Shown here: one piece after another, positions 1 through 45,168 of the stretch | How the letters are laid out: each line of letters opens with the position of its first letter | Position numbering within the stretch: the first letter of the stretch is position 1 | Origin: a virus | Length of the DNA stretch: 45,168 bases | UHGV virus genome: UHGV-0041136 | Strand: one strand, 5' to 3' | Notes under the pieces: generated by a model | Database searches by the model: none | Seen by the model: the letters and a program-made list of their open reading frames with translations, nothing else | Told to the model about the DNA's origin: nothing | Made by a program: the position numbers and the translations under genes

Positions 1-304
1 ACAGCTTAATAATTGGGATAGTGACGCCGATGTGTAAGGCGAAGCGGGCCAGTGACGGGGGTTTATCCTGAATCAGTGGGCGTTCGTCGCCCTTAGACGT
101 AGGCACAAGTTCCCATGACGTGCGGTCGAAGAACTCGATTAACGCATCGCAATAGTCCGGGTCCCACAACGCGGCGGAATTACGGGATGATTGATAAAGG
201 CTCTGTTTGCCGCGTGGTCGTTTACGGCGACGGTTTGCGCTAACAGCTTCTTCATGTGCAGCTTGCACCACCTCTGGCGATGGCTGCTTGAGTTTCAGCT
301 TCAT
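1..304 (-). CDS. terS: terminase small subunit, N-terminal part (runs off window start; continues in frame at window end)
   Basis: ATG at 304..302 preceded by AAGGGGA; frame open to position 1; translation MKLKLKQPSPEVVQAAHEEAVSANRRRKRPRGKQ...DKPPSLARFALHIGVTIPIIKL has a basic N-terminus and HTH-like segment; lies just upstream of terL across the junction. Confidence 0.5.
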   Translation of the reverse strand, partial: MKLKLKQPSPEVVQAAHEEAVSANRRRKRPRGKQSLYQSSRNSAALWDPDYCDALIEFFDRTSWELVPTSKGDERPLIQDKPPSLARFALHIGVTIPIIKL

Positions 305-321
305 AGAATCCCCTTGCGTAT

Positions 322-363
322 GCGTCTGACCATCAGAGCGCATCAGACGCGCCCTACGCGTCT
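322..363 (-). repeat. repeat cluster in terS 5' leader (GCGTCTGA, CATCAGA x2 spaced 10 bp, TCAGACGC inverted copy, ACGCGTCT)
   Basis: read directly: tgcGTCTGAccATCAGAgcgcATCAGACGCgccctACGCGTCT between a TATAAT-like hexamer (375..370, minus) and the terS ATG. Confidence 0.4.
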
Positions 364-403
364 AAATGGATTATATAAGGGGATTGGGCGGGATGTACAG
401 AAA

Positions 404-421
404 AGCCCTCCGTAGAGGGCT
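404..421 (-). terminator. stem-loop AGCCCTC-cgta-GAGGGCT followed on the minus strand by TTTCTGT; candidate terminator separating the leftward small-gene operon from terS
   Basis: 7-bp perfect stem, 4-nt loop; U-rich tract only moderate. Confidence 0.35.
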
Positions 422-523
422 TGTATCAGTTATATAGGCCGTGTCGCGGTGCTCTTTTACCGTCGCCGCCGTAATGGTCGTTAGCTACGGCGATAGCCCA
501 GGCGTTGGAGATTATTAGTAGTC

Positions 524-703
524 TCATTTTAAGAATCTCAACAGGGCGTCCGCGATACCAGACGCCACTAGCCCGAAAAACATAGGCCACCAGATATATC
601 CAGGCAGATTGGTAAATGTTTCTGGCTTAGTACAGAAAGCCAGTAAAAACGCGAACCAAAACACCACGTAACTGATGTTGTTAATTAATTCTAAGATAAT
701 CAT
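524..703 (-). CDS. small hydrophobic protein (59 aa, about 2 predicted TM segments)
   Basis: ATG at 703..701 overlaps the upstream TGA (ATGA coupling); translation MIILELINNISYVVFWFAFLLAFCTKPETFTNLPGYIWWPMFFGLVASGIADALLRFLK; below the ORF-track size cut-off. Confidence 0.3.
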   Translation of the reverse strand: MIILELINNISYVVFWFAFLLAFCTKPETFTNLPGYIWWPMFFGLVASGIADALLRFLK

Positions 704-936
704 TCCCCGCTCTCCCCTTTAGCAATGCGTTGCTCTGTTTTAGTGATACCACGGCGCGTGAATAACACCGGGCTTGTCTTAACGTGTGTCATCAGACGGT
801 TGTTATAAATTACGTGGCGCTCACAATCAACGTCTTTGCTGTACTTCGCAATCGTCATTTCGTTGATGCCAGTTTGTCGGCATGTCTCGGCCATCGTGCC
901 AAATTCTTTAATCAGGTTCGGAATGCTGGTAATCAT
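700..936 (-). CDS. small HTH-like protein
   Basis: track ORF 700..960 begins at GTG; in-frame ATG at 936; segment AETCRQTGINEMTIAKYSKD resembles a helix-turn-helix. Confidence 0.4.
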   Translation of the reverse strand: MITSIPNLIKEFGTMAETCRQTGINEMTIAKYSKDVDCERHVIYNNRLMTHVKTSPVLFTRRGITKTEQRIAKGESGE

Positions 937-1092
937 CCTAAGAAATTCCTTGTTGTCCACATCGCATTCGGATATTTGTTATCGCGGTCCTGCACTACGG
1001 CAACCATGTTCCCACGTTGCACCAGGCAGAAGTGCCGTTGTTGCTCGCCGTTGTAGCGACGCCAGATTGCCTCTTCGATTGCGGCGTTGATG

Positions 1093-1353
1093 TCACTGAA
1101 CATACCCGATACCCCACATAACTAACATCCCAACCGCTACACCAATCAGAATTGATACAGTGGTATTCGTCCACACCCGTTGGCTACGCAAAGTTCCTGC
1201 GTTCTCCAGAATGTCGCGAACACGCGTTAAGTGTTCAATCTCCAGTCTCGCGGCTATCAGTTCCTGGGATGCTTTTGAATACTTACAGTTAATCTTATCA
1301 AGCGCCTTCTTAAGGTCTTTGTTGTTCTTCTTGATTTGTTCAATCTGTTCCAT
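1093..1353 (-). CDS. tail-anchored membrane protein (N-terminal coiled coil, C-terminal TM helix)
   Basis: ATG 1353 with GAGGTAG SD; C-terminus TTVSILIGVAVGMLVMWGIGYV is hydrophobic; N-terminus is heptad-like and charged. Confidence 0.5.
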   Translation of the reverse strand: MEQIEQIKKNNKDLKKALDKINCKYSKASQELIAARLEIEHLTRVRDILENAGTLRSQRVWTNTTVSILIGVAVGMLVMWGIGYVQ

Positions 1354-1355
1354 AA

Positions 1356-1538
1356 CTACCTCACTATCTCATCGCCAAGCCACGCCGTTTCTCGTATATC
1401 GTCGACCACACAGGCGGCGTGCTCACGGCTAATTGCAAAAATGTAGAAGCTGAACTTCTTCCCGTCGGCGTCGATGTGGTTAACCGAGTAGGGTTTCCAC
1501 AGGACGCCATCGATAACTACTGGCTCAGGCGCTTTCAT
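1356..1538 (-). CDS. hypothetical protein
   Basis: ATG 1538 overlaps stop of an upstream 47-aa ORF; coding-like composition. Confidence 0.4.
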   Translation of the reverse strand: MKAPEPVVIDGVLWKPYSVNHIDADGKKFSFYIFAISREHAACVVDDIRETAWLGDEIVR

Positions 1539-1669
1539 TCTTCATGCGCTCAAGTAACAACTTAAACGCCTCCAGTTGAAACTCACCGTTAATCGACAAT
1601 TGCCCGCCTAACGTCTGTTTCTCCGACTCAAGCACCATAATACGGCGCTCAAGTGATGCGATTGTGATT

Positions 1670-1855
1670 TTAGGCATTTGTGTCACCTTTGTTCAGGTTG
1701 AAGCGGTTAATTAGCTCACGGCGTGTCTCGTAAAGCGACTCGACCATTTGCTCAGCTACTGCGATTTTAGTATTCAGGACGTGCATCACATGGCTGATGT
1801 CTACGCCGCTGTTAACCGCCTCTACCATCATCTTTTCGTATTCACGGTCAGTCAT
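1670..1855 (-). CDS. hypothetical protein
   Basis: ATG 1855; packed in the minus-strand small-gene array. Confidence 0.4.
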   Translation of the reverse strand: MTDREYEKMMVEAVNSGVDISHVMHVLNTKIAVAEQMVESLYETRRELINRFNLNKGDTNA

Positions 1856-2009
1856 TTTTACGCTCTCCCCACATGCGATTGAGGTACTTGTTTTTGTCTG
1901 GCCCCAGGAAACTGTTACGTTTCATCAGTTCCTCGCGTGTCGGGAACGGGGTGTGACTGACTTTACGACCTACACGTAATGGCTGGCTTACTGGACCTTG
2001 TTCGCTCAT
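1848..2009 (-). CDS. hypothetical protein (53 aa from ATG 2009)
   Basis: track ORF starts at GTG 2051; internal ATG 2009 has AGGAGA SD 6 nt upstream. Confidence 0.35.
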   Translation of the reverse strand: MSEQGPVSQPLRVGRKVSHTPFPTREELMKRNSFLGPDKNKYLNRMWGERKND

Positions 2010-2023
2010 TTCTTCTCTCCTGT

Positions 2024-2239
2024 TTAGCATGTTATGTGTAATTCTAGCCACTCGACATCAGACTCAAGCTCTTTAATACGCGCCTCTAGTTTAGCTATTA
2101 AAGAGTCTCGGTACGCCAACTCAGCCGCTATTGCGCTTTTTGAGTTAAGGCCTTCGACCGTCATCGCATTGATATGCGCTGTGTAAAACCCGCCCTCTTC
2201 ATCAAGGACATCGATTTCTCTTTCCGCGTACAATTTCAT
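2024..2239 (-). CDS. hypothetical protein
   Basis: ATG 2239 overlaps TGA of the upstream small ORF. Confidence 0.4.
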   Translation of the reverse strand: MKLYAEREIDVLDEEGGFYTAHINAMTVEGLNSKSAIAAELAYRDSLIAKLEARIKELESDVEWLELHITC

Positions 2240-2385
2240 TTCTTCTCTCCTGCATAAGCGGCTTTCAGTGCCTGCATTGCAGCGGACCAGAACGCGTCCG
2301 CGGGAATGCTGTTGCTCAGGTTACTAACGGCGATGCGTGCCATCAGTTGTGCGTCTTCGAATGCTTCGATATCTGTGATTTTCAT
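2236..2385 (-). CDS. hypothetical small protein (49 aa)
   Basis: ATG 2385 with AGGAG SD; [49 protein letters not shown]; stop overlaps next ATG. Confidence 0.3.
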
Positions 2386-2492
2386 TTCCCAAACACTCCT
2401 TTAGTTTTCAGATTATGACGATAGAACTGCATCACATGCTCATTATGGAAGTTACTCATCTTCTCTACTCCGTTCTCGTTGTCGATGGAGTA

Positions 2493-2521
2493 AATATAAT
2501 AGGGTCTGGAGTAATAGTCAA
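2493..2521 (-). promoter_or_regulatory. sigma70-like promoter, minus strand (-35 TTGACT, 17-bp spacer, -10 TATATT)
   Basis: reverse complement of 2493..2521 reads TTGACT-N17-TATATT; spacer contains a degenerate copy of the shared element (AATATAATAGGGT); sits just downstream of the lysis-operon terminator. Confidence 0.45.
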
Positions 2522-2543
2522 CTAGTCATTGCAGAAAATAGAT

Positions 2544-2573
2544 AAAAAAATCCCGGCTGGGTCAGGGCCGGGA
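2544..2573 (-). terminator. rho-independent terminator after the endolysin gene
   Basis: TCCCGGC / GCCGGGA 7-bp stem; the plus-strand A7 run (2544..2550) gives a U7 tract after the hairpin on the minus transcript. Confidence 0.6.
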
Positions 2574-2647
2574 TAAAACTGGAGAGCAGAGGGATGGAAC
2601 AGGAGGTGATTGAGATGATTTAAGTATCGTCGGATTGGTCTCAGGTG

Positions 2648-3136
2648 TCAACCTTTCACCGCGCGCCCAATAGCCTCTGCCTCCCGCCACGGTTTACCAT
2701 CGAACAGCGCCAGGCGACCGGCGGTACGACGACGCAGACCAAGTAATGGTTTGCCATTCTGGTTGATGAACAGCGCCAGCTTAGCCCGCAGCGTCGCAAC
2801 ATCACCAGAACGCAGCGCCTTACCAGTGCCAGTAGTAGCCGCAATCACGCCAGCGCCTGCGTTATAGACCAGGTCACACACTGCGTCGAACTGTGCCTGT
2901 GTCAGTGAATGGTGTGCCGCTGCATCAACCGCAGCTACGGCTTTAGCCATATCGCGATTCAGTAACAGGAGGCCCTGACCTGGGGTGATGGTCTTACCCG
3001 GTGTTACATCCGGCCCATAGTGACCGTACCCAATAGTCAGGTACTTCTCATTCGGCGTAGCGCGATACGCAGTACCGCGGAACCCCTCGAACGCAGCGGT
3101 AAAATGCAATCCATTATCTGATATATTTCGAGACAC
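2648..3136 (-). CDS. endolysin, T4-lysozyme-like (GH24) muramidase
   Basis: FEGFRGTAYRATPNEKYLTIGYGH matches the GH24 catalytic region; GTG start at 3136 with GGAGGA SD 7 nt upstream (track ORF begins at an unlikely TTG 3187). Confidence 0.8.
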   Translation of the reverse strand: MSRNISDNGLHFTAAFEGFRGTAYRATPNEKYLTIGYGHYGPDVTPGKTITPGQGLLLLNRDMAKAVAAVDAAAHHSLTQAQFDAVCDLVYNAGAGVIAATTGTGKALRSGDVATLRAKLALFINQNGKPLLGLRRRTAGRLALFDGKPWREAEAIGRAVKG

Positions 3137-3386
3137 GCTTATGTCCTCCGTATGACAACCACGCCTGGCGAATCTGACGCAGCGCAACTAATGTGATTAA
3201 TGTTTCTGGCAGCGTCGGCGACATGCTGCCCTGTAGCAGGTGGATGCATCCGGCGGCGCAGACAATAGCGGTCAGGATATAGAGCACCCGACCAAATAGC
3301 CCGTCGTCAACACTCGGATGATACACATTAAACAGCGATGCGCCCCCGATTGCCAGCATACCGCCGAACCAGAATAACTCATTCAT
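3114..3386 (-). CDS. 2-TM membrane protein between holin and endolysin (second holin / antiholin candidate)
   Basis: ATG 3386 with GGAGG SD, overlaps holin stop; MNELFWFGGMLAIGGASLFNV...LYILTAIVCAAGCIHLL has two hydrophobic helices. Confidence 0.45.
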   Translation of the reverse strand: MNELFWFGGMLAIGGASLFNVYHPSVDDGLFGRVLYILTAIVCAAGCIHLLQGSMSPTLPETLITLVALRQIRQAWLSYGGHKRVSKYIR

Positions 3387-3687
3387 CCGGGCCTCCTCGA
3401 CGCGAGATGTATTCTCCGGCGACGATACCGGAGAGGCGGGAATAGATAGGCATCCAGAGGACAGCAATAATAAATCCGAGGCCAGCTATCTCACGTTCGC
3501 CGGTAATGCCAAACCATTGAGCAGCAAGAGGTGCGCCAAATACGGCGCAAGTGAAGCCGGTTGCGATAAAGCAGAAGCCATCGATAGGGCCAGAAATAAC
3601 GGACTTATGTTGCCGCAGTCCGATTACCCCTCCGGCTAGTGCGGCAGCGAGAAGCCACCCCGTCACTGTTTCAGTAAATTTATCCAA
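3379..3687 (-). CDS. holin candidate (about 3 TM segments)
   Basis: TTG start at 3687 with GGAGGA SD; three hydrophobic segments and charged C-terminus; first gene of the lysis cassette. Confidence 0.5.
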   Translation of the reverse strand: MDKFTETVTGWLLAAALAGGVIGLRQHKSVISGPIDGFCFIATGFTCAVFGAPLAAQWFGITGEREIAGLGFIIAVLWMPIYSRLSGIVAGEYISRRGGPDE

Positions 3688-3692
3688 GATGA

Positions 3693-3732
3693 ATCCTCCA
3701 GGTGCGTATTAAGTATGCAGTAACTGGAGGAT
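3693..3732 (-). promoter_or_regulatory. stem-loop that sequesters the holin Shine-Dalgarno
   Basis: perfect 9-bp inverted repeat ATCCTCCAG (3693..3701) / CTGGAGGAT (3724..3732), 22-nt loop; the 3' arm on the mRNA contains the GGAGGA SD of the holin. Confidence 0.45.
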
Positions 3733-3762
3733 AGCACGGTTAGGAATTATCTTAATAACGGT

Positions 3763-4056
3763 TTATTTATGACGCCAGATGTACTGTCGTCTCTGCGGTT
3801 TCGTTGGAATATCCTCGTATCCCAGCGATTTCCAGTAATTAAATAACCGATTAGCGATAGCTGCGCGTTCCTGTGTTTTAAACTCACCGAGATTCACAGC
3901 CTTCCCGTTCTGGAACCCACAGGCGCGGACGGCTTTGCGTCTGGCCTGAATCTCGGGGTACAGCGCATTACGGCGGCGCTTGTATATCTGTGTTTTAGCT
4001 CTCGGTGCCAGCGGCGCAAGGCCGCTTCGTTTCAGGATGTCAGTTGCTAGGTTCAT
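3763..4056 (-). CDS. hypothetical basic protein
   Basis: ATG 4056 overlaps upstream TGA; R/K-rich 97-aa product. Confidence 0.45.
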   Translation of the reverse strand: MNLATDILKRSGLAPLAPRAKTQIYKRRRNALYPEIQARRKAVRACGFQNGKAVNLGEFKTQERAAIANRLFNYWKSLGYEDIPTKPQRRQYIWRHK

Positions 4057-4235
4057 AAGTCGAGAATCTCACGCGCTAATTCATACGTCTTCCAGTCGCA
4101 CTGGCGGTCTATCACCTGTTTAGCAAGCCTACGTAACTTAAGCTCAAGTTTTACGTAGTCCGCGTAGGTCACGACCGCGACCCAATCCGCCCCGCTTCCA
4201 ATTTCACTCCCCCTAACCTCATATCTCTGTACCAT
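4053..4235 (-). CDS. small protein, MVQRY family copy B
   Basis: ATG 4235 with AGGAG SD; N-terminus MVQRYEV...YADYVKLELKL is paralogous to the neighbouring ORF. Confidence 0.4.
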   Translation of the reverse strand: MVQRYEVRGSEIGSGADWVAVVTYADYVKLELKLRRLAKQVIDRQCDWKTYELAREILDL

Positions 4236-4420
4236 CACTTCACTCCTTCCACATGTGTATCCGTCCCACAATTCGCACACTCGACGTAATCCGGGAACTG
4301 GTCTTTGTATTTCTGTAACTCGGCTTCGAGTTTCACGTAATCGTTATATAAGACCCAGTGCCCTTCATCACACGGGGCGACAAAACCACCCTGGAATAAG
4401 TATCTCTGTACCATAATCAC
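4235..4420 (-). CDS. small protein, MVQRY family copy A
   Basis: MIMVQRYLF...YNDYVKLEAELQKY shares the MVQRY...DYVKLE pattern with 4053..4235. Confidence 0.4.
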   Translation of the reverse strand: MIMVQRYLFQGGFVAPCDEGHWVLYNDYVKLEAELQKYKDQFPDYVECANCGTDTHVEGVK

Positions 4421-4620
4421 TTCTCCTGTTTACCAAGTCGCTTAGGTGAGCAGATAGCGCGTACCTCTGAATCGTTAGGCTTGTCACCCTGAAACAGAAA
4501 GTGCGCGTTCTCTGCGGCGCGTGCCGCTGACTGGCACGCCTCCATCGAGTAAAACGTTTCTGTTGCCGCCAGGTGCATATGGCCTGCGGACAGTATCCAT
4601 ATAAATAAGATGCTGGTCAT
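4417..4620 (-). CDS. small protein with hydrophobic N-terminus (possible signal peptide)
   Basis: ATG 4620 overlaps upstream TGA; MTSILFIWILSAGHMHLAA... (track ORF extended to 4677). Confidence 0.35.
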   Translation of the reverse strand: MTSILFIWILSAGHMHLAATETFYSMEACQSAARAAENAHFLFQGDKPNDSEVRAICSPKRLGKQEK

Positions 4621-4979
4621 GTCGTTTCCCCACATCTGCGGCGCACAAAATAATCCTCGTCGGCGTCTAACACCCAATCATGCTCACCTATTTGGCAACC
4701 GGATTGCTCCCGTTCGCGGATAAGTTTGTACAGCTCTTCGCTACCCGTAGCTTTGACCAGTGCCATGTGTAGCTCCTTAACTTGTCCTGTCAGGTGCGAT
4801 ATGTGCTCAGATTTCTTAATGTTGTCTTTCTGCAACTCGCCCACCAGCTCCGACGCATCACGCAACTGGTTCTTAAGTGACTGCACCTCGTGCGCCAGGT
4901 CTTCGCACTGGTTGCTGTTTACCTGCTGCCGTAGCTGGTCAATCAGGTACTCGAATACTTCGTTTTTGCTATTCATCAT
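4617..4979 (-). CDS. hypothetical coiled-coil protein
   Basis: ATG-ATG at 4979/4976; first gene downstream of the promoter at 5118..5146. Confidence 0.5.
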   Translation of the reverse strand: MMNSKNEVFEYLIDQLRQQVNSNQCEDLAHEVQSLKNQLRDASELVGELQKDNIKKSEHISHLTGQVKELHMALVKATGSEELYKLIREREQSGCQIGEHDWVLDADEDYFVRRRCGETT

Positions 4980-5117
4980 CCACCCCCATCATTACTTCAC
5001 AGTTATCACCGTCGCACGCCGAAGTGCTGCGACTTGTTTCATAGGCGTCAACCAGTTCACCTAAAGTAAATTCACAATAGCTGTTCACTCTGTCTCTCCT
5101 CTCGTTTGAGTAAATGA

Positions 5118-5146
5118 ATAGTAGCCTATTCTATCTTAGTGTGCAA
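5118..5146 (-). promoter_or_regulatory. conserved promoter element, minus strand (-35 TTGCAC, 17 bp, -10 TACTAT) with AATAG-N4-CTATT inverted repeat
   Basis: plus strand tgAATAGtagcCTATTctatcttagtGTGCAAg; the same core recurs at 6468, 30060, 39165 and 41829. Confidence 0.5.
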
Positions 5147-5221
5147 GTTAATTTTATTGGTGTTTGTATTGTTGCATCTCCTGCAATAGTCGCTCCGATT
5201 GTTGCGTTTGGTGAAATAGAA

Positions 5222-5260
5222 CAAAAATGAGAAAAATGATACGCTGCTGGGTAGCAGCGT
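5222..5260 (-). terminator. rho-independent terminator after the DUF551 pair
   Basis: ACGCTGCT-gggt-AGCAGCGT 8-bp stem; minus transcript then reads ATCATTTTTCTCATTTTTG. Confidence 0.55.
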
Positions 5261-5274
5261 AAGTCACAAAGCCA

Positions 5275-5288
5275 AATAGTAACCTATT
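5275..5288. promoter_or_regulatory. additional AATAG-N4-CTATT operator-like site
   Basis: AATAGtaacCTATT followed by TTGACC; between the DUF551 gene end and the terminator. Confidence 0.3.
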
Positions 5289-5306
5289 GACCTGTTACAC
5301 CACCTG

Positions 5307-5504
5307 TTACACCAGCGATGGCGGCTCTGGTAACGGCATCCAGTGGGTAACATCGTCACTACTGATATTCGAGTTACGCGGCGCCCAACAATCCCAGAAG
5401 CCATCGCAATCCCGCCACATCACCTCAACGTTACCCCCATCCGAAACCAGCACATCTTCAAATTCTTCCGGCATCCGTTCACTACACTCAATCCACTTAC
5501 CCAT
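5307..5504 (-). CDS. DUF551-like small protein, copy 1
   Basis: MGKWIECSERMPEE...VTHWMPLPEPPSLV; WMPLPEPP C-terminus as I recall for DUF551 phage proteins. Confidence 0.5.
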   Translation of the reverse strand: MGKWIECSERMPEEFEDVLVSDGGNVEVMWRDCDGFWDCWAPRNSNISSDDVTHWMPLPEPPSLV

Positions 5505-5514
5505 ATCTCACCCC

Positions 5515-5700
5515 TTATTCATCACACTTCAGAGACTCAGGTAACGGCATCCAGTGTGTTACGCCAACACACTTAACGTATCCATCACAAACAAAGTCAC
5601 CGATGTATCTTGCTATAAAGCCATACCCGGCGCGGGCATAAACAATTACGTCCTCACCCTCTTCCGGCATCCGTTCACTACACTCAATCCACTTACCCAT
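5515..5700 (-). CDS. DUF551-like small protein, copy 2 (tandem paralog)
   Basis: MGKWIECSERMPEEGEDV...VTHWMPLPESLKCDE; identical first 14 residues and shared C-terminal motif with 5307..5504. Confidence 0.5.
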   Translation of the reverse strand: MGKWIECSERMPEEGEDVIVYARAGYGFIARYIGDFVCDGYVKCVGVTHWMPLPESLKCDE

Positions 5701-5850
5701 AAATCACCTCTGATTCGCGATAAACAACACACCAGCTTTCCACGCCCGCCACGCGAGACGCGTCTTAACGTTCAGGTACTCTTTCTTCGAACCCTTGTTA
5801 ACCGGCAGACCCTCGACGACGGCCCACCGTTCAAATGCTTCTCTCATAAC

Positions 5851-6042
5851 TTAGTCCTCCAGAACTTCGCATTCAGAATTACGGACGAACAAATACTCAA
5901 GGCAATGGTTTACGACAAACCCATACTCATTACGAATCACCACGTCAAATTCATCCCCAACGGAGACACCAAAGTACGCAAGGCTAACGTCCAGGTATTC
6001 CTCTGAGCATGTCTGCTCGATGTCAGTTATACGAATTCTCAT
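5851..6042 (-). CDS. hypothetical protein
   Basis: ATG 6042 overlaps upstream TAA; track start 6051 is TTG. Confidence 0.35.
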   Translation of the reverse strand: MRIRITDIEQTCSEEYLDVSLAYFGVSVGDEFDVVIRNEYGFVVNHCLEYLFVRNSECEVLED

Positions 6043-6242
6043 TAACGGCAACCTCCCTCAGAGTCGTCGGCACGAGCATCATGATTCGATGCCGTTCGTA
6101 TGGAGCGCAAACTGTGAAGCATTCTTCCCGCGGAACTGGTGATAATTGTTATCCCATCTAAAATAACAACCTCGTACCGGTTTACTTGAAAATACACTTT
6201 CTCCAGTTCATGATGTTTCAGTTCTTCAAATAATTCTTCCAT
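6042..6242 (-). CDS. hypothetical protein
   Basis: ATG 6242 shares one base with the upstream TGA. Confidence 0.35.
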   Translation of the reverse strand: MEELFEELKHHELEKVYFQVNRYEVVILDGITIITSSAGRMLHSLRSIRTASNHDARADDSEGGCR

Positions 6243-6433
6243 CACTTCGCCCCTTTGAATTTAAAATTGTTGCCGATGAGCTCTAAATTATCGCGTAAGG
6301 CGAACCCAGTTTTCTTTCTTACCAGACCCCATACGTCAACCAGATTATCCTGGTCATACTCGTTCTCGTCCTGCAACACTAATACATATTGCCCTCCACG
6401 TTTAGTTTTAGCCAATTGACCCTTCTTAAACAT
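6242..6433 (-). CDS. hypothetical protein, first gene of the leftward operon
   Basis: ATG 6433 with AGGAG SD about 25 nt downstream of the promoter at 6468..6496. Confidence 0.45.
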   Translation of the reverse strand: MFKKGQLAKTKRGGQYVLVLQDENEYDQDNLVDVWGLVRKKTGFALRDNLELIGNNFKFKGAK

Positions 6434-6467
6434 AACCCTCACTCCTCTGTCTCGTTCCGATAAGTGA

Positions 6468-6496
6468 ATAGTATCCTATTATGTTGGGGTGTGCAA
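6468..6496 (-). promoter_or_regulatory. conserved promoter element, minus strand (-35 TTGCAC, 17 bp, -10 TACTAT) with AATAG-N4-CTATT
   Basis: plus strand gtgAATAGtatcCTATTatgttggggtGTGCAAg; near-identical to the element at 30060..30089 in reverse orientation. Confidence 0.5.
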
Positions 6497-6568
6497 GAGA
6501 ATAGTTACGTTGCCGTTGTGATTCTTCAGGGAGGGTTGTGCCTTTATTCTTATTACTTGGTAACTAAA

Positions 6569-6589
6569 GGGCAGGCCTTAAGCCTGCCC
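6569..6589. other. perfect 8-bp stem-loop GGGCAGGC-cttaa-GCCTGCCC in the divergent control region
   Basis: read directly; lies between divergent promoters so not obviously a terminator. Confidence 0.35.
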
Positions 6590-6866
6590 GGTAATCGTTA
6601 CATTTTTACGGTTGCGAATCTACGGCACTTTAAGAAAATCAGATACTTAAGAGATATGCTGCCGATGAGAATAGAGCTTGCCCAGAGCAACCGGAGATAC
6701 TAAGGAAGGAAAGTTACGATAATTCTCGTGTTCAGTAAGCCTGTGTTTAACCCTTTGCTTGACGCACGTGTTAAACATTCTTACAAGGTGAACAGGAATC
6801 AAAGTAACTAAGATATAGAAGCACCTTAAACGAAGATTTTCATAATGTCAATAGGTGCAATTATGT

Positions 6867-6895
6867 TTGATTTCCCATTATTCGCAATGTATACT
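6867..6895 (+). promoter_or_regulatory. candidate rightward promoter for the replication operon (-35 TTGATT, 17 bp, -10 TATACT)
   Basis: AT-rich region about 30 nt upstream of the HTH gene ATG 6928. Confidence 0.35.
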
Positions 6896-6927
6896 CGATT
6901 TTGTTAACTGATAATGAGGGTTTGAGA

Positions 6928-7098
6928 ATGACACAGAATGAGGTAGCTGAGCGTATCGGGGTTACTCGTCGAACGCTGAATAACTGGTTAAAGAGTGGGA
7001 AGTTCCCGGATTGTTGTATCCGCATTATGGGCCGCCGTCAGCCAGGTACTTTTGACCGGGAGAAAGTGGAAGCGTGGATTAAGGAGAATGTAAAATGA
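6928..7098 (+). CDS. small HTH DNA-binding protein (AlpA / excisionase-like HTH)
   Basis: ATG 6928 with GAGGG SD (track begins at TTG 6901); NEVAERIGVTRRTLNNWLKSGKFP...REKVEAWIKE resembles AlpA/Xis-type HTH. Confidence 0.55.
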   Translation: MTQNEVAERIGVTRRTLNNWLKSGKFPDCCIRIMGRRQPGTFDREKVEAWIKENVK

Positions 7099-7328
7099 CC
7101 GAGTTCCAGTCACGTGTATTTACGGCGGTCGTTTCGTTAACACGTAAAAAAGGGTCGTGCAGCGTTATCGACTTGCGCCGTAGTTATTTTAAGTACTATA
7201 GTTCAGCCATTATTGAAGGGTCGTTAAAGGTACTGGTTAAATCCGGTGTCGTGAAAAACGTTGGCGGGAAATATAGCGCCGTTGCAGAAGTTCGCGGAAT
7301 GGCAGCCACTTTAGAAGACCTGGAATAA
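7095..7328 (+). CDS. hypothetical protein (C-terminus ...ATLEDLE)
   Basis: ATG 7095 with AGGAG SD, ATGA overlap. Confidence 0.5.
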   Translation: MTEFQSRVFTAVVSLTRKKGSCSVIDLRRSYFKYYSSAIIEGSLKVLVKSGVVKNVGGKYSAVAEVRGMAATLEDLE

Positions 7329-7386
7329 AAGAAAGCCCCGACGCGGTGAACGCCGAGGCCAAATTACTTGCTGAAGGAAATACAAC

Positions 7387-9627
7387 ATGTCCGATGTAAT
7401 TTTATCCTACTCGTGGTCACGTCGCAACGCGCGGGCGGAGAAAAAGGATATAAACGTCAGAACCACGCATACGGCAACACTGGATGACCTGAAAGAGTTA
7501 ATCCAGCCACTGGATGCCGTTCGTGGCGGAATTAACCCTAAGACTGCGCCTGGCTATATTACTGCCGCGTGCGACTCGACGCACAGCACCGTAAAAGACC
7601 CGGAAACCGGTGACTTTAAGCAAGCGCGCAAAGGCTTCTTTTATCGCTGCGACGCGTCTGTAAGCAAATCGTCGCTGGCGTATCTTGACTTCGACAGCGC
7701 AACGCCGGAAGAGTATCAGGAAGCGGTGCGCCTGGTTAAGCGCAGCCGCCATGCTATGTGCCTATACACTACAGCGTCACATACCGATGAGTCGCCGCGC
7801 TTTCGCGTCGTCATGCCGCTGGCCCGCCCGGTCGAAGGCGGCAACATCATCCGTGTTCGTCATGGATTGCTCGAGCACTTCTTCAAAGGCATGGGCGCTG
7901 ACCGCAGCGGGTTCACTCTGTCGCAGCCGATGTACCTGCCGCCGGTCGGCTCACAGGTTATCTGGTCGCGTCGCAACGACCTGATCGACCCTGACGAGTT
8001 ACTGGAAGGCGTACCGGATTACGAGGTGAGCAGCGCATCTGACTATCAGATACCAGAAGAACTGCGCACTGCATTTACTGATGCGTTCGAAGCGCTGGCG
8101 TTTGAGTACGGAGGTATCATGACGCCCCGCGGCCTTAAGATGCCAGCTACGCCGGAACACGCAGAGAACTACAGCGACCCGACACCTCGCCCGGACGACT
8201 TCCTGCTGTGTTTCCCGCGTGAAGGGTACGAAGCGCCGAACGTAACCATGATTCACGACACCGACATTACAGCAACCGAAGGCATGTCGCCGAAAGAGGT
8301 GTGGAAATACGCGTGCGATGCGACCGGGCTGCCGTTCAGTGAAGTCGCCGAGGCTATCGGATGGGGTGCGCGTGAGTCAGTTTCATGCAGCCTCGACGAC
8401 CTGGAAGACGAGGATGACTCCGAGGAGGACGAGCTACCGGAACCGGTAAAGGCTGATTTCGTCGTTGAGGGGTACATGCCGTCGGATTGCATCTGGGATA
8501 TCGTCGGGGAATCTGGCACGTACAAATCGTTCTATACGCTGGGGATGATGTACCTTAGCGCCTCCGGATACCGGTTTGCGGGCGCTGACACACAGCGTTG
8601 CCACCACTTCTATATCGACGGTGAGGGTGGCGCAGCCACACGTACACGTATTGACGCGCTCGCGGCTAAATACGGCGCAGAGGGTAAAGATTATGTACAC
8701 GTCATCGACATGGGTGAAGTCGGCAAACTTAAAAGCCTGATTAAGTTAATGCGTGAAACTGCGGGCGATGAACCTATTGGCATGGTCGCGTTCGACACCC
8801 TCAACCAGACGCTGGCCCTGACGATTGATAAGTTTGACGAGAACAGTTCATCAACGGCAATCGGCATGGGTAAAGTTATCGCCATCCTGAAAGAAGTACG
8901 CGACGCGACTAAAGCCGCGGTAGGTGTTGTCCATCATACGCCGAAGGGGGGAAAGAAAGCCCGTGGCAGCGGGGCACTGTATGCAGGTGTCGACGTGGAA
9001 CTGACAATCGAACGTGCAACCGACCGTCAAATAAATGTATACCACTCTAAATTTAAGCACGGGCCTCAACAGAAAACTGTCGGTATGGTTCTGGAGTCCG
9101 TACAGTTCCGTGAAGCCCCGCCGCCGAAAGAATACCGTGCTGTTGAGTTCCTGGGTAGCACCGAGGAATATGGCACAATCGTAAACCTCGACCTGCCTGA
9201 GCCTCACAAGGCGCTTGTGCTGATGCCGTGGGGCTTCGAGCCGTTCAAGATTGACGAGGAGAAAGAGCGGGAAGAAGGGCTGACGAAAGAAGGTAAAGAA
9301 AACGTAAAGAATGCTGTAAAACGCGGGAAGGATGAAGGGCGTAAGGAATCAATACTCGCCGCGCTGGAAGACCTGCAACAGTCTAACGACACCGGACGAG
9401 GTTTTACCCAACGGCAGATAGTAGCGAACTCGGGCGACCACGCCATCACCAACCACCATCTCGAGAAGATGCTGAAAGACGGGGAGTTGATGCTCGGGTG
9501 CGATGTTAACGGTGAAGTTATGCCAGGCACATACCGGATACCGGAAAAGATGGGTGACAGATTAAGACCGAAGACAATATACGAACCAAATGAAATGCTA
9601 ACAGTGACAGAGGAGGATTTGGAGTAG
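7387..9627 (+). CDS. primase/helicase-type replication protein (N-terminal primase-polymerase-like, C-terminal RecA-like ATPase)
   Basis: YLDFDSATPEEY (DxD) in N-terminal half; acidic linker; Walker A GESGTYKS and VVHHTPKGG motif in C-terminal half; ends VTEEDLE. Confidence 0.7.
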   Translation: MSDVILSYSWSRRNARAEKKDINVRTTHTATLDDLKELIQPLDAVRGGINPKTAPGYITAACDSTHSTVKDPETGDFKQARKGFFYRCDASVSKSSLAYLDFDSATPEEYQEAVRLVKRSRHAMCLYTTASHTDESPRFRVVMPLARPVEGGNIIRVRHGLLEHFFKGMGADRSGFTLSQPMYLPPVGSQVIWSRRNDLIDPDELLEGVPDYEVSSASDYQIPEELRTAFTDAFEALAFEYGGIMTPRGLKMPATPEHAENYSDPTPRPDDFLLCFPREGYEAPNVTMIHDTDITATEGMSPKEVWKYACDATGLPFSEVAEAIGWGARESVSCSLDDLEDEDDSEEDELPEPVKADFVVEGYMPSDCIWDIVGESGTYKSFYTLGMMYLSASGYRFAGADTQRCHHFYIDGEGGAATRTRIDALAAKYGAEGKDYVHVIDMGEVGKLKSLIKLMRETAGDEPIGMVAFDTLNQTLALTIDKFDENSSSTAIGMGKVIAILKEVRDATKAAVGVVHHTPKGGKKARGSGALYAGVDVELTIERATDRQINVYHSKFKHGPQQKTVGMVLESVQFREAPPPKEYRAVEFLGSTEEYGTIVNLDLPEPHKALVLMPWGFEPFKIDEEKEREEGLTKEGKENVKNAVKRGKDEGRKESILAALEDLQQSNDTGRGFTQRQIVANSGDHAITNHHLEKMLKDGELMLGCDVNGEVMPGTYRIPEKMGDRLRPKTIYEPNEMLTVTEEDLE

Positions 9628-9636
9628 GTAAAAAGA

Positions 9637-9655
9637 AAGGGGCGTTAAGCCCCTT
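9637..9655. terminator. bidirectional hairpin terminator between convergent genes
   Basis: AAGGGGC-gttaa-GCCCCTT; A-run upstream on plus strand gives a T-run after the hairpin on the minus transcript. Confidence 0.5.
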
Positions 9656-9860
9656 CACCGAACGCCAGCCACTTGGCGTCTACTTGCAGCACTTCCGCCA
9701 GTTTAAACAGCGTCGCCGGGCGGACGTCCTGAGTTACCCCGAGCGCAAGCTGGTTAATTGCGCCCTGGGAAACGCCAGCCAGAACAGCCAGACGGCGCTG
9801 GGAGATGCCGAGTTCTTTACGGCGTTGTTCTACACGGATGCCTAGTTCAGATGGTTGCAT
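9645..9860 (-). CDS. XRE-family HTH regulator (Cro/CI-type)
   Basis: ATG 9860 with AAGGAG SD; RRKELGISQRRLAVLAGVSQGAINQLALG is a classic HTH_3 segment; only minus-strand gene inside the plus-strand module. Confidence 0.75.
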   Translation of the reverse strand: MQPSELGIRVEQRRKELGISQRRLAVLAGVSQGAINQLALGVTQDVRPATLFKLAEVLQVDAKWLAFGEGA

Positions 9861-9888
9861 GTCAATTACTCCTTAGTTAGTTGATATG

Positions 9889-9905
9889 TGAATAGTACCA
9901 TATTA
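9889..9905 (-). promoter_or_regulatory. operator copy (AATAGtaccATATT) overlapping the extended -10 (TGgTACTAT) of the regulator promoter
   Basis: minus strand reads ...aatatggTACTATtcacatatc...AAGGAG...ATG. Confidence 0.45.
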
Positions 9906-9924
9906 ATTATTTTAGAAAAGCCCA

Positions 9925-9953
9925 TTGACATAATGAATAGTTAGCTATTATAG
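9925..9953 (+). promoter_or_regulatory. class II promoter: -35 TTGACA, operator AATAGttagCTATT overlapping -10 (TATTAT/ATTATA)
   Basis: cccaTTGACAtaatgAATAGttagCTATTatag, 35 nt upstream of ATG 9986; same arrangement at 12629..12656. Confidence 0.5.
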
Positions 9954-9985
9954 TTAGCCCATACCAAACGAGAGGAGAGAAACAA

Positions 9986-10480
9986 ATGTTAGACCAATTC
10001 TTAAAATTACTGGAACGTTTCGTAGTTGCACATGAACTGATTGCCGCGAACAGTGCGAAACAAGTTGTCGTTGCTGAAGTAGATGGGTTAACCGCAGAGA
10101 CTAAAGAACAGGTGAAAGAAAAAGTAGTTAAAGCCGAAACAAAAGAAATCCCGGTGGAAGGCGAAGGCATCGTTGACACTAAACAGGCGGAAGAAGAGAA
10201 GCCTAAACGCAAGCCGCGTAAAGCTAAAGTAGAGGAGCCGACGCCAGAACCGGAAGAAGAGAAGGAAGAAGTTGATTACCAGTCTCTGCGTGACCAGATT
10301 CAGGCTATCGACGATGCGATTAACGAAGGTCCAAGCGATGCCGCGTGCGATGATTCTGATGAACTGCTGGAAGAGTTCACCGGTAAGAAAATGAAGATTG
10401 CTGCGATTAAAGACGAAGACCTGGCTGAATACCTGGAACGCCTCACAGCAATCAAGAACAAGTATTTCGAAGAAGAATAA
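9986..10480 (+). CDS. acidic/lysine-rich protein of unknown function
   Basis: ATG 9986 with GAGGAGAG SD; long E/K/P-rich segment, ends KYFEEE. Confidence 0.55.
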   Translation: MLDQFLKLLERFVVAHELIAANSAKQVVVAEVDGLTAETKEQVKEKVVKAETKEIPVEGEGIVDTKQAEEEKPKRKPRKAKVEEPTPEPEEEKEEVDYQSLRDQIQAIDDAINEGPSDAACDDSDELLEEFTGKKMKIAAIKDEDLAEYLERLTAIKNKYFEEE

Positions 10481-10488
10481 TTATCCCG

Positions 10489-10507
10489 GCGGCCTTCGGG
10501 CCGCTTT
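10489..10507 (+). terminator. hairpin GCGGCC-ttcg-GGCCGC followed by TTT
   Basis: UUCG tetraloop stem-loop directly after stop at 10480; short T tract. Confidence 0.4.
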
Positions 10508-10524
10508 AACTGAGGGTCGGAAAT

Positions 10525-10914
10525 ATGAAATACGAAGCTATGAGCGATTTTGAAATTAATTGTGCAGTGGCAGTCGCATTAGATTTGAATGAACATTTGT
10601 TCTTTCCATCTGGCGTCGATGACTTTGATAGTGATACTGATGATTCAGATATGGGGCCAGTGTGGCAAACACGAATGCCGTTTGTTAAAGGTTTTAGACC
10701 ATCTAATGGTAATTTATTCAACCCGTGCAACAACATAGATATTGCGTGGCAAATTATTACTCGAAATCATATATCGATTGAATGCGTTACGGTTAACCGA
10801 CATACGTTTACGTATAGGGCGTATCACTCGGCATCGTTCACCAAAAGTACGCACGAAAACCCACTCCGCGCCGCCATGATTGTATTTCTGAAAATGCAGG
10901 AGATGGCGCAATGA
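10525..10914 (+). CDS. hypothetical phage protein (possibly DUF2591-like)
   Basis: ATG 10525; motif LFNPCNNIDIAWQII; family assignment from memory only. Confidence 0.4.
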   Translation: MKYEAMSDFEINCAVAVALDLNEHLFFPSGVDDFDSDTDDSDMGPVWQTRMPFVKGFRPSNGNLFNPCNNIDIAWQIITRNHISIECVTVNRHTFTYRAYHSASFTKSTHENPLRAAMIVFLKMQEMAQ

Positions 10915-11183
10915 TTTACCAACTCTACCGCGCCGTCGACAGGCGGGATAACACGGAGGCGTTATGGCTATTGCGTGCGCCGTCCGGTGCGCACCAGATG
11001 GAAGAGATGGCGTACTTAGGCAAAGCACCGCGGCCTAAAGATATCGGCCGTCACGTGTCGCAGATTAAGCGCACGACTTTCGCCAAACCTGACTTTTATG
11101 TCTTCGAGTCGATGTATAGCTGGGCCTTACATTGTGACCACAAGACCAGACATTTAATTGACCAGTGGGAGAACAGGGCATGA
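10911..11183 (+). CDS. hypothetical protein
   Basis: ATGA overlap with upstream gene. Confidence 0.45.
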   Translation: MIYQLYRAVDRRDNTEALWLLRAPSGAHQMEEMAYLGKAPRPKDIGRHVSQIKRTTFAKPDFYVFESMYSWALHCDHKTRHLIDQWENRA

Positions 11184-12454
11184 TTCTAAAAGAACGCGGT
11201 GGCAATAACGATGTGCACGCCTTACTGTCGCCGTCTGGCGCTAAAAAGTGGCTAAGCTGCGCCGCATCACTGGCCTGTGAGAAAGATATTCCTAACACAT
11301 CCGGTAAAGCTGCGGTATTAGGCACGGCTATGCACACCATAGCTGAGATGCACCTTAACCAGTACATCAAAGGCACTGCGTTGCCGTTAGAGCGTGAAGT
11401 TGGTGCTTATGTTCTGGATGAGGGTAGAGGCCAGATTAAGGCGCTAATCAGCCCGATGAAAGGCGCGGTACTGATTACGGCTGACATGATTGAACAGGTT
11501 CGCAAGTACACCGACTACTGCAAAGCGATTATCGATGTAGCGACTTACGCCAAGCTGGAAATGCGCGTCAATCTTACTGAGGTATTGCATCCGGGTTACG
11601 AAGGCGTTGAGACGTTCGGGACCGCTGACCTTGTTGCCGTACAGGAACTGGCGAACACCGACGAGCACATGTTAATTATCGGTGACCTGAAAACAGGGCG
11701 ACATCGTGTTGAAGCAAAAGAAAACAAGCAGCTTATGCTTTACGCTCTCGGTGTTTATCGCCGACTCAAGAGACGTTACAACATCACAGTTGTGCGTCTG
11801 GTTATCTTCCAGCCGTATGCTGGAGGTGCGTCGGAGTGGGACATCTCGGTTGAAGGTCTGGAACTGTTCGCTAAGTTCGCACAGAAACGTGCGCTGTTAG
11901 CGCTTGATGCTTATTTCCGTGGCAAGAAGAATCTGAAAGCATCTGACTTCAGGCCGTCGGTAGATGGTTGTCAGTGGTGTCGGTTCGCTGAACAATGCGC
12001 TGCGCGTACAAAAACCGTTAACTCGGTACTGGCGGAAGAACTGGAAGACGACTTTGCGCTGGAACTGACGCCTGAGCAACTCGTAGCTGAGTATGAGAAG
12101 TTGCCGTTGCTGCGACAGCACATTGATAAGGTCGAGAAAGCTATGGCTGCCGCGTTGCATTCCGGTAAGAAAGTGCCGGGGTACAAGTTGGTAGAAGGAC
12201 GCCCAGGCAATCGTGCGTGGAAAGATGAAGACGCCGTAAATAAATTCAGAGAAAACCATGTAAACGGCTACTTATTAGATAAACTAGTGCCAGTTACCCC
12301 AACAGAAGCAGAAAAAACCATAGGTAAAATTGACCCAGAACTGTGGGAAGAATTGGCTAAACTCGTGACCCGTAAGCCAGGCGCGCCATGCGTCGCAACG
12401 GCAGATGACAAACGTCCTGAGTGGATTCAGGTAACAGAGGAGGATTTAGAATGA
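11180..12454 (+). CDS. PD-(D/E)XK nuclease, Cas4-like / DUF2800-type
   Basis: ATG 11180 (track starts at GTG 11165); N-terminal LLSPSGAKKWLSC; C-terminal cysteines DGCQWCRFAEQC typical of Cas4-like Fe-S nucleases; ends VTEEDLE. Confidence 0.6.
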   Translation: MILKERGGNNDVHALLSPSGAKKWLSCAASLACEKDIPNTSGKAAVLGTAMHTIAEMHLNQYIKGTALPLEREVGAYVLDEGRGQIKALISPMKGAVLITADMIEQVRKYTDYCKAIIDVATYAKLEMRVNLTEVLHPGYEGVETFGTADLVAVQELANTDEHMLIIGDLKTGRHRVEAKENKQLMLYALGVYRRLKRRYNITVVRLVIFQPYAGGASEWDISVEGLELFAKFAQKRALLALDAYFRGKKNLKASDFRPSVDGCQWCRFAEQCAARTKTVNSVLAEELEDDFALELTPEQLVAEYEKLPLLRQHIDKVEKAMAAALHSGKKVPGYKLVEGRPGNRAWKDEDAVNKFRENHVNGYLLDKLVPVTPTEAEKTIGKIDPELWEELAKLVTRKPGAPCVATADDKRPEWIQVTEEDLE

Positions 12455-12624
12455 TGGTTTATATTCTCACGCGGTATCACCGCCGATATTCTATTCAAGA
12501 ACTTGATATTGTTTCTGTTCACGCTAAACGCGCCGACGCCGACAAAATTGCAGAAGAGAAGAACTCAAAGCATGAGGCGGTGCAGCCTTATATTTATAAG
12601 GTAGTTCCGAAGAAACTTAAATAA
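12451..12624 (+). CDS. hypothetical small protein
   Basis: ATG 12451 with AGGAGGA SD, ATGA overlap (track starts at GTG 12421). Confidence 0.45.
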   Translation: MMVYILTRYHRRYSIQELDIVSVHAKRADADKIAEEKNSKHEAVQPYIYKVVPKKLK

Positions 12625-12628
12625 AGTG

Positions 12629-12656
12629 TTGACACCTGAATAGTTAGCTATTATAG
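12629..12656 (+). promoter_or_regulatory. class II promoter: -35 TTGACA, operator AATAGttagCTATT, -10 TATTAT
   Basis: gtgTTGACAcctgAATAGttagCTATTatagtt, same arrangement as 9925..9953. Confidence 0.5.
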
Positions 12657-12725
12657 TTTTAATCACTGGCCGGGCAGCTTCCCGGAGTAAACTTTGAAAT
12701 ATAAACTGAAAAGCGAGAAATCACG

Positions 12726-13355
12726 ATGGGTATTAAACTGAATCTGCGTAAAGTAAACACTGCATGGGTTAACGTATTCGAACGCGCTGCTGATTCTGAG
12801 GACAAGAAAACCGGTAAACTGATTAAGGGCAAATATCAGGTTACGGTTCTTATGCAGCCTGACCATCCTCAAATTGATGCGCTTTATGATACCGCGTTGG
12901 AAGTTGTAACAGAGGCGATCGGGGCAGCTGCTGCTGAGAAATGGATGAAGGCGAACTACGGCGAAGACCACCATGCTGATAAATGCTGCGTCCGTGACCT
13001 GGCAATGCGCGACAATCCGATTGAAGATTTTGAAGAAGGTCTGTATTTCCGCGCTACTAACAACCGACAACCTGTGATTATGACATCGGCTAAAGGCGAA
13101 AAACAAACCGAGCCTGATTTCAACATCGACGGGAAGGAAATAGAAGGCGAGCAGGTATATAGCGGATGTGTCGCAAACGTATCTGTAGAGTTATGGTGGC
13201 ACAAAGATTGGAAAAACCTGTGCGCTACCATCCTCGGCATCAAGTATATGGGTGAAGGTAAACGCTTCGGCGGCTCCAGTGTAGTAGCGAGCACTGACGA
13301 CCTGGAAGACGACGAAGAAGATGCTGCACCACGCCGCGAACGTCGTCGCCGCTAA
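12726..13355 (+). CDS. ssDNA-binding-like protein (DUF2815-type)
   Basis: position between Cas4-like nuclease and DNA polymerase as in PolA-type phage modules; acidic C-terminal region DDLEDDEEDA then RRERRRR. Confidence 0.5.
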   Translation: MGIKLNLRKVNTAWVNVFERAADSEDKKTGKLIKGKYQVTVLMQPDHPQIDALYDTALEVVTEAIGAAAAEKWMKANYGEDHHADKCCVRDLAMRDNPIEDFEEGLYFRATNNRQPVIMTSAKGEKQTEPDFNIDGKEIEGEQVYSGCVANVSVELWWHKDWKNLCATILGIKYMGEGKRFGGSSVVASTDDLEDDEEDAAPRRERRRR

Positions 13356-13374
13356 TATCTGAATCAATTTAACT

Positions 13375-13396
13375 AGGCCCTTTATTGGGCCTTTTT
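13375..13396 (+). terminator. hairpin AGGCCC-tttatt-GGGCCT followed by TTTT
   Basis: directly after stop at 13355. Confidence 0.5.
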
Positions 13397-13414
13397 ACTA
13401 AGGGGTCGAAAATA

Positions 13415-13570
13415 ATGTTTTTCTGTAAGCACGTTTACCGCTATATGAAACCGCTTCCGTGGTATGCAGATGAGTACCGGGCTGGGTACAGGCATGTGTG
13501 GATTTGCCGTGATTGTATGAAAATAAGATTAAGCGAAACGAAGGCACTGGATTTAAGGAAAAAGAAATGA
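13415..13570 (+). CDS. small Cys/His-containing protein (51 aa)
   Basis: ATG 13415 with AGGGG SD; FFCKH...WICRDC; stop overlaps polymerase ATG. Confidence 0.35.
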   Translation: MFFCKHVYRYMKPLPWYADEYRAGYRHVWICRDCMKIRLSETKALDLRKKK

Positions 13571-15768
13571 GCTACTTATACCTGGACTTTGAAACATTCT
13601 CCGAAGCCGATTTAAAGAAAGTCGGCTCCTACGCTTACGCCGAACACCCGTCAACCGAAGTGCTTATCTGCACATATGCTTTTGACGACGAGCCTGTGCG
13701 GGTATGGGATTGCACCGACGGCAGCGACATGCCAGGTGATTTACACCGCGCGCTACGCCGTCTGGTTAAACCGAACAGCCGCATCAAGATGGTATGGCAC
13801 AACGGCTCAATGTTCGATAGGTTAATCATGAAGCACTGCTGGGGTTTTGACATCCCGGTAAGCAACACCATTGATACGATGATTTGGGCGTTTCGCCACG
13901 CGCTGCCGGGTTCACTTGATGCATTGTGCGAAGTGCTGGGTGTATCTGCGGACAATGCAAAAGATAAACGCGGCAAGGCGCTGATTCAGCGTTTTTCTAA
14001 ACCGACACCGAAGAACTACAAAATTCGCCGCTATACCGCCGAAACGCACCCGGACGAGTGGGCGCTGTTCATCAAGTACGCCGTCAGCGACATCACCGCA
14101 ATGCGTGAAGTCTTCCATAAGCTACCACGTTGGGGTAACTCCGAGTTCGAGGACCTGGTACTGGAACTGGACCAGTTAATCAACGACCGAGGGTTTAAGG
14201 TTGACGTCGCACTGGCGGAAGCCGCGATTGAAGCCGTAGAGAAGCACAAGACACAGTTACAGGAAGAAGCCCAACGCAAATACGGCGGCTCGCTTACGGG
14301 TAAGGACTTTCTGCCGATTCTGCGTGAACTTGCGCCAGCGCACCGAATCCACAACGCGCAGAAGTCGACGCTAAATGACCTGTTGGCGGATGATGATTTA
14401 CCGGGCGACGCACGCACGATTATCGAAATGCGCCTCGGGGCCGCGTCCACAGCGTCAACGAAATATAACCCGCTTCTGTTGGGCCGCTCGTCTGACGACC
14501 GCCGTCGTGGTTGCTTGCAGTACGGCGGGGCAAAACGCACTCTGCGATGGGCGGGTAAAGGCTTTCAGCCGCAGAACCTGGCGCGCGGTTACTATCACGA
14601 TGATGAACTGGATAAAGGCATTTCAGCGTTACTTAAGGGTCGAGCTCATCGCCGTTTTGATGTAGCCAAGCTAACGGCATCGACGGTTCGTAGCTGCATC
14701 ATTCCGGAAGCAGGGCATAAGTTTGTCGTCGCCGATTACTCGAACGTTGAAGGCCGGGGGCTTGCGTGGCTGGCTGGTGAAGAAACCGCGCTCGATACTT
14801 TCCGCGCTGGACTGGATATTTACTGTGTAACCGCGGGTAAGATGTTCGGCATGGACCCTGACGATATTAAGAAAAACTTCAAGGAAATCAGACAGATAGG
14901 TAAGGCATGCGAACTGGGCCTCGGCTATGAGGGGGGCGTCGGAGCGTTCGTTACGTTCGCTAAAAACTTAGGTCTTGACCTTATCGAGATGGCAAAAACA
15001 ATGGACGGTACATTCCCTGACCACATCTGGGCCGCTACCGCACGTGGGTATGAGTGGGCGCGTATTCAGGAAGCCAAGCGACCGCCGCATCCCGGTGAAA
15101 AGGATGACCGACCGTCATATATTCTGGACAAGAAAGTGTGGCGTACTTGTGACGCTATCAAGCGTATGTGGCGCGAGGCACACCCTGAAACAGTAGCGTT
15201 CTGGCGCGACCTTAAAGACGGAATTTTAGCTGCTGTTCGTAATCCTGGTCGTGAATTTTGGGCGGGGGCACACTTGCGCAGGAATGGGGAAAGGGCCATC
15301 CGCATATGGCGTACTGTTGAATTTGATTCGTCCGGTAGGAAGGTTCCCGGTTGGTGGTTGTGTATGGAGTTGCCGTCGGGTCGTATCCTCTCGTATCCGG
15401 GAATCGGGGTTAGTGTGACAAAGGAAACAGATGAAGACGGACGGGTGAACACAAATGTGCGAATCAAGTATCAAGGCGAAAACCAGTTAACCCGCCAATG
15501 GACTACCCTGTACACACACGGCGGCAAAGCCTGTGAAAACCTGGTCCAGGCACTGTGTCGTGATTTACTTGCGTATGCGATGATTAACGTTGAGCGGGGT
15601 GGGTATCCTATCGTACTTTCGGTACACGATGAACTGGTATGTGAAACTCCAGACACACCTGAGTACACGGTGTCTGAACTGGAAAAATTAATGTGTGAGT
15701 TGCCAGAGTGGGCGGAGGGTTTTCCTCTTGTAGCAGAAGGGGCGGAGATGAAGCGTTATGCTAAGTAA
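13567..15768 (+). CDS. DNA polymerase, family A, with 3'-5' exonuclease domain
   Basis: ATG 13567; exo motif LDFETFS; motif A VVADYSNVEGR; motif B KKNFKEIRQIGKACELGLGYEGG; motif C LSVHDELVCE. Confidence 0.9.
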   Translation: MSYLYLDFETFSEADLKKVGSYAYAEHPSTEVLICTYAFDDEPVRVWDCTDGSDMPGDLHRALRRLVKPNSRIKMVWHNGSMFDRLIMKHCWGFDIPVSNTIDTMIWAFRHALPGSLDALCEVLGVSADNAKDKRGKALIQRFSKPTPKNYKIRRYTAETHPDEWALFIKYAVSDITAMREVFHKLPRWGNSEFEDLVLELDQLINDRGFKVDVALAEAAIEAVEKHKTQLQEEAQRKYGGSLTGKDFLPILRELAPAHRIHNAQKSTLNDLLADDDLPGDARTIIEMRLGAASTASTKYNPLLLGRSSDDRRRGCLQYGGAKRTLRWAGKGFQPQNLARGYYHDDELDKGISALLKGRAHRRFDVAKLTASTVRSCIIPEAGHKFVVADYSNVEGRGLAWLAGEETALDTFRAGLDIYCVTAGKMFGMDPDDIKKNFKEIRQIGKACELGLGYEGGVGAFVTFAKNLGLDLIEMAKTMDGTFPDHIWAATARGYEWARIQEAKRPPHPGEKDDRPSYILDKKVWRTCDAIKRMWREAHPETVAFWRDLKDGILAAVRNPGREFWAGAHLRRNGERAIRIWRTVEFDSSGRKVPGWWLCMELPSGRILSYPGIGVSVTKETDEDGRVNTNVRIKYQGENQLTRQWTTLYTHGGKACENLVQALCRDLLAYAMINVERGGYPIVLSVHDELVCETPDTPEYTVSELEKLMCELPEWAEGFPLVAEGAEMKRYAK

Positions 15769-15971
15769 ATTAATTATCACGATACTGGCGGGATTTGCTG
15801 CCGGTGTCTACTGTCACGAGGGTCAATACGGCATGATGGTTGCCATATTGGGCATGTTCATCGCAATTTATCTGTGGGTGCTGGAATGAAAATTTACTGG
15901 TTTTATGAAGAAGACTGCCGAATCTGTCCGCGCTGTGGGATTGAGCATACAAAACGTGAGGGGTGCGTGTT

Positions 15972-16124
15972 ATGACAATGCTCGTATTCTGGTCGATAGT
16001 AACCATGCTCGCACTGTTACTCGGTGCGGGAATAGCCGCAATGTTCTGTTATGGCCTGTTCTTTAAGTTTGTCGGCGTTGCCGTTCTAGGTGGTGCTTTT
16101 CTTACTTGGGTTCTGCGCTCATGA
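15972..16124 (+). CDS. small hydrophobic protein (50 aa)
   Basis: MTMLVFWSIVTMLALLLGAGIAAMFCYGLFFKFVGVAVLGGAFLTWVLRS; ATGA coupling at both ends. Confidence 0.3.
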   Translation: MTMLVFWSIVTMLALLLGAGIAAMFCYGLFFKFVGVAVLGGAFLTWVLRS

Positions 16125-16405
16125 CCCCAGAAGGCAAGATTCAGAAATACGCAAAAGAGCGATTCGAGGCCATTGGCGGCCTCGTTCGTAAACTTTCCTA
16201 CGAAGGACGTTCCGGCGCTCCTGACCTGCTGGTAATTCTCCCCGGCGGCATCGTCTGGTTCGTTGAGGTTAAGAAAGATGAAAACACGAAGCCCGACCCC
16301 CACCAGTTACGCGAGCACGAGCGGATGCGTAAAAGAGGTGCAAATGTTTTTGTCGTCGGTTCGTTTAAACAGGTTGACGACCTAATAGCGAACTATTATA
16401 GTTAG
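16121..16405 (+). CDS. VRR-NUC domain nuclease
   Basis: ATG 16121; GAPDLLVILPGGIVWFVEVKK...RGANVFVV matches the VRR-NUC pattern. Confidence 0.65.
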   Translation: MTPEGKIQKYAKERFEAIGGLVRKLSYEGRSGAPDLLVILPGGIVWFVEVKKDENTKPDPHQLREHERMRKRGANVFVVGSFKQVDDLIANYYS

Positions 16406-16435
16406 TCCTACACCAACAATATAAGGAATTGAGAA

Positions 16436-16627
16436 ATGAAACACGAATACGACCGCAAACCAGCACGTGACATCGTACCGGGCGACATGATTTTCAACGT
16501 TAAAACCCGACAGCCGGTTGCCGTTGATACGGTGTACGTCGAGTCGAACGGTAAACTGGTTATCGAAGACGTAACTGGAAACGTTACGGCGTTCGGGCGT
16601 AAAGAGTTAGTTCTGGTGCTGAAATGA
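16436..16627 (+). CDS. hypothetical protein
   Basis: ATG 16436 with AAGGA SD. Confidence 0.5.
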   Translation: MKHEYDRKPARDIVPGDMIFNVKTRQPVAVDTVYVESNGKLVIEDVTGNVTAFGRKELVLVLK

Positions 16628-17307
16628 TTGTCTGGTCATTGTTTGACGGTTCGGGCCTCATGGCCCAACCGTGGGCGGAAGCGGGCCATACGTGCTATTG
16701 TTTCAACTACGACGGTGCTGACCACGGCGACTACGCACGATTGGGTGCAAAAGTTGAACACGATAACATTCACTATATAAACGCGTGGATTGATAATAAG
16801 TTCGACTTCGAGGTTGCACCGGATATTATTTTCGCGTTCCCTCCGTGCACAGATTTAGCCGTTAGTGGCGCTGCGCATTTCGAAACGAAGCGGAGAAGGA
16901 ACCCAACGTTTCAGGTGGAGGCCGTGATTACATGCAAAGTGGCTGCGCGTCTGGCTAAAAAGTACAACGTACCCTATATGATTGAGAACCCTGTTAGCGT
17001 TCTCTCGTCTTTGTGGCGTAAGCCTGACTACGCGTTCAATCCATACGAATACGGCGGCTATTTACCCGAAGACGACACGCACCCAATGTTCCCCGAATAC
17101 ATAAAACCGCGGGACGCGTACCCTAAGAAGACATGTATTTGGGCGGGTAACGGTTTTGTGATGCCTGTTAAATCATGTGTCGCCGTGGTTGGCGGTTACT
17201 CTGACCAACACAATAAATTAGGCGGTAAATCGGTGAGGACAAAAACAATCCGCAGCCTTACCCCGCGGGGTTTCGCAAAAGCAGTTTATGAGGCCAATCA
17301 TGTCTAA
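16624..17307 (+). CDS. DNA (cytosine-5)-methyltransferase-like protein, unusually short (227 aa)
   Basis: motif I-like LFDGSG, motif IV-like FPPCTDLAVSG (Pro-Cys), motif VI-like MIENPV; no room for a canonical target-recognition domain. Confidence 0.5.
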   Translation: MIVWSLFDGSGLMAQPWAEAGHTCYCFNYDGADHGDYARLGAKVEHDNIHYINAWIDNKFDFEVAPDIIFAFPPCTDLAVSGAAHFETKRRRNPTFQVEAVITCKVAARLAKKYNVPYMIENPVSVLSSLWRKPDYAFNPYEYGGYLPEDDTHPMFPEYIKPRDAYPKKTCIWAGNGFVMPVKSCVAVVGGYSDQHNKLGGKSVRTKTIRSLTPRGFAKAVYEANHV

Positions 17308-18724
17308 GTTTCAAAGGCGCGAATACCAGAAGCTCATGACTTCGTTCATGTTGCGGCACCATCGCTGCAACATATGGGCAAGCATGGGCGCTGGGAAGAC
17401 TGGCAGCGTACTGTGGGCATTAAACCGACTGTTCCGCAACGGTCAACTTACGGACGACGACCGAGTGCTGATACTCGCCCCGTTACGTGTTGCATCTGGT
17501 ACGTGGCCCGCAGAACAAGAGAAGTGGCGGTTCCCTTGTCTGCGTGTCGTCGATGCTACCGGTTCAGAGAAGCGCCGTATCGCGGCGCTGGAGTCTGACG
17601 CTAACGTGGTATGCACTAACTACGAAGTTATCGAGTGGCTGATTGACTACTACGGCAAAGACGACTGGCCTTTTACCGTTATCGTTGCCGATGAAAGCAC
17701 GAAGCTTAAATCATTCCGCAGCCGTTCTGGCGGAAGCAAGCGTGCAAAAGCGCTTAGTAGAGTGGCGTTCGGAAAGGTTAAGCGTTTCATCAACCTGACG
17801 GGTACACCGTCGCCAAATGGCCTCAAGGACTTGTGGGGGCAGAACTGGTTTATCGACGCTGGCGAGCGCCTTGGTTCTTCATACACGGCATTCACAGACC
17901 GCTGGTTTAACTCGGTACAGAAAGGTAAGTCGGCGATGGCGCGTGAGTATCATGCACGCCCTGGCGCGGATAATGAGATCCACCAGAAGATGAAGGACAT
18001 TAGTCTCACGATTGACGCCGCTGAGTGGTTCGGCTGTGAAGCACCGATTATTGTACCGGTTGAAATCGACCTGCCGAAGAAAGCACGTCAGGCGTACATC
18101 GATATGGAGGAGAAGCTATTCGCGGAACTGGAGAGCGGAGAAGTTGAAGCGGCTAACGCCGCAGCGAAGACGTCGAAGTGTTTGCAGATTGCTTCCGGTG
18201 CCGTGTATGTTTCGGGGCCAGACGGCGAAGCAACGAAAGACTGGGAGAAAGTGCACGACACGAAACTGGATGCGCTGGAATCGATTGTTGAGGAGTTACA
18301 GGGTGCGCCATTACTGGTGGCCTATCAGTTCAAGCACGAACTTGAGCGCATCCTTAAGCGATTCCCGCAGGCACAGGCGTTTGCCAAAGGTGCGAAGGGT
18401 AATAAGCAGATGGAAGCGTGGAACCGTGGCGAAATCGAAATCCTATGCGTACATCCTGCGTCAGCCGGTCATGGTTTGAACTTACAGGATGGAGGACATC
18501 ATCTGGCGTTCATCTCGCAAGGCTGGAACCTTGAGCACTATTTGCAGGTCGTGGAGCGTATAGGGCCTGTACGCCAGAAACAGGCAGGCCACGAGCGCCC
18601 GGTGTTTCTTTACCATATAGTTGCTAAAGACACGCTGGACGAGGTTGTTGCCGCGCGTACCGACGAGAAGAAATCTGTACAGGAAGAGTTACTTAATTAC
18701 ATGAAGAGACGAGGTAAGAAATGA
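17288..18724 (+). CDS. SNF2-family helicase / ATPase
   Basis: Walker A GAGKTG, DEST box, LTGTPSPN motif; alternative ATG at 17300 has a better SD. Confidence 0.75.
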   Translation: MRPIMSKFQRREYQKLMTSFMLRHHRCNIWASMGAGKTGSVLWALNRLFRNGQLTDDDRVLILAPLRVASGTWPAEQEKWRFPCLRVVDATGSEKRRIAALESDANVVCTNYEVIEWLIDYYGKDDWPFTVIVADESTKLKSFRSRSGGSKRAKALSRVAFGKVKRFINLTGTPSPNGLKDLWGQNWFIDAGERLGSSYTAFTDRWFNSVQKGKSAMAREYHARPGADNEIHQKMKDISLTIDAAEWFGCEAPIIVPVEIDLPKKARQAYIDMEEKLFAELESGEVEAANAAAKTSKCLQIASGAVYVSGPDGEATKDWEKVHDTKLDALESIVEELQGAPLLVAYQFKHELERILKRFPQAQAFAKGAKGNKQMEAWNRGEIEILCVHPASAGHGLNLQDGGHHLAFISQGWNLEHYLQVVERIGPVRQKQAGHERPVFLYHIVAKDTLDEVVAARTDEKKSVQEELLNYMKRRGKK

Positions 18725-18858
18725 ACATCATAGCCCCGATTCCAGCACTGCAAAAACGTATCAAGGAGCTTGAGGAGGAGGTTATACGACTACGGCAGCA
18801 GAGAGATGCCGCTAATGCGCAACTGGCGTTTGTACTGGAGAAGTTATCAGAAGAGTAG
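18721..18858 (+). CDS. small coiled-coil protein (45 aa)
   Basis: ATGA overlap with SNF2 stop; followed by hairpin at 18864..18880. Confidence 0.3.
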   Translation: MNIIAPIPALQKRIKELEEEVIRLRQQRDAANAQLAFVLEKLSEE

Positions 18859-18899
18859 AGAAAAGGCCCCGTTTGGGGCTACTTTCAGGAGCAAATACA

Positions 18900-19220
18900 A
18901 TGAAACGTATTACCGCAATTGCAATCACTCTGGCCGCTGTTCTGGGCTGCTCGTATGTGGGGTCCGCCGCTGCCGTCACTCCGGTCGAAATGTGCCAGGA
19001 GCTGGCCGAAATGGGAGGCGTTATTGTCGACGCCCGCAACCGTGGCGACTCGCTGGAAAACGTAACCAGCATTATCAACGGCAGCGATATGACCCCGAGC
19101 CTTAAAGCGGGCATGACGCGCATCGCCATTACGATCTACAGCAATCCGTCGCTGAAACGCGCCGATGTTGTGGCGTATGGGTTTAAGGGCTGTATCGACG
19201 GAATGTCGGAGGATATGTGA
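18900..19220 (+). CDS. putative lipoprotein / secreted protein
   Basis: ATG 18900 with AGGAG SD; signal peptide MKRITAIAITLAAVLGC with lipobox-like VLGC. Confidence 0.5.
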   Translation: MKRITAIAITLAAVLGCSYVGSAAAVTPVEMCQELAEMGGVIVDARNRGDSLENVTSIINGSDMTPSLKAGMTRIAITIYSNPSLKRADVVAYGFKGCIDGMSEDM

Positions 19221-19388
19221 AAAACTGGAAGTGGTCTTTCAAATGGTGAAGTAGGTTTGACCTACTATTTGCCTTGTATATTGGGCATTTAATAGAAAAA
19301 TACCATCCAGAGCTTACAACTGACAACATGTTAAGAGTGGCGGTGATTTTCTTTATTGTAATCGGCATAAATATTCGGGGTAAGAGAA

Positions 19389-19757
19389 ATGACTGAGAAA
19401 GAATTACGCAAAGCCGCGCTCTTATATTTGGAAATGGCTGCGCTATCCTGCGCCAGGGGTGCGTACTACGATACGCTAAGTGGTTACAGAACATACATTA
19501 TAGGAGCCACACTAAGAGACGGAGGGGCGCGTACAGATAATCACGCTGATAATATGTTCCAGGCTGAAGAGAATGCCAGAAAAGCATTACAATCCTTAAT
19601 TGGAGAAAGAACGATATCAGTATTTGAAGAACATCATGGCGCAATCAGGGTAACTATTTGGCATGGCGAAAAATTAATAGGGCATTATTCTATTGAACAA
19701 AAATCCGTAAATGTTTTTGACGGTGAACCGCTAACTGCGGAAGGCGAACAAAAATGA
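19389..19757 (+). CDS. hypothetical protein
   Basis: ATG 19389; lies in AT-rich accessory segment. Confidence 0.45.
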   Translation: MTEKELRKAALLYLEMAALSCARGAYYDTLSGYRTYIIGATLRDGGARTDNHADNMFQAEENARKALQSLIGERTISVFEEHHGAIRVTIWHGEKLIGHYSIEQKSVNVFDGEPLTAEGEQK

Positions 19758-19965
19758 CTGAAGAACAACTGAAAGAGTGCGAGGCATAAGCAAACACCAT
19801 GTATACGTATCTACTGATAGGATTTGTGTTCTATTTGTGGTCAATATTACGTTGCCCAATAGCATTCTCAATACCCGTGAATATAGTGTTAATGATAATC
19901 TACACAATATTTTACCCTTTTATATTGTTATTCGCTGCGATAGCGCGATGCAAGGAGATATTGAA

Positions 19966-20223
19966 ATGACAAAATTAGTAATTCGCAAGAAAGAAGCACA
20001 ACCATGTGTGTTTATATTTCGGGCTGATGGTTCTTGTTACACTGAGTTGTTGCCCGGCATGGCGCCATCGAATCTTGACGTTGACCATATTAGCATTACT
20101 GGCCCTTACGATGCCGATTTGCTGAGAAAAGCTGCATACTTCGCCAATCTCATAGCTTGCACCGAAAAATTAAGAAGTAATTTTAATGAGTTGGGCTGCG
20201 ATATAGAGGTTATTTGTAAGTGA
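19966..20223 (+). CDS. hypothetical protein (85 aa)
   Basis: ATG 19966 with AAGGAG SD; track ORF from GTG 19777 extends through AT-rich non-coding-looking DNA. Confidence 0.4.
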   Translation: MTKLVIRKKEAQPCVFIFRADGSCYTELLPGMAPSNLDVDHISITGPYDADLLRKAAYFANLIACTEKLRSNFNELGCDIEVICK

Positions 20224-20226
20224 AAG

Positions 20227-20248
20227 ACGGGGCGTGACAGCGCCCCGT
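20227..20248. terminator. bidirectional hairpin terminator at the junction of the replication and structural modules
   Basis: ACGGGGCG-tgacag-CGCCCCGT 8-bp stem between convergent gene ends. Confidence 0.5.
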
Positions 20249-20255
20249 GTTAAAA

Positions 20256-20558
20256 TTAAATTACATCTTCTGTGTTCGCAAAATCCGGCAAAGTTCGAAG
20301 ATGCGCATAAGCCTGGTCTATTAAGTTAACTGTGCTATTCCAGTCCGGTGTAAATTGTACAGACTTGAAAACACCAGGCGCTGTTTCATCAACAATGTTA
20401 AAACCGTTAGTCTCAACGATCCATAAATCAGAGAGAAACACATCAAGACTAACAGAATTAACACTTCCTCTGAAAGTCTGGATGATGGCATATTTATAGC
20501 TAACATCACCATTTGAGGTTGTTGCATTAAAGGCGCCCTTAAGTGCTTTAATTGCCAT
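20256..20558 (-). CDS. hypothetical protein, last gene of structural operon
   Basis: ATG 20558 with GGAGGA SD overlapping the tailspike stop. Confidence 0.5.
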   Translation of the reverse strand: MAIKALKGAFNATTSNGDVSYKYAIIQTFRGSVNSVSLDVFLSDLWIVETNGFNIVDETAPGVFKSVQFTPDWNSTVNLIDQAYAHLRTLPDFANTEDVI

Positions 20559-20560
20559 AA

Positions 20561-22936
20561 TTATTCCTCCAGCGTATAACGCCATTGTGGGTTGGTTACG
20601 GTTCCGCTGGTAAGCGCAAATGTAACTTGTTCCTGGTATTTTAACTCAAGATTTATGTTATGTGTACCTACGGCAGTTGTCTGGAACACCGGAAAACCGT
20701 TTTTATTAACAGAGCATGAGCCTCCGCCGGATGGAATTGTTACCGACACGAAGTATTTCCCTGGACGTCGGAATGAGTAACTATAGGTGCTGCCGTCTGT
20801 CGGTATTTGCGCTGTGCCGTTATCGTGTGACGCCTCTCGCATCGCAAAAGAAGACTGCGACCCATCATTGGTGTAGCGCACACGGCAGAAGTCCGTTTGA
20901 CGGGTGCGTACCTTACCCAGCTGGTTTTTGTTCGCCAGGCGAACAACATAGTTTGTGGTATTACCCTCTAATTTGGCATCTTCACCAAATGATACAGTGC
21001 CAGTTGCACTGGTTGAAGCCACAGACACAATAGCAAGATTAGCCTCGGATTCCGACCCATAGCCCGCATGAACATTGTTTGTCCAGCAGTTCCAGTAAAA
21101 TTTAAAATCACCGCCGACAGTTGAATCAATTTCAATTGGGGGTGTGCAAGCCCATCCAAACTGGGAAGCGTTAAGATTCTGAGCAAAACCACTCTTAACG
21201 AAAATTCTGCTCGGATCTCCAGTAATCGCCTGGCGCTGCCCTCTATACTTAAGCTTGCTTAAGTCGTTTGTCATCAGGAAAAGCTTTGATACATCCCAGC
21301 AGGTAAGATGATCTATAGTCAGTTGAGAGTTAAACCCTACGCGTGCGAAACGCCCGGAGTTTTGAGCATGGACACCGCCCATGTGCACCTCTGAGTTACA
21401 AATCTCCAGCGCATAAAGATCATCGGTCTGGTTAGACGCTGCCCACGTGGTATTGCCACAGATAGCGATATGGCGGTTCATATGAACGTTGCGGCAGTCC
21501 CATATAGCTAGATGCCCTATACCACCTGCGCCAATTAAAATATTTTCCAGAGATAAAGTTCCGCATTCACTAAATACCAGGCCACCTGATTTTTCATTGT
21601 GGGGCACGTAATCTTCAAACGTCATCGTTAAATCATAACAGTTAGAAATATACCCATACGTGCGGTTATTTTGCGTCCACACCGAATGGAAATGGCCCAT
21701 ACCAGAACCAGTATTTGACAGCTTAAAGTCACGACCGCAGGTTTTGATATTGAAGGCCGCTTTACCAACGTTCTGGATTGATGGTAGGACAGAGGTAAGA
21801 TCTGGCCATTGGGCTGTTACTGCTGAGTAGTCTGATTTACCTGTACTGAAAAGCACGGTGCCAGGGTAGTTTCCTACCTGAACATCAAATTCAGGAGCAT
21901 TCACCATTGACTCTAGCCGTAGAATATAGTTTGTGTCTACTAACGATGCTATTTGAGTATCGGTATAATTGCCAGTTCTAAAAGCTATCTGCGTATTATC
22001 AATGCGAAGTTTGAATAGCGGATTATTGGCTTGCACGACAAAAAAGCCGCCATTCTCACCAATAGCAAAGTTGCCGTCTATTCCGAAACGATCTCCACCA
22101 CCAGAAGCAGGAAGCATCCACGATAATGATTCAGGAAATGTACCACAGCGGATATAGTGACGTTGTGCAAGATATACCGTGCCAAAATCAAGACCCTTAA
22201 TAATGCTTTGTGGGTATCCAGAATTAGATAATGACGCGGCTGCTTTTAAACAATTTTCAAATGCCGCATCTTGTGCTGCTGATGTTTGAAACTGATTTTT
22301 TGCACCAGCCCAAGCCATACGGATTTCATTATTTTCAAATGACCGCTTCCATAAACGGCCAAGACCATCACGAAGATGGACGCAATCATCGTCGGGTGTT
22401 GTAGTATCCCCATCTACCCGAAAAAATACGCCTTGCGCCCCATCGTATGACGCGGTTCTACCCCCGCAGAAAATAGATTTTAAAGGACCGTTGTATGCTC
22501 TGATTGCCGAATAGAAAGGCTGGCCGAGGAGCGACAGACCGGCGGTTCCCGATAATTCCTGCCGTAAAAGCTGGTCCGTTCTTGGTTTCCAGTTACTATC
22601 CGCGGTCGGGTCTGTCCCCGGGCTAACAACATGCGGCAGCGCCCCGGCCCATGAGTACCAGTTATTGTCCGCTGGGTTAAAAACCACAGTATCGCGTGAA
22701 GATACCGTGCCCCCGGTGGTGAAATCAAAAGACGCAGGGTCATAGCCTATGTCCCGTAGAATAGCGGGCAAAGTTTTTTGTGTTTGCCCGGTTACCTGGT
22801 TGGTGGCAAAATCTATAGGAGACCCTGACGAAACTCCGCCAGTGAGTCCAGTGATAACTTCGGCCTCAAAGGTCTGGTGCTTCTTGGCCGTTTTCAGATC
22901 TTCCAGCGATAAGACGTCGCCGCATCCGCTTGACAT
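20561..22936 (-). CDS. tailspike protein (conserved N-terminal anchor, probable beta-helix depolymerase body)
   Basis: 791 aa; ATG 22936 with AAGAGGA SD; G/N/S/T-rich repetitive core typical of beta-helix tailspikes; position after the J-like gene. Confidence 0.6.
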   Translation of the reverse strand: MSSGCGDVLSLEDLKTAKKHQTFEAEVITGLTGGVSSGSPIDFATNQVTGQTQKTLPAILRDIGYDPASFDFTTGGTVSSRDTVVFNPADNNWYSWAGALPHVVSPGTDPTADSNWKPRTDQLLRQELSGTAGLSLLGQPFYSAIRAYNGPLKSIFCGGRTASYDGAQGVFFRVDGDTTTPDDDCVHLRDGLGRLWKRSFENNEIRMAWAGAKNQFQTSAAQDAAFENCLKAAASLSNSGYPQSIIKGLDFGTVYLAQRHYIRCGTFPESLSWMLPASGGGDRFGIDGNFAIGENGGFFVVQANNPLFKLRIDNTQIAFRTGNYTDTQIASLVDTNYILRLESMVNAPEFDVQVGNYPGTVLFSTGKSDYSAVTAQWPDLTSVLPSIQNVGKAAFNIKTCGRDFKLSNTGSGMGHFHSVWTQNNRTYGYISNCYDLTMTFEDYVPHNEKSGGLVFSECGTLSLENILIGAGGIGHLAIWDCRNVHMNRHIAICGNTTWAASNQTDDLYALEICNSEVHMGGVHAQNSGRFARVGFNSQLTIDHLTCWDVSKLFLMTNDLSKLKYRGQRQAITGDPSRIFVKSGFAQNLNASQFGWACTPPIEIDSTVGGDFKFYWNCWTNNVHAGYGSESEANLAIVSVASTSATGTVSFGEDAKLEGNTTNYVVRLANKNQLGKVRTRQTDFCRVRYTNDGSQSSFAMREASHDNGTAQIPTDGSTYSYSFRRPGKYFVSVTIPSGGGSCSVNKNGFPVFQTTAVGTHNINLELKYQEQVTFALTSGTVTNPQWRYTLEE

Positions 22937-22948
22937 ATCAGAATCCTC

Positions 22949-25504
22949 TTATGAAAAACCGTTGCTGAATCCGTCGGAGAAACCGCGACCTAAAGGCGCG
23001 ACACCGTCGTATTTGTAGAAATCTTCATCGTAGTTGTATCCTGTAATCTTAACTGTGCGGTCATCGCCCGGGGCGATTGAAGAAACAACTATCTTCTGAG
23101 CATTATGCCTTGCTTCGTTGCCAAATGAAAACTCAGTTTTTAGCGCACTATTCCCTGTGTAGATTGCCTCCTCCGGCGCAGAGAGCATAATCACCTCGCG
23201 GTCGTGGCCTCCTTTGATAACTGAGATGCTTTGTACTGAGCCGTCGCGCTTCTTGAGAATGATGGAATGGTCGTCACCGGGGGTAAACATAACAGGCTGA
23301 GACAGCGTAAGTGTAAGCCCATTAACGGCGACAACATAGCCATCCTGTGGCGCGATACGTGAGCCCTTAACTACGCTGATTACCCCGCCGGGAGTAGCGA
23401 GAGCGCCTTCTTCGGTAGCCTCAAACTCTACGACAACTTTACTTAACGCATTGCGCTGGTAGCGGCGCCACGCTAACCAATAGGCCTGTTGGTAGTTTCG
23501 CACACCCTTCGATTCGTATTCCTCGGTGTTTGCGCCGAGTTCTTCTGGGATATAAATAGTTTCCTGTACGTTCGTATCAGGGTCGATGTACGAGAATGAC
23601 AGACTATCGTAGGTTGTCGAATCGTTGAACGTACGGGACCATTTCTCCGTCCCGGTAGTTTTGCTGCGGTGGGTGAACACCATCTCTGGTCCAGCGACTG
23701 GGCGGTCGAATCGCAGCATAATATCTGCGCCTTTACGGTACGCGGTGCAGAACACGGCTTCCGCTATAGTCTGAACGATGTCCTGCATCGTGGTGTCGTA
23801 GTCGTCGAACGTGTAGCAGAACTGCCCTGCCAATTCACTTCCGAAATAGGACTCAATTTCTTCCTGCACGGATAGTAACTTATCCATGTTTGACGTTGTC
23901 AGTTCCAGATTACCAACTGCGGGGTCGCGGGCCAGTCTGATTAGCGACTGCACCGCCTGCGTATTAGGTGTCATTACCGTAGCGAATACACCATTACCGA
24001 GATATTTGTAGCACATCTCGGTTGCAATCATACGCAGTTCCGGGTTATCGATACTGGCGGCCCGCGGCGTCTGTTTACGCGCGCAATGCACGGTAGTTCT
24101 GTTGCCGTAGTGGGGGGTAGTGTCCAGTGACTGCCCATACAGGTTGGTGAAGGTTATCTCGTCACTTACCGTACCGTCGAAATCTTTATCAGAGTTACTA
24201 ACCCGTCTAGCTCTTACGCGGACCCTGCTTGCCATTGGAAGGTAGCCGTAGGCGCTTGTTCCAGTGTAATCGGTGTTGCGACCAGTTACTACAACCCGTG
24301 TCGTGTAAATATCGCCAATCGGCTGTCTTTGTTCGTTTACTGCTTGAAATTGCAGCTCTATCGTGGCGCTTGCAGTGCTGTAGCTGCCGTTGTAACGGTA
24401 CATGCCGTTTGCCCCTGCAAAGTTGGCCAGGACTCGGTCAACACTTCCTCTGGTGATGTAGTACCAGTCTGTTAGCGACTTGTTGTATGTGTCCTGCGGG
24501 CGCATAGAGTTCTCCGCATCGTTGCCGCGGATAGCGTAGCCGACGGCAGCGTTCCAGTCAGATGTACGCCCTGTAATATCCAGTGTCACCGTATTTTCTG
24601 ATACGTCTAAAACCTGGTAATATCCGGTAAGGGACACGTTGTTTGTCGTCCACATAGGGTCGCAAACTACGATGTCACCTACGGATATATCTTCACTAAA
24701 ATCTACCGCTGACGAAGTTTCGGTAAGAGTGCCCGTGTTGCCAGATACAGATACGAATGCGGTTTCACCGTCAAAAACTACGCCTAAATCATTAGGCGCC
24801 TTAAGCACAACACCGTCAACGTCATCGTTCATAAAAGTAACGTATAACCTTTGATTTATAACGTCGCCGATTTGCAGTTGCGGTGTAGCTGTGTTGTTGG
24901 GGGAAGTGTACGGCGCGTACACGGCAACGGACGAGCCAGTAATATCACTAATCCTTGTATCACCTTCAGTAACACCATCCGCTTCGATATGCAGATGCCC
25001 GCGCCCTGCGTCGTAGTACGAATACTCCAGCAAAGCGCCCGTGGAGTTAAACGCCTTGTACGTCTGCATCAGGTCATTAGGAATTGTCTGTACAGTCCCG
25101 CATATGTCATAAGAGCGTTCGTAAGGGCGCGGCTTGTTGGAACGGTCGGTAAGGCTGTTGTTCGGTGACGTTGTCTGATTGTTAGTCGCCGTGTAGTCGG
25201 CATTAGGTGCCCTGTTAAGACCAAACAACTTAGCGATTGGCTTAAGGATAAAACCAAACACCTTCCCAATAGCGTTACCTATCCCGCCGCCCGCACCCTC
25301 GATAATGTGATATACAGCGTCTTCATCTTTAAGTGCGTCGAAGTCGTCCGTTACGTCGGTATCGTCACCAATCTCACCGAGGTAGACGCGCACCGGCACG
25401 CCGTCGGGGATACGGTTAATGACAAACTCCATCGGCATCCCGACGTGTTTTGTATGGTCGAAAGCCCCGTCGGCATTTCGCGTGTAGTGCAGGATTATCG
25501 CCAA
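22949..25504 (-). CDS. central tail fibre / tail tip protein (gpJ-like position)
   Basis: 851 aa following K/L/M-like genes; TTG start at 25504 with GGAG SD (alternative ATG 25438). Confidence 0.55.
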   Translation of the reverse strand: MAIILHYTRNADGAFDHTKHVGMPMEFVINRIPDGVPVRVYLGEIGDDTDVTDDFDALKDEDAVYHIIEGAGGGIGNAIGKVFGFILKPIAKLFGLNRAPNADYTATNNQTTSPNNSLTDRSNKPRPYERSYDICGTVQTIPNDLMQTYKAFNSTGALLEYSYYDAGRGHLHIEADGVTEGDTRISDITGSSVAVYAPYTSPNNTATPQLQIGDVINQRLYVTFMNDDVDGVVLKAPNDLGVVFDGETAFVSVSGNTGTLTETSSAVDFSEDISVGDIVVCDPMWTTNNVSLTGYYQVLDVSENTVTLDITGRTSDWNAAVGYAIRGNDAENSMRPQDTYNKSLTDWYYITRGSVDRVLANFAGANGMYRYNGSYSTASATIELQFQAVNEQRQPIGDIYTTRVVVTGRNTDYTGTSAYGYLPMASRVRVRARRVSNSDKDFDGTVSDEITFTNLYGQSLDTTPHYGNRTTVHCARKQTPRAASIDNPELRMIATEMCYKYLGNGVFATVMTPNTQAVQSLIRLARDPAVGNLELTTSNMDKLLSVQEEIESYFGSELAGQFCYTFDDYDTTMQDIVQTIAEAVFCTAYRKGADIMLRFDRPVAGPEMVFTHRSKTTGTEKWSRTFNDSTTYDSLSFSYIDPDTNVQETIYIPEELGANTEEYESKGVRNYQQAYWLAWRRYQRNALSKVVVEFEATEEGALATPGGVISVVKGSRIAPQDGYVVAVNGLTLTLSQPVMFTPGDDHSIILKKRDGSVQSISVIKGGHDREVIMLSAPEEAIYTGNSALKTEFSFGNEARHNAQKIVVSSIAPGDDRTVKITGYNYDEDFYKYDGVAPLGRGFSDGFSNGFS

Positions 25505-25860
25505 AATTCAATCTCCGTGTACGTGTCTCTGATGTCCGCCAGCCTGTCAAGCCGTACCTGACGGGACGCAAGCTCGCAATGGCTCACCATCCCGTCGAAG
25601 TAAACTCCTGCGTGCCACACGATACGACCCCCGCGGCGATACCCCATAAGCACCGCACAGAAGTTTTCAGGCTTATCAATTTTTGTAAGCCCCTTCGTGT
25701 TGCGATGTCCTTCGTCAAACGCGTCGTTAATTGCCGTTGGGCTTGTAACGTCGAACGCCGGGGTTTCTAACCCGGCATCCGCGCGGACAATGCGCACATG
25801 GTGCCAGCAATTACGTTTGCGAAAGTCGTAAGGTATTCCCGTGTAGTCGTTAATATTCAT
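25495..25860 (-). CDS. tail assembly protein, NlpC/P60-like (gpK-like)
   Basis: Cys/His motifs RNCWHHV and WHAGVYFDGMVSHC; ATGA coupling; synteny. Confidence 0.45.
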   Translation of the reverse strand: MNINDYTGIPYDFRKRNCWHHVRIVRADAGLETPAFDVTSPTAINDAFDEGHRNTKGLTKIDKPENFCAVLMGYRRGGRIVWHAGVYFDGMVSHCELASRQVRLDRLADIRDTYTEIEFWR

Positions 25861-26372
25861 GTGGTCAACAGGCCGCGCAATAACGGTATCTCTTTAGGTG
25901 TCATCAGTATACCAGTGCTTCGTTGGTTCAGCATAGGCGTACCGACATCCGCAGAGAACTCGCCTTTCTCCTGGTTGATAGCCTGTAACTCGTACACGAC
26001 CGGGCCGTCAGCCGGATAAGACAGGTCGGTGCTGACGTAACGGCGGAAGATGAATTTCGGCAACTCAGTGTTACTCATCGGGATTTTATCCATCTCATCA
26101 TCAAGTTGATTGAGAATATCCGGTAAAGTAAACGTGGTAGTCTGGTCCATATCACTGTTGTTAGAGGCCCCCGACGCCTCCATCGGGGTAGGCTCGAACG
26201 TGATAGTTTCGCCTGTCTCCAGTGTTGCCGTAAGTTCCTGTAACCCGCGCACAAGATAGTACGTCTTTGACAGCAACGGGTGACTGATTTGCAACGTGAT
26301 GTAGTCCATCTCGCCGTCTGGGTTTGAGGCCAGCTTACGGCGATAGGCTGCTTCTACTGATTCCTGGCTCAT
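25857..26372 (-). CDS. minor tail protein (gpL-like position)
   Basis: ATG 26372 overlaps upstream TGA; synteny only. Confidence 0.4.
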   Translation of the reverse strand: MSQESVEAAYRRKLASNPDGEMDYITLQISHPLLSKTYYLVRGLQELTATLETGETITFEPTPMEASGASNNSDMDQTTTFTLPDILNQLDDEMDKIPMSNTELPKFIFRRYVSTDLSYPADGPVVYELQAINQEKGEFSADVGTPMLNQRSTGILMTPKEIPLLRGLLTT

Positions 26373-26869
26373 TGCATCGGATCCCAAATTCGTGGAAACG
26401 TTGATTGTGCGGTTCCATAGGCTTTAAGCAAACAGCCCAGCCCATCACCATAACAGCCATACAAATCTGGCAGATTATTAATCAGGCACTGGTTCTCAAG
26501 GTCCTGGAACGGCGATTTCTCAGCGGTTGCCGTGAAAGTGATTGTCCAGTTAATGCCGTCTTCGGTGGACTCCGCGATGGTGGACGTGATGGTTACCTGA
26601 TAATCCTCGATACCCATGCCGAAGTCGTGCGCCATCCAGAAACTTGACGCACCACCATCGACTTTTTCGAGGAACGACAGAAACGCCTGCCGCCCCAGCG
26701 ACGATGTAATCAGGGTTACACTTATCGGGAACACGTCGTAATACGTGTCACGCCCCTGGCGCACCCCACCACCTGCTAAATCGACGCTCCAGACGTTGTT
26801 GCGTCTGGTCATTGAGTAGCCTTTTGACACCACCGGCTTAAGGCTACGTGGGAAGTATAAGTCAGTCAT
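26369..26869 (-). CDS. minor tail protein (gpM-like position)
   Basis: ATG 26869 overlaps tape-measure stop; synteny. Confidence 0.4.
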   Translation of the reverse strand: MTDLYFPRSLKPVVSKGYSMTRRNNVWSVDLAGGGVRQGRDTYYDVFPISVTLITSSLGRQAFLSFLEKVDGGASSFWMAHDFGMGIEDYQVTITSTIAESTEDGINWTITFTATAEKSPFQDLENQCLINNLPDLYGCYGDGLGCLLKAYGTAQSTFPRIWDPMQ

Positions 26870-29181
26870 TATTTGAACCCCGGCGCATTTCTTGTGGCCT
26901 TGCGGGCCTTGCTAATCTTACTGTTGCTGTTCTGCAAAGATGCCGCCACTTGCTCTTCGATGATGATACGCAAACGGCCTTCATCATCCTGCTCAGTGGA
27001 TACGTGGCCAATCTGACTCGATGTGTTATTTACAATGGTAACATTAGACGGACCGGAAGAAGACCCGTTTTGCCCCATAATTTCTTTCATCTGCTGTGCG
27101 GTGCGCACACGCGACGCGCCAGCTGGCATGATAACTTCTGGTTTACCGCGTTCAGCGATGGTGGAAGCCTGCCCCGCGGATAACTGACCGCCCTGTTCGC
27201 GTGCGGACCTGATAGCGGAAACCTGCGCCATACCTGCTCCAACGGCAGCAGCAGCGGCTACGGGAGCCAGGAACGGACCAACTACAGGGATAGCAGCCGT
27301 TGACTTGTACGCCTCAATAGCCGCGGTGTATGTGGCGATAGTGGCCTGCACGATAGCGAATGCCTTATACGCACCAGAAGCCTCGCCCAATGCGGATCCG
27401 ATGTTTGAAGCCATATTACCAAAGGCCGTTGCCGTTGCGTCAGCCCGCTTGGTTGCGTATTGCTCATTGATAGCGTTAAGTGCCGCCTGATACTGTTCCT
27501 CGTTAATAAGCCCCTGTTCTCGATACTTATCGGCGACAGCCAGTTTCTGCTGTTCCTGGATGTCGAGAAGCTCAAGCTCAGTAGCGTTCTGGCCCATAAT
27601 CTGAGCCATGAAGTCATCACCTTTCTGCTGCTTTTCCTGCCGGTCTTTCTCTCGCTTATCCAGCTCTTCCTGTCTGGCCTGCTCAGCTGTGAGCATAATT
27701 TGAGTTTTGGCGTTTTCGTACTGCTGCTGGCTTATAGTTCCGGCGCGGTTGAACTCTTCAAGTTTCGCCAGTTTCTGCTCTTCTGCCGCCGTGATGCGAG
27801 AAATTTCATCCCCCGTTGTGCGGTCGACAGTAGCCAGGAAATCTTCGGCGGCTTTCTTCTGACGTTGCGCCGCCGTTTCTTCGCGTTTGGCTTGTGCCGC
27901 CAGGCGTTTCTCGTTCGATTTAGCCTCACGGTCTGCCTTCTCTTTTTCTGCCTTGTCGATGCGAGCGATGTCTTGCTGTGCTTCCGTGTCGCGGGCGGCG
28001 TTATATGCGGCTATCTGTTCTTTGGTGACAGCTTCACGTTTAGCGAACGCCTGCTTATCCAGTTCAGCTTGCGCCCGGATGCGCTCACGGTCACTTAAGA
28101 TGGCGATTTGCTGATTCTTGACGATAGCTTCGTTCTGTTCCTGGAATCTCTGCGTGGTTGAGTTGACGTTACGGCCGAGATTCTTTTGGGCCTCCGCCGC
28201 TGCGTTTGCGGACTTCTCCGCGTTCTCCAGTGCTGTGGCGTTCTTGTTGGCGTTGTCTGTCAGGCGGATAAGTTCCGGGTTCAACTGTTTTGTGTTACCG
28301 AGCCAGTCGGTAAACACATCGGCGATGCGACGGGCATTCTCAGCGGTTGGCTCTTTGTTAAACGCGCTCTGCGCCGCTATCATCTCCAGCGCCTGGTCAC
28401 GGTTAACCCCGAACTTATTGCTAAGCTCTGCGATATTCTGCGCCAGCATGTTGACGCCTACGATGTTGCCCTCGTAAGTGCCTCCGAGTTTTTCTAATGT
28501 GTCACCTACATCTGCACCCTTAGACACCAGTGCATCATACTGGCTAATCGCCGATGCCGTGGAGGCTTTCCACGTTTCCCATGATTCTGCGTCTTCTCGC
28601 ACGGCTTTAGCTGTTTGCTGGGCGATAAGGTCCGCGTTAGCCTTAGCCAAAGCAAGCTGCGTCTCTGCGGCCTCCCGGCTGATTTGGGTAAGCTGGATAA
28701 GGCCGTCTGTCAGTTCGAGAGAGCCGGACGCCGTTTGCTGGAAGGTGTCCTTTAACTGTTTCTGTGCGGCTTCGAGGTCTTTTGAACTGCCTTCTGCTTC
28801 GGTTAGTGATTTGTACAGGACGCCGCCAACAGCTGATGCAAGAGCAATTACAGCCCCAAGCACCGCGCCGCCAGGGCCGAAAGCACCCGCAAGCTGTGAA
28901 CCTTGTTGCCCGATTGCCACGAATGCGGACGTGCCGGATTGCAGCTGGACTACCATGTCCTGCACCTGGAAGCCAACCTGCCCAGCGGCGTTACGGAACT
29001 TAGCGAAACCATCAGAGGCCGCTTTAGACGTAGCGGAGTTTACTTTATTAACATCAGGAGTCAGCTTGTTTACTGCGGTATCCGCACGGTCTGCAGACGA
29101 CGCCATAGCGTCAAGCTGTTTGGCAGCTACGTCAGCACCTTCTGTTTTTACTCTGGCAATTAGGGAAGCCGTATCAGCCAT
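26869..29181 (-). CDS. tail tape measure protein
   Basis: 770 aa, Ala/Gln/Glu-rich coiled coil, follows G/GT chaperone pair; ATG 29181 with GAGGG SD (track begins at TTG 29196). Confidence 0.8.
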   Translation of the reverse strand: MADTASLIARVKTEGADVAAKQLDAMASSADRADTAVNKLTPDVNKVNSATSKAASDGFAKFRNAAGQVGFQVQDMVVQLQSGTSAFVAIGQQGSQLAGAFGPGGAVLGAVIALASAVGGVLYKSLTEAEGSSKDLEAAQKQLKDTFQQTASGSLELTDGLIQLTQISREAAETQLALAKANADLIAQQTAKAVREDAESWETWKASTASAISQYDALVSKGADVGDTLEKLGGTYEGNIVGVNMLAQNIAELSNKFGVNRDQALEMIAAQSAFNKEPTAENARRIADVFTDWLGNTKQLNPELIRLTDNANKNATALENAEKSANAAAEAQKNLGRNVNSTTQRFQEQNEAIVKNQQIAILSDRERIRAQAELDKQAFAKREAVTKEQIAAYNAARDTEAQQDIARIDKAEKEKADREAKSNEKRLAAQAKREETAAQRQKKAAEDFLATVDRTTGDEISRITAAEEQKLAKLEEFNRAGTISQQQYENAKTQIMLTAEQARQEELDKREKDRQEKQQKGDDFMAQIMGQNATELELLDIQEQQKLAVADKYREQGLINEEQYQAALNAINEQYATKRADATATAFGNMASNIGSALGEASGAYKAFAIVQATIATYTAAIEAYKSTAAIPVVGPFLAPVAAAAAVGAGMAQVSAIRSAREQGGQLSAGQASTIAERGKPEVIMPAGASRVRTAQQMKEIMGQNGSSSGPSNVTIVNNTSSQIGHVSTEQDDEGRLRIIIEEQVAASLQNSNSKISKARKATRNAPGFK

Positions 29182-29545
29182 CTTCTCTGCCCTCAAATAT
29201 TCCGTCTAAGCCCATGATAACCTCGGCTTCGAACAAACTTATGCCGTAACCGGCGACATCACGAAACGCTACCAAATCTTGCCATTTGAGCGCATCGCGC
29301 GGGATTATAACGATAGTATCATCTGTTTCGCGCTGTAGGAATTTAATGGCACGGTATTTCTCGAACACGTCGATAAGAGAAACGGGGCATTCTGGCCCCG
29401 TCGCTTCTTTCATCTGCGGTTCTTTAATCACACCCATTGCGACCAAAGCTGCTTGATGCCCCGCCGCGATGTCGTCGAATTGCTTACGTTTCTGGCGGTC
29501 GACAAAGCACCATTGCGCAAATTCATACAGCGCTTTTACTTTTCC
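29174..29545 (-). CDS. T segment of tail assembly chaperone GT (reached by -1 frameshift from G)
   Basis: -1 frame relative to G is open from GGAAAAG (29545..29539) to stop at 29174. Confidence 0.4.
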   Translation of the reverse strand, partial: GKVKALYEFAQWCFVDRQKRKQFDDIAAGHQAALVAMGVIKEPQMKEATGPECPVSLIDVFEKYRAIKFLQRETDDTIVIIPRDALKWQDLVAFRDVAGYGISLFEAEVIMGLDGIFEGREDG

Positions 29546-29952
29546 GAGAGTTTCTCACGGCTATCGGTGTGGTGTTTAACTACGGCTTCTGCCAGCCCGC
29601 TGTACTGGTCGAACAGGTTAGCCAGCGCCTCTTTGCTGAACGGTTCGTCGAATGACCAACCGGTGACGATTTCCACGGCAAGCTGCTTGTTAAGGTCCAT
29701 CACCCGCCAGCCCTTCTCGTCATTATAGCGCGCCCAGTTATTCAGCGCCTCGCACTCTTTATCTAATGGCGCGAGTTCTTCCGTAAGGCGTCGAATTGCC
29801 GTTGTGTAGGCGCGGCCTGCTCGAACGCCAGCATCGCAGTCTGGGCCAATGACTTGCAACCATTCGCCGGAGTCTTTACCACTCGGCAGAAGGATAGGCA
29901 TTTTAGTGCCGGCAGCGTGGCGGTCCGCAAAATAAAAATCAGAAAGTTTCAT
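29536..29952 (-). CDS. tail assembly chaperone (gpG-like)
   Basis: 138-aa ORF immediately upstream of tape measure; ends at slippery-like GGAAAAG-UAA. Confidence 0.5.
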   Translation of the reverse strand: MKLSDFYFADRHAAGTKMPILLPSGKDSGEWLQVIGPDCDAGVRAGRAYTTAIRRLTEELAPLDKECEALNNWARYNDEKGWRVMDLNKQLAVEIVTGWSFDEPFSKEALANLFDQYSGLAEAVVKHHTDSREKLSEK

Positions 29953-30059
29953 TCTTTAATCCTTTGGTTAAGAGGTTACAGGTTAAGGAAAATGCGCCAG
30001 ACGGGAACCACCCGCTTTTCGTGTGCGACACTAGGCGCAAACTTATTCTAGCACACTAC

Positions 30060-30089
30060 TTGCACACCCCAATATAATAGGGTACTATT
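30060..30089 (+). promoter_or_regulatory. conserved promoter element, plus strand (-35 TTGCAC, 17 bp, -10 TACTAT) with AATAGggtaCTATT
   Basis: cTTGCACaccccaatatAATAGggTACTATTcac, 28 nt upstream of ATG 30117. Confidence 0.5.
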
Positions 30090-30116
30090 CACCTGTAACT
30101 TACTGAGGAAATAATT

Positions 30117-30443
30117 ATGCGTAAATTAGTATTAGCTCTGGGGTTTATGTCTTTTGCTACTTTTGGGTCCCCGTGCGAACAGGTATTTAGTGAATCTGTT
30201 CTTATGGCTTCTGGTGCGCTTGAGAAAGCCGACCCTACTATTGTAAAGGCATTTAAGGACTCTACAGTTCGCGAGTGTGAGGCCGCCGTAGATGTCGGTA
30301 AATCGGGCCTACCCCCGCAAGCCGTAACATACACGGTAGTACGTTCGGTAGAGCAAAACGGAGACGCGTTTTATAGCCTACTGACAGCCACCCGTCTGCA
30401 AATGGTGATGACTGGATGGGCGATAGGCGCGGAAAGTAAATAG
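30117..30443 (+). CDS. secreted small protein (signal peptide)
   Basis: MRKLVLALGFMSFATFGSP... cleavable signal-like N-terminus; first gene of cassette A. Confidence 0.55.
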   Translation: MRKLVLALGFMSFATFGSPCEQVFSESVLMASGALEKADPTIVKAFKDSTVRECEAAVDVGKSGLPPQAVTYTVVRSVEQNGDAFYSLLTATRLQMVMTGWAIGAESK

Positions 30444-30507
30444 TCGCCTTTATTTAAAGGAATCCACTGTGGTTAAATAGGACAAATCCTAAGCACGAGG
30501 AATAAGC

Positions 30508-31638
30508 ATGGCCCGGAAGAAAATAACCGACGAACAGTTGCAGGAAGAATTGAACGCCGGTATGAAGAATATCGACATCGCCCGTAAATACGGCATCTCA
30601 GACCGCGTAATTCGCATCCGTAAAGCGAAGCTGGCTAAGAAAGGCGTAGGCCACGGGCGCGACGTCAGCCACCTTGTGCCAGATGGCTACAAGATTAAAG
30701 GAACGTCGTCCCTGGTGGACGAGTTTGGCAACACTAAGTTGCAATGGGTTAAGACTGACACCGATGCTGAACGTCAGGTCGAGTTGATGAAAGCCGTAAT
30801 TGAAGGCATGAAGTCAGAGATTACCCCCGTTGCGCCTGTTAAAGCGACTCGAGCCAAACGTGACGATAAACTGCTCAATCTTTACACTGTATCTGATTTC
30901 CATCTCGGTATGCTGGCATGGGCCGACGAGAGCGGCGACGACTGGGACATGAAGATTGCGGAAGACCTGTTCTCTCGATGGTTCGACGCTGCGTTTCAGA
31001 AGGCACCAGACGCCGGGACAGGGGTTATTAACCTGCTGGGCGACCTTGCGCACTTCGATAGTCTGGACGCGGTTACCCCCGCAAGTGGTCACGTTCTTGA
31101 CGCCGATACCCGCTACCAGAAACTTGTCCGCTACATGATTCGCATGGTCCGTCGTGTTGTTGATATGGCCCTTGTTAAGCATAAAAATGTTCGCTTGCTT
31201 ATTGTGCAAGGTAACCACGACGAGAGTGGCATGATTTGGTTGGCTGAGATGTTCAGTACGCTATACGACAACGAGCCGCGTGTGTTTGTCGATACGTCGC
31301 CGGATGTTTACAAAATGGTGCAACACGGCAAAACGACGCTGTTCTTTACACACGGGCATAAATGCCGGTTTGAGGTGGTCGAACCCATTATGATAGCTAA
31401 GTTCAGAAAAGCATTTGGCGAAAGCGAGTACAGTTACGCACATGTCGGGCATCTCCACCACCAAAAGATTGTAGAAAGTAGGAATATGGTGGTGGAGCAG
31501 CATCGCACTCTCGCGGCGAAAGATGCATATGCTTCTCGCGGCGGGTGGATGTCTAAGAGGTCCGCTAATGTCATAACCTATAGTTCAGAGTTCGGGGAAG
31601 TAGGTAGGCTTTCAATCTCACCGGAGATGCTAAGATGA
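30508..31638 (+). CDS. HTH-domain protein fused to calcineurin-like metallophosphoesterase
   Basis: N-terminal NIDIARKYGISDRVIRIRKAKL (HTH-like); MPP motifs VSDFHLG (DxH), GDLAHFD (GDxxD), GNHDE, FTHGH, GHLHH in canonical order. Confidence 0.7.
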   Translation: MARKKITDEQLQEELNAGMKNIDIARKYGISDRVIRIRKAKLAKKGVGHGRDVSHLVPDGYKIKGTSSLVDEFGNTKLQWVKTDTDAERQVELMKAVIEGMKSEITPVAPVKATRAKRDDKLLNLYTVSDFHLGMLAWADESGDDWDMKIAEDLFSRWFDAAFQKAPDAGTGVINLLGDLAHFDSLDAVTPASGHVLDADTRYQKLVRYMIRMVRRVVDMALVKHKNVRLLIVQGNHDESGMIWLAEMFSTLYDNEPRVFVDTSPDVYKMVQHGKTTLFFTHGHKCRFEVVEPIMIAKFRKAFGESEYSYAHVGHLHHQKIVESRNMVVEQHRTLAAKDAYASRGGWMSKRSANVITYSSEFGEVGRLSISPEMLR

Positions 31639-31865
31639 CTTCAAAATACAACCGAACAATGACAAATATTCACGGCAGCACTATGACGGTAGACGTTTAT
31701 GATGTGCTGCGTGCCTTCGATATCCGCGACCCGGCGTTACAGCACGCATTGAAGAAACTATTGTGTATGGGCCTTCGCGGACACAAAGACACAGGAACCG
31801 ACTTAGCAGAAGCAATTGAAAGTTTGGAGAAGTTACGGGAGTATAGAAGCAATATTGATGAGTAA
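31635..31865 (+). CDS. hypothetical small protein translationally coupled to the phosphoesterase
   Basis: ATGA overlap at 31635..31638. Confidence 0.45.
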   Translation: MTSKYNRTMTNIHGSTMTVDVYDVLRAFDIRDPALQHALKKLLCMGLRGHKDTGTDLAEAIESLEKLREYRSNIDE

Positions 31866-31869
31866 GAAA

Positions 31870-31889
31870 AAGGCCCCGAAAGGGGCCTT
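31870..31889 (+). other. stem-loop AAGGCCCC-gaaa-GGGGCCTT (GNRA loop) without T tract
   Basis: between 31865 and HNH gene. Confidence 0.35.
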
Positions 31890-31908
31890 ATCGCGATAGG
31901 AGATAATT

Positions 31909-32397
31909 ATGGATTGGAATGAATTTTTCATATACGACTTAATTTCAGGAAGGATATTTAACAGAGTAACACGGTCCGGGAGGGCTAAGGCTGGAGAGGA
32001 GGCGGGTACTATACAGCGAGACGGATATAGAAGGATATTTTTCAGAGGCAAATGGCACGCGGCGCACCGTATAGCATGGGACTTAAACAATCCTAACGAT
32101 AAGCTAACGTCGTCAGATCAAATAGACCATCTAGACCATAACCGAATAAACAATAGACCGCTTAACTTAGCTAAAAAGTCCAATGCGGAAAACCATAAAA
32201 ATATGTCAAAACAGCGTAATAATAAATCAGGAGTAACTGGGGTTTACTGGAATGCAAAAGAAAGGTTGTGGTATGCACAGATATTCAACAATAACGTAAA
32301 AACGCATATAGGGTGCTTTAAGACGCTACTAGATGCAGTTGCCGCGAGGAGAGTTGCTGAAAGAGATTTGGGGTTCCACAATAACCACGGCAAATAG
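31909..32397 (+). CDS. HNH homing endonuclease with AP2-type DNA-binding domain
   Basis: HNH core GKWHAAHRIAW...IDHLDHNRINNRPLNL...NH; C-terminal GVTGVYWNAKERLWYAQIFNNNVKTHIGCFKTLLDA resembles AP2; AT-rich codon usage. Confidence 0.7.
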   Translation: MDWNEFFIYDLISGRIFNRVTRSGRAKAGEEAGTIQRDGYRRIFFRGKWHAAHRIAWDLNNPNDKLTSSDQIDHLDHNRINNRPLNLAKKSNAENHKNMSKQRNNKSGVTGVYWNAKERLWYAQIFNNNVKTHIGCFKTLLDAVAARRVAERDLGFHNNHGK

Positions 32398-32399
32398 TA

Positions 32400-32425
32400 A
32401 GGCCCCGTTATGGGGCCTTTTTCTT
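32400..32425. terminator. bidirectional terminator AGGCCCC-gttat-GGGGCCT + T-run
   Basis: ends cassette A on plus strand and follows the major tail gene stop on minus strand. Confidence 0.55.
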
Positions 32426-33593
32426 ACGCGTAACTAATCCGCTGTATTACAATAGAGGATTGATATTGATTGCCTGTGGACTGTCCTTCTATGCTTTGAG
32501 TGATTGACTCAGGCCCCCCGATCTCTGGTGTAACCGCTGTGAGTTCCGCGCGTTTCAGACTGAAAGACATAGCCCCGTTTACCCCCGCCAGAATAGAGTT
32601 AATCTCTACCTGCTGTTCGTTGATAAACTTCTGAATCATCGCCATGTCGTACAGCTTACCAGAGATAGAGAAGGTGTTGGCCGCGCGACCACGTTCCACG
32701 AACGCCACGCTACTGTTGCCAAGTTCGAACTGCGCGGAAGCACCGTTGTCGTTGGTGATGGTCAGGCTATCGCAACGCAACGGGGTTGCGCCGTCGAACA
32801 CGGAAACGTCAACCGAAGAGAACGGCTCGTCGCCAAACGTGACAGAGGAGAAATCAGAACCAGACGGCGGCGCGGTAAGAATTTCCTGGCTCAGACCGAT
32901 GAACGGGAAGCTGCCGGTTACCATAGCGTTTACGGCCTGCTCGATGGTGAAACCGGAGATTTCCACGCCTTTGGTCAACATGTACGCGTCCGGGTTCCCG
33001 CACTGCCCTTTGAACCATGTCAGGATGGAGAACGTCTTACACGCGTTACCGGTTTCCAGTTTATCGCCAGTTTTACCGTCGGTCTCGATAGGTCCTTCGG
33101 CGGTCAGGGTGTGTTGAATACCCGCACCCGTAACCACAGTAGCAGTTACTGCGGTAACGATGAACGGCTTAGAGTTATCACCGGTTAAAGCGTCAAAATA
33201 CAGAAGGTCCCCGACCTCTACGCCGTCAGTAATGAAGCTGCCGGTGGTGCGGGTAAAGGTTTTAGCCACAGGGTCTACCGTAATGCCAACAGCGGATAAG
33301 GTTACCCCATCCTGCCACGTAGACGTCATCGCGCCCGCGAGGAAATCATCCTGGCTACGGGAGCTAAGTTCGATGGCATACTCCCCGCTAACCTGCTTGT
33401 TACCGGTTCGGATGGATGTAGTTTCACGGCTGCCGTCCAGCTCGTTGGAAGTCAGCGCATCGCGGGTTACCGCAGGAACGCCGCCAGTGTTGCGCAACGG
33501 CGACCAGACCGGGTTACTTGGGGTTACGCCCGGGGTCACTTCCGCCACATAGAATTGCGCGGTATTCGCGCCCTTAAAAGGAGTTGTAGCCAT
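32424..33593 (-). CDS. major tail protein
   Basis: about 390 aa, T/S/G-rich, upstream of chaperone/TMP; ATG 33593 (track GTG 33599). Confidence 0.6.
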   Translation of the reverse strand: MATTPFKGANTAQFYVAEVTPGVTPSNPVWSPLRNTGGVPAVTRDALTSNELDGSRETTSIRTGNKQVSGEYAIELSSRSQDDFLAGAMTSTWQDGVTLSAVGITVDPVAKTFTRTTGSFITDGVEVGDLLYFDALTGDNSKPFIVTAVTATVVTGAGIQHTLTAEGPIETDGKTGDKLETGNACKTFSILTWFKGQCGNPDAYMLTKGVEISGFTIEQAVNAMVTGSFPFIGLSQEILTAPPSGSDFSSVTFGDEPFSSVDVSVFDGATPLRCDSLTITNDNGASAQFELGNSSVAFVERGRAANTFSISGKLYDMAMIQKFINEQQVEINSILAGVNGAMSFSLKRAELTAVTPEIGGPESITQSIEGQSTGNQYQSSIVIQRISYA

Positions 33594-33595
33594 AT

Positions 33596-34012
33596 TCACA
33601 GCCTCTTGGTGAATGCAATAAAGTTAATTGACAATGGTCGTTTGGCCCATCCGTTTTCTACAATCAGCGGCCCCAGGCTAACCGATTGAACCTCGGCGCA
33701 GATGTCGTTACGTGAAAATGACTTACCTGCTTTAAACGCCGTGTTAAGTAAGTCTGCCATTTTATTGATTGGCGCGCTACCTTTCACCGATGCGTAGTTA
33801 ATGTCGACCTGATAGACGCCAGCGCGTTGTTCCGTGAAGAACAAATCCGCTTGCTCGGTATCCGCAAGTAACATGTAACTTGCCAGATACGGCGTATCGG
33901 TTGACGTCGGTGCGTCGATATTTTCGAGCGCGACCTTGATGCCGTTGGCGGATCCGAAAGCTACCAGCGGCACGTCGAACGCTTTGGTTAAGTCCTCAAA
34001 GTAGCCCATCAT
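33596..34012 (-). CDS. tail terminator / tail completion protein candidate
   Basis: synteny immediately upstream of major tail gene. Confidence 0.4.
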   Translation of the reverse strand: MMGYFEDLTKAFDVPLVAFGSANGIKVALENIDAPTSTDTPYLASYMLLADTEQADLFFTEQRAGVYQVDINYASVKGSAPINKMADLLNTAFKAGKSFSRNDICAEVQSVSLGPLIVENGWAKRPLSINFIAFTKRL

Positions 34013-34404
34013 TTCACCTTGTTGGCTTCTTCGTTAATGAGTTGCTGGAAGCGGGACACATTCACTCGTACAAATCCTTGTGGTGCCTGTTGCGACCAAC
34101 CATACTCCAGTCGTTGTGCATACGGCAGATTATTTGTCAGCGTGAACTCGCGCCAGTCTGGGGCTTTCAGTACGAAACTTGTAGCGTTTCCGATTGCTAT
34201 GTTTCCTGATTTATCCGTAGCGTCTGTAGTTCCGGAGGCAGGAGTCCCCTCAGAGGCCATCCAGTTCATACGAAACCGACCAGTATCTACCGGACTCGCC
34301 TTTATAATAGCGGAAAACAGCTTGATAGACACCTGACGCATCACCGTCTCAGGGTTCTTCTTCGCCTTTTCCACGAACTTAGAGACATAAAGCGCGAAAC
34401 TCAT
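34009..34404 (-). CDS. head-tail connector protein, HK97 gp10-like
   Basis: motif SPVDTGRFRMNW; ATGA coupling. Confidence 0.45.
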   Translation of the reverse strand: MSFALYVSKFVEKAKKNPETVMRQVSIKLFSAIIKASPVDTGRFRMNWMASEGTPASGTTDATDKSGNIAIGNATSFVLKAPDWREFTLTNNLPYAQRLEYGWSQQAPQGFVRVNVSRFQQLINEEANKVK

Positions 34405-34760
34405 TTTCTCACCTGAATAAAGTATGCCACTACATCATCGTTAACCATCTTCTTCTCGATAGCTACGACGGACCATTGCTCGCCGCCTAATTGCACCTTG
34501 TCTTCCATCTTCGGAACGACACTGCAATCGGCTTTAACAATCACGTCACCGGCCTGAATCGTTGTACCGTTCACCAGTCCTGCGTTCACCGGAACCGGAA
34601 CAGCCCTCAACGGCAGCACTTCATCCGCGGACCAGACGTACTCACCGAGAACCTCATCCCACACTTTCGAGCCAGCACGAACCAGAGATACTGTGCTCCC
34701 GAATTTGGTTAGCAGGCGTGTGCCAACGCCTTGCATACGTTTACTGAAAGCTGTTCCCAT
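34401..34760 (-). CDS. head-tail joining protein candidate
   Basis: ATG 34760 overlaps upstream TAA; synteny. Confidence 0.35.
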   Translation of the reverse strand: MGTAFSKRMQGVGTRLLTKFGSTVSLVRAGSKVWDEVLGEYVWSADEVLPLRAVPVPVNAGLVNGTTIQAGDVIVKADCSVVPKMEDKVQLGGEQWSVVAIEKKMVNDDVVAYFIQVRK

Positions 34761-35374
34761 TACGCGGCCTCCAGTCTCGAGATAACCAGTAATGCGGATG
34801 GGGCTGTCCCCCATGCAGTTACAGTAGCCGCTTGCGGGTATACGCCACCAAAGTTGCTTCCGGAACTATCACGCATAATCTGAACGGCAAACGTCTGGCC
34901 TGCGGTCGGGTTAATAACAACGCGAGACTCAATCGGAATCGTTACGTCGGCGCTAACCAGTTTCGTGGCAGCCGGCGAGCCGTACTGAGCGCCGTTAATG
35001 AGGATACGCGACAACAGGATAGATGTACCGCTCGCTCCAGTGCGCCCTGCCTGTAACTTGATGCGAACGGCGTAGTTACCCGCGGTGTTGAACGTAACAA
35101 GCCCCGCCGCATTAATCATTACCGGGTCAGACGCGCTTCCCTGAGCGGAGCCGAAAGTTAACTGCAATGCCGTATCTACTGCAGTGGGCGCTTGGGTTAC
35201 GGTAGACGCAGCACGGAGAACTTCAACCTCTTTAACACCAGGCGTGGCGTAAATAGGTGAGTCCGCCATCTGCATCATTACCTCGCGTAACTTCTCGGGT
35301 GTGATAAGCCCGGTGGTGTTATCGGGAAGATTCGCTCCGATAAGGGTAAACATCTCTGTTTTAGTCTTCGCCAT
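34760..35374 (-). CDS. structural protein of unknown role
   Basis: 204 aa, T/A/G-rich; between capsid and tail genes. Confidence 0.4.
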   Translation of the reverse strand: MAKTKTEMFTLIGANLPDNTTGLITPEKLREVMMQMADSPIYATPGVKEVEVLRAASTVTQAPTAVDTALQLTFGSAQGSASDPVMINAAGLVTFNTAGNYAVRIKLQAGRTGASGTSILLSRILINGAQYGSPAATKLVSADVTIPIESRVVINPTAGQTFAVQIMRDSSGSNFGGVYPQAATVTAWGTAPSALLVISRLEAA

Positions 35375-35376
35375 TT

Positions 35377-35889
35377 TTAACCCCGGTACACGTTAAATGA
35401 GAAGCCATTGTTAAGACCGCCACACAGTAACGGGCGTAAGGCGTCGTCGGCGGCAGTAATAGCTGTAGTAGCGCCACTGTTGCCGTTGTTGAAGTACGTC
35501 ACTGTCACCGCGCCCTCGACACGCTCAGTCTGCACGGAGCGCCCATCAGAGTTAGCCCGAACCTCAGTACCCGCGCCATATGTAGCGGCGGCAGTTACCT
35601 GCGCAAGAATCACCTGCTTCGGGATGGCATTGTTAGCTACCGGGAATCCATTCAACGTTACACCAGTGCGAGGGTACGCCAGAGACTGTTCAGCGGATAC
35701 ACGACGACCGCACATCTGCGGCTCTGCAAGCCCGACATAAGTAGCGCCGTTTCGCAGGGCGACCTCTGCGACGGTATCGTCAGCGGGTAACTCCAGACCA
35801 TAATTAGCCGCTAACGCGCGGGCGTCGGCCAGACTAATGTAACTGTCGGCATTCGGGACGATTGCCCCAGTTTCCACGATTAGCGGCAT
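35377..35889 (-). CDS. structural / head-tail adaptor candidate
   Basis: ATG 35889 with GAGGAA SD; synteny. Confidence 0.4.
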   Translation of the reverse strand: MPLIVETGAIVPNADSYISLADARALAANYGLELPADDTVAEVALRNGATYVGLAEPQMCGRRVSAEQSLAYPRTGVTLNGFPVANNAIPKQVILAQVTAAATYGAGTEVRANSDGRSVQTERVEGAVTVTYFNNGNSGATTAITAADDALRPLLCGGLNNGFSFNVYRG

Positions 35890-35892
35890 AAA

Positions 35893-36072
35893 TTATTCCT
35901 CTGACTTACGGCGACGACGCTTAGTACCACCGCCGTTGTTGTGCGCTTCTTCGTTGTCTGGTTGAGTCGCAACCAGTTCATCCGCTTCTACCACACCGCG
36001 AACAGGCATCACCTGACCATCAACAACATCAACGTGGGTGTACTTTTCGCGGATTACATAATTATCTGCCAT
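35893..36072 (-). CDS. small protein (59 aa) with basic C-terminus
   Basis: MADNYVIREKYTHVDVVDG...GGGTKRRRRKSEE; stop provides the SD for the next gene. Confidence 0.35.
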   Translation of the reverse strand: MADNYVIREKYTHVDVVDGQVMPVRGVVEADELVATQPDNEEAHNNGGGTKRRRRKSEE

Positions 36073-36108
36073 GACCTTTCCTTATTACGGCCCCGAAGGG
36101 CCGTTGTA

Positions 36109-36453
36109 TTAAGACACAGTTGCTACAGTGCTGCTGGAGATAATATTACCATACACATCGTGAACAACCACTTTATACGTGCCGGAATCGGTAGATGCGA
36201 CAGTGGTGGACTTGGTGTACGTAGCCTCGGTAGCGCCCGCGATGGCGTTGTTATTCTTATACCACTGGTAGGAATAAGGCGCCAGACCGCCAGTTACCAC
36301 AACGGTGAGAGTCAATGCGGCGGGTGCGGTAACCTCTGTAGTAGCGTTAAGTGGGGTAGAAAAAGACGCGGGAGAAATAGTCGCCATGTCAATCTTAGCG
36401 CCCGGGGCGTCAGCGGAGACGCCGGTGATGCGTCGCTTCAATACGTCTGCCAT
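36109..36453 (-). CDS. Ig-like domain protein (head decoration candidate)
   Basis: LTLTVVVTGGLAPYSYQWYKNN...TYKVVVHDVYGN fits an Ig-like pattern; follows capsid gene. Confidence 0.5.
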   Translation of the reverse strand: MADVLKRRITGVSADAPGAKIDMATISPASFSTPLNATTEVTAPAALTLTVVVTGGLAPYSYQWYKNNNAIAGATEATYTKSTTVASTDSGTYKVVVHDVYGNIISSSTVATVS

Positions 36454-36469
36454 TTAGGAATCCTCTTAG

Positions 36470-36497
36470 TAAATGAAAAGAGGGACCGAAGTCCCTC
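36470..36497 (-). terminator. hairpin GAGGGAC-cgaa-GTCCCTC + T-run just after the capsid gene (attenuator)
   Basis: minus transcript reads the hairpin then TTTTCATTT. Confidence 0.45.
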
Positions 36498-36514
36498 TCG
36501 ATTATAGCTTAACC

Positions 36515-37564
36515 TTAAGACCCGACACCAGTTACCAGGAAGGCAATCGGTACGTGCTTACGCTCAACCACACGGTTCCAGTTGGAGGCATTCGCCAGGT
36601 CCTGCCATGAAGCAGAGCGCGGGGTGGTCTCAGTACCGTTACCAGTGATTACCTCGCTTGTGAAGCTGTAGCCAAACGGATGCAGCAGCCAGGTCTTACG
36701 GGTCCACAGGGTTTCAACACCACCACCGTTGCCGCGAGACGCTTCGCGTTCGTATTCCAGCGGGTTGGACGGATTGCCTTCACCGTAACCGATAGCGCCG
36801 TTGCCGAAGATGATGGAGATGAACTTACGGGTCGGGCCAGTGCCGACTACGGTCATGCTGTCGTCAACAATCACGCGGTAGCCCTGGTAGGTGGCAAACA
36901 TGGTGTTGTTGTCAGCGTCACGGATGAAGTCGATAAGCTGCTGCTTACGTGCCTGCGCATAAACGAAGCTGTGCATCGCGATAGCACCCAGCACTTCCCC
37001 GCCGTTGCCCATCAGCGCATCGCCCATAGTCTGGGTAGCGTCGATAAACGCGCCGGAGTCGAAGCCCAGAGAAGCAGACACGGCTACAACCATGTCGTTC
37101 TGCTCGTGGTAGGCATCGGTAGCGGCTACGTTGTCATTGTACAGACCGAGCGCGGTGGCGATCAGACGGCGTTGTGCCTGGCGTTGCCAGAAGTTATCCA
37201 GGCGAGAAGCCACGGATTGCAGCGGGTTCTGGCTGGTAAGTTCTACAGTCAGGTCCGCCTGACCGAAACCTTCGTTCAGGTACGCAACGCGCGCCATCAT
37301 CTCGCCGTTTTGGACATTACGCGGGGTTGCGATGTCCTGGTATACGTCGTTCGAGTAGTTAGGCTCGATGGAAGTGTCAATCGCTTTCCAGAAAGGAATA
37401 TTAGCGACGTTGGACGGGCCGCGGGCAATCTCGGCAGCGTATGGAGTCGGGGTCAGAATACCGGACTGGAAGAACGCGGTTTTTTCTACCGGGTCCTCGG
37501 TCATATAAGACGCCAGGACCGGGATGTTGCCAGTTACGATATCGCCGATAGTGGTAATTGCCAT
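36515..37564 (-). CDS. major capsid protein
   Basis: 349 aa directly after scaffold gene with GAGGAAA SD; followed by attenuator hairpin. Confidence 0.65.
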   Translation of the reverse strand: MAITTIGDIVTGNIPVLASYMTEDPVEKTAFFQSGILTPTPYAAEIARGPSNVANIPFWKAIDTSIEPNYSNDVYQDIATPRNVQNGEMMARVAYLNEGFGQADLTVELTSQNPLQSVASRLDNFWQRQAQRRLIATALGLYNDNVAATDAYHEQNDMVVAVSASLGFDSGAFIDATQTMGDALMGNGGEVLGAIAMHSFVYAQARKQQLIDFIRDADNNTMFATYQGYRVIVDDSMTVVGTGPTRKFISIIFGNGAIGYGEGNPSNPLEYEREASRGNGGGVETLWTRKTWLLHPFGYSFTSEVITGNGTETTPRSASWQDLANASNWNRVVERKHVPIAFLVTGVGS

Positions 37565-37566
37565 TA

Positions 37567-38268
37567 TTATTTCCTCAGGGCTTTAAGTTGCCGTTCAAAT
37601 TCGGCAGGGTTCGATTTATACAGAGCTAAACGCTCCGCTTCACTCATGTCTTTAAACGCTGGTGCGGCCCCGCCGCCTTTGCTACCGGAAGCCCCGCCGC
37701 CGGAAGCTGCATTTGCTTTAATCAAATGCGAAAACGCTTTGTGTTCACGCAGGTATTTGCGGAACTGTTCCGGGTCAGTCGTGATTACATTACCGTCTGC
37801 GCCGACAAACTTAGTAACCACATCATCACCTTCGAACTCAGTCTTAACGAACGGAGCAAGAATGTCCACTGCTTCCGGGGTAATAAAGTCACCCGCGAAA
37901 GAGCCTAACACCGCTTTACGTTCGCTGCCGAGGATGCGCTCCGCCATTCTGGAGATACGACCATCTTTCTCAGCTAACACCGGGTCATACTGGCTACGAA
38001 TCGTTTTTTCGAACTCGTCCATCTTACCGGCGGCTTTTAACGCCTCCTGGTGTGCGCGCTGCCGTTCTTCTTCGGCCTCTTTCGCTTTACGAGCGGCTTC
38101 TTTCTTCTCCGCCAGCAATGCGTCCTGATTGGCCTTAAGCCCGGCGACTTCTTTCTCAATCAGCGCCTGAACTTCTTCAGCGGTGAACATTTTCGGCGCA
38201 TCACCGCCGCCAGCTTTATCTTCTGCTCCAGCTTCTTCCTGGAACGGATAACGTAAAAAACGATTCAT
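37567..38268 (-). CDS. scaffolding protein
   Basis: ATG 38268 (track begins at GTG 38322); charged alpha-helical A/E/K-rich 234 aa upstream of capsid gene. Confidence 0.55.
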   Translation of the reverse strand: MNRFLRYPFQEEAGAEDKAGGGDAPKMFTAEEVQALIEKEVAGLKANQDALLAEKKEAARKAKEAEEERQRAHQEALKAAGKMDEFEKTIRSQYDPVLAEKDGRISRMAERILGSERKAVLGSFAGDFITPEAVDILAPFVKTEFEGDDVVTKFVGADGNVITTDPEQFRKYLREHKAFSHLIKANAASGGGASGSKGGGAAPAFKDMSEAERLALYKSNPAEFERQLKALRK

Positions 38269-38350
38269 AGTCAGTATGTCCCCTGGACGTTGGAACCCGG
38301 GCCACCCGGATTTACATGTCAAGAATAAATTATTCCAACATGCAAGGCAA

Positions 38351-38614
38351 CTATTCCAGAATATTCCTCACGTAATCCTGCAACATGAACACTTTCAGGC
38401 GCAATTGCCGTACACATTCGGCGTTCTGAACGTCGATAGCCAAATCCTCGTCGGCGTCGCTACTTGGCGGGGCCAGTTTGCACGGCGGCTGCATCATCGT
38501 CGTATCCGGGGATGGAATTGGCGTTTGCGACGGCGCGGGACTTGAGCTGCACGCGCTCAGGGTCAAAAGTGCACATGCTGCGACCAGGCGTTTTAATGTA
38601 CTTAACGACTTCAC
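38351..38614 (-). CDS. o-spanin candidate (outer-membrane lipoprotein, Rz1-like)
   Basis: GTG 38614 with GAGGTGA SD; signal + lipobox ...ALLTLSAC; proline-rich mature part; overlaps the i-spanin gene in another frame. Confidence 0.55.
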   Translation of the reverse strand: MKSLSTLKRLVAACALLTLSACSSSPAPSQTPIPSPDTTMMQPPCKLAPPSSDADEDLAIDVQNAECVRQLRLKVFMLQDYVRNILE

Positions 38615-38846
38615 GGGTGATCACCTCTGATTTCGTCTTGCCTTCGTTGTCAGCGGCGGCGGCCTTTGATTCGTCCTGCTGCTGCCGTTGTGTTTTCTTC
38701 GCTAACTCGGCCTGGGCTTTTTGCTGTTGCTGCGAAACGAGATTCGCCCGACCCTCGTTCCAGCCGATGCGATACTGGTAGATGCCGTGTGCGTAAGCCA
38801 GGATGATGAAACATGCTCCCGCTACGACAGTTGCTTTAAGATTCAT
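38460..38846 (-). CDS. i-spanin candidate (Rz-like)
   Basis: ATG 38846 with AAGGAG SD; N-terminal TM helix then Q/A/K-rich periplasmic helical region. Confidence 0.55.
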   Translation of the reverse strand: MNLKATVVAGACFIILAYAHGIYQYRIGWNEGRANLVSQQQQKAQAELAKKTQRQQQDESKAAAADNEGKTKSEVITREVVKYIKTPGRSMCTFDPERVQLKSRAVANANSIPGYDDDAAAVQTGPAK

Positions 38847-39096
38847 GTTTCTCCTTTCTCGATAAGTAAAGCCCCGCCATAAAGCGGGGCGCTAGTCCTT
38901 ATCATTTAAACATAGAAACGGCGTAATCTCAGTAAACCAGTTACTTTTTACACAAGCAATAGAGTATGGCCCTTCCGAACGCGTCAGCGTAACTACACTC
39001 AGGACTTACGTCCCGCTCCGTTACCTGCCCGCGCCGCGGTCGCTTGCGATATCTCACAAGCTCAGGTGGAGCTTATCATATTTTTAGTGAAAAGTC

Positions 39097-39112
39097 AACT
39101 ATTCGAATAGTT
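39097..39112. repeat. perfect 16-bp palindrome AACTATTCGAATAGTT
   Basis: read directly; contains the CTATT/AATAG half-sites in everted arrangement, about 55 bp upstream of the promoter at 39165. Confidence 0.45.
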
Positions 39113-39163
39113 TATTCCAACATTTACAATTGAGCGGAATAACTGGAATAGGTAAACAAATAG

Positions 39164-39215
39164 TTTGCAGACACCAATATAATAGGGTACTATTCAGTTA
39201 ACTTAAACAGGAGGT
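39164..39215 (+). repeat. 52-bp direct repeat, copy 1 (promoter + leader + SD of cassette B)
   Basis: identical by eye to 41828..41879. Confidence 0.6.
39165..39194 (+). promoter_or_regulatory. conserved promoter element (-35 TTGCAG, 17 bp, -10 TACTAT) with AATAGggtaCTATT
   Basis: TTGCAGacaccaatatAATAGggTACTATTcag then AGGAGG and ATG 39221. Confidence 0.5.
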
Positions 39216-39220
39216 AGTAT

Positions 39221-40033
39221 ATGCAACATGTGATCAGTTTTTCAGGCGGCAGGACATCAGCGTACACAACCCTTGAAGTGCTTAAACTTCACCCCGATGC
39301 TGAGGTCATCTATATGGACACCGGGGCGGAGCACCCCAAGACCTACGAGTTCATCCGCAATTTTGCTAAGCACTTTAATATTGCAGTGACGTGCCTCAGG
39401 GTTGTTCCTAACCCGGAGATGCGTAAGGCCAGCACCTATGAAGTCCTTAGCGTAGATGAAATAGGTCCTGACCTGGAGCCATGGCGCAGAATGCTGCGCA
39501 AGTACGGCCACCCATACGTCGGTGGCGCGTTCTGCACAGACCGGATGAAGACGGTGCCGTTCACCAAATACTGTGACGAGAAATACGGTAAAGGCAAATA
39601 CGACAGATGGCTTGGCATCCGCTGTGATGAACCTAAGCGCCTGGTAAACAGGAAAGAGGGGTTCCACTATCTTGCAGACATCAGCGACTTCGAAAAACAG
39701 GACATTATTGACTGGTGGGCAAACCAGGAATTTGACCTTGGTATAGAGGAGCACTTGGGTAACTGTGTTTTTTGTATTAAAAAGAGCCTACAAAAAGTAG
39801 CACTGGCCGCTAAGGATGAACCACAGTTGGCTGAACAATTTTGGGAAATGATTCAGGAAGAAGACATAAAGCGGGATAAGGTTATGTACCGGTCCAACAG
39901 AAGCCTCGGCGAGGTTATCGCGCTGTTCCGGGATGAGGGTAGGGGTGAGCTTGCGTCTCGTATGCGGTCAATGCGGCAGTACGACACAGGGTCATGTAGC
40001 GAAAGTTGTGAGGCGTTTGGGGGTGGCGAATGA
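39221..40033 (+). CDS. PAPS-reductase-like PP-loop ATP pyrophosphatase family protein
   Basis: PP-loop ISFSGGRTS at N-terminus, YMDTGAEHPKTYEF, GAFCTDRMKTVPF; Cys-rich C-terminus GNCVFC...GSCSESC. Confidence 0.65.
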   Translation: MQHVISFSGGRTSAYTTLEVLKLHPDAEVIYMDTGAEHPKTYEFIRNFAKHFNIAVTCLRVVPNPEMRKASTYEVLSVDEIGPDLEPWRRMLRKYGHPYVGGAFCTDRMKTVPFTKYCDEKYGKGKYDRWLGIRCDEPKRLVNRKEGFHYLADISDFEKQDIIDWWANQEFDLGIEEHLGNCVFCIKKSLQKVALAAKDEPQLAEQFWEMIQEEDIKRDKVMYRSNRSLGEVIALFRDEGRGELASRMRSMRQYDTGSCSESCEAFGGGE

Positions 40034-40251
40034 TTACCGAAAAGCACGACAATGGCTCCATTTCTATTGATACCAATGATGGAAGGCATTTCTTTGCCCA
40101 CTTCATTAATGGCTCGTACAACTTGATAGAGGTTGTATCTGGCGGTTGTGTGGGAATAGGCAGAATTAAAGACGAGGAAAACATTAATCGCATAATACTG
40201 AGATGGGTCGAGCTTAACAAAGAGGTTCCACTCGCAGAGCCACTTAAATAA
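40030..40251 (+). CDS. hypothetical small protein coupled to the PAPS-reductase-like gene
   Basis: ATGA overlap. Confidence 0.45.
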   Translation: MITEKHDNGSISIDTNDGRHFFAHFINGSYNLIEVVSGGCVGIGRIKDEENINRIILRWVELNKEVPLAEPLK

Positions 40252-40255
40252 AACT

Positions 40256-40280
40256 AAGGCCCCACTATGGGGCCTTTTAT
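40256..40280. terminator. bidirectional terminator AAGGCCCC-actat-GGGGCCTT + TTTT
   Basis: A-run on one side, T-run on the other; between convergent gene ends. Confidence 0.55.
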
Positions 40281-40741
40281 CATTCTGGCTTAGTAACCTT
40301 CGCCGCCTTGCTTACCGCCTCTACACCATCGGTATCGGTAACTTTAACGAAGTATTCGCCGACAGCATTAACCGTCAGAGACAAAGCCTCTTCAGGTGCG
40401 TTGACAACTTCCTTTCCGTCTTTGTACCAGGTCAGAGCATATGGCGCTTTCCCCGCTTTAACTTCGACAGTGATAGTTGCGCTGCCGTCGGTCAGTTCAA
40501 CGTCCTGCGGTTGCACAGAGAAGTACACGTCACCAGCGTCCGCCAGATACGGAATCTCGTAAAGCATGCCCGCCGCGGGTAGCGCAATACCGGTTTTATC
40601 CGCAAACGGCATATCGTCTACCGGTGTACCTAGTACACTTTCATCTTCAATAAACACCACGTTCTCGCCGGAGCCAGATACGCGGGCGTACTGGACTACA
40701 CGACGTGATGGCACATCAGTTACTTTGAAAAAGCCCATCAT
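40280..40741 (-). CDS. Ig-like domain protein
   Basis: ITVEVKAGKAPYALTWYKDGKEV...EYFVKVTDTDG matches the Ig-like pattern also seen at 36109..36453. Confidence 0.5.
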   Translation of the reverse strand: MMGFFKVTDVPSRRVVQYARVSGSGENVVFIEDESVLGTPVDDMPFADKTGIALPAAGMLYEIPYLADAGDVYFSVQPQDVELTDGSATITVEVKAGKAPYALTWYKDGKEVVNAPEEALSLTVNAVGEYFVKVTDTDGVEAVSKAAKVTKPE

Positions 40742-41784
40742 TAATCCCCTTTCAGATAATCAGCAACACGTTTATCGAGTTCCGCCATCTGCTTAAGCGT
40801 GAGCGGATTCCCGAAACCATCTACAGATATTACGCGAAACTCTTCCGGTGATATACCGCTGTTACGGAAAATCTTACCGCGAACAGGGCCGAGCGCTTCA
40901 TCCTGAAACCATGCGGGTTGTTGCTTAAGGAACTCGTAGTAAGTGGTGTCTGCGCTCACCTGAGTACCGCCATCCGCACCTTTAGCCGCTCGTTTCGCCC
41001 CTTTATCGAGGAAGTCGAACTCTGAACTGATTACTGGGGCCGTGGTACTTCGGCAATTCGGATGGGCGGGTGGCATTGGGCCTCTACCGATTTCCCACGT
41101 CATCCCGTCTCTGGCTCTGCAAATTGTACTAGTGCGGCTGTCCAGCGTTGACACCCACTCGTACTTCTCGATGATGTCGTCGTTCTGGCGATACGTCTCG
41201 TTACGTGCTTCGTTGGATATGTGGGACAGCGCGGTGCGGATTACCGTAGCTGCATTACGTTCAGTGATGTCCGCCAGCCCGCCGGCACCAACAACATTCT
41301 TAACAATCTGCCGTGTAGTCTGGCCTTGGACAAAGCCCATCTTAACGCCGGCTACCAGGCGCGATACTTCTGTTTCACCCCAGCCCGACATCAGCTTAGT
41401 GAAGTCAACCGGCTTATCACTTAGTGACAGAGGCTGAAACTCGGCAGCGGCCCACACTTGTTCCGCGGTGGGGGTAACGAATTCCGCGTTAACGTTGGCT
41501 GCCAGCGTTTTTACGTTCCACTCAGCCTCATACGCCGCCAGTTCCTTAAGGTCTTCTGTCAGCTTTGTTTGCCAGTCACCTGTAAGCCCTGTCAGTGCTT
41601 CTTCGAGGTCACGTAACAGTTTATTTAGCCGAGCAGTGCTTCGCCCGTCGTCGCCGAATAACAGCACCTGTCGTTTGATTTCGTCCCGCATTTCCTGAAT
41701 GAATGGTGCGAGGTCTTTCACTTCACCGGACGCGGTGCGTTGTAGCCATATCTGGTGACTGATTAAGGATGTAAGTAAGCTCAT
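40741..41784 (-). CDS. head morphogenesis protein (Mu F / SPP1 gp7-like minor head protein)
   Basis: ATG 41784 with GGAGGG SD (track extends to 41841 across the opposing promoter); motif STLDSRTSTICRARDGMTW...PPAHPNCRSTT. Confidence 0.6.
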   Translation of the reverse strand: MSLLTSLISHQIWLQRTASGEVKDLAPFIQEMRDEIKRQVLLFGDDGRSTARLNKLLRDLEEALTGLTGDWQTKLTEDLKELAAYEAEWNVKTLAANVNAEFVTPTAEQVWAAAEFQPLSLSDKPVDFTKLMSGWGETEVSRLVAGVKMGFVQGQTTRQIVKNVVGAGGLADITERNAATVIRTALSHISNEARNETYRQNDDIIEKYEWVSTLDSRTSTICRARDGMTWEIGRGPMPPAHPNCRSTTAPVISSEFDFLDKGAKRAAKGADGGTQVSADTTYYEFLKQQPAWFQDEALGPVRGKIFRNSGISPEEFRVISVDGFGNPLTLKQMAELDKRVADYLKGD

Positions 41785-41827
41785 ATGCCCTCCTGTGGTA
41801 TCGCCAGTGTAACGCATAAAAATAATA

Positions 41828-41879
41828 TTTGCAGACACCAATATAATAGGGTACTATTCAGTTAACTTAAACAGGAGGT
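41828..41879 (+). repeat. 52-bp direct repeat, copy 2 (promoter + leader + SD of cassette C)
   Basis: identical by eye to 39164..39215. Confidence 0.6.
41829..41858 (+). promoter_or_regulatory. conserved promoter element (-35 TTGCAG, 17 bp, -10 TACTAT) with AATAGggtaCTATT
   Basis: same sequence as 39165..39194; ATG 41885. Confidence 0.5.
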
Positions 41880-41884
41880 GAAAA

Positions 41885-42169
41885 ATGTCTCACAAATTTA
41901 AAGGTACGGACGGTGAATGGGTTAATCTCGGAACAGCTATCTGGGCGGGTGACGTTTATGTGGCGGAGGTAATGAGTATGCGGGAGAAGTCCTCAGTAAA
42001 ATTGGCTAACGCAAAACTTATCTCCTCGGCGCCTGAATTACTTGAAGCCCTTCGCCAGCTTCGCGATTACGTCGAGGATGTTTGCGCTGTATCTTCCGAT
42101 GATTGTCATGAGGATCACCCATTAAATCAGGCCAGCAGAGCAATCAAGAAAGCATTAGGAAAGCAATAA
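41885..42169 (+). CDS. hypothetical protein (cassette C cargo)
   Basis: single gene flanked by conserved promoter and bidirectional terminator. Confidence 0.5.
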   Translation: MSHKFKGTDGEWVNLGTAIWAGDVYVAEVMSMREKSSVKLANAKLISSAPELLEALRQLRDYVEDVCAVSSDDCHEDHPLNQASRAIKKALGKQ

Positions 42170-42173
42170 AACT

Positions 42174-42199
42174 AAGGCCCCTTTTGGGGCCTTTTCTTT
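42174..42199. terminator. bidirectional terminator AAGGCCCC-tttt-GGGGCCTT + T-run
   Basis: between stop 42169 (plus) and portal stop 42198 (minus). Confidence 0.55.
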
Positions 42200-43667
42200 A
42201 CTCCTGTTGCTGCGCCGACTGCGGAATCTCTCCGGCCACCTGAGTAACGGCACCTAACGGCAACGGTGCATCCTCAATAGCGTTCTGAATATCCTCATCA
42301 GTCCAGTCAGTTACGCCAGCTTTACGCAATGCCGCATAGTAGGCGGTAGCGGGTAACAAGCCGGCGTTGATATCCGCCATCCACTGAGCGCGGTCCTGAG
42401 CCGTCATCGGTTGCAGGAAGAACTCCATGTTAAGTTTGAACTCAATCTCTGTGCCTTCACGCAACCCAAGCATTGCCGCCGCCCAGCGCAACGCATCAGT
42501 GTACGCCATGCTTACGTTACGTGCGATTGTCGCCATAACTGACGTATCAGCGCCGCGTTGTAGGCGGGCCGATTCAGCGGTGATTTGCTGCGTCGGGGTG
42601 ATAAGCTGCGCGCCAATCTGGATAGCCTGATTCTCTTTATCAAGCATATTTTGTTTGGCAAGGTTGTTCTCTCCCGCCTGAACCAGAAACGCATTGCCGC
42701 CGTAGCCAATGTTATGGCCTGAGCGCGACCCCATGCGCACGCCGTGGGGGTTGGCTTCTTTCCATTGCTCCATGCTCATGTTTTCACCAGGAGCGATGAA
42801 TAAAGTGGGCTGGCCTACAACGAAGCTGGACTCCTCATTGTCTGCGCTGTTGCGGAAATGCCCGATATTAAGCTCAGCTAACGGCAGCAAAGGGGCGTCG
42901 TCGATGGTAGCATCGTTGTTGCTTGCCCCAATGAACGTGAACGGGATTTTGCCGCGCAACTGTTCACCAAGTTCCGGGAAGATTTCGATTACTTCACCCT
43001 GAGCACCACCCTCGGCATCGAAGCGGTAAATGCGCTGGCGGTAGCGCCCGTCAATCAAATCGAGAACGCGGTATTGTTCGCCGAACTTGGTTTCGAACTC
43101 AGCGCCCGGTTCTGCGTATTCCCACACCTCACGCAACACGACCATCATCACACGGTTAACTGAACCGATGCGGGTCAGTCGCCAGTTGATGATGTTCTCT
43201 GCGGTGTAGAATGCGATGACCGGGTTTAATAATCCCGCGTTCTGTTCTGCCGCCGTTGCCGCTGCTGTCTCCGGCGCGTCCACCAGCAACCCGCCACGCC
43301 CTACCGAGTCAATCTCCATCAGCGTATCCTGCGCATGCTGCCACAGCCCGACACCGGAGCCGTCGGCGTTACGTAACAGGTACTCCAGTTCAGGCGGGAT
43401 AATTTGCTCGGGGTCTTTGCGCATCACTGACCCGACCATCCCCGCCAGGGTGCGTTTAGTGAAGTTGTAGCAGATAGCGCCGTTCTCGTATTCTTCCTGG
43501 CGCTGGGCGGCGTAGGTCGGGTCAGGCTCGTTCTTCCCGACGTTGCGCAGGTAACGGATGAGGTCGCCTTCCAGCGCGTGGCGGACCTTCTGCCATTTAT
43601 CGAAGTGATGCAGCCATTCCCGGTGTTTAGTCTTAACACCCTGATTCTGACCGTTCATAGTTAACAT
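42198..43667 (-). CDS. portal protein
   Basis: 489 aa immediately downstream of terL with AAGAGGA SD; size and position. Confidence 0.65.
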   Translation of the reverse strand: MLTMNGQNQGVKTKHREWLHHFDKWQKVRHALEGDLIRYLRNVGKNEPDPTYAAQRQEEYENGAICYNFTKRTLAGMVGSVMRKDPEQIIPPELEYLLRNADGSGVGLWQHAQDTLMEIDSVGRGGLLVDAPETAAATAAEQNAGLLNPVIAFYTAENIINWRLTRIGSVNRVMMVVLREVWEYAEPGAEFETKFGEQYRVLDLIDGRYRQRIYRFDAEGGAQGEVIEIFPELGEQLRGKIPFTFIGASNNDATIDDAPLLPLAELNIGHFRNSADNEESSFVVGQPTLFIAPGENMSMEQWKEANPHGVRMGSRSGHNIGYGGNAFLVQAGENNLAKQNMLDKENQAIQIGAQLITPTQQITAESARLQRGADTSVMATIARNVSMAYTDALRWAAAMLGLREGTEIEFKLNMEFFLQPMTAQDRAQWMADINAGLLPATAYYAALRKAGVTDWTDEDIQNAIEDAPLPLGAVTQVAGEIPQSAQQQE

Positions 43668-43679
43668 TGAATAATCCTC

Positions 43680-44930
43680 TTAAAGTGCGAAAGTCACCGG
43701 GATGTTGATTACGGGTTTAACCACCGGCATCTCGTAAACTACAGGATAGCCGAGAGCGTCCGCCATATGGTCAATAACGCCATCTTTAGCAGGCTCTCCG
43801 TTATCGTCATATGCCTGCTGCTCCAGCGTCTTCGCTATCTCAGGGCATAAGTGGTCGTTAACCCACAGCTTACCTTTTTCCAGTGCGGTATTCACGGCTA
43901 AAACACGGTCTTTAACCGGAGGGTTGGCAGATTTAGCGCGAACATCAAACCCGGCCTGCTGGAGTAATGCAATATCAGAGATTGATGCTGAGTTTGTCTT
44001 GCGGTTCTTGCCGCTGGCGTCCGGGTAAACGACGATGCGGTGGCCTTGTGACTTCCACTTCTCCGTAATCACTCTCACGGTGTCCGGCGTATCGAACAGG
44101 CCTTTCAGTTCTGCTACCGCGTGCCAGCCGTCTTTGCGCTGTACGTATACGGCGCTTGCGTTCTTCGTAACGTTGAAGTCCTGCCCGATGTATAGCGTGT
44201 CGCCTGGTTGGATTGTCTCTTTGCTGCGGTGCTTGCGTCGGTCATACGCGTAATACACGCTGCCGGAGGTAAGGTTGACGAACTCACCATTCAAATACGC
44301 GTTAATCAGTTGCGCGGGGTAAGTCTCGGTCAGTGAGCTAATGTAGTCAGGTGGCAGGAATCTCGCGTTCTCGTGAGTGGATGCCTGCACCATCGAGTAA
44401 CTCGGCGTCGGGTTCTCTTTGAACTTGGCGTAGACGAACTTGAACCCTTCCGGTGTCGTGGTAACGGAGATGTGGTTAATTACGCCAGGGATAACAAGAC
44501 GCATACGGGCGACAATTTTGTTCCATGCCAGTTCCGCTTTCTCACGGCTAAGTACATCGAGCTCATCCACGACAGCGGCCGCGATTTTGAAACCGACTAT
44601 CGAGCCGGGGTTATCCATCGAACGGCAGATAACGGTCCCGAGCACAGTCTTACCGCGAGTAACCACGACTTCTTTGTCACCGGATTTAACCAGCACATCG
44701 AGGCCGAGCAGGTTAGCAGCTTCCTCGAATGTCGGGTAAAAGATGTCACGTATGGCCGGGTATGTCGGGCCGAAGTAGCCCAGGCGCGTACCGGGGTGCT
44801 TGAGCATAAACGTAAGCAGGTCAAGGCAGCCGACAAACGTCTTGCCGCTACCGAAGCCGCCGACATATGCCTTGTATTTGTTATCGCAATTCAGGAACAG
44901 CGCCTGAGGGGCGGATAGCTGAATACTCAT
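43680..44930 (-). CDS. terL: terminase large subunit
   Basis: Walker A YVGGFGSGKTFVGC near N-terminus; acidic nuclease-type C-terminal half; ATG overlaps terS stop. Confidence 0.85.
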   Translation of the reverse strand: MSIQLSAPQALFLNCDNKYKAYVGGFGSGKTFVGCLDLLTFMLKHPGTRLGYFGPTYPAIRDIFYPTFEEAANLLGLDVLVKSGDKEVVVTRGKTVLGTVICRSMDNPGSIVGFKIAAAVVDELDVLSREKAELAWNKIVARMRLVIPGVINHISVTTTPEGFKFVYAKFKENPTPSYSMVQASTHENARFLPPDYISSLTETYPAQLINAYLNGEFVNLTSGSVYYAYDRRKHRSKETIQPGDTLYIGQDFNVTKNASAVYVQRKDGWHAVAELKGLFDTPDTVRVITEKWKSQGHRIVVYPDASGKNRKTNSASISDIALLQQAGFDVRAKSANPPVKDRVLAVNTALEKGKLWVNDHLCPEIAKTLEQQAYDDNGEPAKDGVIDHMADALGYPVVYEMPVVKPVINIPVTFAL

Positions 44931-45168
44931 TCCTCTACCTCGCCCATGTTCGTTGTTACGATTTTACCTACAGGCTCTGCAACACTGAAAATAATCTCGG
45001 TAGGGGTTGTTTCTTCGGTCGATTCAACTGGTTTCTCTTTGCCGAGGCCCAGCTTAGCTGCGGCAAACGTAGCAGAGATGCCGGCCGCGCCTGTCTCAGT
45101 GAAGTACGCCTCTTCCAGCGCCTGCGCGGTCTCCCAGGCTTCGGCAAATGCGGGAATCTCGCGCAGCC
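44927..45168 (-). CDS. terS: terminase small subunit, C-terminal part (starts beyond window end; joins 1..304 in frame if circular)
   Basis: minus frame open from 45168 to TGA at 44929..44927; ...LREIPAFAEAWETAQALEEAYFTETGAAGISATFAAAKLGLGKEKPVE...NMGEVEE. Confidence 0.5.
   Translation of the reverse strand, partial: LREIPAFAEAWETAQALEEAYFTETGAAGISATFAAAKLGLGKEKPVESTEETTPTEIIFSVAEPVGKIVTTNMGEVEE

Follow-up and report, generated by a model that had tools for sequence, protein, structure and literature searches.

What is a single Cro-like gene doing when it reads leftward against the replication operon of a phage, with copies of one palindrome on the two promoters that lie between them? The locus lies in UHGV virus genome UHGV-0041136, and we refer to the whole stretch analysed (45,168 nt) as the window. 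The original prediction likened the arrangement to a minimal genetic switch and, noting that no integrase or CI-like repressor had been found, fell back on autoregulation or the timing of transcription as the likelier function. Over the 2 kb around the locus, E. coli phages of the genus Kagunavirus (Guernseyvirinae) match the DNA at 88-94% identity, and the whole window is collinear with phage SZH-1. Kagunavirus-type phages are siphoviruses of 41-45 kb and are lytic by published description. Consistent with this part of the prediction, no integrase, CI or partition gene is annotated in the records of SZH-1, SE2, FSL SP-031 or St162, the record of FSL SP-031 (Cornellvirus) being mostly labelled "hypothetical protein." The parts of the locus are as follows.

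9645..9860, minus strand: regulator gene, encoding a 71-aa single-domain HTH protein of the XRE family, 434-Cro-like (open reading frame and translation)
9627..9656, minus strand: predicted intrinsic terminator of the regulator gene, stem 9636-9656 with the TAA stop codon in the loop (terminator scan and fold)
9885..9905, minus strand: predicted own promoter of the regulator gene with putative operator O1, dyad 9891-9904 reading AATATGGTACTATT on the minus strand
9925..9954, plus strand: predicted divergent rightward promoter with putative operator O2, TTGACA-18-TATAGT (11/12 in the promoter scan), heading the operon 9986..12624

The regulator gene was confirmed as an open reading frame of the Cro/CI type, starting with ATG 8 nt downstream of a Shine-Dalgarno sequence (TAAGGAG). 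It is monocistronic and is flanked by the helicase-primase gene and, divergently, by the gene for a 164-aa protein (phrog_3127) that comes first in the replication operon. That no other minus-strand gene lies between about 6.9 and 20.2 kb was upheld by the annotation of SZH-1 and by a crude gene map of the window. A check suggested at the outset, for homologous divergent regions in related phages, also came out positively: in the annotations of relatives from all three genera considered (Kagunavirus, Jerseyvirus and Cornellvirus), the XRE gene lies divergent to the replication operon. No Rfam family was detected in the interval 5.0-10.5 kb.

Among proteins of solved structure, 434 Cro is the best relative of this protein. 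Residues 11-65 match Pfam HTH_3 with 48.1 bits (gathering score cut-off, 23; E 1.2e-12), and the best PDB sequence match is 434 Cro (E 4.9e-7, alignment over residues 6-68), which is likewise 71 aa long. An AF2 model (pLDDT 79.6) places helices at residues 5-17, 21-28, 32-39, 48-57 and 62-66, and its top Foldseek match is 2cro (TM 0.73/0.79, 40% identity), followed by the 434 repressor domain, SinR, C-proteins and P22 C2. The modelled five-helix fold is thus superposable on 434 Cro, and the reading frame ends at residue 71, with neither an oligomerization domain nor an S24 peptidase domain in the protein. Some database records call it "repressor" or "Cro." Its recognition helix reads SQGAINQLALG, and homologues down to 77% identity share an unchanged HTH region (residues 13-46). 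When we looked beyond these phages for the helix GVSQGAINQL, a degenerate DNA scan covering 185,579 genomes returned one chance match, with no open reading frame and no dyad, and a word-indexed protein search returned Kagunavirus-like contigs only.

More distant relatives indicate what kind of site such a protein might recognize. The Cro of a lambdoid Klebsiella phage, 45% identical, adjoins 14-bp ACAA-N6-TTGT operators of the 434 type, and a 38%-identical homologue, which is the N-terminal domain of a CI/S24 repressor, has two ACAAC-N4-GTTGT operators in its intergenic region. As relatives at 38-45% identity adjoin 14-bp sites, this subfamily would be expected to use two-fold sites of 14 bp in which the half-site centres are 9 bp apart, a spacing common to ACAA-N6-TTGT and to AATAG-N4-CTATT, the palindrome of the present locus. 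In the 434 complexes, it is Gln28 that recognizes adenine 1, with Gln29 recognizing positions 2-3. In the alignment, Gln28 is matched by an invariant residue, and the position of Gln29 is occupied by Gly. Adenine 1 is kept (AATA versus ACAA) together with Gln28, while positions 2-3 differ together with the change from Gln29 to Gly, a correspondence that we regard as a lead.

At the other end of the gene, the hairpin at 9636-9656 had been predicted to be a bidirectional terminator shared with the primase-helicase gene. This did not hold up. The hairpin folds on both strands, but a U-tract follows the stem on the minus-strand RNA only (UUUCUUUUU), whereas the plus-strand RNA continues with UUCACCG; because of this asymmetry the hairpin is, as judged from its sequence, a canonical intrinsic terminator for the regulator strand alone. 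Its T-tract extends into the end of the helicase-primase gene. In Jerseyvirus SE2, this arrangement recurs around another stem, GGGGCC-TGAT-GGCCCC (stop codon in the loop) followed by TTTCTTTTT, and the hairpin is therefore the predicted terminator of the regulator itself. Helicase-primase transcripts would then probably read antisense into the regulator gene.

Operator copies had been proposed on both promoters, and the repeats in question, TGAATAGTACCATATTA at 9889-9905 and TGAATAGTTAGCTATTA at 9934-9950, proved to be real; their shared core is the 14-bp palindrome AATAG-N4-CTATT, and we treat them as putative operators. O1 and O2 are the only dyads in the regulator's intergenic region, single and non-tandem, 45 bp apart from centre to centre. 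At the rightward promoter, O2 (AATAGTTAGCTATT, 9936-9949) is a perfect dyad that occupies the spacer between the -35 TTGACA (9925-9930) and the -10 TATAGT (9949-9954). This promoter is the joint best sigma-70 match in the window, level with the one at 12629. The ten half-site columns of O2 show no variation in 36 unique Kagunavirus intergenic regions, while its centre and the 4-5 nt after the -35 differ between them.

The regulator's own promoter is built differently, with a -10 TACTAT (9897..9892), an extended -10 TG (9900..9899) and no usable -35. O1 is one mismatch from the palindrome, and that very base (G to T) creates the TGn of the extended -10. The O1 region is invariant bar one centre base in the same 36 intergenic regions. 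As the right half of O1 doubles as the -10 hexamer, it is the left half alone, matching at 4 of 5 positions, that speaks for autoregulation.

The palindrome is not confined to this locus. The window holds 9 perfect copies where 0.04 are expected, and 15 matches with at most one mismatch where 0.98 are expected, a number reached in none of 100 shuffles. Broken down by class, one-mismatch copies exceed expectation (6 versus 0.95) and two-mismatch copies are at background (16 versus 15.6). AATAG-N4-CTATT is the sole 5-N-5 palindrome enriched in the window, where nine perfect and three near-perfect copies are dispersed between 2.5 and 41.9 kb. All three of the top-scoring sigma-70 matches in the window carry the dyad in their spacer, and the remaining copies are followed, 25-50 nt downstream, by a Shine-Dalgarno sequence and start codon. 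Since the same palindrome lies in the core of some ten other promoters over 45 kb, the unit to be explained is a regulon, and we conclude that the palindrome is probably a genome-wide regulon feature and not the mark of a local switch region.

By the position of the dyad, these promoters fall into three classes. In class A (TTGACA-N4/5-dyad-ATAGT; dyads at 9936, 12639 and 16384), the dyad fills the spacer, and the promoters head three rightward replication operons. In class B (TTGCAC-N10-AATAGGnTACTATT; 6467 and 5117 on the minus strand, in the leftward early arm, and 30076, 39181 and 41845, at the heads of three small rightward islands that interrupt the leftward late region), the -10 lies inside the dyad; the regulator's own promoter belongs here, with a weak -35, and O1 matches the class consensus AATAGGnTACTATTCA at 13 of 14 positions. 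In class C (2513 and 39090), a one-mismatch dyad on the late strand surrounds the -35 TTGACT. The sites beyond the regulator locus are these.

12629..12657, plus strand: predicted class A promoter, TTGACA-17-TATAGT, perfect dyad 12639-12652; heads the DUF2815 (SSB-like) and DNA polymerase genes
16374..16402, plus strand: predicted class A promoter, TTGACG-17-TATAGT, perfect dyad 16384-16397; heads a 63-aa ORF and the methyltransferase and helicase genes
6467..6496, minus strand: predicted class B promoter at the head of the leftward arm, -35 TTGCAC at 6496..6491, dyad 6467-6480 containing the -10 TACTAT
5117..5146, minus strand: predicted class B promoter, TTGCAC-17-TACTAT, perfect dyad 5117-5130; restarts leftward transcription after the terminator 5261-5240
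5275..5288, minus strand: orphan perfect dyad with no -35 or surrounding promoter, between a gene end and the terminator 5261-5240
30049..30089, plus strand: predicted class B promoter, perfect dyad 30076-30089; heads the rightward island 30117-32397 within the leftward late region
39154..39194, plus strand: predicted class B promoter, perfect dyad 39181-39194; heads the island gene 39221-40033, PAPS-reductase-like
41818..41858, plus strand: predicted class B promoter, perfect dyad 41845-41858; heads the island gene 41885-42169
2493..2526, minus strand: predicted class C promoter, one-mismatch dyad ACTAGTTGACTATT at 2513-2526 around the -35 TTGACT, -10 TATATT
39090..39103, minus strand: class C site, AATAGTTGACTTTT, one mismatch, around a -35 TTGACT; kept in SZH-1

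Directly past the terminator of the lysis cassette lies the class C promoter at 2513, at the head of small genes that continue into the packaging and structural genes. The orphan dyad at 5275 is found in some relatives only. The sole good operon-start promoter without a dyad lies at 6867-6895 (TTGATT-17-TATACT). Some other candidates were set aside: a second, leftward promoter from the class B dyads would have a marginal -35 at 30076 and 6467 only, and we did not adopt this reading; a promoter-like match at 2651 on the minus strand falls within the lysozyme gene, immediately ahead of the terminator, and probably reflects chance; and activation of the MerR type, acting through the spacer, was rejected on the grounds that the spacers are already optimal at 17-18 bp.

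Comparison between genomes bears on whether the palindrome is a binding site or part of what a polymerase reads. The 106 unique perfect instances collected from 50-odd genomes show 41 different centres. Between Kagunavirus and Jerseyvirus, the half-sites are kept at orthologous promoters although the intergenic DNA has diverged, as in the SE2 promoter orthologous to that at 6467, and the class C site at 2513 is kept in 24 Kagunavirus loci, the Jerseyvirus version being AATAGTTGACTAGT. Jerseyvirus has its one imperfect half-site on the promoter-proximal side of the dyad in one promoter and on the promoter-distal side in another. Between the -35 and the dyad lie 4, 5, 7 or 10 nt, unless the two overlap. 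Because the half-sites stay fixed while the centre, the orientation and the register to the -35 and -10 vary, the palindrome is probably a site for a symmetric dimer and not a polymerase recognition element.

The strict motif occurs in Kagunavirus (hosts, E. coli) and in Jerseyvirus (Salmonella) but not in Cornellvirus-like phages of Salmonella. It thus tracks the phage genus and not the host, which argues for a phage-encoded binder. A generalized form of the dyad, AWTAS-N4-STAWT, is about ten-fold enriched per genome in four Guernseyvirinae genomes from the three genera (9 versus 0.60 expected, 6 versus 0.71, 5 versus 0.56 and 6 versus 0.58), compared with 1 versus 0.33 in a lambdoid control, and its matches include sites in the XRE intergenic region. 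In the Cornellvirus-like phage St162, TATTA-N6-TAATA is promoter-embedded and present in 8 copies versus 1.0 expected, this type of dyad being AT-rich and -10-like, so that its enrichment there is weaker evidence. The XRE protein is the only HTH regulator common to all three genera. A clean covariation of recognition helix and half-site across the genera was not found, the generalized dyad alone being common to all three; the Jerseyvirus helix, SQSLITH, is nearer to the Cornellvirus helix, TQSAISH, yet the Jerseyvirus motif is that of Kagunavirus.

Taking these observations together, we consider it fairly probable that the 71-aa protein is an orphan Cro-like repressor that acts genome-wide, regulates itself weakly and has no CI partner. 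The protein would bind AATAG-N4-CTATT as a dimer, and the occupied dyad would block core promoter elements, the spacer in class A, the -10 in class B and the -35 in class C, thereby occluding host RNA polymerase; since the dyads overlap elements that the sigma-70 holoenzyme must contact, repression by occlusion is what would be expected. In this way, the regulator could shut down about a dozen promoters across the genome. O1 and the two late-strand sites carry one mismatch and the others are perfect, which suggests that shut-off is graded: the perfect dyads of early, middle and island promoters would be occupied first, and those of the regulator's own promoter and the late promoters last. The imperfect O1 would give weak negative autoregulation. 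The gene itself would be transcribed from a weak promoter of the extended -10 type, in the direction opposite to the rightward arm, up to its own terminator. What the analysis establishes is the gene, its fold class and the sites, with their placement in promoters, their enrichment and the way they are conserved; the identity of the binder, repression as the outcome of binding and the graded timing are inferred.

Further points do not sit easily with the model. Jerseyvirus and Kagunavirus share the motif despite XRE proteins that are only about 51% identical and whose recognition helix differs at four of seven positions, and a model in which all promoters are repressed has to account for late genes that stay on. 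On the evidence of the intergenic dyads, the Cro-type fold and the conserved locus, we nonetheless put the XRE protein as binder of the dyads at somewhat better than an even chance. The alternative that weighs most on this assignment is a second small HTH protein.

6928..7098, plus strand: HTH_17 gene (MerR/excisionase-like), 56 aa, first gene of the helicase-primase operon, whose promoter (6867-6895) has no dyad

On this alternative, the HTH_17 protein, made from the sole strong dyad-free promoter, binds the dyads at all the others, and the role of the XRE protein is local or different. Its range is Kagunavirus and Jerseyvirus only (443 records), exactly that of the strict motif, its versions in these two genera share 89% identity, and it heads an early operon whose promoter escapes the dyad. 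There is also a precedent in D29 Gp36, a small MerR-like protein that is an experimentally proven repressor in a lytic phage and the one such repressor with a mapped site that our search turned up; Gp36, however, binds direct repeats (PMC12266134), whereas two-fold palindromes of 14 bp whose half-sites lie 9 bp apart are classic sites of the 434 Cro type. Furthermore, Cornellvirus-like phages have no HTH_17 homologue, yet they carry a related promoter-embedded 5-4-5 dyad, including one in the XRE intergenic region. A search for solved relatives of the 56-aa protein gave no significant match, and inspection of the 6480-6860 noncoding region for iterons or repeats that might serve as its target gave nothing convincing. 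A homologue of this protein bears the sole lysogeny-type label in the relatives' records, "excisionase and transcriptional regulator." An HTH_17 gene adjoining a helicase-primase gene is a pairing known from P4-like elements and would point the protein to replication or to a local role. On balance, we regard HTH_17 as an unlikely binder of the dyads. Still less can be said for a host transcription factor: the sites do lie in host-type promoters, and nothing further recommends it, while Jerseyvirus and Cornellvirus-like phages both infect Salmonella and the motif occurs only in the former. We know of no E. coli or Salmonella regulator with the consensus AATAG-N4-CTATT, and binding by a host factor seems to us exceedingly improbable.

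In published genomes of this group, the same element has been interpreted as a phage-specific promoter. PHIRE analysis of fBC-Eco01 gave seven "phage promoters" with the consensus tgAATAGTa-ccTATTat-T (PMC9825357), a similar number was reported for Golestan (PMC7203180), and in both cases they were ascribed to a phage RNA polymerase and unlinked to either HTH protein. Such a promoter might be read by a phage polymerase or by host polymerase redirected through a phage factor, and the dyad sites do coincide with the starts of transcription units. Nevertheless, reading through the annotations of SZH-1, Jerseyvirus SE2 and St162 turned up no RNA polymerase gene, the sites are embedded in ordinary sigma-70 promoters (class A being near consensus), and their three registers relative to the -35 and -10, in both orientations, are unlike a fixed recognition element. 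We therefore find a phage-specific promoter very unlikely; the published element is probably a putative operator nested in sigma-70 promoters. Much the same holds for a remnant or core of a bistable switch of the lysis-lysogeny or carrier-state type. A Cro-type gene divergent to the replication operon, putative operators on both promoters and the "repressor" or "Cro" labels of some records all fit such a switch. Even so, a lambdoid CI/Cro switch has a divergent CI-type partner with tandem operators, and here there is neither; CI-like, integrase and partition genes are missing from the annotations of the four relatives' records named above, and Kagunavirus-type phages are described as lytic. 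With no partner repressor, single operators 45 bp apart and a single-domain protein that has no cooperativity, oligomerization or S24 peptidase module, the minimal genetic switch had to be given up, and we judge any switch of this kind to be highly improbable. The fallback of autoregulation or transcription timing was a reasonable one.

Returning to the XRE protein as a genome-wide repressor, a bolder version of the model can be entertained tentatively, as possible though doubtful. One Cro-like protein might govern the entire timing of gene expression in a virulent phage that apparently lacks a polymerase or sigma factor of its own, by means of graded operators in three registers, with the promoters under one-mismatch dyads shut last or never completely, and of antisense read-through from the helicase-primase operon, unhindered by any canonical terminator, that delays the regulator's rise.

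Few phages are isolated and applied against E. coli and Salmonella as often as Kagunavirus and Jerseyvirus, and the Guernseyvirinae have been proposed in the literature as a synthetic-biology chassis. A literature search for studies of transcription or regulators in the Guernseyvirinae returned genome reports only. If the model is correct, one 71-aa protein and one 14-bp site would account for the control of nearly every promoter, and this would provide an engineering handle, either through payload promoters that bear the operator or through a knockout that deregulates expression. It would also correct the published assignment of the motif to a phage RNA polymerase, which annotated relatives apparently do not encode, and the label "repressor," a possible safety flag for a therapeutic phage, would denote a regulator of the lytic cycle and not of lysogeny. 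As a mechanism, the repressor-operator design is standard and would not surprise specialists.

Several known systems share features with this one. Small proteins with the XRE fold, such as C.AhdI, C.BclI and HipB/HigA, autoregulate through palindromes over their own promoter; unlike the C proteins of restriction-modification systems and the XRE antitoxins, the gene described here has no adjacent restriction endonuclease or toxin gene, and its putative target set is genome-wide. In P1 (C1), mycobacteriophage L5 (gp71 and its "stoperators") and phiC31 (the repressor and its CIR sites), a small regulator likewise acts at many scattered short sites, its own unit included. These are immunity repressors of temperate phages; the sites of P1 and L5 are asymmetric, and L5 stoperators lie within transcription units. 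The sites in the window are instead symmetric and lie in core promoters, with one orphan at 5275, and no lysogeny genes were found.

The closest comparison is with 434. Like 434 Cro, the protein has 71 aa, a five-helix HTH fold and detectable sequence homology, and the 434 proteins use 14-bp two-fold operators with half-site centres 9 bp apart that overlap core promoter elements, the same geometry as in the window. Cro turns down early promoters in lytic growth, PL and PR in lambda, and this is the activity that the model would extend to the present phage. In contrast to 434, there is no CI partner, there are no tandem OR1-3/OL1-3 arrays and there is no bistable switch. The recognition helix reads SQGAINQ here and KQQSIQL in 434 Cro, and the putative half-site is AATAG in place of ACAA. 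Finally, whereas 434 cro is the first gene of the early operon, the regulator gene described here is monocistronic and opposes the early operon, and about a dozen single putative operators are dispersed over the genome of a virulent phage.

Four promoters that carry the dyad, the 14-bp palindrome AATAG-N4-CTATT, have in common a leader motif, AACGAGA(g)GAG, which lies 12-22 nt downstream of the promoter and immediately 5' of the Shine-Dalgarno sequence. The four leader copies are as follows:

2480, 5' leader of P2521, a leftward class C promoter
5106, 5' leader of P5117, a leftward promoter with the -10 inside the dyad (class B)
6456, 5' leader of P6467, likewise leftward and class B
9967, 5' leader of PR, the rightward promoter divergent from the regulator gene

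Across the genome the word shows no enrichment (7 versus 5.4 expected), but these leaders hold four of its seven copies.

We also observed a perfect dyad that has no -35, located between a gene end and an intrinsic terminator:

5240-5261, minus strand, intrinsic terminator
5275-5288, orphan dyad
5289-5312, gene end, two tandem copies of GGTGTAACAGGT

This orphan site, found in only some relatives, may act as a roadblock or mark where a very short transcript begins.

Within the leftward late region, groups of rightward genes are flanked by near-identical bidirectional terminators of the form AAGGCCCC-N4-GGGGCCTT, with A/T tracts on either side:

31870-31889, bidirectional terminator
32399-32419, bidirectional terminator
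40256-40276, bidirectional terminator
42174-42193, bidirectional terminator
18863, a further bidirectional family member

AAGGCCCC occurs nine times, against 1.4 expected. Each island has a moron-like layout, in which a class B promoter is followed by the island's genes and a terminator of this family. One island gene (39221-40033), of a moron or auxiliary type and under a dyad-bearing promoter, has a product that resembles PAPS reductase (phrog_33262, E 6e-104).

At the regulator locus, an exact 8-nt inverted repeat, ATGTCAAT / ATTGACAT (9859-9866 and 9924-9931), connects the start codon region of the regulator to the -35 of the divergent promoter. Kagunavirus conserves this repeat and Jerseyvirus does not; it is probably due to chance.

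The divergent arms are separated by ~380 bp of non-coding DNA (within 6480-6930), in which no clear iterons were found. Of the good promoters at operon starts, only the one at 6867-6895 lacks a dyad; it drives the 56-aa HTH_17 protein, a 77-aa ORF and helicase-primase.

This helicase-primase module is inverted between genera (6928-9860 in the window versus 11098-13749 in FSL SP-031 and 9779-12685 in St162). The first gene of the helicase-primase operon is the XRE gene in Cornellvirus-like phages; in Kagunavirus and Jerseyvirus the module points toward the XRE gene and has HTH_17 at its head instead. All three genera retain XRE and the replication operon as a divergent pair. On an unrelated GC-rich viral contig (7603-7688), a CI/S24 repressor with an HTH 38% identical to the window protein is divergent to a 78-aa Cro-like gene, and two ACAAC-N4-GTTGT operators lie between the two genes.

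Follow-up and report, generated by a model that had tools for sequence, protein, structure and literature searches.

The window analysed here, a stretch of 45,168 nucleotides from the virus genome UHGV-0041136, carries on its plus strand a gene (16624..17307) that, judged from its sequence and from a predicted structure, is a real and unusually small phage DNA cytosine-C5 methylase belonging to a large family. The reading that we favor, with a probability of roughly three in four, is that its 227-aa product is a stand-alone SAM-dependent DNA cytosine-C5 methyltransferase of the short phage "Dcm-like" family (PHROG 757), which would use the classical chemistry, methylate phage DNA and employ a loop together with an insertion as its specificity cassette. 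The methylase gene itself is ordinary, near-identical copies having already been deposited and annotated; what is new in this analysis is the description of the variable loop forms and of the swappable cassette of ~160 nt in which they are found. An earlier note had taken the product for a C5-methyltransferase-like protein that could be a minimal methylase, a cytosine-modifying enzyme of another kind or an inactive DNA-binding derivative. This interpretation is borne out in part: the methyltransferase reading holds at the level of the family (PHROG 757, fold and motif order), and the last two options fare badly when the alternatives are weighed below.

The gene and its surroundings

The methylase gene lies in a group of overlapping plus-strand reading frames:

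16374..16402, plus strand: match to a sigma-70-like promoter consensus (TTGACG-17-TATAGT, 10/12), lying ahead of the genes for the 63-aa product, the methylase and the helicase
16436..16627, plus strand: 63-aa ORF 5' of the methylase, its stop overlapping the methylase start (ATGA)
16624..17307, plus strand: CDS of the short phage Dcm-like C5-cytosine methyltransferase (PHROG 757), ATG start, 227 aa
17288..18724, plus strand: helicase ORF of 478 aa whose first 20 nt lie within the 3' end of the methylase gene

The promoter is a consensus match only, nine such sites having been found against 5.5 +/- 2.3 in shuffles. Over a 3-kb stretch around the methylase the window shares ~90% identity with coliphages of the Kagunavirus type (hz69, SZH-1 and several Kagunavirus-named records), and in the annotated relatives of this type the gene is called "DNA cytosine methyltransferase" and the order is DNA polymerase I, VRR-NUC nuclease, methylase, DNA helicase. 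In the whole genome of phage hz69, which is 90% identical, the methylase is the sole annotated DNA-modification gene. The 63-aa upstream ORF is labelled hypothetical in hz69, and no homologue of it was found beside the methylase in the other phage groups compared. The helicase ORF bears the label "DNA helicase" in relatives and is 67% identical to gp33 of Dhillonvirus HK578. A coupling of the methylase to the helicase was considered and rejected, the adjoining helicases being homologous between Kagunavirus and Dhillonvirus alone.

A large family of short proteins

The product matches PHROG 757 ("DNA methyltransferase") with an E-value of 4.2e-86, residues 1-226 aligning to profile positions 15-219 of 247. 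By tblastn, matches were found in 1,517 phage records, many of them labelled DNA (cytosine) methyltransferase, with hosts in Escherichia (576), Klebsiella (521) and Salmonella (109) as well as Shigella, Vibrio, Campylobacter and others; Drexlerviridae, Dhillonvirus and Vequintavirus are among them. A large protein database contains 7,178 homologues, and the best 120 of these are 210-252 aa long; when 1.84 billion cluster representatives were searched with a profile, 1,945 were returned at E 0.001 or better, and the best 150 have a median length of 234 aa. The earlier note had remarked that the protein is much shorter than typical C5-methyltransferases, and this is so: its 227 aa compare with 287-377 aa for seven classical enzymes. 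Since the homologues are of the same size class, the shortness is a conserved property of the family and not the result of truncation or of an annotation error. A few members are fused to other domains, namely P0250 to a Dam-type adenine methylase, P0269 to an HNH nuclease and a relative in BFVD to a 1,397-aa helicase-like protein.

Fold and motifs

Judged by sequence, the protein is only just a C5-methyltransferase; judged by its predicted structure, it clearly is one. The note had suggested an HMM search, and its outcome was divided: PHROG 757 is matched over nearly the whole chain, and PF00145 gives 16.3 bits (E 0.0068, residues 3-102 only), under the gathering cut-off of 22. Among 76 diverse family representatives, three reach PF00145 at E 0.01 or better. 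No NCBIfam family was matched, even at E up to 10, and a PADLOC search gave nothing significant. PDB searches with the single sequence and with a profile of close homologues returned nothing significant, and a search with the diverse 76-sequence profile returned only sub-threshold N-terminal matches to DNMT2 and M.HaeIII. The AlphaFold2 model, built on 29 homologues, has a mean pLDDT of 90.1 and a pTM of 0.88; it displays the C5-methyltransferase variant of the class I methyltransferase fold, and its top Foldseek matches are DNMT3A/3B.

The three motifs that the note had pointed out are present in the 227-aa translation: LFDGSG (residues 6-11), FPPCTDLAVSG (residues 72-82) and ENPV (residues 121-124). 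When the family was compared by hhalign with M.HhaI alone (a sequence identical to PDB 10mh_A) the result was weak, with probabilities of 1.9% and 0.7%, and for this reason a profile of seven classical C5-methyltransferases (287-377 aa) was built from phage genomes. Against this profile the alignment of the query and 112 representatives of 50%-identity clusters gave an hhalign E-value of 3.8e-4, and the order of motifs, I-IV-VI-VII-VIII-'FxMP'-IX, proved colinear with that of M.HhaI, so that the motif alignment that the note had called for upholds its reading. In the 113 sequences Cys75 is kept in 108, Glu121 and Pro123 in 111 each and Pro73 in 104. In the 76-sequence alignment, where the mean column identity is 31%, C75, E121, P123, P140, Y166, W173 and P181 are invariant and P73, N122, K168, T170 and R210 are present at 90% or more. 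On these comparisons the motifs are not due to chance. Their positions are as follows:

16636..16656, plus strand: motif I-like SAM loop SLFDGSG (residues 5-11) at the end of strand beta1, aligned by hhalign to M.HhaI DLFAGLGG
16690..16713, plus strand: strand beta2 and motif II position, TCYCFNYD, with Asn28, from the family alignment
16837..16869, plus strand: motif IV, FPPCTDLAVSG, with the predicted nucleophile Cys75, aligned to M.HhaI GFPCQAFSISG
16975..16995, plus strand: motif VI, YMIENPV (Glu121-Asn122-Pro123), strand beta5, aligned to M.HhaI FMENV
17029..17061, plus strand: motif VII-like YAFNPYEYGGY, strand beta6 and a short helix, aligned to M.HhaI HAKVLNALDYG, with the invariant P140
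17062..17118, plus strand: ordered 19-residue insertion LPEDDTHPMFPEYIKPRDA (residues 147-165) after motif VII and before motif VIII, opposite a gap in M.HhaI in the hhalign alignment
17119..17148, plus strand: motif VIII-like YPKKTCIWAG, strand beta7, with Lys168/Lys169 for the classical R-x-R and the invariant Y166 and W173
17167..17217, plus strand: variable loop VKSCVAVVGGYSDQHNK (residues 182-198) at the TRD position, between F-x-M-P (FVMP here) and LGGKS
17248..17289, plus strand: motif IX-like IRSLTPRGFAKAVY followed by the C-terminal helix, TKTIRSLTPRG pairing with M.HhaI GKTRKLHPRE in hhalign

Several of these elements depart from the classical pattern. Across the wider family only (F/Y/C)-D-x-x-G is kept of motif I. 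At the motif II position 103 of the 113 sequences have Asp and the window protein has Asn28, and this Asn is invariant in the clade from enterobacterial phages, the Hanrivervirus (K42-type) protein included. The insertion LPEDDTHPMFPEYIKPRDA is conserved throughout the family and absent from classical enzymes; it is modelled mostly as coil with a pLDDT of 91-97. The motif VIII position, which has Arg in classical enzymes, reads Y-P-K-K-T, a pairing that comes from a low-confidence region of the hhalign alignment and from the superposition on DNMT3A made by the K42 authors.

The note had also held that there is no space for a target-recognition domain, and the alignment agrees: no folded TRD lies between motifs VIII and IX, where just 17 residues separate F-x-M-P from LGGKS, as compared with ~75 aa in M.HhaI (from FQFPKP to the GG that precedes motif IX). 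The model is least confident at residues 191-200 (pLDDT 69), a block that falls partly in this loop. At the other end, the 42 C-terminal residues of the family, taken alone, align to the motif IX block with an E-value of 0.0027, a weak but specific match, and the chain ends five residues past the motif IX-like segment. Motif X was not detected, the family C-terminus giving no alignment with the motif X block of the seven classical enzymes (score 4.8, one column). The segment IRSLTPRGFAKAV was considered as a CmoX-like motif X with Arg for Asn and was rejected because it pairs with motif IX, not with motif X. In M.HhaI, Asn304 of motif X sits beside the transferred group. The small size of the protein thus has four causes: it has no N-terminal extension, its beta5-beta6 helix is reduced, only a loop is left of the TRD, and the chain lacks motif X together with the C-terminal tail.

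The same features set the protein apart from M.HhaI, M.HaeIII and E. coli Dcm, the enzymes of PF00145, than which it is ~100 residues shorter. The resemblance to the CCWGG-specific E. coli Dcm does not extend to an NCBIfam match or to a domain of TRD size, and the name "Dcm" is applied to the family in the literature by analogy. The catalytic domains of DNMT3A and DNMT3B, to which the model is most similar, are 12-17% identical to it in sequence. The DNMT3 proteins keep motif X and form dimers or tetramers that share DNA recognition.

A variable loop in a recombinant patch

The stretch from F-x-M-P through LGGKS is hypervariable in the family, being ~23-66 aa long in intact members (26 aa here) and made up of unrelated sequences. 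Its variability resembles the behavior of the TRD region of classical enzymes.

Among the closest relatives two discrete forms of the loop occur on near-identical backbones, "GYSDQHNK" in the window protein and P0001-P0003 and "DNPGWAK" in P0004-P0037. Outside residues 154-207 P0004 shares 96.5% identity with the window protein, and inside them 64.8%; for P0041 the figures are 71.1% outside and 81.5% inside. At the nucleotide level the comparison with Kagunavirus BCH953P1 delimits a patch:

17082..17243, plus strand: mosaic (recombinant) patch covering the insertion end, motif VIII and the variable loop

In 30-nt windows identity to BCH953P1 is ~0.8-1.0, mostly 0.9 or higher, from 16422 to ~17095, drops to 0.40-0.77 in 17082-17258 and is again 0.9 or higher after ~17244. 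The region 17082..17243 is a recombination patch, and because it spans the insertion end (EYIKP versus DVIPA), motif VIII and the loop, these elements co-vary. We infer that target choice resides in the loop (residues 182-198) and in the adjoining insertion (residues 147-165).

We propose tentatively, as a possibility that may well prove wrong, that these proteins represent the smallest autonomous DNA C5-methyltransferase architecture, lacking both a folded TRD and motif X, and that a swappable cassette of ~50 residues, running from the last part of the beta6-beta7 insertion through motif VIII to the 17-aa loop, serves as their whole specificity module. On this view the GYSDQHNK allele might read a site other than that of the DNPGWAK allele, probably a shorter or more relaxed one, neither site necessarily being CCWGG, and exchange of the cassette between genes that are otherwise 96% identical might change the methylation pattern and possibly dodge methylation-sensing defences such as retron Eco1.

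The family is present in more than 1,500 phage genomes, those of therapeutic-candidate coliphages and Klebsiella phages included, and how it affects escape from restriction and defences that sense methylation can be predicted only from the recognition sequence. If active, a C5-methyltransferase of ~227 aa whose recognition loop has 17 aa would serve as a useful minimal scaffold for the study and engineering of target recognition, and the cassette polymorphism provides natural chimeras for such experiments.

The K42 Dcm and retron Ec86

The family has one experimentally studied member, the Dcm of phage K42. It was described in a preprint on retron Ec86 that was reportedly published later (Wang et al., Cell Rep 2024;43:114857). 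Each of the four escaper mutants of K42, a KarlJaspers-like phage of the Drexlerviridae, carried a lesion within a 711-bp "dcm" gene or immediately upstream of it, and 34 of 35 retron-sensitive phages encode Dcm (bioRxiv 10.1101/2023.08.16.553469). K42 Dcm alone was toxic to retron-bearing cells only, its expression raised 5mC in Ec86 msDNA as determined by LC-MS, and a C82A/E128A/K175A/K176A mutant was inert (bioRxiv 10.1101/2023.08.16.553469). The activity was measured in vivo only, in a dcm+ strain and on msDNA, and the CCWGG site was assumed from the host Dcm; mutation of the CC in the msDNA CCTGG abolished defence (bioRxiv 10.1101/2023.08.16.553469), a result that is compatible with many specificities.

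KarlJaspers being a Hanrivervirus, the orthologue from Hanrivervirus pSf-1 was taken as the K42-type comparison. It has C82, E128 and FKKT at 174-177, is ~236 aa long once an apparent frameshift in the record is corrected, and is 56% identical to the window protein. The two belong to the same family and size class (236 and 227 aa) and share Asn at the motif II position, and C82/E128/K175/K176 of K42 Dcm correspond to C75/E121/K168/K169 here with the same spacing (+46, +47, +1). They differ in a patch of ~50 residues, 'DIIPARD...DNPGWAK' in the K42 type versus 'EYIKPRD...GYSDQHNK' in the window, so specificity cannot be transferred by way of a shared cassette. Since the Hanrivervirus enzyme has the DNPGWAK form, the characterized enzyme differs from the window protein exactly where specificity is most likely encoded. 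The phages differ too, that of K42 Dcm belonging to the Drexlerviridae and that of the window to the Guernseyvirinae, and activation of the retron has been reported for K42 Dcm only.

Alternative readings

The earlier note also raised the option of an inactive derivative, in which case the protein would be what is left of a methyltransferase that still binds DNA but no longer catalyses. Its shortness, the lack of motif X, a score under the Pfam threshold and the non-acidic motif II position of the enterobacterial-phage clade would all fit such a remnant. Inactive derivatives, however, usually lose the Cys, whereas here Cys75, Glu121, Pro123, Tyr166 and Trp173 are invariant and Pro73, Asn122, Lys168 and Thr170 exceed 90% at a mean column identity of just 31%, and the equivalent residues are required for the phenotype of the K42 homologue (bioRxiv 10.1101/2023.08.16.553469). 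This pattern contradicts an inactive derivative, which we regard as the least probable of all the readings. An active enzyme may instead transfer a group different from methyl, such as the carboxymethyl of Cx-SAM, or start a hypermodification pathway. The precedent is CmoX (PDB 8yf3; PMC12783734), a phage DNA cytosine C5-carboxymethyltransferase with 333 aa in the crystal chain, whose hallmarks are a motif X with Arg350, which binds the carboxyl group, an SPPC motif and the partner genes CmoA/CmoY (PMC12783734). The window protein resembles CmoX in structure, and nothing else speaks for this chemistry: it has FPPC for SPPC, motif X with its Arg is not identifiable, and the annotation of hz69, the phage with 90% identity, lists no CmoA/CmoY-type genes. 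We therefore consider the note's cytosine-modifying enzyme of another kind very improbable.

The substrate and the subunit composition allow two further readings. An enzyme of this fold might act on RNA, as a Dnmt2-like tRNA m5C methyltransferase, or on single-stranded or hairpin nucleic acid, and not on duplex phage DNA; this is a slim chance, given that the DNA enzymes DNMT3A/B, M.HhaI and M.HaeIII score higher, that the gene lies within a DNA replication module, that the homologue P0250 is fused to a Dam DNA adenine methylase and that the measurement of the modified base in msDNA used a 5mC standard, the modification being assigned to the stem-loop of the DNA (bioRxiv 10.1101/2023.08.16.553469). 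The small size could also be accounted for if the enzyme were split, like M.AquI, and the protein were one of its subunits, with the TRD and motif X supplied by another phage protein such as the product of the 63-aa ORF or the helicase. The overlap of the methylase with the 63-aa ORF stop at its start and with the helicase gene at its end, the helicase-like fusion in BFVD and the presence of a helicase gene next to the methylase in several phage groups are all in keeping with this arrangement. Yet no neighbor is common to Kagunavirus, Dhillonvirus, Vequintavirus, Hanrivervirus, Webervirus and a Klebsiella prophage-like phage, the homology of the adjoining helicases is confined to the first two of these, and plasmid-expressed K42 Dcm was sufficient on its own (bioRxiv 10.1101/2023.08.16.553469), which makes a split enzyme highly unlikely.

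Proposed action and genome signals

If the protein is, as we favor, a stand-alone C5-methyltransferase, it would be expressed as part of the replication module, in which its gene lies between those for the VRR-NUC nuclease and the helicase. By analogy with classical enzymes, Cys75 of motif IV (PPC) would attack C6 of a flipped-out cytosine, the base would be held by Glu121 of motif VI (ENP) and by Lys168/Lys169 at the motif VIII position, and the methyl group would pass from S-adenosylmethionine to C5. The loop and insertion, which would select the target, are exchanged between phages as a single cassette of ~160 nt. The DNA methylated would most probably be replicating phage DNA, in addition to host or retron DNA within reach. 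Methylation may allow escape from some restriction enzymes, and it may at the same time expose the phage to retron Ec86/Eco1, a sensor of msDNA methylation, as for the homologue. Both 5mC formation and retron triggering are carried over here from a homologue of the 56%-identical class and would apply to the window protein to the extent that the analogy holds; the roles of the catalytic residues and the role in anti-restriction are presumed. In the BASEL study C5-methyltransferases were found to be abundant in Drexlerviridae, with no simple link to restriction resistance.

The genome itself carries signals that touch on these points. CCWGG occurs at 94 sites in the window, with an observed/expected ratio of 0.77, which is in no way decisive for specificity. 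GATC is strongly avoided in the window (20 sites versus 166 expected), as are several 6-bp palindromes, from which it follows that the phage continues to depend on site avoidance.

The methylase gene and its helicase neighbour

The methylase gene of the window is followed by a helicase gene that has a counterpart in Dhillonvirus HK578 (L011 580-2004), and a match to the bacterial promoter consensus is located upstream:

16374-16402, +: sigma-70-like consensus match TTGACG-17-TATAGT (10/12; consensus match only)
17288-18724, +: helicase gene 3' of the methylase gene

The window helicase is 67% identical to HK578 gp33 and the methylase is 63% identical to the HK578 methylase, with the gene order reversed relative to the window (helicase followed by methylase in HK578). 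This indicates that a replication-module segment is common to the window phage and HK578, i.e., to phages of different genera. The upstream match, which is the top-scoring sigma-70-like one in the 13-19.5 kb region of the window, lies directly 5' of a 63-aa ORF and the methylase and helicase genes; by its consensus alone, it may be an internal promoter of the replication module.

In HK578 and in Klebsiella phage ST11-VIM1phi8.1 (L014), the short methylase gene has additional anti-restriction or modification genes in its vicinity:

L011 140-313: Lar-like restriction alleviation protein gene, near the short methylase
L011 3097-3582: second "DNA methyltransferase" (161 aa), near the short methylase
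L014 1324-1980: adjacent DNA methyltransferase (218 aa)

The annotation of hz69, a close relative, contains no counterpart of these extra genes.

Specificity and variation of the enzyme

The assumption that the phage enzyme merely duplicates the specificity of host Dcm fits poorly with the retron Ec86 study (bioRxiv 10.1101/2023.08.16.553469), since the Ec86 msDNA carries CCTGG and the control strain, MG1655, is dcm+, yet the msDNA 5mC was low when the phage enzyme was absent.

Asn28 lies at the end of beta2, at the position whose residue binds the cofactor ribose in class I methyltransferases:

16703-16705, +: Asn28

This position is occupied by Asp in 103 of the 113 aligned family sequences, and Asn is invariant across the enterobacterial-phage clade, which includes the window protein and the K42-type enzyme.

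The orthologue in Shigella phage pSf-1 (KC710998.1, L009 2489-3200), gp21, is annotated as a hypothetical protein of 216 aa owing to what looks like a frameshift around codon 150, past which the rest of the protein (YLPEDD...RSLTPRGFARAVFEANAK) continues in a different frame; this may reflect either a sequencing error or a genuine pseudogene. Some other family members are fusions, being joined to a D12-class Dam adenine methylase (563 aa) in the database homologue P0250, to an HNH_2 endonuclease (348 aa) in P0269, and to a 1,397-aa helicase/UvrB-like protein in BFVD A0A6J5SE15.

Site avoidance

GATC is strongly avoided in the window (1-45168): a Markov estimate predicts about 166 sites, and 20 are present (observed/expected 0.12). 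The number of CTAG sites is likewise low (20 against 66 expected), and several 6-bp palindromes are rare or absent (GGGCCC, 0; GGTACC, 0; CGTACG, 1; CTGCAG, 2). Depletion of this kind is typical of genomes that avoid restriction sites, Dam or MutH.

Follow-up and report, generated by a model that had tools for sequence, protein, structure and literature searches.

Two accessory units, a lipoprotein gene and one arm of a tailspike cassette, probably share the left part of the tailspike slot in Kagunavirus genome UHGV-0041136

The 45,168-nt viral genome UHGV-0041136, the whole of which is called the window here, has a Kagunavirus (Guernseyvirinae) backbone of the E. coli type. Positions 18,859 to 20,255 raise the question of whether the small genes found behind the replication genes end that operon or belong to another unit. 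A preliminary description had read them as a single AT-rich accessory tail of the replication operon, including a lipoprotein that might exclude superinfecting phages. We consider it probable that the stretch covers the left portion of a variable tailspike slot in this Kagunavirus, that it holds two independent accessory units, and that one of these is part of a cassette that is mobile as a whole. The features are listed in Table 1. The roles proposed below for the lipoprotein and for the small genes of the cassette were read from sequence.

Table 1. Features of the tailspike slot and its borders in UHGV-0041136
Feature	Coordinates	Strand	Remarks
45-aa coiled-coil ORF	18721..18858	+	phrog_5915, E 6e-27; last Kagunavirus replication-operon backbone gene
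Single-gene homology block with lipoprotein gene	18864..19224	+	GC 0.554; homology ends 4 nt past the stop codon
Short GC hairpin	18866..18879	.	Terminator-like on - strand; dG -10.2 (-), -13.3 (+); weak on +
106-aa prolipoprotein	18900..19220	+	Signal peptide, lipobox VLGC17, Ser at +2; mature part ~89 aa, predicted helical
AT-rich spacer	19225..19378	.	GC 0.37; hairpin 19250-19266; matched nothing but L015 and L016, which are copies of the same phage
122-aa soluble orphan protein	19389..19757	+	First gene of cassette + strand arm
11-codon remnant of 145-aa gene (MTEEQLKECEA, then stop)	19754..19789	+	145-aa gene intact in L004, partial in L005
56-aa protein	19799..19969	+	Two hydrophobic helices (two-TM) by hydropathy; ATGA overlap with 85-aa ORF
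85-aa soluble orphan protein	19966..20223	+	L006 has two diverged paralogs (27% aa) in this position
Strong GC hairpin between convergent cassette arms	20227..20248	.	Same element in L004: gacggggcgcggccgcgccccgtc
100-aa ORF (109 from upstream ATG)	20256..20585	-	Directly after spike stop; phrog_18037; constant partner of spike family
Tailspike receptor-binding and catalytic part	20561..22568	-	Cassette right arm; GC 0.46
Guernseyvirinae N-terminal (tail-attachment) spike domain	22569..22936	-	Tail_spike_N match; GC 0.538; right border of slot

The slot would lie at a convergent junction, where the early/replication operon on the + strand meets the tail operon on the - strand. The four reference Kagunaviruses run straight from the 45-aa ORF to the convergent tailspike stop, which follows after 28-30 bp with no cargo between them, and this agrees with the earlier reading of the region as accessory cargo at a variable position. 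There was no cargo at the corresponding junction of the KpV2811 and Seodaemunguvirus YMC16/01/N133 reference genomes. In the window, the 45-aa ORF and the hairpin at 18866-18879 separate the helicase from the flagged region, and backbone homology to fTaEco01 stops at 18879. This hairpin, which at present lies 1.7 kb from the spike, is the ancestral terminator of the junction between early and late genes. The borders of the slot were set by comparison with nine lipoprotein-bearing loci, which shared only 18864-19224 and ~22555-22960 with the window. Homology to all Guernseyvirinae loci resumed at ~22555-22570, and the right break-point was placed at 22568, next to the conserved N-terminal spike domain. 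The DNA of the region had no blastn match in 5,426 complete E. coli genomes and is therefore not prophage- or host-derived.

Base composition had been described as more AT-rich after the SNF2 helicase, at about 19.2-20.0 kb. This was true of 19225-20250, where GC was 0.37-0.415 compared with 0.509 ± 0.034 in segments of equal size, 0.4% of which were equally low; the part from 19379 had a GC of 0.415. However, the lipoprotein gene is GC-rich, and the low-GC tract continues past the hairpin at 20227-20248 to ~22.35-22.57 kb and takes in the 100-aa ORF as well as the spike's receptor-binding part. The 3.19-kb block 19379-22568 (GC 0.440) was the minimum among all blocks of such size.

The three ORFs of the preliminary description were present, conserved elsewhere and genuine genes (dN/dS 0.09-0.27), and purifying selection was observed on all five genes of the region. 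The lipoprotein block stood apart from the supposed single tail, with nucleotide identities of 89% to Klebsiella phage 37P2 and 90-92% to seven IMG/VR Guernseyvirinae contigs. In Klebsiella-type Guernseyvirinae, this gene is the constant gene at the left edge of the tailspike slot, and most Kagunaviruses do not have it. It would have been imported into the E. coli-type Kagunavirus backbone. Near-identical lipoproteins (81-98% aa) were found beside at least eight different spike C-termini. In the GTDB genomes scanned, the lipoprotein was found on one 3.5-kb MAG contig that also matched the N-terminal spike region of the window, so the family looks phage-only.

The N-terminus of the 106-aa protein is MKR-ITAIAITLAAVLG-C17, that is, MKR, a hydrophobic core and V-L-G-C17. 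The reported lipobox was confirmed: the signal peptide and the prolipoprotein rule (PROSITE PS51257-type: charged N-region, uncharged hydrophobic core, [LIVMFWSTAG]2-[LIVMFYSTAGCQ]-[AGS]-C, Cys at 15-35) were conserved in 47 of the 48 full-length family members, the +2 residue was always Ser, and C17 was conserved at >=90% in the alignment. Leu at -2 is atypical, as the strict consensus there is [ASTVI]. Cleavage by signal peptidase I at AAA/V, after residue 25, is a possible alternative. The gene is preceded by an SD-like AGGAG upstream of 18900 and showed dN/dS of 0.14-0.22. The AF2 model contained five helices, with a pLDDT of 67.5 overall and 74-89 in the core, and Cys32 and Cys98 lie in the mature part; a helical domain of ~89 residues, probably disulfide-bonded, would be exposed to the periplasm. 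The Pfam scan assigned no family, profile searching across all PDB chains (E<=10) yielded three unrelated enzymes only, Llp and Rtp45 being absent, and Foldseek of the model against PDB gave nothing at E<1. By these searches, the protein was similar neither in sequence nor in fold to Llp, Rtp45 or any other protein of solved structure. Weak BFVD fold matches were to ~100-aa entries from many phage groups named 'lipoprotein' or 'exported protein'.

Earlier assigned to the end of the replication operon, the AT-rich genes are members of a tailspike cassette common to unrelated phages. The cassette (19379-22568, 3.2 kb) matched L004 5991-9612 at 78-88% nucleotide identity, apart from a 430-bp deletion in the window that corresponds to L004 6398-6830, and the same gene order was found in L005 and in L006/L007. 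L004 (KpV2811-like backbone) and L006 (Seodaemunguvirus-like) are both Klebsiella siphoviruses unrelated to Kagunavirus. The order in the cassette is the 122-aa gene, the 145-aa gene deleted in the window phage, the 56-aa membrane protein gene, the 85-aa gene and the hairpin, with, on the opposite strand, the 100-aa ORF and then the spike receptor-binding part. The latter was 88% (nt) and 92% (aa) identical to L004 and 74% (aa) to L006. The 100-aa ORF showed amino acid identities of 97% (L004), 91% (L005) and 56% (L006), and also occurred, always after the spike, in Ackermannviridae and Webervirus-like Klebsiella phages (44-63% aa). Elsewhere, the small genes of the cassette adjoin SSB or holin genes and are always convergent to the same spike. 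Synteny was kept as the proteins diverged to 74% (122-aa), 35% (56-aa), 27% (85-aa), 56% (100-aa) and 74% (spike). The whole cassette would move between unrelated siphovirus backbones, and mobility as one unit would place the small genes with the spike and not with the replication operon. Some instances may go back to one ancient cassette, without repeated co-selection. The 122-aa and 85-aa genes were absent beside the related spikes (65-76% aa) of Webervirus-like phages, Ackermannviridae and KX1, which limits the linkage of spike and small genes, in the loci compared, to one spike subclade and three backbones.

The 122-aa protein was 77% identical in L004 and 74% in L006 (dN/dS 0.09-0.27) and formed only three clusters among 5.8e9 proteins. 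The 85-aa protein (dN/dS 0.13-0.21) formed one cluster among billions of proteins, and P0004 was its sole match in an exhaustive HMMER search of 1.84e9 representatives. Neither protein matched any of 50,697 phage records by tblastn, and neither family was found in IMG/VR, JGI metagenomes or GTDB genomes. The 122-aa protein had no match in Pfam, NCBIfam, PADLOC or PDB, and its AF2 model (pLDDT 51.8) was unusable and left out of the fold search. Scans of all ORFs with Pfam, PHROGs, NCBIfam and PADLOC yielded only PHROGs of unknown function. No defence or anti-defence profile (PADLOC, Pfam, NCBIfam) matched the 122-aa, 56-aa and 85-aa proteins or the lipoprotein, the sole defence-profile hit among the four being SduA at chance level (E 0.05), and these proteins gave no family, PDB or defence-library match. 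The 56-aa protein was 50%, 98% and 35% identical (aa) in L004, L005 and L006, respectively. Its SD is AAGGAG in L004 and L005 and has been lost in the window phage, which has AAGCAAAC. The 56-aa gene and the 11-codon remnant were absent from the preliminary list of genes. A common MTE.EL start suggested paralogy of the 122-aa and 145-aa proteins, which was not supported by BLASTP.

The signals around these genes were partly as described before. Of the two SDs called strong, AAGGAG before 19966 was confirmed, but the one before 19389 was the weaker GGTAAGAG. The supposed bidirectional terminator at 20227-20248 formed a very stable hairpin on both strands (-20.2 kcal/mol on + and -16.1 on -; z -5.3 and -4.4), but the T-tract 3' of it is poor on the + strand, and a terminator-like call was made only on the - strand. 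The hairpin of the spacer had a dG of -11.5 (z -3.4). The promoter scan of the window identified no sigma70-like + strand promoter upstream of the lipoprotein unit or of the cassette arm; promoter-like sites of the sigma70 type were present for the arm in L004 (10/12 matches) and L006. Early expression of the small genes is presumed: two of the three backbones would use a sigma70-type promoter of the arm itself, and in the window phage transcription would reach the arm by read-through.

The reading of the entire stretch as a single accessory tail to the replication operon, with a lipoprotein blocking a receptor as T5 Llp does with FhuA, now seems unlikely. Every ORF is co-directional with the replication operon, and read-through is plausible given the weakness of the 18866-18879 hairpin on the + strand. 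However, the stretch consists of two blocks that differ in origin and GC, and in L006 the AT-rich genes end no co-directional operon. The conserved lipobox would suit an exclusion factor, and porin-targeting small siphoviruses keep exclusion lipoproteins beside the receptor-binding protein (PMC11990801; Rtp45 and Llp in PMC12685063), but Kagunaviruses appear to have a glycan as only and terminal receptor (PMC11990801), which leaves no obvious protein receptor to block. Moreover, this lipoprotein accompanies many different spikes and is unlike Llp and Rtp45 in sequence, size and fold. Since it pairs with at least eight spikes, the lipoprotein, if it excludes anything, would not do so by blocking the glycan receptor of the spike. 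Its likeliest role would be a modification of the infected-cell envelope that excludes related phages after the glycan-binding step, and superinfection exclusion would be a reasonable guess. It is highly improbable that the 106-aa protein is instead a lysis or envelope-remodelling lipoprotein such as a spanin-like component. The predicted outer-membrane location and the weak BFVD matches would agree with this, but the gene sits at the early-operon end, remote from any lysis genes and with no overlapping or adjacent i-spanin-type partner, and a gene missing from most Kagunaviruses cannot be an essential lysis component. The o-spanins are proline-rich and unstructured, whereas the mature part of this protein is a compact helical bundle in the AF2 model.

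The small genes might also have no tie to the spike, being hitch-hikers at a recombination hot spot, either generic takeover or anti-defence morons or selfish filler. This is possible, although we do not favour it. Every spike variant in the slot comes with a different, unrelated set of small ORFs on both strands, the genes are orphans that turn over quickly, the window phage has one gene deleted and one SD gone, and more distant spikes of the same family have no small genes. However, gene order beside the same spike family was kept in three unrelated backbones despite identities of 27-35%, longer than hitch-hiking is expected to persist in mosaic phages, and all genes are under purifying selection. 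If the cassette is mobile as a whole, as we prefer, the function of its small genes would be matched to the host or receptor selected by the spike, as surface-glycan interference or as host-specific takeover or anti-defence. A narrower proposal, quite unlikely in our judgement, sees in the + strand arm, with its 122-aa, 85-aa and 56-aa membrane proteins, a module matched to the receptor that would serve for early masking or shutdown of the capsule or O-antigen bound by the spike. If true, the arm would prevent superinfection and progeny loss to debris and would be the glycan counterpart of the pairs of receptor-binding protein and Llp or Cor; the BASEL authors stated that such a strategy was not recognisable in O-antigen-dependent virulent phages (PMC11990801). 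In the window phage the arm would be decaying, and its losses, the 145-aa gene and the ribosome-binding site of the 56-aa ORF, suggest that it is at least partly dispensable here.

Compared with Llp of T5, Rtp45 of Rtp and Cor of T1/phi80, the product is likewise a small phage lipoprotein with an outer-membrane sorting signal, here predicted. Its gene is also found at the receptor-binding-protein locus downstream of a J-like tail protein, in early-gene orientation opposite to the late receptor-binding gene (PMC11990801, PMC12685063). The position beside the receptor-binding protein gene favours the exclusion idea (PMC11990801). Unlike those proteins, the lipoprotein has a helical mature part of ~89 aa, compared with ~6 kDa for Llp and Rtp45 (PMC12685063), the terminal receptor of the phage group is reportedly a glycan and not a porin (PMC11990801), and lipoprotein and receptor-binding protein alleles do not vary together. 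Glycan-dependent small siphoviruses have been reported to lack an exclusion function, and the conserved lipoprotein at the slot edge would be a concrete candidate for it. Both units resemble morons in being present in some genomes and absent from the same junction in close relatives, in their deviant GC (0.554 and 0.415 vs 0.51) and in their flanking hairpins. Classical morons come from temperate phages and have their own promoter, which was not found in the window, and the AT-rich unit, unlike a moron, is no stand-alone insertion but forms an arm of a larger cassette in which a structural-gene domain is also found. Seroconversion modules lie beside the tailspikes of temperate phages, for example gtrABC of P22 and the O-polymerase inhibitors of epsilon15 and D3. 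They likewise place small membrane proteins beside a glycan-specific spike, and the 56-aa two-TM protein would fit; however, no homology was detected, the phage is virulent, and the cassette has no glycan-modifying enzyme.

Tailspike swapping is the main route of host change in these phages, and Kagunaviruses serve as chassis for engineered therapeutic phages. As in the modular exchange of tailspikes and depolymerases among Klebsiella and E. coli phages, the break-point lies directly after the conserved N-terminal anchor domain, and the receptor-binding part is common to siphoviruses and Ackermannviridae (65-92% aa). In contrast to such exchange, the unit adds a 100-aa ORF and three to five small non-structural genes on the opposite strand. 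If a spike cassette includes such genes, annotation or transplantation of the spike only may miss functional partners; without a phenotype, the locus would be a well-mapped case of ordinary phage mosaicism. The spike was 65-76% identical (aa) to those of E. coli phage KWBSE43-6 and of phages whose isolation host was K. quasipneumoniae ATCC 700603, a strain that appears as 'K6' in those phage records.

By megablast, the window was assigned to the genus Kagunavirus (Guernseyvirinae); its first 25 kb aligned with roughly two thirds of the length of several Kagunavirus genomes, with 87-89% identity. Pairwise blastn of the window against the fetched loci gave clean block borders, as listed in the table. 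The Kagunavirus backbone homology stopped at 18879, within a small hairpin. In Klebsiella phage 37P2 and the seven IMG/VR contigs sharing the lipoprotein block, similarity to the window resumed only at about 22555-22570, where the N-terminal domain of the spike lies. The region 18860-20250, previously read as one AT-rich tail of the replication operon, is composite, made of blocks with separate homology, and not a single operon tail. The sequence observations were confirmed in part, and the earlier reading found partial support in that the region does carry accessory cargo. Its idea of variable cargo was right, since four reference Kagunaviruses carried none there, the convergent tailspike stop codon lying 28-30 bp past the 45-aa ORF. 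This small ORF is annotated as 'exonuclease subunit SbcD' in several GenBank Kagunavirus records, which looks like a propagated annotation error for a 45-residue coiled coil.

Features at and around the spike slot of the window
Feature	Coordinates	Strand	GC	Remarks
HepA/SNF2-type helicase of Kagunaviruses	17288-18724			Upstream of the flagged region
45-aa coiled-coil ORF, phrog_5915	18721-18858	+		Directly after helicase; absent from the preliminary description
Lipoprotein block	18864-19224		0.554	89-92% nt identity to Klebsiella phage 37P2 and seven IMG/VR Guernseyvirinae contigs
Lipoprotein gene	18900-19220	+		106 aa
Spacer	19225-19378		0.370	Unique to the window's phage type
Cassette	19379-22568			78-88% nt identity to KpV2811-like contig L004
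122-aa ORF	19389-19757	+		
11-codon ORF (MTEEQLKECEA, then stop)	19754-19789			Stump of a 145-aa gene intact in L004; missed previously
56-aa ORF	19799-19969	+		Two hydrophobic helices; stop overlaps start of 85-aa ORF (ATGA); missed previously
85-aa ORF	19966-20223	+		
Hairpin	20227-20248			-20.2 and -16.1 kcal/mol on the two strands
100-aa ORF, phrog_18037	20256-20585	-		109 aa from an upstream ATG overlapping the spike stop

Compared with a genome mean GC of 0.509 ± 0.034 for equal windows, the GC content was 0.415 at 19379-20250, 0.381 in the 100-aa ORF and 0.460 in the spike body. The low GC described previously was thus real for 19225-20250, but its limits were wrong, as the lipoprotein block is GC-richer and the low GC persisted to about 22.57 kb. 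The hairpin, described as a bidirectional terminator, was strong on both strands, and none of the shuffled sequences folded as well; its T-tract was poor on the plus strand, and the terminator scan flagged the minus strand only.

The new result is a cassette for tailspike exchange that carries, on the strand opposite the spike, orphan genes for non-structural proteins, and that adjoins a conserved new lipoprotein family. Related cassettes were found on two other backbones. Contig L004, with the backbone of a KpV2811-like Klebsiella siphovirus (92-94% nt identity), carried the genes for SSB, 123-aa, 145-aa, 56-aa and 85-aa proteins and the hairpin, followed by a convergent 100-aa ORF and an 825-aa spike; contig L005 shared the right half of this arrangement. 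In KpV2811 itself, the convergent spike stop lies 28 bp after SSB. Contigs L006 and L007 carried two holin genes and, divergent from these, a Zn-ribbon ORF followed by genes for a 121-aa protein, a 58-aa membrane protein and a pair of 85-aa-family paralogs (103 and 83 aa), with a convergent 99-aa ORF and spike. The L006 backbone was related to Seodaemunguvirus YMC16/01/N133 (Casjensviridae), in which the holins directly follow the spike genes. The spikes of L004 and L006 were 92% and 74% identical (aa) to that of the window, and gene order was retained although the proteins diverged to 27-35% identity. These contexts and the cargo-free references indicate that, on three unrelated backbones, the variant with this spike body also brings the 100-aa ORF and the convergent small genes. 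The AT-rich small genes therefore belong to the spike cassette; in L006 they end no co-directional operon, so being the tail of a replication operon is not their defining feature. Small CxxC...CxxC zinc-ribbon ORFs recurred in the variable sets of small genes that fill different spike slots (1656-1913 in L006 and 6321-6485 in L023, another spike-slot locus), with no detectable similarity to each other.

The three previously described ORFs were all present at the stated coordinates. All ORFs were under purifying selection against homologs on other contigs (dN/dS 0.05-0.27) and are therefore genes, not chance ORFs. Among 5.8 billion proteins, relatives formed three clusters for the 122-aa protein and one for the 85-aa protein, and an exhaustive HMMER search of 1.84 billion representatives found no further relative of the latter. 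The 56-aa ORF was conserved in three other contigs (98%, 50% and 35% aa identity). Its ribosome-binding site was AAGGAG in L004 and L005 and AAGCAAAC in the window, where a deletion of about 430 bp took out the 145-aa gene and this site is mutated at the same junction (19754-19832). Judged from these lesions, the cassette arm that holds the small genes appears to be decaying in the window phage. A sigma70-like promoter was located upstream of the arm in L004 and L006; the promoter scan of the window found none for the arm, so that its transcription here probably relies on polymerase reading through two weak hairpins.

The window spike body shared 65-76% identity with the spike of E. coli phage KWBSE43-6 and with those of phages whose isolation host was K. 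quasipneumoniae ATCC 700603 ('K6' in the records of these phages). In these phages, too, the 100-aa ORF came after the spike; it always did so in this spike family, with copies in Webervirus-like Klebsiella phages, Ackermannviridae and every cassette locus (44-97% aa identity). A chaperone or cap for the spike is a possible role of its product; sequence matches in the PDB to phage baseplate proteins were at chance level only. The 122-aa and 85-aa genes were absent from all GenBank phages, including those with related spikes, so their linkage applies to a single subclade within the spike family. Because this linkage is persistent, a function of the arm matched to receptor or host is suggested. 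A rival explanation to be taken seriously is that the small genes merely hitch-hike where recombination is frequent, at a hot spot.

The lipoprotein family comprised about 50 clusters in the 5.8-billion-protein collection, nearly all of 106 aa and on 40-45 kb contigs; among GenBank phages it was found in a few Klebsiella phages only. In every Guernseyvirinae locus examined, the gene was last or next-to-last before the convergent spike, and the neighbouring spikes (607-1207 aa) had wholly different C-terminal parts. The lipoprotein gene stays the same at the edge of a slot whose contents vary, and is not the partner of any single spike. Kagunavirus BCH953P1 (OZ035754.1) retained a truncated 42-aa remnant (L003, 4190-4318) and Klebsiella phage VLCpiS11a a disrupted copy annotated as 79 aa (L020, 3526-3765); the gene has therefore been gained and lost, and these copies document that it was lost more than once at the junction where spikes are swapped. 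A 42%-identical relative that shares the signal peptide and lipobox was encoded in an island of five genes in reverse orientation (L010, 4790-6277), which interrupts the tail module of an unrelated phage between the tail-tube and tape-measure-chaperone genes.

The lipoprotein begins with MKRITAIAITLAAVLGC, and the proposed lipobox was confirmed: Cys17 was at least 90% conserved in a 28-sequence alignment, and 47 of 48 full-length relatives satisfied a PROSITE-style rule. The N-terminal 20 residues were the best-conserved stretch of the alignment, even in the 42%-identical relative. In E. coli, the residue after the lipidated Cys governs lipoprotein sorting (the +2 rule); outer-membrane sorting is predicted because this residue was always Ser. 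AlphaFold2 modelled the mature domain as five helices (pLDDT 74-89 in the core, 67.5 overall). Two more cysteines, 32 and 98, were conserved and could form a periplasmic disulfide. The PDB contained no counterpart by sequence or by fold. Fold matches in BFVD were weak (E 0.01-0.3, TM 0.55-0.68) and were to phage entries of about 100 aa named 'lipoprotein' or 'exported protein', a hint from the model of a wider, uncharacterised structural family.

When small siphoviruses encode a lipoprotein at their receptor-binding locus, it is typically an exclusion factor, such as Llp, Cor or Rtp45 (PMC11990801, PMC12685063). For the window's phage group, a glycan has been reported as the terminal receptor, with no recognisable receptor-inactivation strategy (PMC11990801). 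The window lipoprotein is unrelated to Llp, Cor and Rtp45 and is paired with many spikes. Its expression would probably coincide with that of the early genes, and the lipidated product would probably sit on the periplasmic face of the outer membrane. Any exclusion by it should take effect at a step later than glycan binding, such as the passage through the outer membrane that the constant J-like tail tip uses. The significance would rise sharply if either the lipoprotein or the cassette arm were an exclusion system of glycan-dependent virulent phages.

The sole other AT-rich island in the window lay at about 6100-7000 (GC about 0.40-0.42), with dense small minus-strand ORFs. Just upstream of it lay a tandem pair of paralogous ORFs, 61-65 aa in length (5307-5504 and 5515-5700, both on the minus strand), each beginning with MGKWIECSERMPEE.

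Follow-up and report, generated by a model that had tools for sequence, protein, structure and literature searches.

An ancestral opposite-strand gene island within the tail operon of a Kagunavirus-type phage, with a recently inserted unit encoding a candidate homing endonuclease

The window analysed here, a 45,168-nucleotide stretch of viral DNA, belongs to a Kagunavirus-type E. coli phage whose nearest matches are ~92% identical. Four plus-strand genes lie opposite to the tail genes, between the minus-strand genes for tail assembly chaperone G (TAC-G, 29536..29952; Pfam Phage_TAC_4 E=1e-8; phrog_15027 E=1e-65) and for the tail tube, or major tail, protein (32424..33599; Pfam Phage_tube_2 E=4.9e-36). 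ORF calls and Pfam matches place these four genes where a preliminary description of this DNA had put them; that description also took them to be a single cassette, inserted in inverted orientation. Comparison of 51 complete Guernseyvirinae loci (Kagunavirus, Jerseyvirus and related phages) contradicts the latter claim. The frame of TAC-G (minus), a first variable position termed slot 1 (plus), a phosphoesterase (plus), variable genes and the tail tube (minus) occurs in the same place and orientation in 51/51 loci, and no site empty of the whole island was seen among them. The comparison of relatives that the preliminary description itself proposed thus finds the block universally conserved, and since the same inverted frame recurs in every locus, the whole block is ancestral rather than mobilised by the HNH gene that it contains. 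Three points vary across the 51 loci: the occupant of slot 1, the genes that follow the phosphoesterase, and the presence of the HNH gene.

The island opens with a class II promoter-like motif, a conserved ~25-nt leader and a ribosome-binding site (30060..30091, plus strand). The motif comprises TTGCAC (30060-30065), a 17-nt spacer and TACTAT (30083-30088), and it spans the palindrome AATAG-N4-CTATT (30076-30089). In the window the 29-nt motif (30060-30088) occurs in four copies at no more than two mismatches, against 0.00 expected, and the palindrome occurs nine times against 0.05 expected. Aligning the sites by the palindrome separates two classes and reveals a fifth, more diverged copy, so that class II sites lie at 5117(-), 6467(-), 30076(+), 39181(+) and 41845(+). 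Start codons are found at a fixed 56–57 nt in this island (A) and in two others (B and C), which also have the leader and hairpin in common with island A. Relatives carry the motif unchanged or almost unchanged, including those in which the genes on both sides differ, and its conservation, palindrome included, extends across genera. A simple sigma-70 scan of the window does not list the sequence at 30060-30088, because the -35 element TTGCAC matches only 3/6 consensus positions. The conserved promoter previously proposed at 30060..30089 is a real sequence feature by its repetition and its retention in relatives, and consensus and conservation together argue for a putative promoter.

Slot 1 (30117..30443, plus strand) encodes SP108, a 108-residue, predicted small secreted all-helical protein (phrog_14165, unknown function). 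Its alignment features an MRK start, a hydrophobic core that varies in sequence while keeping its character, an A/G-x cleavage context and two invariant cysteines; from these sequence features, the first gene does appear to encode a signal-peptide protein, as had been suggested. The AlphaFold model has five helices (pLDDT 77) and no fold match in the PDB; searches of Pfam, NCBIfam and PADLOC also return no match, and homologues are found on phage-sized contigs only. SP108 occupies the slot in 15 of the 51 loci, Imm63 in 32 and other proteins in 4, and these alternative occupants sit behind the same promoter and leader. Imm63 matches Pfam Imm_superinfect (E=1e-18) and shares 51% identity with T4 Imm, the slot-1 protein of one locus (L033) is HK97-gp15-like (E=2e-4), and some other relatives have secreted two-cysteine proteins of unknown function.

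The slot 1 occupant is perfectly linked to the chaperone/tape-measure haplotype. TAC-G is 99–100% identical to that of the window in all SP108 Kagunavirus loci and 46–53% identical in all Imm63 loci. Over tape measure residues 1-400, TAC-T and TAC-G, 12/12 SP108 loci show 97–100% identity, whereas 27/27 Imm63 loci are 45–55% identical or unalignable. The tail tube, the terminator protein, the phosphoesterase and the choice between o76 and a PNK assort freely. Only ~160 bp of conserved sequence lies between the linked elements, and the linkage may reflect mere proximity, recombinants perhaps being just rare.

The second gene (30508..31638, plus strand; phrog_704 E=1e-165) encodes a 376-residue, calcineurin-like HTH-metallophosphoesterase annotated as 'DNA repair exonuclease'. 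The Pfam Metallophos_2 match (E=2e-5) is just under the cut-off, and the five metallophosphoesterase motifs (D130-x-H132, G178-D179, G235-N-H-D238, H282/H284 and G314-H-x-H317) are invariant down to 41% identity. The HTH half of the earlier assignment agrees with a weak Pfam GerE match (E=0.003) and with residues 8-45 of the AlphaFold model, where three helices are predicted with confidence; the model as a whole (pLDDT 43.5) is unusable, and no solved homologue was found. The gene is a core gene with a wide distribution, occurring in 2,039 phage records. Its stop codon overlaps the start (ATGA) of the 76-residue o76 (31635..31865, plus strand; phrog_2452 E=2.5e-36; phrog_17613 'ATPase'), which aligns to positions 150-220 of 235 in phrog_2452 and 172-237 of 246 in phrog_17613 and shows homology to the C-terminal domain of larger phage proteins annotated as ATPases. 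A gene for o76 is present in 772 phage records; in 17/51 loci a phosphatase and kinase-like pair, which in K1H matches phrog_415 and phrog_139, stands in its place.

The fourth gene, HNH2 (31909..32397, plus strand), encodes a 162-residue free-standing HNH_3 endonuclease of the homing type with an AP2-like C-terminus. The HNH_3 domain is above the Pfam gathering score (E=5.5e-6), with further matches to phrog_99 (E=8e-49) and to the PADLOC entry 'homing endonuclease' (E=5e-4); the AP2 part of the original HNH-AP2 designation is consistent with the data at sub-threshold scores (Pfam AP2 E=0.018; best PDB match an AP2 domain, E=0.065). The gene is indeed more AT-rich than its neighbours, with a GC content of 41.5% and GC3 of 42.9%, compared with 50.6% GC for the window and 57–68% GC3 for core genes, which places its GC at the 3rd percentile of same-size windows.

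Two near-identical hairpins flank HNH2. Hairpin 2 (32399-32419) followed by a T-run (to 32422) is the plus-strand terminator of the island, and folds at -16.9 kcal/mol (z=-2.9); hairpins of the same family close islands B and C. Read on the minus strand, the tail of hairpin 2 has just a moderate U content, so the bidirectional terminator once described at 32400..32425 holds for the plus strand and is weaker on the other, where the stronger terminator is hairpin 1 (31870..31889), absent from that description. The terminator scan, folding (-16.8 and -16.2 kcal/mol) and comparison with empty sites identify hairpin 1 as an ancestral bidirectional terminator stem; in the window its plus-strand U-tract has been lost to the HNH insertion and its minus-strand U-tract is retained, and the scan calls it on the minus strand only.

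Alignment-read boundaries define an insertion unit of ~533 bp (31891..32423, plus strand), consisting of a ribosome-binding site, the HNH gene and the second hairpin copy with its T-run, placed between the ancestral terminator stem and its plus-strand U-tract. Judged from these alignments, only this segment is a recent insertion into the block. The unit is absent from Bas75, K1H, 590B and most loci, and at 93–95% nucleotide identity it is found in five phage records (four distinct phages) and two IMG/VR contigs, at this junction only. HNH2 is carried by 6/51 complete loci and by 2/34 in an unbiased IMG/VR sample, and at an amino acid identity of at least 95% it occurs in 5/50,697 phage records. 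The ORF is intact in 5/6 copies (that of L034 is truncated), and comparisons between copies give 17–19 synonymous versus 2–5 non-synonymous codon differences, indicating purifying selection. HNH genes are sporadic at two junctions and comprise four lineages across the loci; the HNH at the other junction is 39% identical to HNH2 and patchy too.

A variant tract, comprising the last ~26 tail-tube codons (~77 bp; 32424..32500, minus strand), adjoins the insertion in the locus alignment. It is 94–96% identical to the window in 5/5 other HNH2-carrying loci, whereas among 35 loci without HNH2 it reaches at least 90% in 4, most being at 74–80% and a few in between or unaligned. Across the adjoining 200 bp, identity is 88–94% in all loci. 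Fisher's test on this allele association (5/5 vs 4/35) gives p of about 2e-4, calculated by hand and overstating the support, as the loci are phylogenetically non-independent. Over the last 27 codons and stop (32424-32507), the alleles differ at 20 nucleotides, and of the codon changes 15 are synonymous and 2 non-synonymous; the tract is almost purely synonymous at ~2x the local substitution density, and staggered recombinants occur. The same kind of association is seen for the HNH at the other junction (3/3 vs 0/37), there on the upstream flank. The tract is probably a co-conversion tract or a cleavage-immune allele, and the idea that the HNH gene may have mobilised adjacent DNA is plausible to the extent that this tail-tube tract follows HNH presence. 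The linked allele, allele A, is found as well in four phages lacking HNH2 (L009, L014, L039 and L061) and thus predates or outlives the HNH gene and need not be cleavage-immune. The locus of L061 has a deletion footprint, explained as HNH loss.

The conserved intergenic region between TAC-G and the promoter motif also holds, on the minus strand, an int-alpA-like RNA element that was absent from the preliminary description. Located in the chaperone gene leader (29977..30041, with a 49-nt core at 29993-30041), it gives a full-length match to Rfam RF02996 at 33.5 bits, just below the gathering score of 35.8. Among 13 variants, 93.8% of cells are paired and four pairs have changed on both sides; the covariation score is 0.26 versus 0.11 in shuffles (0/500 reach it) and at most 0.07 in slid controls. 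Complementarity between loop and downstream sequence averages 5.5 nt versus 3.8 in shuffles, and a pseudoknot between the loop and AACCA just before the Shine-Dalgarno sequence is probable.

Several explanations of the island can be weighed against these data. A single mobile, moron-like cassette of all four genes, inserted inverted and possibly mobilised by the HNH gene, is very unlikely. The island does have its own promoter-like motif and terminator, a GC content below that of the flanking tail genes and a homing endonuclease within it, and the module did move in the distant past, given that Dhillonvirus and Drexlerviridae have the phosphoesterase in different genomic surroundings. Within the subfamily, however, the conserved frame, with no empty site seen, already contradicts a whole-block cassette; 45/51 loci are without HNH2 yet retain the rest of the island, the four HNH lineages at two junctions are independent of the other island genes, and the recent insertion is confined to the ~533-bp unit. 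It is hardly credible that HNH2 is a domesticated nuclease that the phage needs, perhaps as an accessory for packaging or replication comparable to the terminase-associated HNH proteins. Although selection for an intact ORF in five of six copies and predicted co-transcription with a nucleic-acid enzyme could be read in this way, ~90% of close relatives, which are viable isolates, do without HNH2, the gene does not adjoin the terminase genes, and its truncation in one phage, its AT-richness relative to the genome and its equally patchy paralogue all point elsewhere. The sporadic distribution, base composition and flank-linked variant tract fit the free-standing homing endonuclease originally proposed, and HNH2 would be the sole recent selfish arrival in the block.

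Two further alternatives concern the flank and slot 1. The variant tract could be a product of ordinary mosaic recombination, linked to the HNH gene by proximity rather than as a homing target or co-conversion tract. Mosaicism is seen everywhere in this group (49% to 95% for the gene at 34009-34404, with variable patches in the mid tail-tube as well), the HNH-carrying loci may be of recent common ancestry, and allele A exists without HNH2. This explanation is nevertheless unlikely: the tract starts exactly at the insertion point and ends within ~80 bp, beyond which the sequence is uniform, its changes are dense and nearly all synonymous, its breakpoints are staggered like co-conversion ends, the other HNH repeats the pattern on its own flank, and L061 is accounted for by HNH loss. 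A somewhat stronger, though still doubtful, case can be made that SP108 is a periplasmic protein with another role, such as modulating envelope or lysis timing, shielding progeny from adsorption to debris, or acting against an envelope-based host defence. Searches of Pfam, PHROG, NCBIfam, PADLOC and PDB folds link SP108 to no exclusion protein, the protein is secreted whereas Imm and gp15 are membrane-embedded, and the secreted two-cysteine proteins of other relatives fit this reading. Against this, the same slot, with the same promoter and leader, is occupied by a homologue of T4 Imm in the majority of relatives and in one by a gp15-like protein, and tight linkage to the tape-measure/chaperone haplotype is expected of a factor matched to the injection machinery. 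The earlier suggestion of superinfection exclusion thus gains positional support and finds none in homology.

Taking island ancestry, promoter, slot 1, core genes, HNH gene and RNA element jointly, the likely explanation is that the four-gene block is an old, fixed feature of the whole subfamily, an ancestral, opposite-strand, non-structural island. It would be transcribed from the phage-wide class II motif, which also heads the two other plus-strand islands and a leftward small-ORF cluster; with the motif in common, the island is probably expressed with early or accessory genes. The sole Kagunavirus time course found, which is too coarse, classes the Imm-like gene as 'late' (PMC12645636). Slot 1 is a swap site for small, putatively envelope-targeted proteins, and whichever protein occupies it travels as a single inherited unit with the chaperones and the N-terminal half of the tape measure. 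By its position, SP108 may work at the envelope and could keep the genomes of related phages from entering, with a specificity that would follow the tape-measure type. The HTH-metallophosphoesterase, translationally coupled to o76, would be a widely conserved nucleic-acid-processing enzyme; a phosphatase and a dNMP-kinase-like protein after the enzyme in other phages suggest DNA-end processing or nucleotide salvage. The int-alpA-like RNA probably tunes chaperone translation through the pseudoknot adjoining the ribosome-binding site. By the alignments, the HNH gene entered exactly between the ancestral stem and its plus-strand U-tract, so that island transcripts would read through into it, with termination restored by the hairpin copy that the unit carries. 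Its spread probably involves cleavage of the HNH-free allele close to the tail-tube 3' end, after which repair would copy the gene in and drag the variant tract along, and its loss may occur by recombination between the two hairpins. The block as such is ordinary phage architecture, and its details are of modest interest.

Each component has a counterpart in known systems. HNH2 resembles other free-standing HNH_3/AP2-like phage endonucleases in its domains, its intergenic position between conserved genes, its patchy spread, AT-richness and linked flanking polymorphism; it differs as a candidate nuclease known from sequence and placed between a terminator stem and its U-tract. To our knowledge, this placement, the hairpin duplication and the hairpin-mediated loss footprint have no earlier description. 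The RNA element shares with the int-alpA motif the three-helix layout, nearly all conserved nucleotides and, in phage and bacterial copies alike, a second-hairpin loop complementary to sequence near the downstream ribosome-binding site. Its score is below the gathering threshold and its loops are shorter, and the usual context of the motif is integrative islands by tRNA/tmRNA genes with an integrase, not a virulent-phage tail chaperone leader. The phosphoesterase family is a persistent core gene in 508/522 Drexlerviridae, where a variable slot with PNK and dNMP kinase, SH3 or HNH likewise follows the exonuclease (PMC13164509); there the gene is co-oriented and upstream of the lysis cassette with SH3 as common partner, whereas the present island has it in inverted orientation within the tail operon, o76 being the common partner. 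T4 Imm (PF14373) is also a small envelope protein of a virulent phage that blocks injection of superinfecting DNA, and its true homologue fills slot 1 in most loci, the window having the unrelated SP108 instead. The moron gene of HK97 gp15 likewise encodes a small envelope protein among siphophage chaperone and tape-measure genes, with its own terminator, and its product blocks injection in a manner dependent on the tail of the incoming phage (PMC3594210); in L033 the equivalent slot encodes a gp15/YebO-like protein. Unlike slot 1, which is on the opposite strand between chaperone and tail-tube genes, gp15 is co-oriented with the tail genes between chaperone and tape measure and is prophage-expressed in a temperate phage, whereas SP108 is secreted, unrelated in sequence, and encoded in a larger conserved island of a virulent phage.

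The region around the inverted block is most similar to Escherichia phages 590B and NTEC3 (~92% identical) and matches ~400 Guernseyvirinae records, Kagunavirus and Jerseyvirus included. PHROG annotation of the window is consistent with a ~44-kb virulent siphophage, in which the plus strand carries replication genes at ~7–19 kb and the minus strand, at ~20–45 kb, those for the tail, the head and packaging. Within the DNA polymerase ORF (13513–15768), residues 463–559 match the 'endonuclease' family phrog_93 (E = 2e-15) and may correspond to a nuclease domain inserted into the polymerase or to an element that resembles an intein. The preliminary description is correct about the four plus-strand ORFs between the tail chaperone and tail-tube genes, here called island A (30117–32397), as well as about their coordinates and the genes on either side. 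The first gene, SP108 (108 aa, 30117–30443), belongs to phrog_14165, a family of unknown function, and is without a Pfam hit. The second codes for a phosphoesterase (376 aa, 30508–31638) that matches phrog_704, 'DNA repair exonuclease' (E = 1e-165), and weakly Pfam Metallophos_2, and the third, o76 (76 aa, 31635–31865), has PHROG matches only to the C-terminal portion of families of larger proteins annotated as ATPases. The fourth gene, HNH2 (162 aa, 31909–32397), belongs to phrog_99 (E = 8e-49) and exceeds the Pfam cut-off for HNH_3 (26.4 bits against 24.8). Neither DUF3310, the depositors' label for o76, nor DUF3718, used for a SP108 homologue, was recovered with Pfam here, and among the four island proteins only the HNH protein matched a PADLOC defence-system model. 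Two features of the region had been overlooked, a near-identical second hairpin at 31870–31889 and a structured RNA on the opposite strand of the intergenic region that precedes SP108.

The promoter motif proposed for the island (30060–30088) is borne out by its repetition, with four copies in the window where none is expected. Its core is a palindrome, AATAG-N4-CTATT, that is common to all promoter-like sites of the window and occurs nine times (at 5117, 5275, 6467, 9936, 12639, 16384, 30076, 39181 and 41845) against 0.05 expected. When the sites are aligned on this palindrome, eight of the nine are promoter-like and separate into three class I and five class II sites, with 5275 in neither class. 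Class I, TTGACA-18-TATAGT, lies upstream of rightward replication genes. Class II, TTGCAsAC-N8-AATAGGnTACTATTCA, has two copies at a leftward small-ORF cluster (~5–6.5 kb) and three that head plus-strand islands in the minus-strand structural operon. That a palindromic core is common to both classes suggests the binding site of one regulator. The early-looking region also contains a 77-nt direct repeat (5444–5520 and 5640–5716, 84% identity) that on the minus strand comprises the RBS and first codons of two small paralogous ORFs.

Besides island A, class II motifs head two sister islands within the minus-strand head genes. Island B (39221–40251; 39165–40276 with motif and hairpin) contains a PAPS-reductase-like gene of 270 aa and a 73-aa ORF, and island C (41885–42169; 41829–42194 with motif and hairpin) a single 94-aa ORF of phrog_1273. 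All three islands are on the plus strand, place the start codon 56–57 nt from the motif and are closed by hairpins of one family. Relatives carry the motif unchanged, including those with other genes on both sides of it, and its Jerseyvirus version, TTGCAT-17-TATTAT, keeps the palindrome intact. Thus, there is good sequence-level evidence that class II is a functional promoter class common to early-looking genes. A temporal transcriptome of a Kagunavirus (PMC12645636) covers multiple infection cycles and is too coarse for this purpose, and its supplement leaves the island locus unresolved. In the direction of their transcription, the chaperone, tape-measure and distal tail genes are preceded by two terminator hairpins and a 2.4-kb inverted island. 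A bidirectional promoter that restarts the tail operon was considered and rejected as a general mechanism, since the minus-strand site is not conserved: GTTACA-17-TATATT (30099–30071), the sole minus-strand promoter-like site of the block (29953–32430), is present in loci with SP108 and is not conserved in loci with the alternative first gene Imm63 (described below), nor at islands B and C.

The preliminary description treated the four genes as one inverted cassette, suggested that the HNH endonuclease may have mobilised adjacent DNA, and named universal conservation of a co-oriented block in related phages as a refutation. Seven annotated relatives and 72 IMG/VR loci retrieved via the phosphoesterase were compared by locating ten reference proteins in each; 50 of these loci and the window are complete and represent Kagunavirus, Jerseyvirus and more distant relatives. 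All 51 share the same frame, in the same orientation: the chaperone gene TAC-G on the minus strand, a first gene (slot 1) and the phosphoesterase on the plus strand, a variable stretch, and the tail-tube gene on the minus strand. The block is never absent, and an empty site, with the chaperone and tail-tube genes adjacent, is found in none of the 51 complete loci. By that criterion, the idea that the cassette as a whole is a recent or HNH-mobilised insertion is refuted. An ancestral block is also indicated by the record counts for 50,697 phage genomes, with 2,039 records for the phosphoesterase, 772 for o76, 99 for SP108 and 5 for the window's HNH at ≥95% amino acid identity.

The block can also be compared with a moron, an independent add-on transcription unit as defined by Juhala and Hendrix and summarised in PMC3594210. 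A promoter and terminator of its own are present at the sequence level, in the form of the repeated conserved motif and a 3' hairpin with a T-run. Base composition is deviant, the island genes having a GC content of 41–51% and a GC3 of 43–58%, as compared to 54% and 57–62% in the flanking tail genes. The contrast is greatest for the HNH gene, whose AT-richness had been recognised from the outset (GC 41.5%, GC3 43%, 3rd percentile of same-size windows). Absence from some relatives is a property of the 533-bp HNH unit alone and not of the whole block. Overall, the unit is fixed in a phage subfamily that has been sampled well and in which it is already annotated.

The recently inserted and probably mobile part of the island is the HNH unit, and the earlier recognition of this gene as a likely selfish element agrees with its distribution. 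HNH2 is sporadic, present in 6 of the 51 loci and 5 of the 50,697 phage records, and lies every time at the junction of o76 and the tail-tube gene. The HNH part of the former HNH-AP2 label stands on its above-threshold match; the AP2 part is consistent yet sub-threshold (Pfam AP2 E = 0.018, with 15.8 bits where 33.3 are required; best PDB sequence hit an AP2 domain, E = 0.065; AP2 E = 0.001 for a paralogue, HNH1). In the empty site, the o76 stop codon is followed by a hairpin and then by TTAG and TTTTATGCG; TTA, in reverse complement, gives the stop codon of the tail-tube gene. In the six loci with HNH2, the window included, the sequence departs from the empty site one base past the hairpin stem and continues with an RBS, the HNH ORF, a second copy of the hairpin and TTTT(T/C)C, which joins directly to TTACGCG. 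The ~533-bp unit (31891–32423) is thus positioned between the ancestral terminator stem and its plus-strand U-tract.

This arrangement has predicted consequences for transcription in both directions. Because the insertion separates the stem from its U-tract, hairpin 1 (31870–31889) would no longer stop plus-strand transcripts, so that these would extend into the HNH gene as the island's final gene, and hairpin 2 (32399–32419), which has a terminator-like stem and a T-run on the plus strand, would restore termination. On the minus strand, hairpin 2, earlier described as a bidirectional terminator, has a poor U-tract. As hairpin 1 keeps a good one, late tail-tube transcripts may run antisense over the HNH gene before stopping. 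Hairpin 1 and its equivalents in five other loci (L005, L007, L009, L019 and L061) exist in two forms with loops GAAA and TTTC, which are mutual reverse complements. This pattern is suggestive of a hairpin that, in different phages, has been turned round or swapped from one strand to the other.

Copies of HNH2 differ from each other at 17–19 synonymous versus 2–5 non-synonymous codons, a pattern that indicates purifying selection. One locus (L034:5593–6020) contains a probably decaying copy, in which a frameshift close to the AP2-like domain at the C-terminus leaves 141 aa. The DNA next to the insertion is itself polymorphic. A 77-bp stretch at the tail-tube 3' end (32424–32500) is 94–96% identical to the window in five of the five other HNH2 loci; among 35 loci without HNH2, four reach ≥90% and most are at 74–80%. 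The adjoining 200 bp are 88–94% identical in all loci. The association between HNH2 and this allele yields a hand-computed Fisher p of ~2e-4, the support being overstated given that the lineages are not independent. Over the last 27 tail-tube codons, the HNH2-linked allele A and the alternative allele B differ at 20 nucleotides, almost all of them synonymous, and at 2 amino acids, and several loci are recombinants with staggered breakpoints in the flank. In L061, which lacks HNH2, a single hairpin is joined straight to the HNH-type right junction, which is what would be left by recombination between the two hairpin copies.

The second endonuclease gene, HNH1, is 39% identical to HNH2. It is located at the junction of the phosphoesterase gene and o76 in three phages, 590B, EC3-1 and Ro145c2YLVW, and Ro145c2YLVW has HNH2 as well. 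Its flank is polymorphic too: the phosphoesterase 3' end (31250–31638 in the window) is 96–97% identical to the window in all three HNH1 carriers and 70–88% identical in 37 other loci. The window therefore has the HNH1-linked phosphoesterase allele without HNH1, reflecting either a precise loss of HNH1 or shared ancestry. At least two further HNH lineages are present at this junction (L032, L033, L061 and L064). In one of these loci, the phosphoesterase is a mosaic (L064:4001–5128) that equals the window's over its ~100 N-terminal residues and is only ~61% identical over the remainder, and the distant HNH gene follows it. Sporadic presence together with a linked flank is the signature expected of free-standing homing endonucleases, and the features found in this case are an HNH domain, sporadic presence at a fixed site and a correlative linkage to a flank polymorphism. 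The o76/tail-tube junction also holds other genes. In Jersey and several relatives (L036, L037, L065 and L031), it contains a 203–238-aa Rha/KilAC antirepressor-like gene (Pfam Phage_pRha and ANT), and the junction is thus a general insertion hotspot. Taken together, these loci provide a natural gain and loss series for a homing endonuclease at a terminator, comprising empty sites, occupied sites, both sites occupied, a truncated copy and a deletion footprint.

Slot 1 is the most exchangeable part of the island across the 51 loci. SP108 occupies it in 15 loci, and in 32 its place is taken by Imm63, a 63-aa membrane protein that matches Pfam Imm_superinfect (E = 1e-18) and is 51% identical to T4 Imm. 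Three loci contain other secreted two-cysteine proteins, and one (L033) a 97-aa membrane protein that resembles HK97 gp15 (pairwise E = 2e-4) and has a weak YebO hit. A YebO-like gene in two further loci was discarded as a spurious ORF spanning the conserved intergenic region; the assignment is true of L033 only. HK97 gp15 is the founding moron; its gene is flanked by those for the chaperone and the tape measure, and the protein prevents genome injection in a way that depends on the tail (PMC3594210). The earlier view of the first gene as an envelope protein is upheld, in that SP108 has N-terminal signal-peptide features and two invariant cysteines, inspection of its sequence finds no lipobox, and it is predicted to be targeted to the cell envelope. 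Its AlphaFold model is all-helical (pLDDT 77), with no fold match among solved structures in the PDB and only a weak resemblance in BFVD, to small secreted or lipoprotein-type phage proteins. Homologues are confined to these phages, and comparison with the exclusion families Imm, gp15/YebO, Cor, Llp and Sie yielded no Pfam, NCBIfam, PHROG-function or PADLOC hit. A SP108 profile aligned to the other secreted slot-1 proteins reaches a probability of 6%, with both cysteines aligned.

Linkage is perfect between the occupant of slot 1 and a block of ~2.4 kb to the left of it. The two tail assembly chaperones, TAC-G and TAC-T, and residues 1–400 of the tape measure are 97–100% identical to the window in all 12 other Kagunavirus loci with SP108, and 45–55% identical or unalignable in all 27 loci with Imm63. 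The haplotype block (26869–29952 and 30117–30443) therefore exists in two very divergent forms, and none of 39 Kagunavirus loci is a recombinant within it, even with a 162-bp stretch of 94–100% conservation between slot 1 and the linked left block. The tail-tube gene, the terminator protein, the phosphoesterase and the choice between o76 and a PNK-type module (a phosphatase and kinase-like pair) assort freely relative to slot 1, and PNK-type modules are found in 6 of the 15 SP108 loci and 11 of the 32 Imm63 loci. The linkage could reflect simple proximity. SP108 occupies the same slot behind the same promoter as the Imm_superinfect protein of 32 loci and the gp15-like protein of one, and this positional equivalence suggests that it is an envelope-acting factor, most likely an entry blocker matched to the tape-measure type. 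If so, SP108 would define a class of injection blockers that is both new and secreted, and the tape-measure N-terminus, the chaperones and slot 1 would form a co-adapted unit.

The second overlooked feature lies between the promoter and the start codon of TAC-G, where conservation is unusually high. A permissive Rfam scan of the region returned a full-length match to the int-alpA RNA (RF02996) on the minus strand (29977–30041), at 33.5 bits against a gathering score of 35.8; no Rfam family reaches its own threshold anywhere in the window. Among 48 Guernseyvirinae loci, the element occurs as 13 distinct 49-nt variants without indels, in which 93.8% of cells of a three-helix structure pair and four pairs are changed on both sides. 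The covariation score is 0.26 versus 0.11 in shuffles, none of 500 of which reach it, and slid registers score at most 0.07. The three-helix structure is thus supported by covariation, and its G·U pairs speak for the minus strand. A covariance model of the phage variants finds one copy in the window and none in loci with the phosphoesterase in other contexts, and a pattern scan of IMG/VR finds the RNA core only in Guernseyvirinae-sized contigs. The same pattern scan of bacterial genomes is too generic, GC-rich hairpins being common, and becomes informative after filtering with the covariance model, which leaves ~20 full copies, mostly in Betaproteobacteria and also in Aeromonas. Five of these score 57–72 bits against Rfam's own model, and two of the five (L157 and L138) are near a tmRNA or tRNA gene.

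Phage and bacterial copies alike have a second hairpin whose loop is complementary to a site a few nucleotides further downstream, and this partner changes along with the loop. The pairs are UGGUU/AACCA, UGGUCA/UGACCA and CGGUCU/AGACCG in phages, and CCUUCA/UGAAGG, CCCUG/CAGGG and AGCCU/AGGCU in bacteria, with a mean longest loop complement of 5.5 nt, whereas shuffles give 3.8 nt and cross-paired loops 3.9 nt. In phages, AACCA abuts the chaperone Shine-Dalgarno sequence, and in bacteria the partner is often the Shine-Dalgarno sequence itself. A loop-to-RBS pseudoknot is therefore probable in the phage element. The int-alpA RNA has so far been an orphan motif of integrative islands. Whereas the family is usually found in integrative elements near an integrase or alpA gene, the phage copies precede a tail chaperone gene in virulent phages; because this context is missing and the score is below threshold, the element is not filed as a family member. 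It is read here as a divergent int-alpA variant that would act in cis on downstream translation. If so, int-alpA would have been recruited to set tail-chaperone output after the island interrupts the operon, and the phage element provides the first hint at a role for the orphan motif. It is rather unlikely that both proposals hold together, namely that slot 1 is a swap site for haplotype-matched entry blockers and that the int-alpA RNA is a portable loop-to-RBS translational regulator recruited by the Guernseyvirinae.

The phosphoesterase is the constant plus-strand gene of the island. Its five metallophosphoesterase motifs (DxH, GD, GNH(D/E), H and GHxH) are invariant in ten sequences, down to 41% identity, while its scores remain below the Pfam gathering scores (25.2 versus 27 for Metallophos_2 and 19.5 versus 21.5 for Metallophos). 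An N-terminal HTH is indicated by a weak GerE hit and by residues 8–45 of the AlphaFold model, the sole confident part of a model that is unusable as a whole (pLDDT 43.5). Sequence and profile searches of the PDB returned nothing, and additional homologue searches, with a single sequence and with a diverse ten-sequence profile, returned only relatives at least 94% identical. After the phosphoesterase, 31 of the 51 loci have o76, 17 a HAD-type phosphatase together with a dNMP-kinase-like protein, and three neither. Such partners of the phosphoesterase hint at end-processing or a function in nucleotide salvage. Outside the subfamily, the phosphoesterase is located elsewhere and is co-oriented with its neighbours, lying before the lysis genes in a T1-like phage and between the lysis and terminase genes in a Dhillonvirus. 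The phosphoesterase and a small ORF do not form a cross-family conserved pair, as the small ORF of Dhillonvirus BF9 is not an o76 homologue.

The block as first described is ordinary. Its genes are already annotated in K1H, in the BASEL Kagunaviruses and in many others, and homing endonucleases are commonplace in phage structural regions. The value of the analysis lies in a corrected picture and a few testable details, and current understanding is not overturned. Of modest interest are the HNH gain and loss series at the terminator, the exchangeable envelope-protein slot that tracks the tape-measure haplotype, itself a testable detail, and the int-alpA-like leader. The island also has a counterpart in another phage family. 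In the Drexlerviridae, the same phosphoesterase belongs to the persistent core, 508 of 522 phages having it, and is followed by a variable slot that contains an SH3 protein, a PNK and dNMP kinase, or an HNH protein (PMC13164509). This slot closely parallels the variable stretch 3' of the phosphoesterase in the loci compared here.

Follow-up and report, generated by a model that had tools for sequence, protein, structure and literature searches.

What is a calcineurin-like metallophosphoesterase (MPE) with an N-terminal HTH domain doing inside a phage tail gene cluster, on the strand opposite to it? The question is raised by one ORF of the virus genome UHGV-0041136, of which a stretch of 45,168 nt (the window) was analysed, and by the small ORF that overlaps its 3' end. 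The results described below favour, with a probability of roughly one half, a DNA-tethered, Mn-dependent nuclease/phosphodiesterase that works in phage DNA and nucleotide metabolism. The features of the locus are given in Table 1.

Table 1. Features of the locus and of the encoded HTH-MPE protein (coordinates in the window).
Feature	Coordinates	Strand	Remarks
Tail-assembly chaperone gene	29536..29952	-	
Divergent intergenic region, candidate promoter region for the + strand unit	29953..30116	.	
ORF108, first gene of the + strand unit	30117..30443	+	small protein, N-terminal hydrophobic signal-like segment
HTH-MPE gene	30508..31638	+	376 aa; PHROG 704 / T1 gp16 family
Basic three-helix HTH, LuxR/GerE / sigma-70 region 4-like	30529..30639	+	aa 8-44
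Conserved beta-hairpin + helix linker module	30688..30816	+	aa 61-103
Predicted binuclear metallophosphoesterase core, all metal ligands	30862..31635	+	aa 119-376
Small-protein ORF, accessory gene in variable slot	31635..31865	+	76 aa; beta-hairpin + three helices
GC-rich hairpin AAGGCCCCgaaaGGGGCCTT, one copy of duplicated bidirectional terminator	31870..31889	.	directly 3' of small ORF
HNH homing-endonuclease gene inserted at terminator	31909..32397	+	Pfam HNH_3; phrog_99, E 8e-49
Second terminator hairpin copy, inverted, abutting tail-tube stop codon	32399..32419	.	
Tail-tube gene	32424..33599	-	

Both ORFs were confirmed as real. A Shine-Dalgarno-like GAGG (30497-30500) lies 7-8 nt 5' of the MPE start and a GGAG (31623-26) lies 7-8 nt 5' of the start of the small ORF, whose ATG (31635-37) overlaps the TGA of the MPE gene (31636-38) in an ATGA. 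A preliminary description of this DNA had placed the unit on the strand opposite to the structural genes, as is indeed the case between the tail-assembly chaperone and tail-tube genes, and had credited it with its own operator-bearing promoter. The latter could not be upheld: a scan for promoter-like sequences performed at chance level (3 found vs 3.6 +/- 1.6 expected), and the sole conserved -10-like element, a TATAAT at 30073-78, precedes ORF108, which makes the MPE gene the second of a unit of 3-4 genes. The divergent intergenic region has a mean column identity of 81% among five relatives, one of them a Jerseyvirus, and contains a GC hairpin with a T-run (~30000-30019) and GTGTGC/GCACAC repeats (30021-30067), both conserved, the repeats being candidate operators at most. 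ORF108 matches phrog_14165 (E 8.5e-54) and occupies a variable slot, alternating with a phrog_1039-type superinfection-immunity (Sie-like) gene (6 vs 16 sampled loci). The position of the HNH gene differs between relatives, those devoid of it carry a single copy of the terminator hairpin, and the gene is no part of the MPE function.

The MPE family is already catalogued in public annotation; neither the gene nor its motifs or HTH is new. Residues 4-375 align with positions 2-389 of the 390 in the PHROG 704 profile ("DNA repair exonuclease"; E 1.2e-165), and the protein shares 99.5% identity with an annotated GenBank protein, gp31 of phage EC3-1, and 45% identity across 99% of its length with ST16 (gp16) of phage T1, of which it is the Kagunavirus orthologue. 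The family, with 4677 clusters at 50% identity and homologues in ~2040 phage genome records, also contains K1H ORF17 and the "putative phosphoesterase" of Jersey/SETP3-type phages. Its GenBank labels, spread over ~2000 phage genomes, are calcineurin-like phosphoesterase, DNA repair exonuclease and wHTH/sigma-70 r4 protein. Because of the full-length PHROG 704 match, the architecture is not an unrecognised one, as had been supposed. Literature searches on Drexlerviridae, Guernseyvirinae and defence-system escape loci found no functional, biochemical or genetic study of the family; the calcineurin-like proteins of the Metis and PUA-Cal-HAD papers are host defence proteins and not the phage gene.

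The full ordered set of calcineurin-like motifs reported from the first reading of the sequence is present in the MPE core: D130-x-H132, G178-D179-x-x-H182-x-D184, G235-N236-H237-D238, H282 and G314-H315-x-H317. Alignment of 103 diverse homologues (mean identity 36%) bore out the conservation of the metal ligands, with D130, H132, G178, D179, N236, H237, H282, G314 and H317 invariant and H182, D184, D238 and H315 conserved in at least 90%. Two loops of the core, VTPxSGHxLDADxR (aa 189-202) and TLAAxDAYAxRGG (aa 334-346), are conserved specifically within the family. The Pfam models PF00149 and PF12850 do match, but both just under their gathering thresholds (25.2 vs 27 bits and 19.5 vs 21.5, respectively). 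The evidence from motifs and fold overrides these scores and indicates a divergent subfamily of the superfamily. The predicted structure (AF2; pLDDT 93) contains the beta-sandwich MPE fold and no C-terminal capping domain, the last core strands ending the model at aa 370-376. Judged by its sequence, the active site is an intact binuclear metallophosphoesterase site in a compact core.

The HTH-like N-terminus that had been proposed is modelled with high confidence (pLDDT ~92) as helices 8-16, 21-28 and 32-44, and goes by wHTH or sigma-70 r4 in other annotations. It matches the HTH domains of GerE, FixJ, RhlR, DesR and sigma-H, each weakly and all consistently. The first 60 residues have a pI of 10.1, and the pI exceeds 9 in 71% of the N-termini of the family. 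No other part of the protein is as poorly conserved as this region; in the linker that follows, G74 and W80 are conserved in at least 90% of the sequences.

Fold searches, which had been suggested with Mre11 among the targets, placed the nucleic-acid nucleases PolD DP1, Mre11 and SbcD nearest to the MPE core, and nucleases ranked above phosphodiesterases in both searches. The core resembles Mre11/SbcD most, and a close relationship to class III cyclic-nucleotide phosphodiesterases (CpdA/Rv0805) may exist as well. In the PDB, the family profile finds its best match, a weak one (E 0.14), in the Mre11/SbcD of T. maritima, where SDWHLG and GDLLH align with TDxHLG and GDFLH of the MPE family. A search of the PDB with the single sequence gave nothing significant, and a search of NCBIfam gave FixJ and PdeM matches at noise level only. 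A lambda-type PPP Ser/Thr phosphatase, another identity considered, is not supported, given that the GDxVDRG / GNHE signatures are missing and the closest folds are those of other proteins. The other "exonuclease" of this phage (11165..12454) is a PD-(D/E)XK protein of phrog_69 and not a paralogue of the MPE (hhalign 0.5%).

The genomic context speaks against the idea of opposite-strand cargo or a moron. In Guernseyvirinae the MPE gene is near-universal and effectively core, its record counts matching those of the tail-chaperone marker of the phage group, and it is co-oriented with genes for primase-helicase, PD-(D/E)XK exonuclease, SSAP, DNA polymerase, methyltransferase and helicase; therefore, it is not a moron. 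It comes after helicase, VRR-NUC and Dam in Drexlerviridae, after a DUF3799 exonuclease and AAA_24 at locus L020, and closes the DNA-metabolism module in other phage families, often at the boundary with late genes (lysis, terminase or tail). The MPE gene is thus a conserved early/middle DNA-metabolism gene. For recombination, the window phage already has the PD-(D/E)XK exonuclease and an annealing protein, which, like the missing capping domain and Rad50/SbcC partner, counts against a nuclease role of the MPE.

The 76-aa ORF had been regarded as a coupled partner of the MPE gene. The overlap exists in the window, but such direct coupling is found in only 6 of the 14 sampled relatives with the small ORF; nine close relatives do not have it, from K1H-type genomes and T1 it is absent, and it is unlinked in Drexlerviridae and 8 kb away from the MPE gene in Braunvirinae (presence and absence were scored by hmmsearch of all ORFs and tblastn). 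Adjacency is therefore not kept, and the small ORF is an interchangeable accessory factor, not an obligate subunit. Its place is taken in 9 of 25 related loci, for example in K1H, by a cassette of coupled genes for a HAD polynucleotide-3'-phosphatase and a dNMP-kinase-like protein. The two options are mutually exclusive, also genome-wide, as seen in K1H vs Bas75 and the window; this alternation may simply reflect a recombination hot spot. ORFs of 77 aa (L019) and 55 aa (L005) that overlap the 3' end of distant MPE genes are unrelated to the 76-aa family.

Homologues of the small ORF, with a conserved core motif, occur in 774 phage records. The AF2 model (pLDDT 87) retrieves DUF3310, SaV-like and T7 gp1.7-type nucleotide kinases from BFVD (TM 0.65-0.72; E 8e-3 to 6e-2), and T7 gp1.7 carries Pfam DUF3310. 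The GenBank label "DUF3310" was not reproduced at the sequence level, given that none of 23 family members matched PF11753 at E up to 1 and hhalign of the family with T7 gp1.7 gave a probability of 0.3%; the support for the label is at fold level. The small ORF encodes a protein in its own right, mobile across many phages, that would adopt a DUF3310/SaV-like fold. At locus L014 the small domain forms the N-terminal part of a fusion with a protein that contains BRCT and is labelled ligase. Such fusions carry the labels "ATPase", "terminase ATPase subunit" or "DNA ligase", which were rejected, since neither a Walker A motif nor a ligase domain could be detected, only BRCT.

Taken together, the basic HTH, the nuclease-like core and the DNA-metabolism context argue for the DNA-tethered phosphoesterase, the one option of the preliminary description that is kept, stripped of the cargo and the partner protein. 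The HTH would tether the enzyme to DNA, and the core would be a Mn2+-dependent nuclease/phosphodiesterase that attacks DNA or polynucleotide ends on its own, with no need of a Rad50/SbcC clamp. The most likely role would be the breakdown or processing of DNA, either the host chromosome or replication/recombination intermediates, in support of phage DNA synthesis. The products may feed, or be processed by, nucleotide-salvage/end-processing enzymes, given that the MPE gene is often translationally coupled to the genes of the HAD polynucleotide-3'-phosphatase and the dNMP-kinase-like P-loop protein. In the lineage of the window phage, the small ORF fills the variable slot used by this cassette in sister phages.

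The same linkage is as compatible with the healing of RNA/DNA ends as it is with salvage. According to work from the Shuman laboratory, the calcineurin-type phosphoesterase domain of bacterial Pnkp and lambda phosphatase reportedly act as end-healing 2',3'-cyclic phosphodiesterase / 3'-phosphoesterase. The MPE could do so on broken RNA or DNA ends, together with a HAD 3'-phosphatase and a P-loop 5'-kinase, and counter host anticodon nucleases or repair nicked DNA. In nine Kagunavirus loci the MPE gene is followed by a HAD_PNKP gene and then by a Walker-A kinase gene (phrog_139), and the linkage recurs in Jedunavirus and in six further unrelated loci; the HAD protein matches HAD_PNKP (PF25109, E 7e-20), with Pnkp1 and the phosphatase of T4 PNK as best PDB relatives, and the L014 fusion to a protein labelled ligase fits as well. 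However, HAD_PNKP already takes care of 3'-end healing and would make the MPE redundant. The kinase falls among the dNMP kinases in PHROG (E 1.4e-41), although comparison of this 184-aa P-loop protein with PDB sequences, in which only Walker A aligned, leaves room for the polynucleotide type. Moreover, the annotation of Kagunavirus genomes lists no ligase, most members of the family, the window phage among them, keep the MPE without the HAD/kinase pair, and the HTH suggests dsDNA rather than tRNA. End-healing is an unlikely explanation.

A more specific form of the nuclease reading is likewise speculative and rather improbable as a whole. It holds that the HTH-MPE is a stand-alone host-DNA-degrading nuclease that serves nucleotide salvage in lytic phages of the T1-like, Jersey-like and related groups, an analogue of T5 A1 or T4 DenA/gp46-47, with the DUF3310-like 76-aa protein as a minimal functional substitute for the HAD + dNMP-kinase cassette. 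If true, the MPE would make degradation products, such as m6dAMP or dinucleotides, that are sensed by the newly described defence systems Metis, PUA-Cal-HAD and ApeA. Were the MPE the nuclease of these phages that degrades host DNA or processes DNA, the gene would be tied to current studies of defence systems triggered by the products of genome degradation.

The MPE has also been considered as mainly a DNA-binding regulator, for an early-to-late switch or host shut-off, in which the phosphoesterase domain would be auxiliary or sensing. The LuxR/sigma-70-r4-like HTH, a weak match to phrog_836 "late transcriptional activator" (E 9e-4), the frequent position at the late-gene boundary and the conserved repeats in the adjacent divergent candidate promoter region are consistent with this, and T5 A1, to which such a protein would be partly similar, is reported as pleiotropic (bioRxiv 10.64898/2026.04.02.716235). 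Nevertheless, catalytic residues are conserved over more than 100 diverse sequences, which argues that catalysis is the selected function, while the HTH is the part that varies most and kinship with A1 is at superfamily level only (hhalign 17%). A primarily regulatory role is thus very doubtful.

Degradation of nucleotide second messengers of CBASS, Pycsar, Thoeris or type III CRISPR, put forward earlier as an anti-defence function, has a slim chance of being correct. Anti-defence genes described so far tend to be accessory and sporadic in occurrence, whereas the MPE gene is core, syntenic and highly conserved in several lytic phage families, within DNA-metabolism modules. Nothing points specifically to cyclic-nucleotide signals; the ranking of nucleases above phosphodiesterases argues otherwise, an HTH has no obvious use in a soluble small-molecule hydrolase, and support was not found in the literature.

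A moron-encoded two-gene unit of MPE and 76-aa partner for defence or superinfection exclusion, suggested by the opposite strand inside the tail cluster and the neighbouring slot with Sie-like genes in relatives, or else a lambda-type protein phosphatase, PPP phosphatases being members of the MPE superfamily, has largely been refuted by comparison with related phages: the gene is core and occurs in strictly lytic phages including T1, the pair is not kept, and none of the three proteins (MPE, small ORF, ORF108) matches a PADLOC-DB model at E up to 1.

As a discovery the gene is minor, given its annotation in ~2000 phage genomes, classical phage T1 included. It is, nonetheless, a widespread core gene, catalytically intact by sequence, of lytic siphoviruses that include therapeutic Klebsiella, Salmonella and E. 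coli phages. The swap between a DUF3310-like mini-protein and a HAD-phosphatase/dNMP-kinase pair provides a cheap, testable handle on the function of DUF3310-type proteins.

Several known systems resemble the two proteins. The small ORF may have a small hairpin-plus-helices fold similar to that of DUF3310 (PF11753), SaV and the C-terminal domain of the T7 gp1.7 nucleotide kinase, and both groups are small early phage proteins that are sometimes fused to other domains; the 76 aa span only the DUF3310-like part of T7 gp1.7-type proteins, and therefore kinase activity cannot be assumed. Mre11/SbcD, aligned over ~190 residues at ~12-17% sequence identity, have a capping domain and a Rad50/SbcC ATPase, whereas the MPE has neither and adds an N-terminal HTH; the complete genomes of Bas75, K1H and T1 carry no annotated ATPase partner of this kind, nor do the neighbourhoods examined. 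The archaeal PolD small subunit DP1, a 3'-5' proofreading exonuclease, functions as part of a heterodimeric polymerase and contains an OB fold, unlike the MPE, which has neither polymerase partner nor OB fold. The ligase-associated MPE nuclease / PdeM of Pseudomonas putida (PDB 6nvo) is much smaller (~200 aa), has no HTH and scores structurally below Mre11 and DP1. T5 A1 is a predicted metallophosphatase, both necessary for degradation of the host chromosome and sufficient for it (bioRxiv 10.64898/2026.04.02.716235). Like the MPE, it is a phage protein of the superfamily linked to DNA-binding functions, and the two align at the GNHD strand and at the "S-x-WL" that comes after it; unlike the MPE, A1 has 556 aa and belongs to PHROG 1745. 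BLASTP found nothing between the two and hhalign gave a probability of 17% over 20 columns, so A1 is a possible functional analogy and superfamily-level kin, not an orthologue. Finally, PHROG 704, T1 ST16, K1H ORF17 and the Jersey/SETP3-type proteins have the same full-length architecture as the MPE (HTH, hairpin, MPE core); the protein does not differ in architecture from PHROG 704 and is a member of this family, whose name is a computational label.

The window covers nearly the whole genome of a Kagunavirus-type siphovirus (Guernseyvirinae). By megablast, the 3.1-kb region around the metallophosphoesterase gene (MPE) matched 402 phage records, the best at 90-94% identity. MPE and the small ORF that follows it (76 aa) are both present, each with a Shine-Dalgarno-like sequence and joined by an ATGA start/stop overlap; they lie on the + strand, flanked by tail-assembly-chaperone/tape-measure genes and the tail-tube gene, all on the - strand. 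In an alignment of 103 diverse homologues (mean column identity 36%), the canonical ligands D130, H132, D179, N236, H237, H282, H315 and H317 are all invariant or nearly so. In the AlphaFold2 model from this alignment (mean pLDDT 93), an N-terminal three-helix unit spans aa 8-44 and a conserved beta-hairpin with a helix aa 61-103; the compact core (aa 119-376) has nothing C-terminal of it. The N-terminal unit is basic (pI 10.1) and gave repeated weak matches to LuxR/GerE/FixJ/sigma-70-region-4 HTH domains, and other annotators have also given it the HTH label. Taken together, the ORFs, the ligands and the HTH evidence show that the descriptive core of the preliminary description was correct, and its observations largely accurate.

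The architecture, which had been regarded as uncharacterised, belongs to a phage gene family that is already catalogued and whose biochemical function is only predicted. MPE gave a full-length match to PHROG 704 ("DNA repair exonuclease"; E 1.2e-165). Its identity is 99.5% to EC3-1 phage gp31, which carries the annotation calcineurin-like phosphoesterase, and 45% over the full length to ST16 of phage T1. An exhaustive search gave 4677 clusters at 50% identity, 1154 of them scoring <= 1e-30; among the best 150 listed, almost all have 370-420 aa and the same architecture. No experimental study of any family member was found in the literature searched. In some phages MPE occurs as N- and C-terminal halves or as fragments of about 205 aa (proteins P0122 and P0159; H57 of Klebsiella phage vB_kpnM_D1), and the separate PHROGs 20703/20762 correspond to aa 1-195 and 260-374. 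Mobile elements or frameshifts seem to have interrupted these genes, in agreement with the HNH homing-endonuclease genes that are recurrent neighbours of MPE.

Homologues were detected by tblastn in 2039 phage records. Among Salmonella phages, the counts for MPE (373) and the small ORF (371) match that of the tail-chaperone marker of the group (357), so MPE is effectively a core gene in Guernseyvirinae. Its orientation is that of the primase-helicase, PD-(D/E)XK exonuclease, Gp2.5-like annealing protein, DNA polymerase, methyltransferase and helicase genes. Record number, matching counts and co-orientation with replication genes contradict the proposal that MPE is cargo or a moron. In Drexlerviridae, MPE is the last gene of a helicase / VRR-NUC / Dam module, immediately before the lysis cassette; it stands ahead of the terminase genes in Dhillonvirus-like and Jedunavirus genomes, and in one metagenomic phage it comes after genes for a DUF3799 exonuclease and for an AAA_24 ATPase.

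Nor was an operator-bearing promoter of its own borne out, the promoter scan having given a chance-level result only. The GTGTGC/GCACAC repeats are conserved, and the sole conserved -10-like element, TATAAT, lies upstream of ORF108, the gene preceding MPE, and not directly of MPE; the transcription unit therefore comprises ORF108, MPE, the 76-aa ORF and HNH, followed by a terminator. The slot upstream of MPE is the truly variable one: relatives have ORF108 there or, in its place, a Sie-like superinfection-immunity gene (phrog_1039). It is this slot, and not MPE, that seems to be the island's true site for moron or exclusion genes. A GC hairpin with a T-run after it, in the divergent intergenic region, is invariant in five relatives, including a Jerseyvirus with diverged surrounding sequence; it may serve as a terminator-like insulator or as a structural element in the 5'-UTR of the mRNA for tail chaperone and tape measure. 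One GC hairpin plus A/T run stands on both sides of the HNH gene, in two mutually inverted copies that abut the stop codons of the 76-aa ORF and the tail-tube gene. Henuyfy11N lacks HNH and has just one hairpin, where the + strand genes and the tail-tube gene converge; HNH thus appears to have entered a bidirectional terminator, which was duplicated in the process.

Features of the window and of related loci
Feature	Locus	Position	Strand	Remark
GC hairpin, T-run	window	30000-30019		GCGGGAACCACCCGC TTTTC
TATAAT	window	30073-78		
ORF108	window	30117..30443	+	phrog_14165; hydrophobic, signal-like N-terminal segment (MRKLVLALGFMSFATFG...)
MPE	window	30508..31638	+	376 aa
76-aa ORF	window	31635..31865	+	
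HNH homing-endonuclease gene	window	31909..32397		
Hairpins flanking HNH	window	31866-31889, 32399-32429		
PD-(D/E)XK exonuclease	window	11165..12454	+	phrog_69
Gp2.5-like ssDNA-annealing protein	window	12726..13355	+	phrog_112
Single hairpin	L002 (Henuyfy11N)	about 5125-5150		
HAD + kinase cassette	L028/L103 (phage K1H)	10442-11481		
HAD + kinase cassette	L003	1904-3019		
HAD + kinase cassette	L102 (T1)	4948-6534		
Probably mislabelled fusion	L014 (Aeromonas phage AhMtk13b)	2420-3829		
Probably mislabelled fusion	L012	2066-2728		
Probably mislabelled fusion	L013	1949-2716		
Split 76-aa ORF	L058 (Salmonella phage wksl3-like)	6682-6913		61-aa + 49-aa pieces

The 76-aa ORF encodes a real, conserved protein, with homologues in 774 phage records and a sharply conserved core motif (KYxR...DVYDVLxAF...PAxQHALKKxLCxGLRGHKD...DLxEA). 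Its AF2 model (pLDDT 87) is a beta-hairpin with three helices. In a viral structure library its own family came first, followed by DUF3310, SaV-like and T7 gp1.7-type "nucleotide kinase" entries (TM 0.65-0.72, E 8e-3 to 6e-2); Pfam places DUF3310 at residues 122-184 of T7 gp1.7. HMM-level tests against DUF3310 and T7 gp1.7 failed, so that a relationship would be confined to the fold. Fusions of the module to unrelated sequences are known as well, C-terminal in 220-255-aa proteins and N-terminal in a BRCT-containing protein, with no demonstrable catalytic domain in any partner. Proteins labelled 'DNA ligase' or 'terminase ATPase subunit' in GenBank, or 'ATPase' in PHROG, have this as their only recognisable domain, plus BRCT in one; the labels look like propagated mis-annotations.

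This protein is not an obligate partner of MPE, and the two-gene unit does not hold: in Braunvirinae the homologue stands alone as an early gene, 8 kb away from MPE, T1 has no homologue, the small ORFs that overlap the stop codon of MPE in distant members show no relation to it, and several relatives have an HNH gene inserted between the two. In one locus the 76-aa ORF is split and the surroundings are intact; the split hints that the protein is dispensable, or may itself be a sequencing error.

Among 80 viral contig loci (MPE identity 47-96%), 25 have the Guernseyvirinae arrangement, with MPE between tail chaperone and tail tube. The slot after MPE holds the 76-aa ORF in 14 of the 25 (overlapping the MPE stop directly in 6, otherwise 97-1272 nt off) and a translationally coupled HAD phosphatase plus 184-aa Walker-A protein in nine; the remaining two are short, uninformative contigs or have neither. 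The HAD protein matches Pfam HAD_PNKP (E 7e-20), with Pnkp1 and the T4 PNK phosphatase domain as best PDB relatives, and the Walker-A protein falls in PHROG 139, a dNMP-kinase family; together the two could make up a split PNK-like enzyme or act as a pair in salvage. The two contents never occur together, in these loci or in the whole genomes compared: K1H has the pair and lacks a 76-aa homologue, and the reverse applies to Bas75 and the window. This alternation may reflect functional substitution, or may merely mark a recombination hot spot. The cassette, a T4-PNK phosphatase-like HAD polynucleotide-3'-phosphatase and a separate P-loop dNMP-kinase-like protein, is shared by Kagunavirus, Jedunavirus and T1. 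Linkage of MPE to the HAD gene, with or without the kinase gene, is seen again in a Klebsiella Jedunavirus and in six more loci with different flanks and MPE identity of only 49-55%; T1 retains the cassette away from MPE, with an HNH gene splitting the two genes. The recurrent coupling associates MPE functionally with the processing of polynucleotide 3' ends or of nucleotides.

Comparison of the MPE model with known structures gave values of 15.9 for the PolD DP1 proofreading exonuclease, 15.1 for Mre11, 15.0 for SbcD, 13.8 for LpxH, 13.5 for MJ0936, 13.0 for YfcE, 12.2 for Rv0805, 9.4 for Nuclease MPE and 9.3-8.6 for PP5 / PP1. The top Foldseek match was Mre11 (E 2e-8, TM about 0.42). Among PDB sequences, the family profile best matched T. 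maritima Mre11/SbcD, weakly (E 0.14), with SDWHLG and GDLLH aligned to the family's TDxHLG and GDFLH. The modelled fold thus favours a nuclease, short of proof given the shallow gradient of values. Of the enzyme classes proposed earlier, the nuclease is the best option and a lambda-type protein phosphatase is disfavoured, so that the earlier interpretation of enzyme class was right in part.

The best-supported reading is that MPE would be an HTH-tethered, Mn-dependent nuclease/phosphodiesterase acting on DNA or polynucleotide ends. It would act in the early/middle phase, and its products would pass to 3'-phosphatase and nucleotide-kinase functions in phages that have them. The most attractive specific role would be to break down host DNA for the salvage of nucleotides, with circumstantial support from a defence system that senses m6dAMP from host-DNA degradation and restricts a Tunavirinae phage (bioRxiv 10.64898/2026.01.15.699771). 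The exonuclease and annealing protein form a complete recombination pair separate from MPE, so that MPE, despite its PHROG label, is probably not the phage's main recombination nuclease. Three rivals are less plausible: an end-healing enzyme ranks first among them and a regulator second. A signal-degrading enzyme comes last; for the defence role also proposed, no PADLOC model matched.

MPE is not filed as Mre11, because the model has no capping domain and the genomes examined have no Rad50/SbcC gene, both of which are defining features of Mre11/SbcD. It may instead work like a stand-alone MPE nuclease. T5 A1, a predicted metallophosphatase driving host-DNA degradation (bioRxiv 10.64898/2026.04.02.716235), is related to it at superfamily level only.
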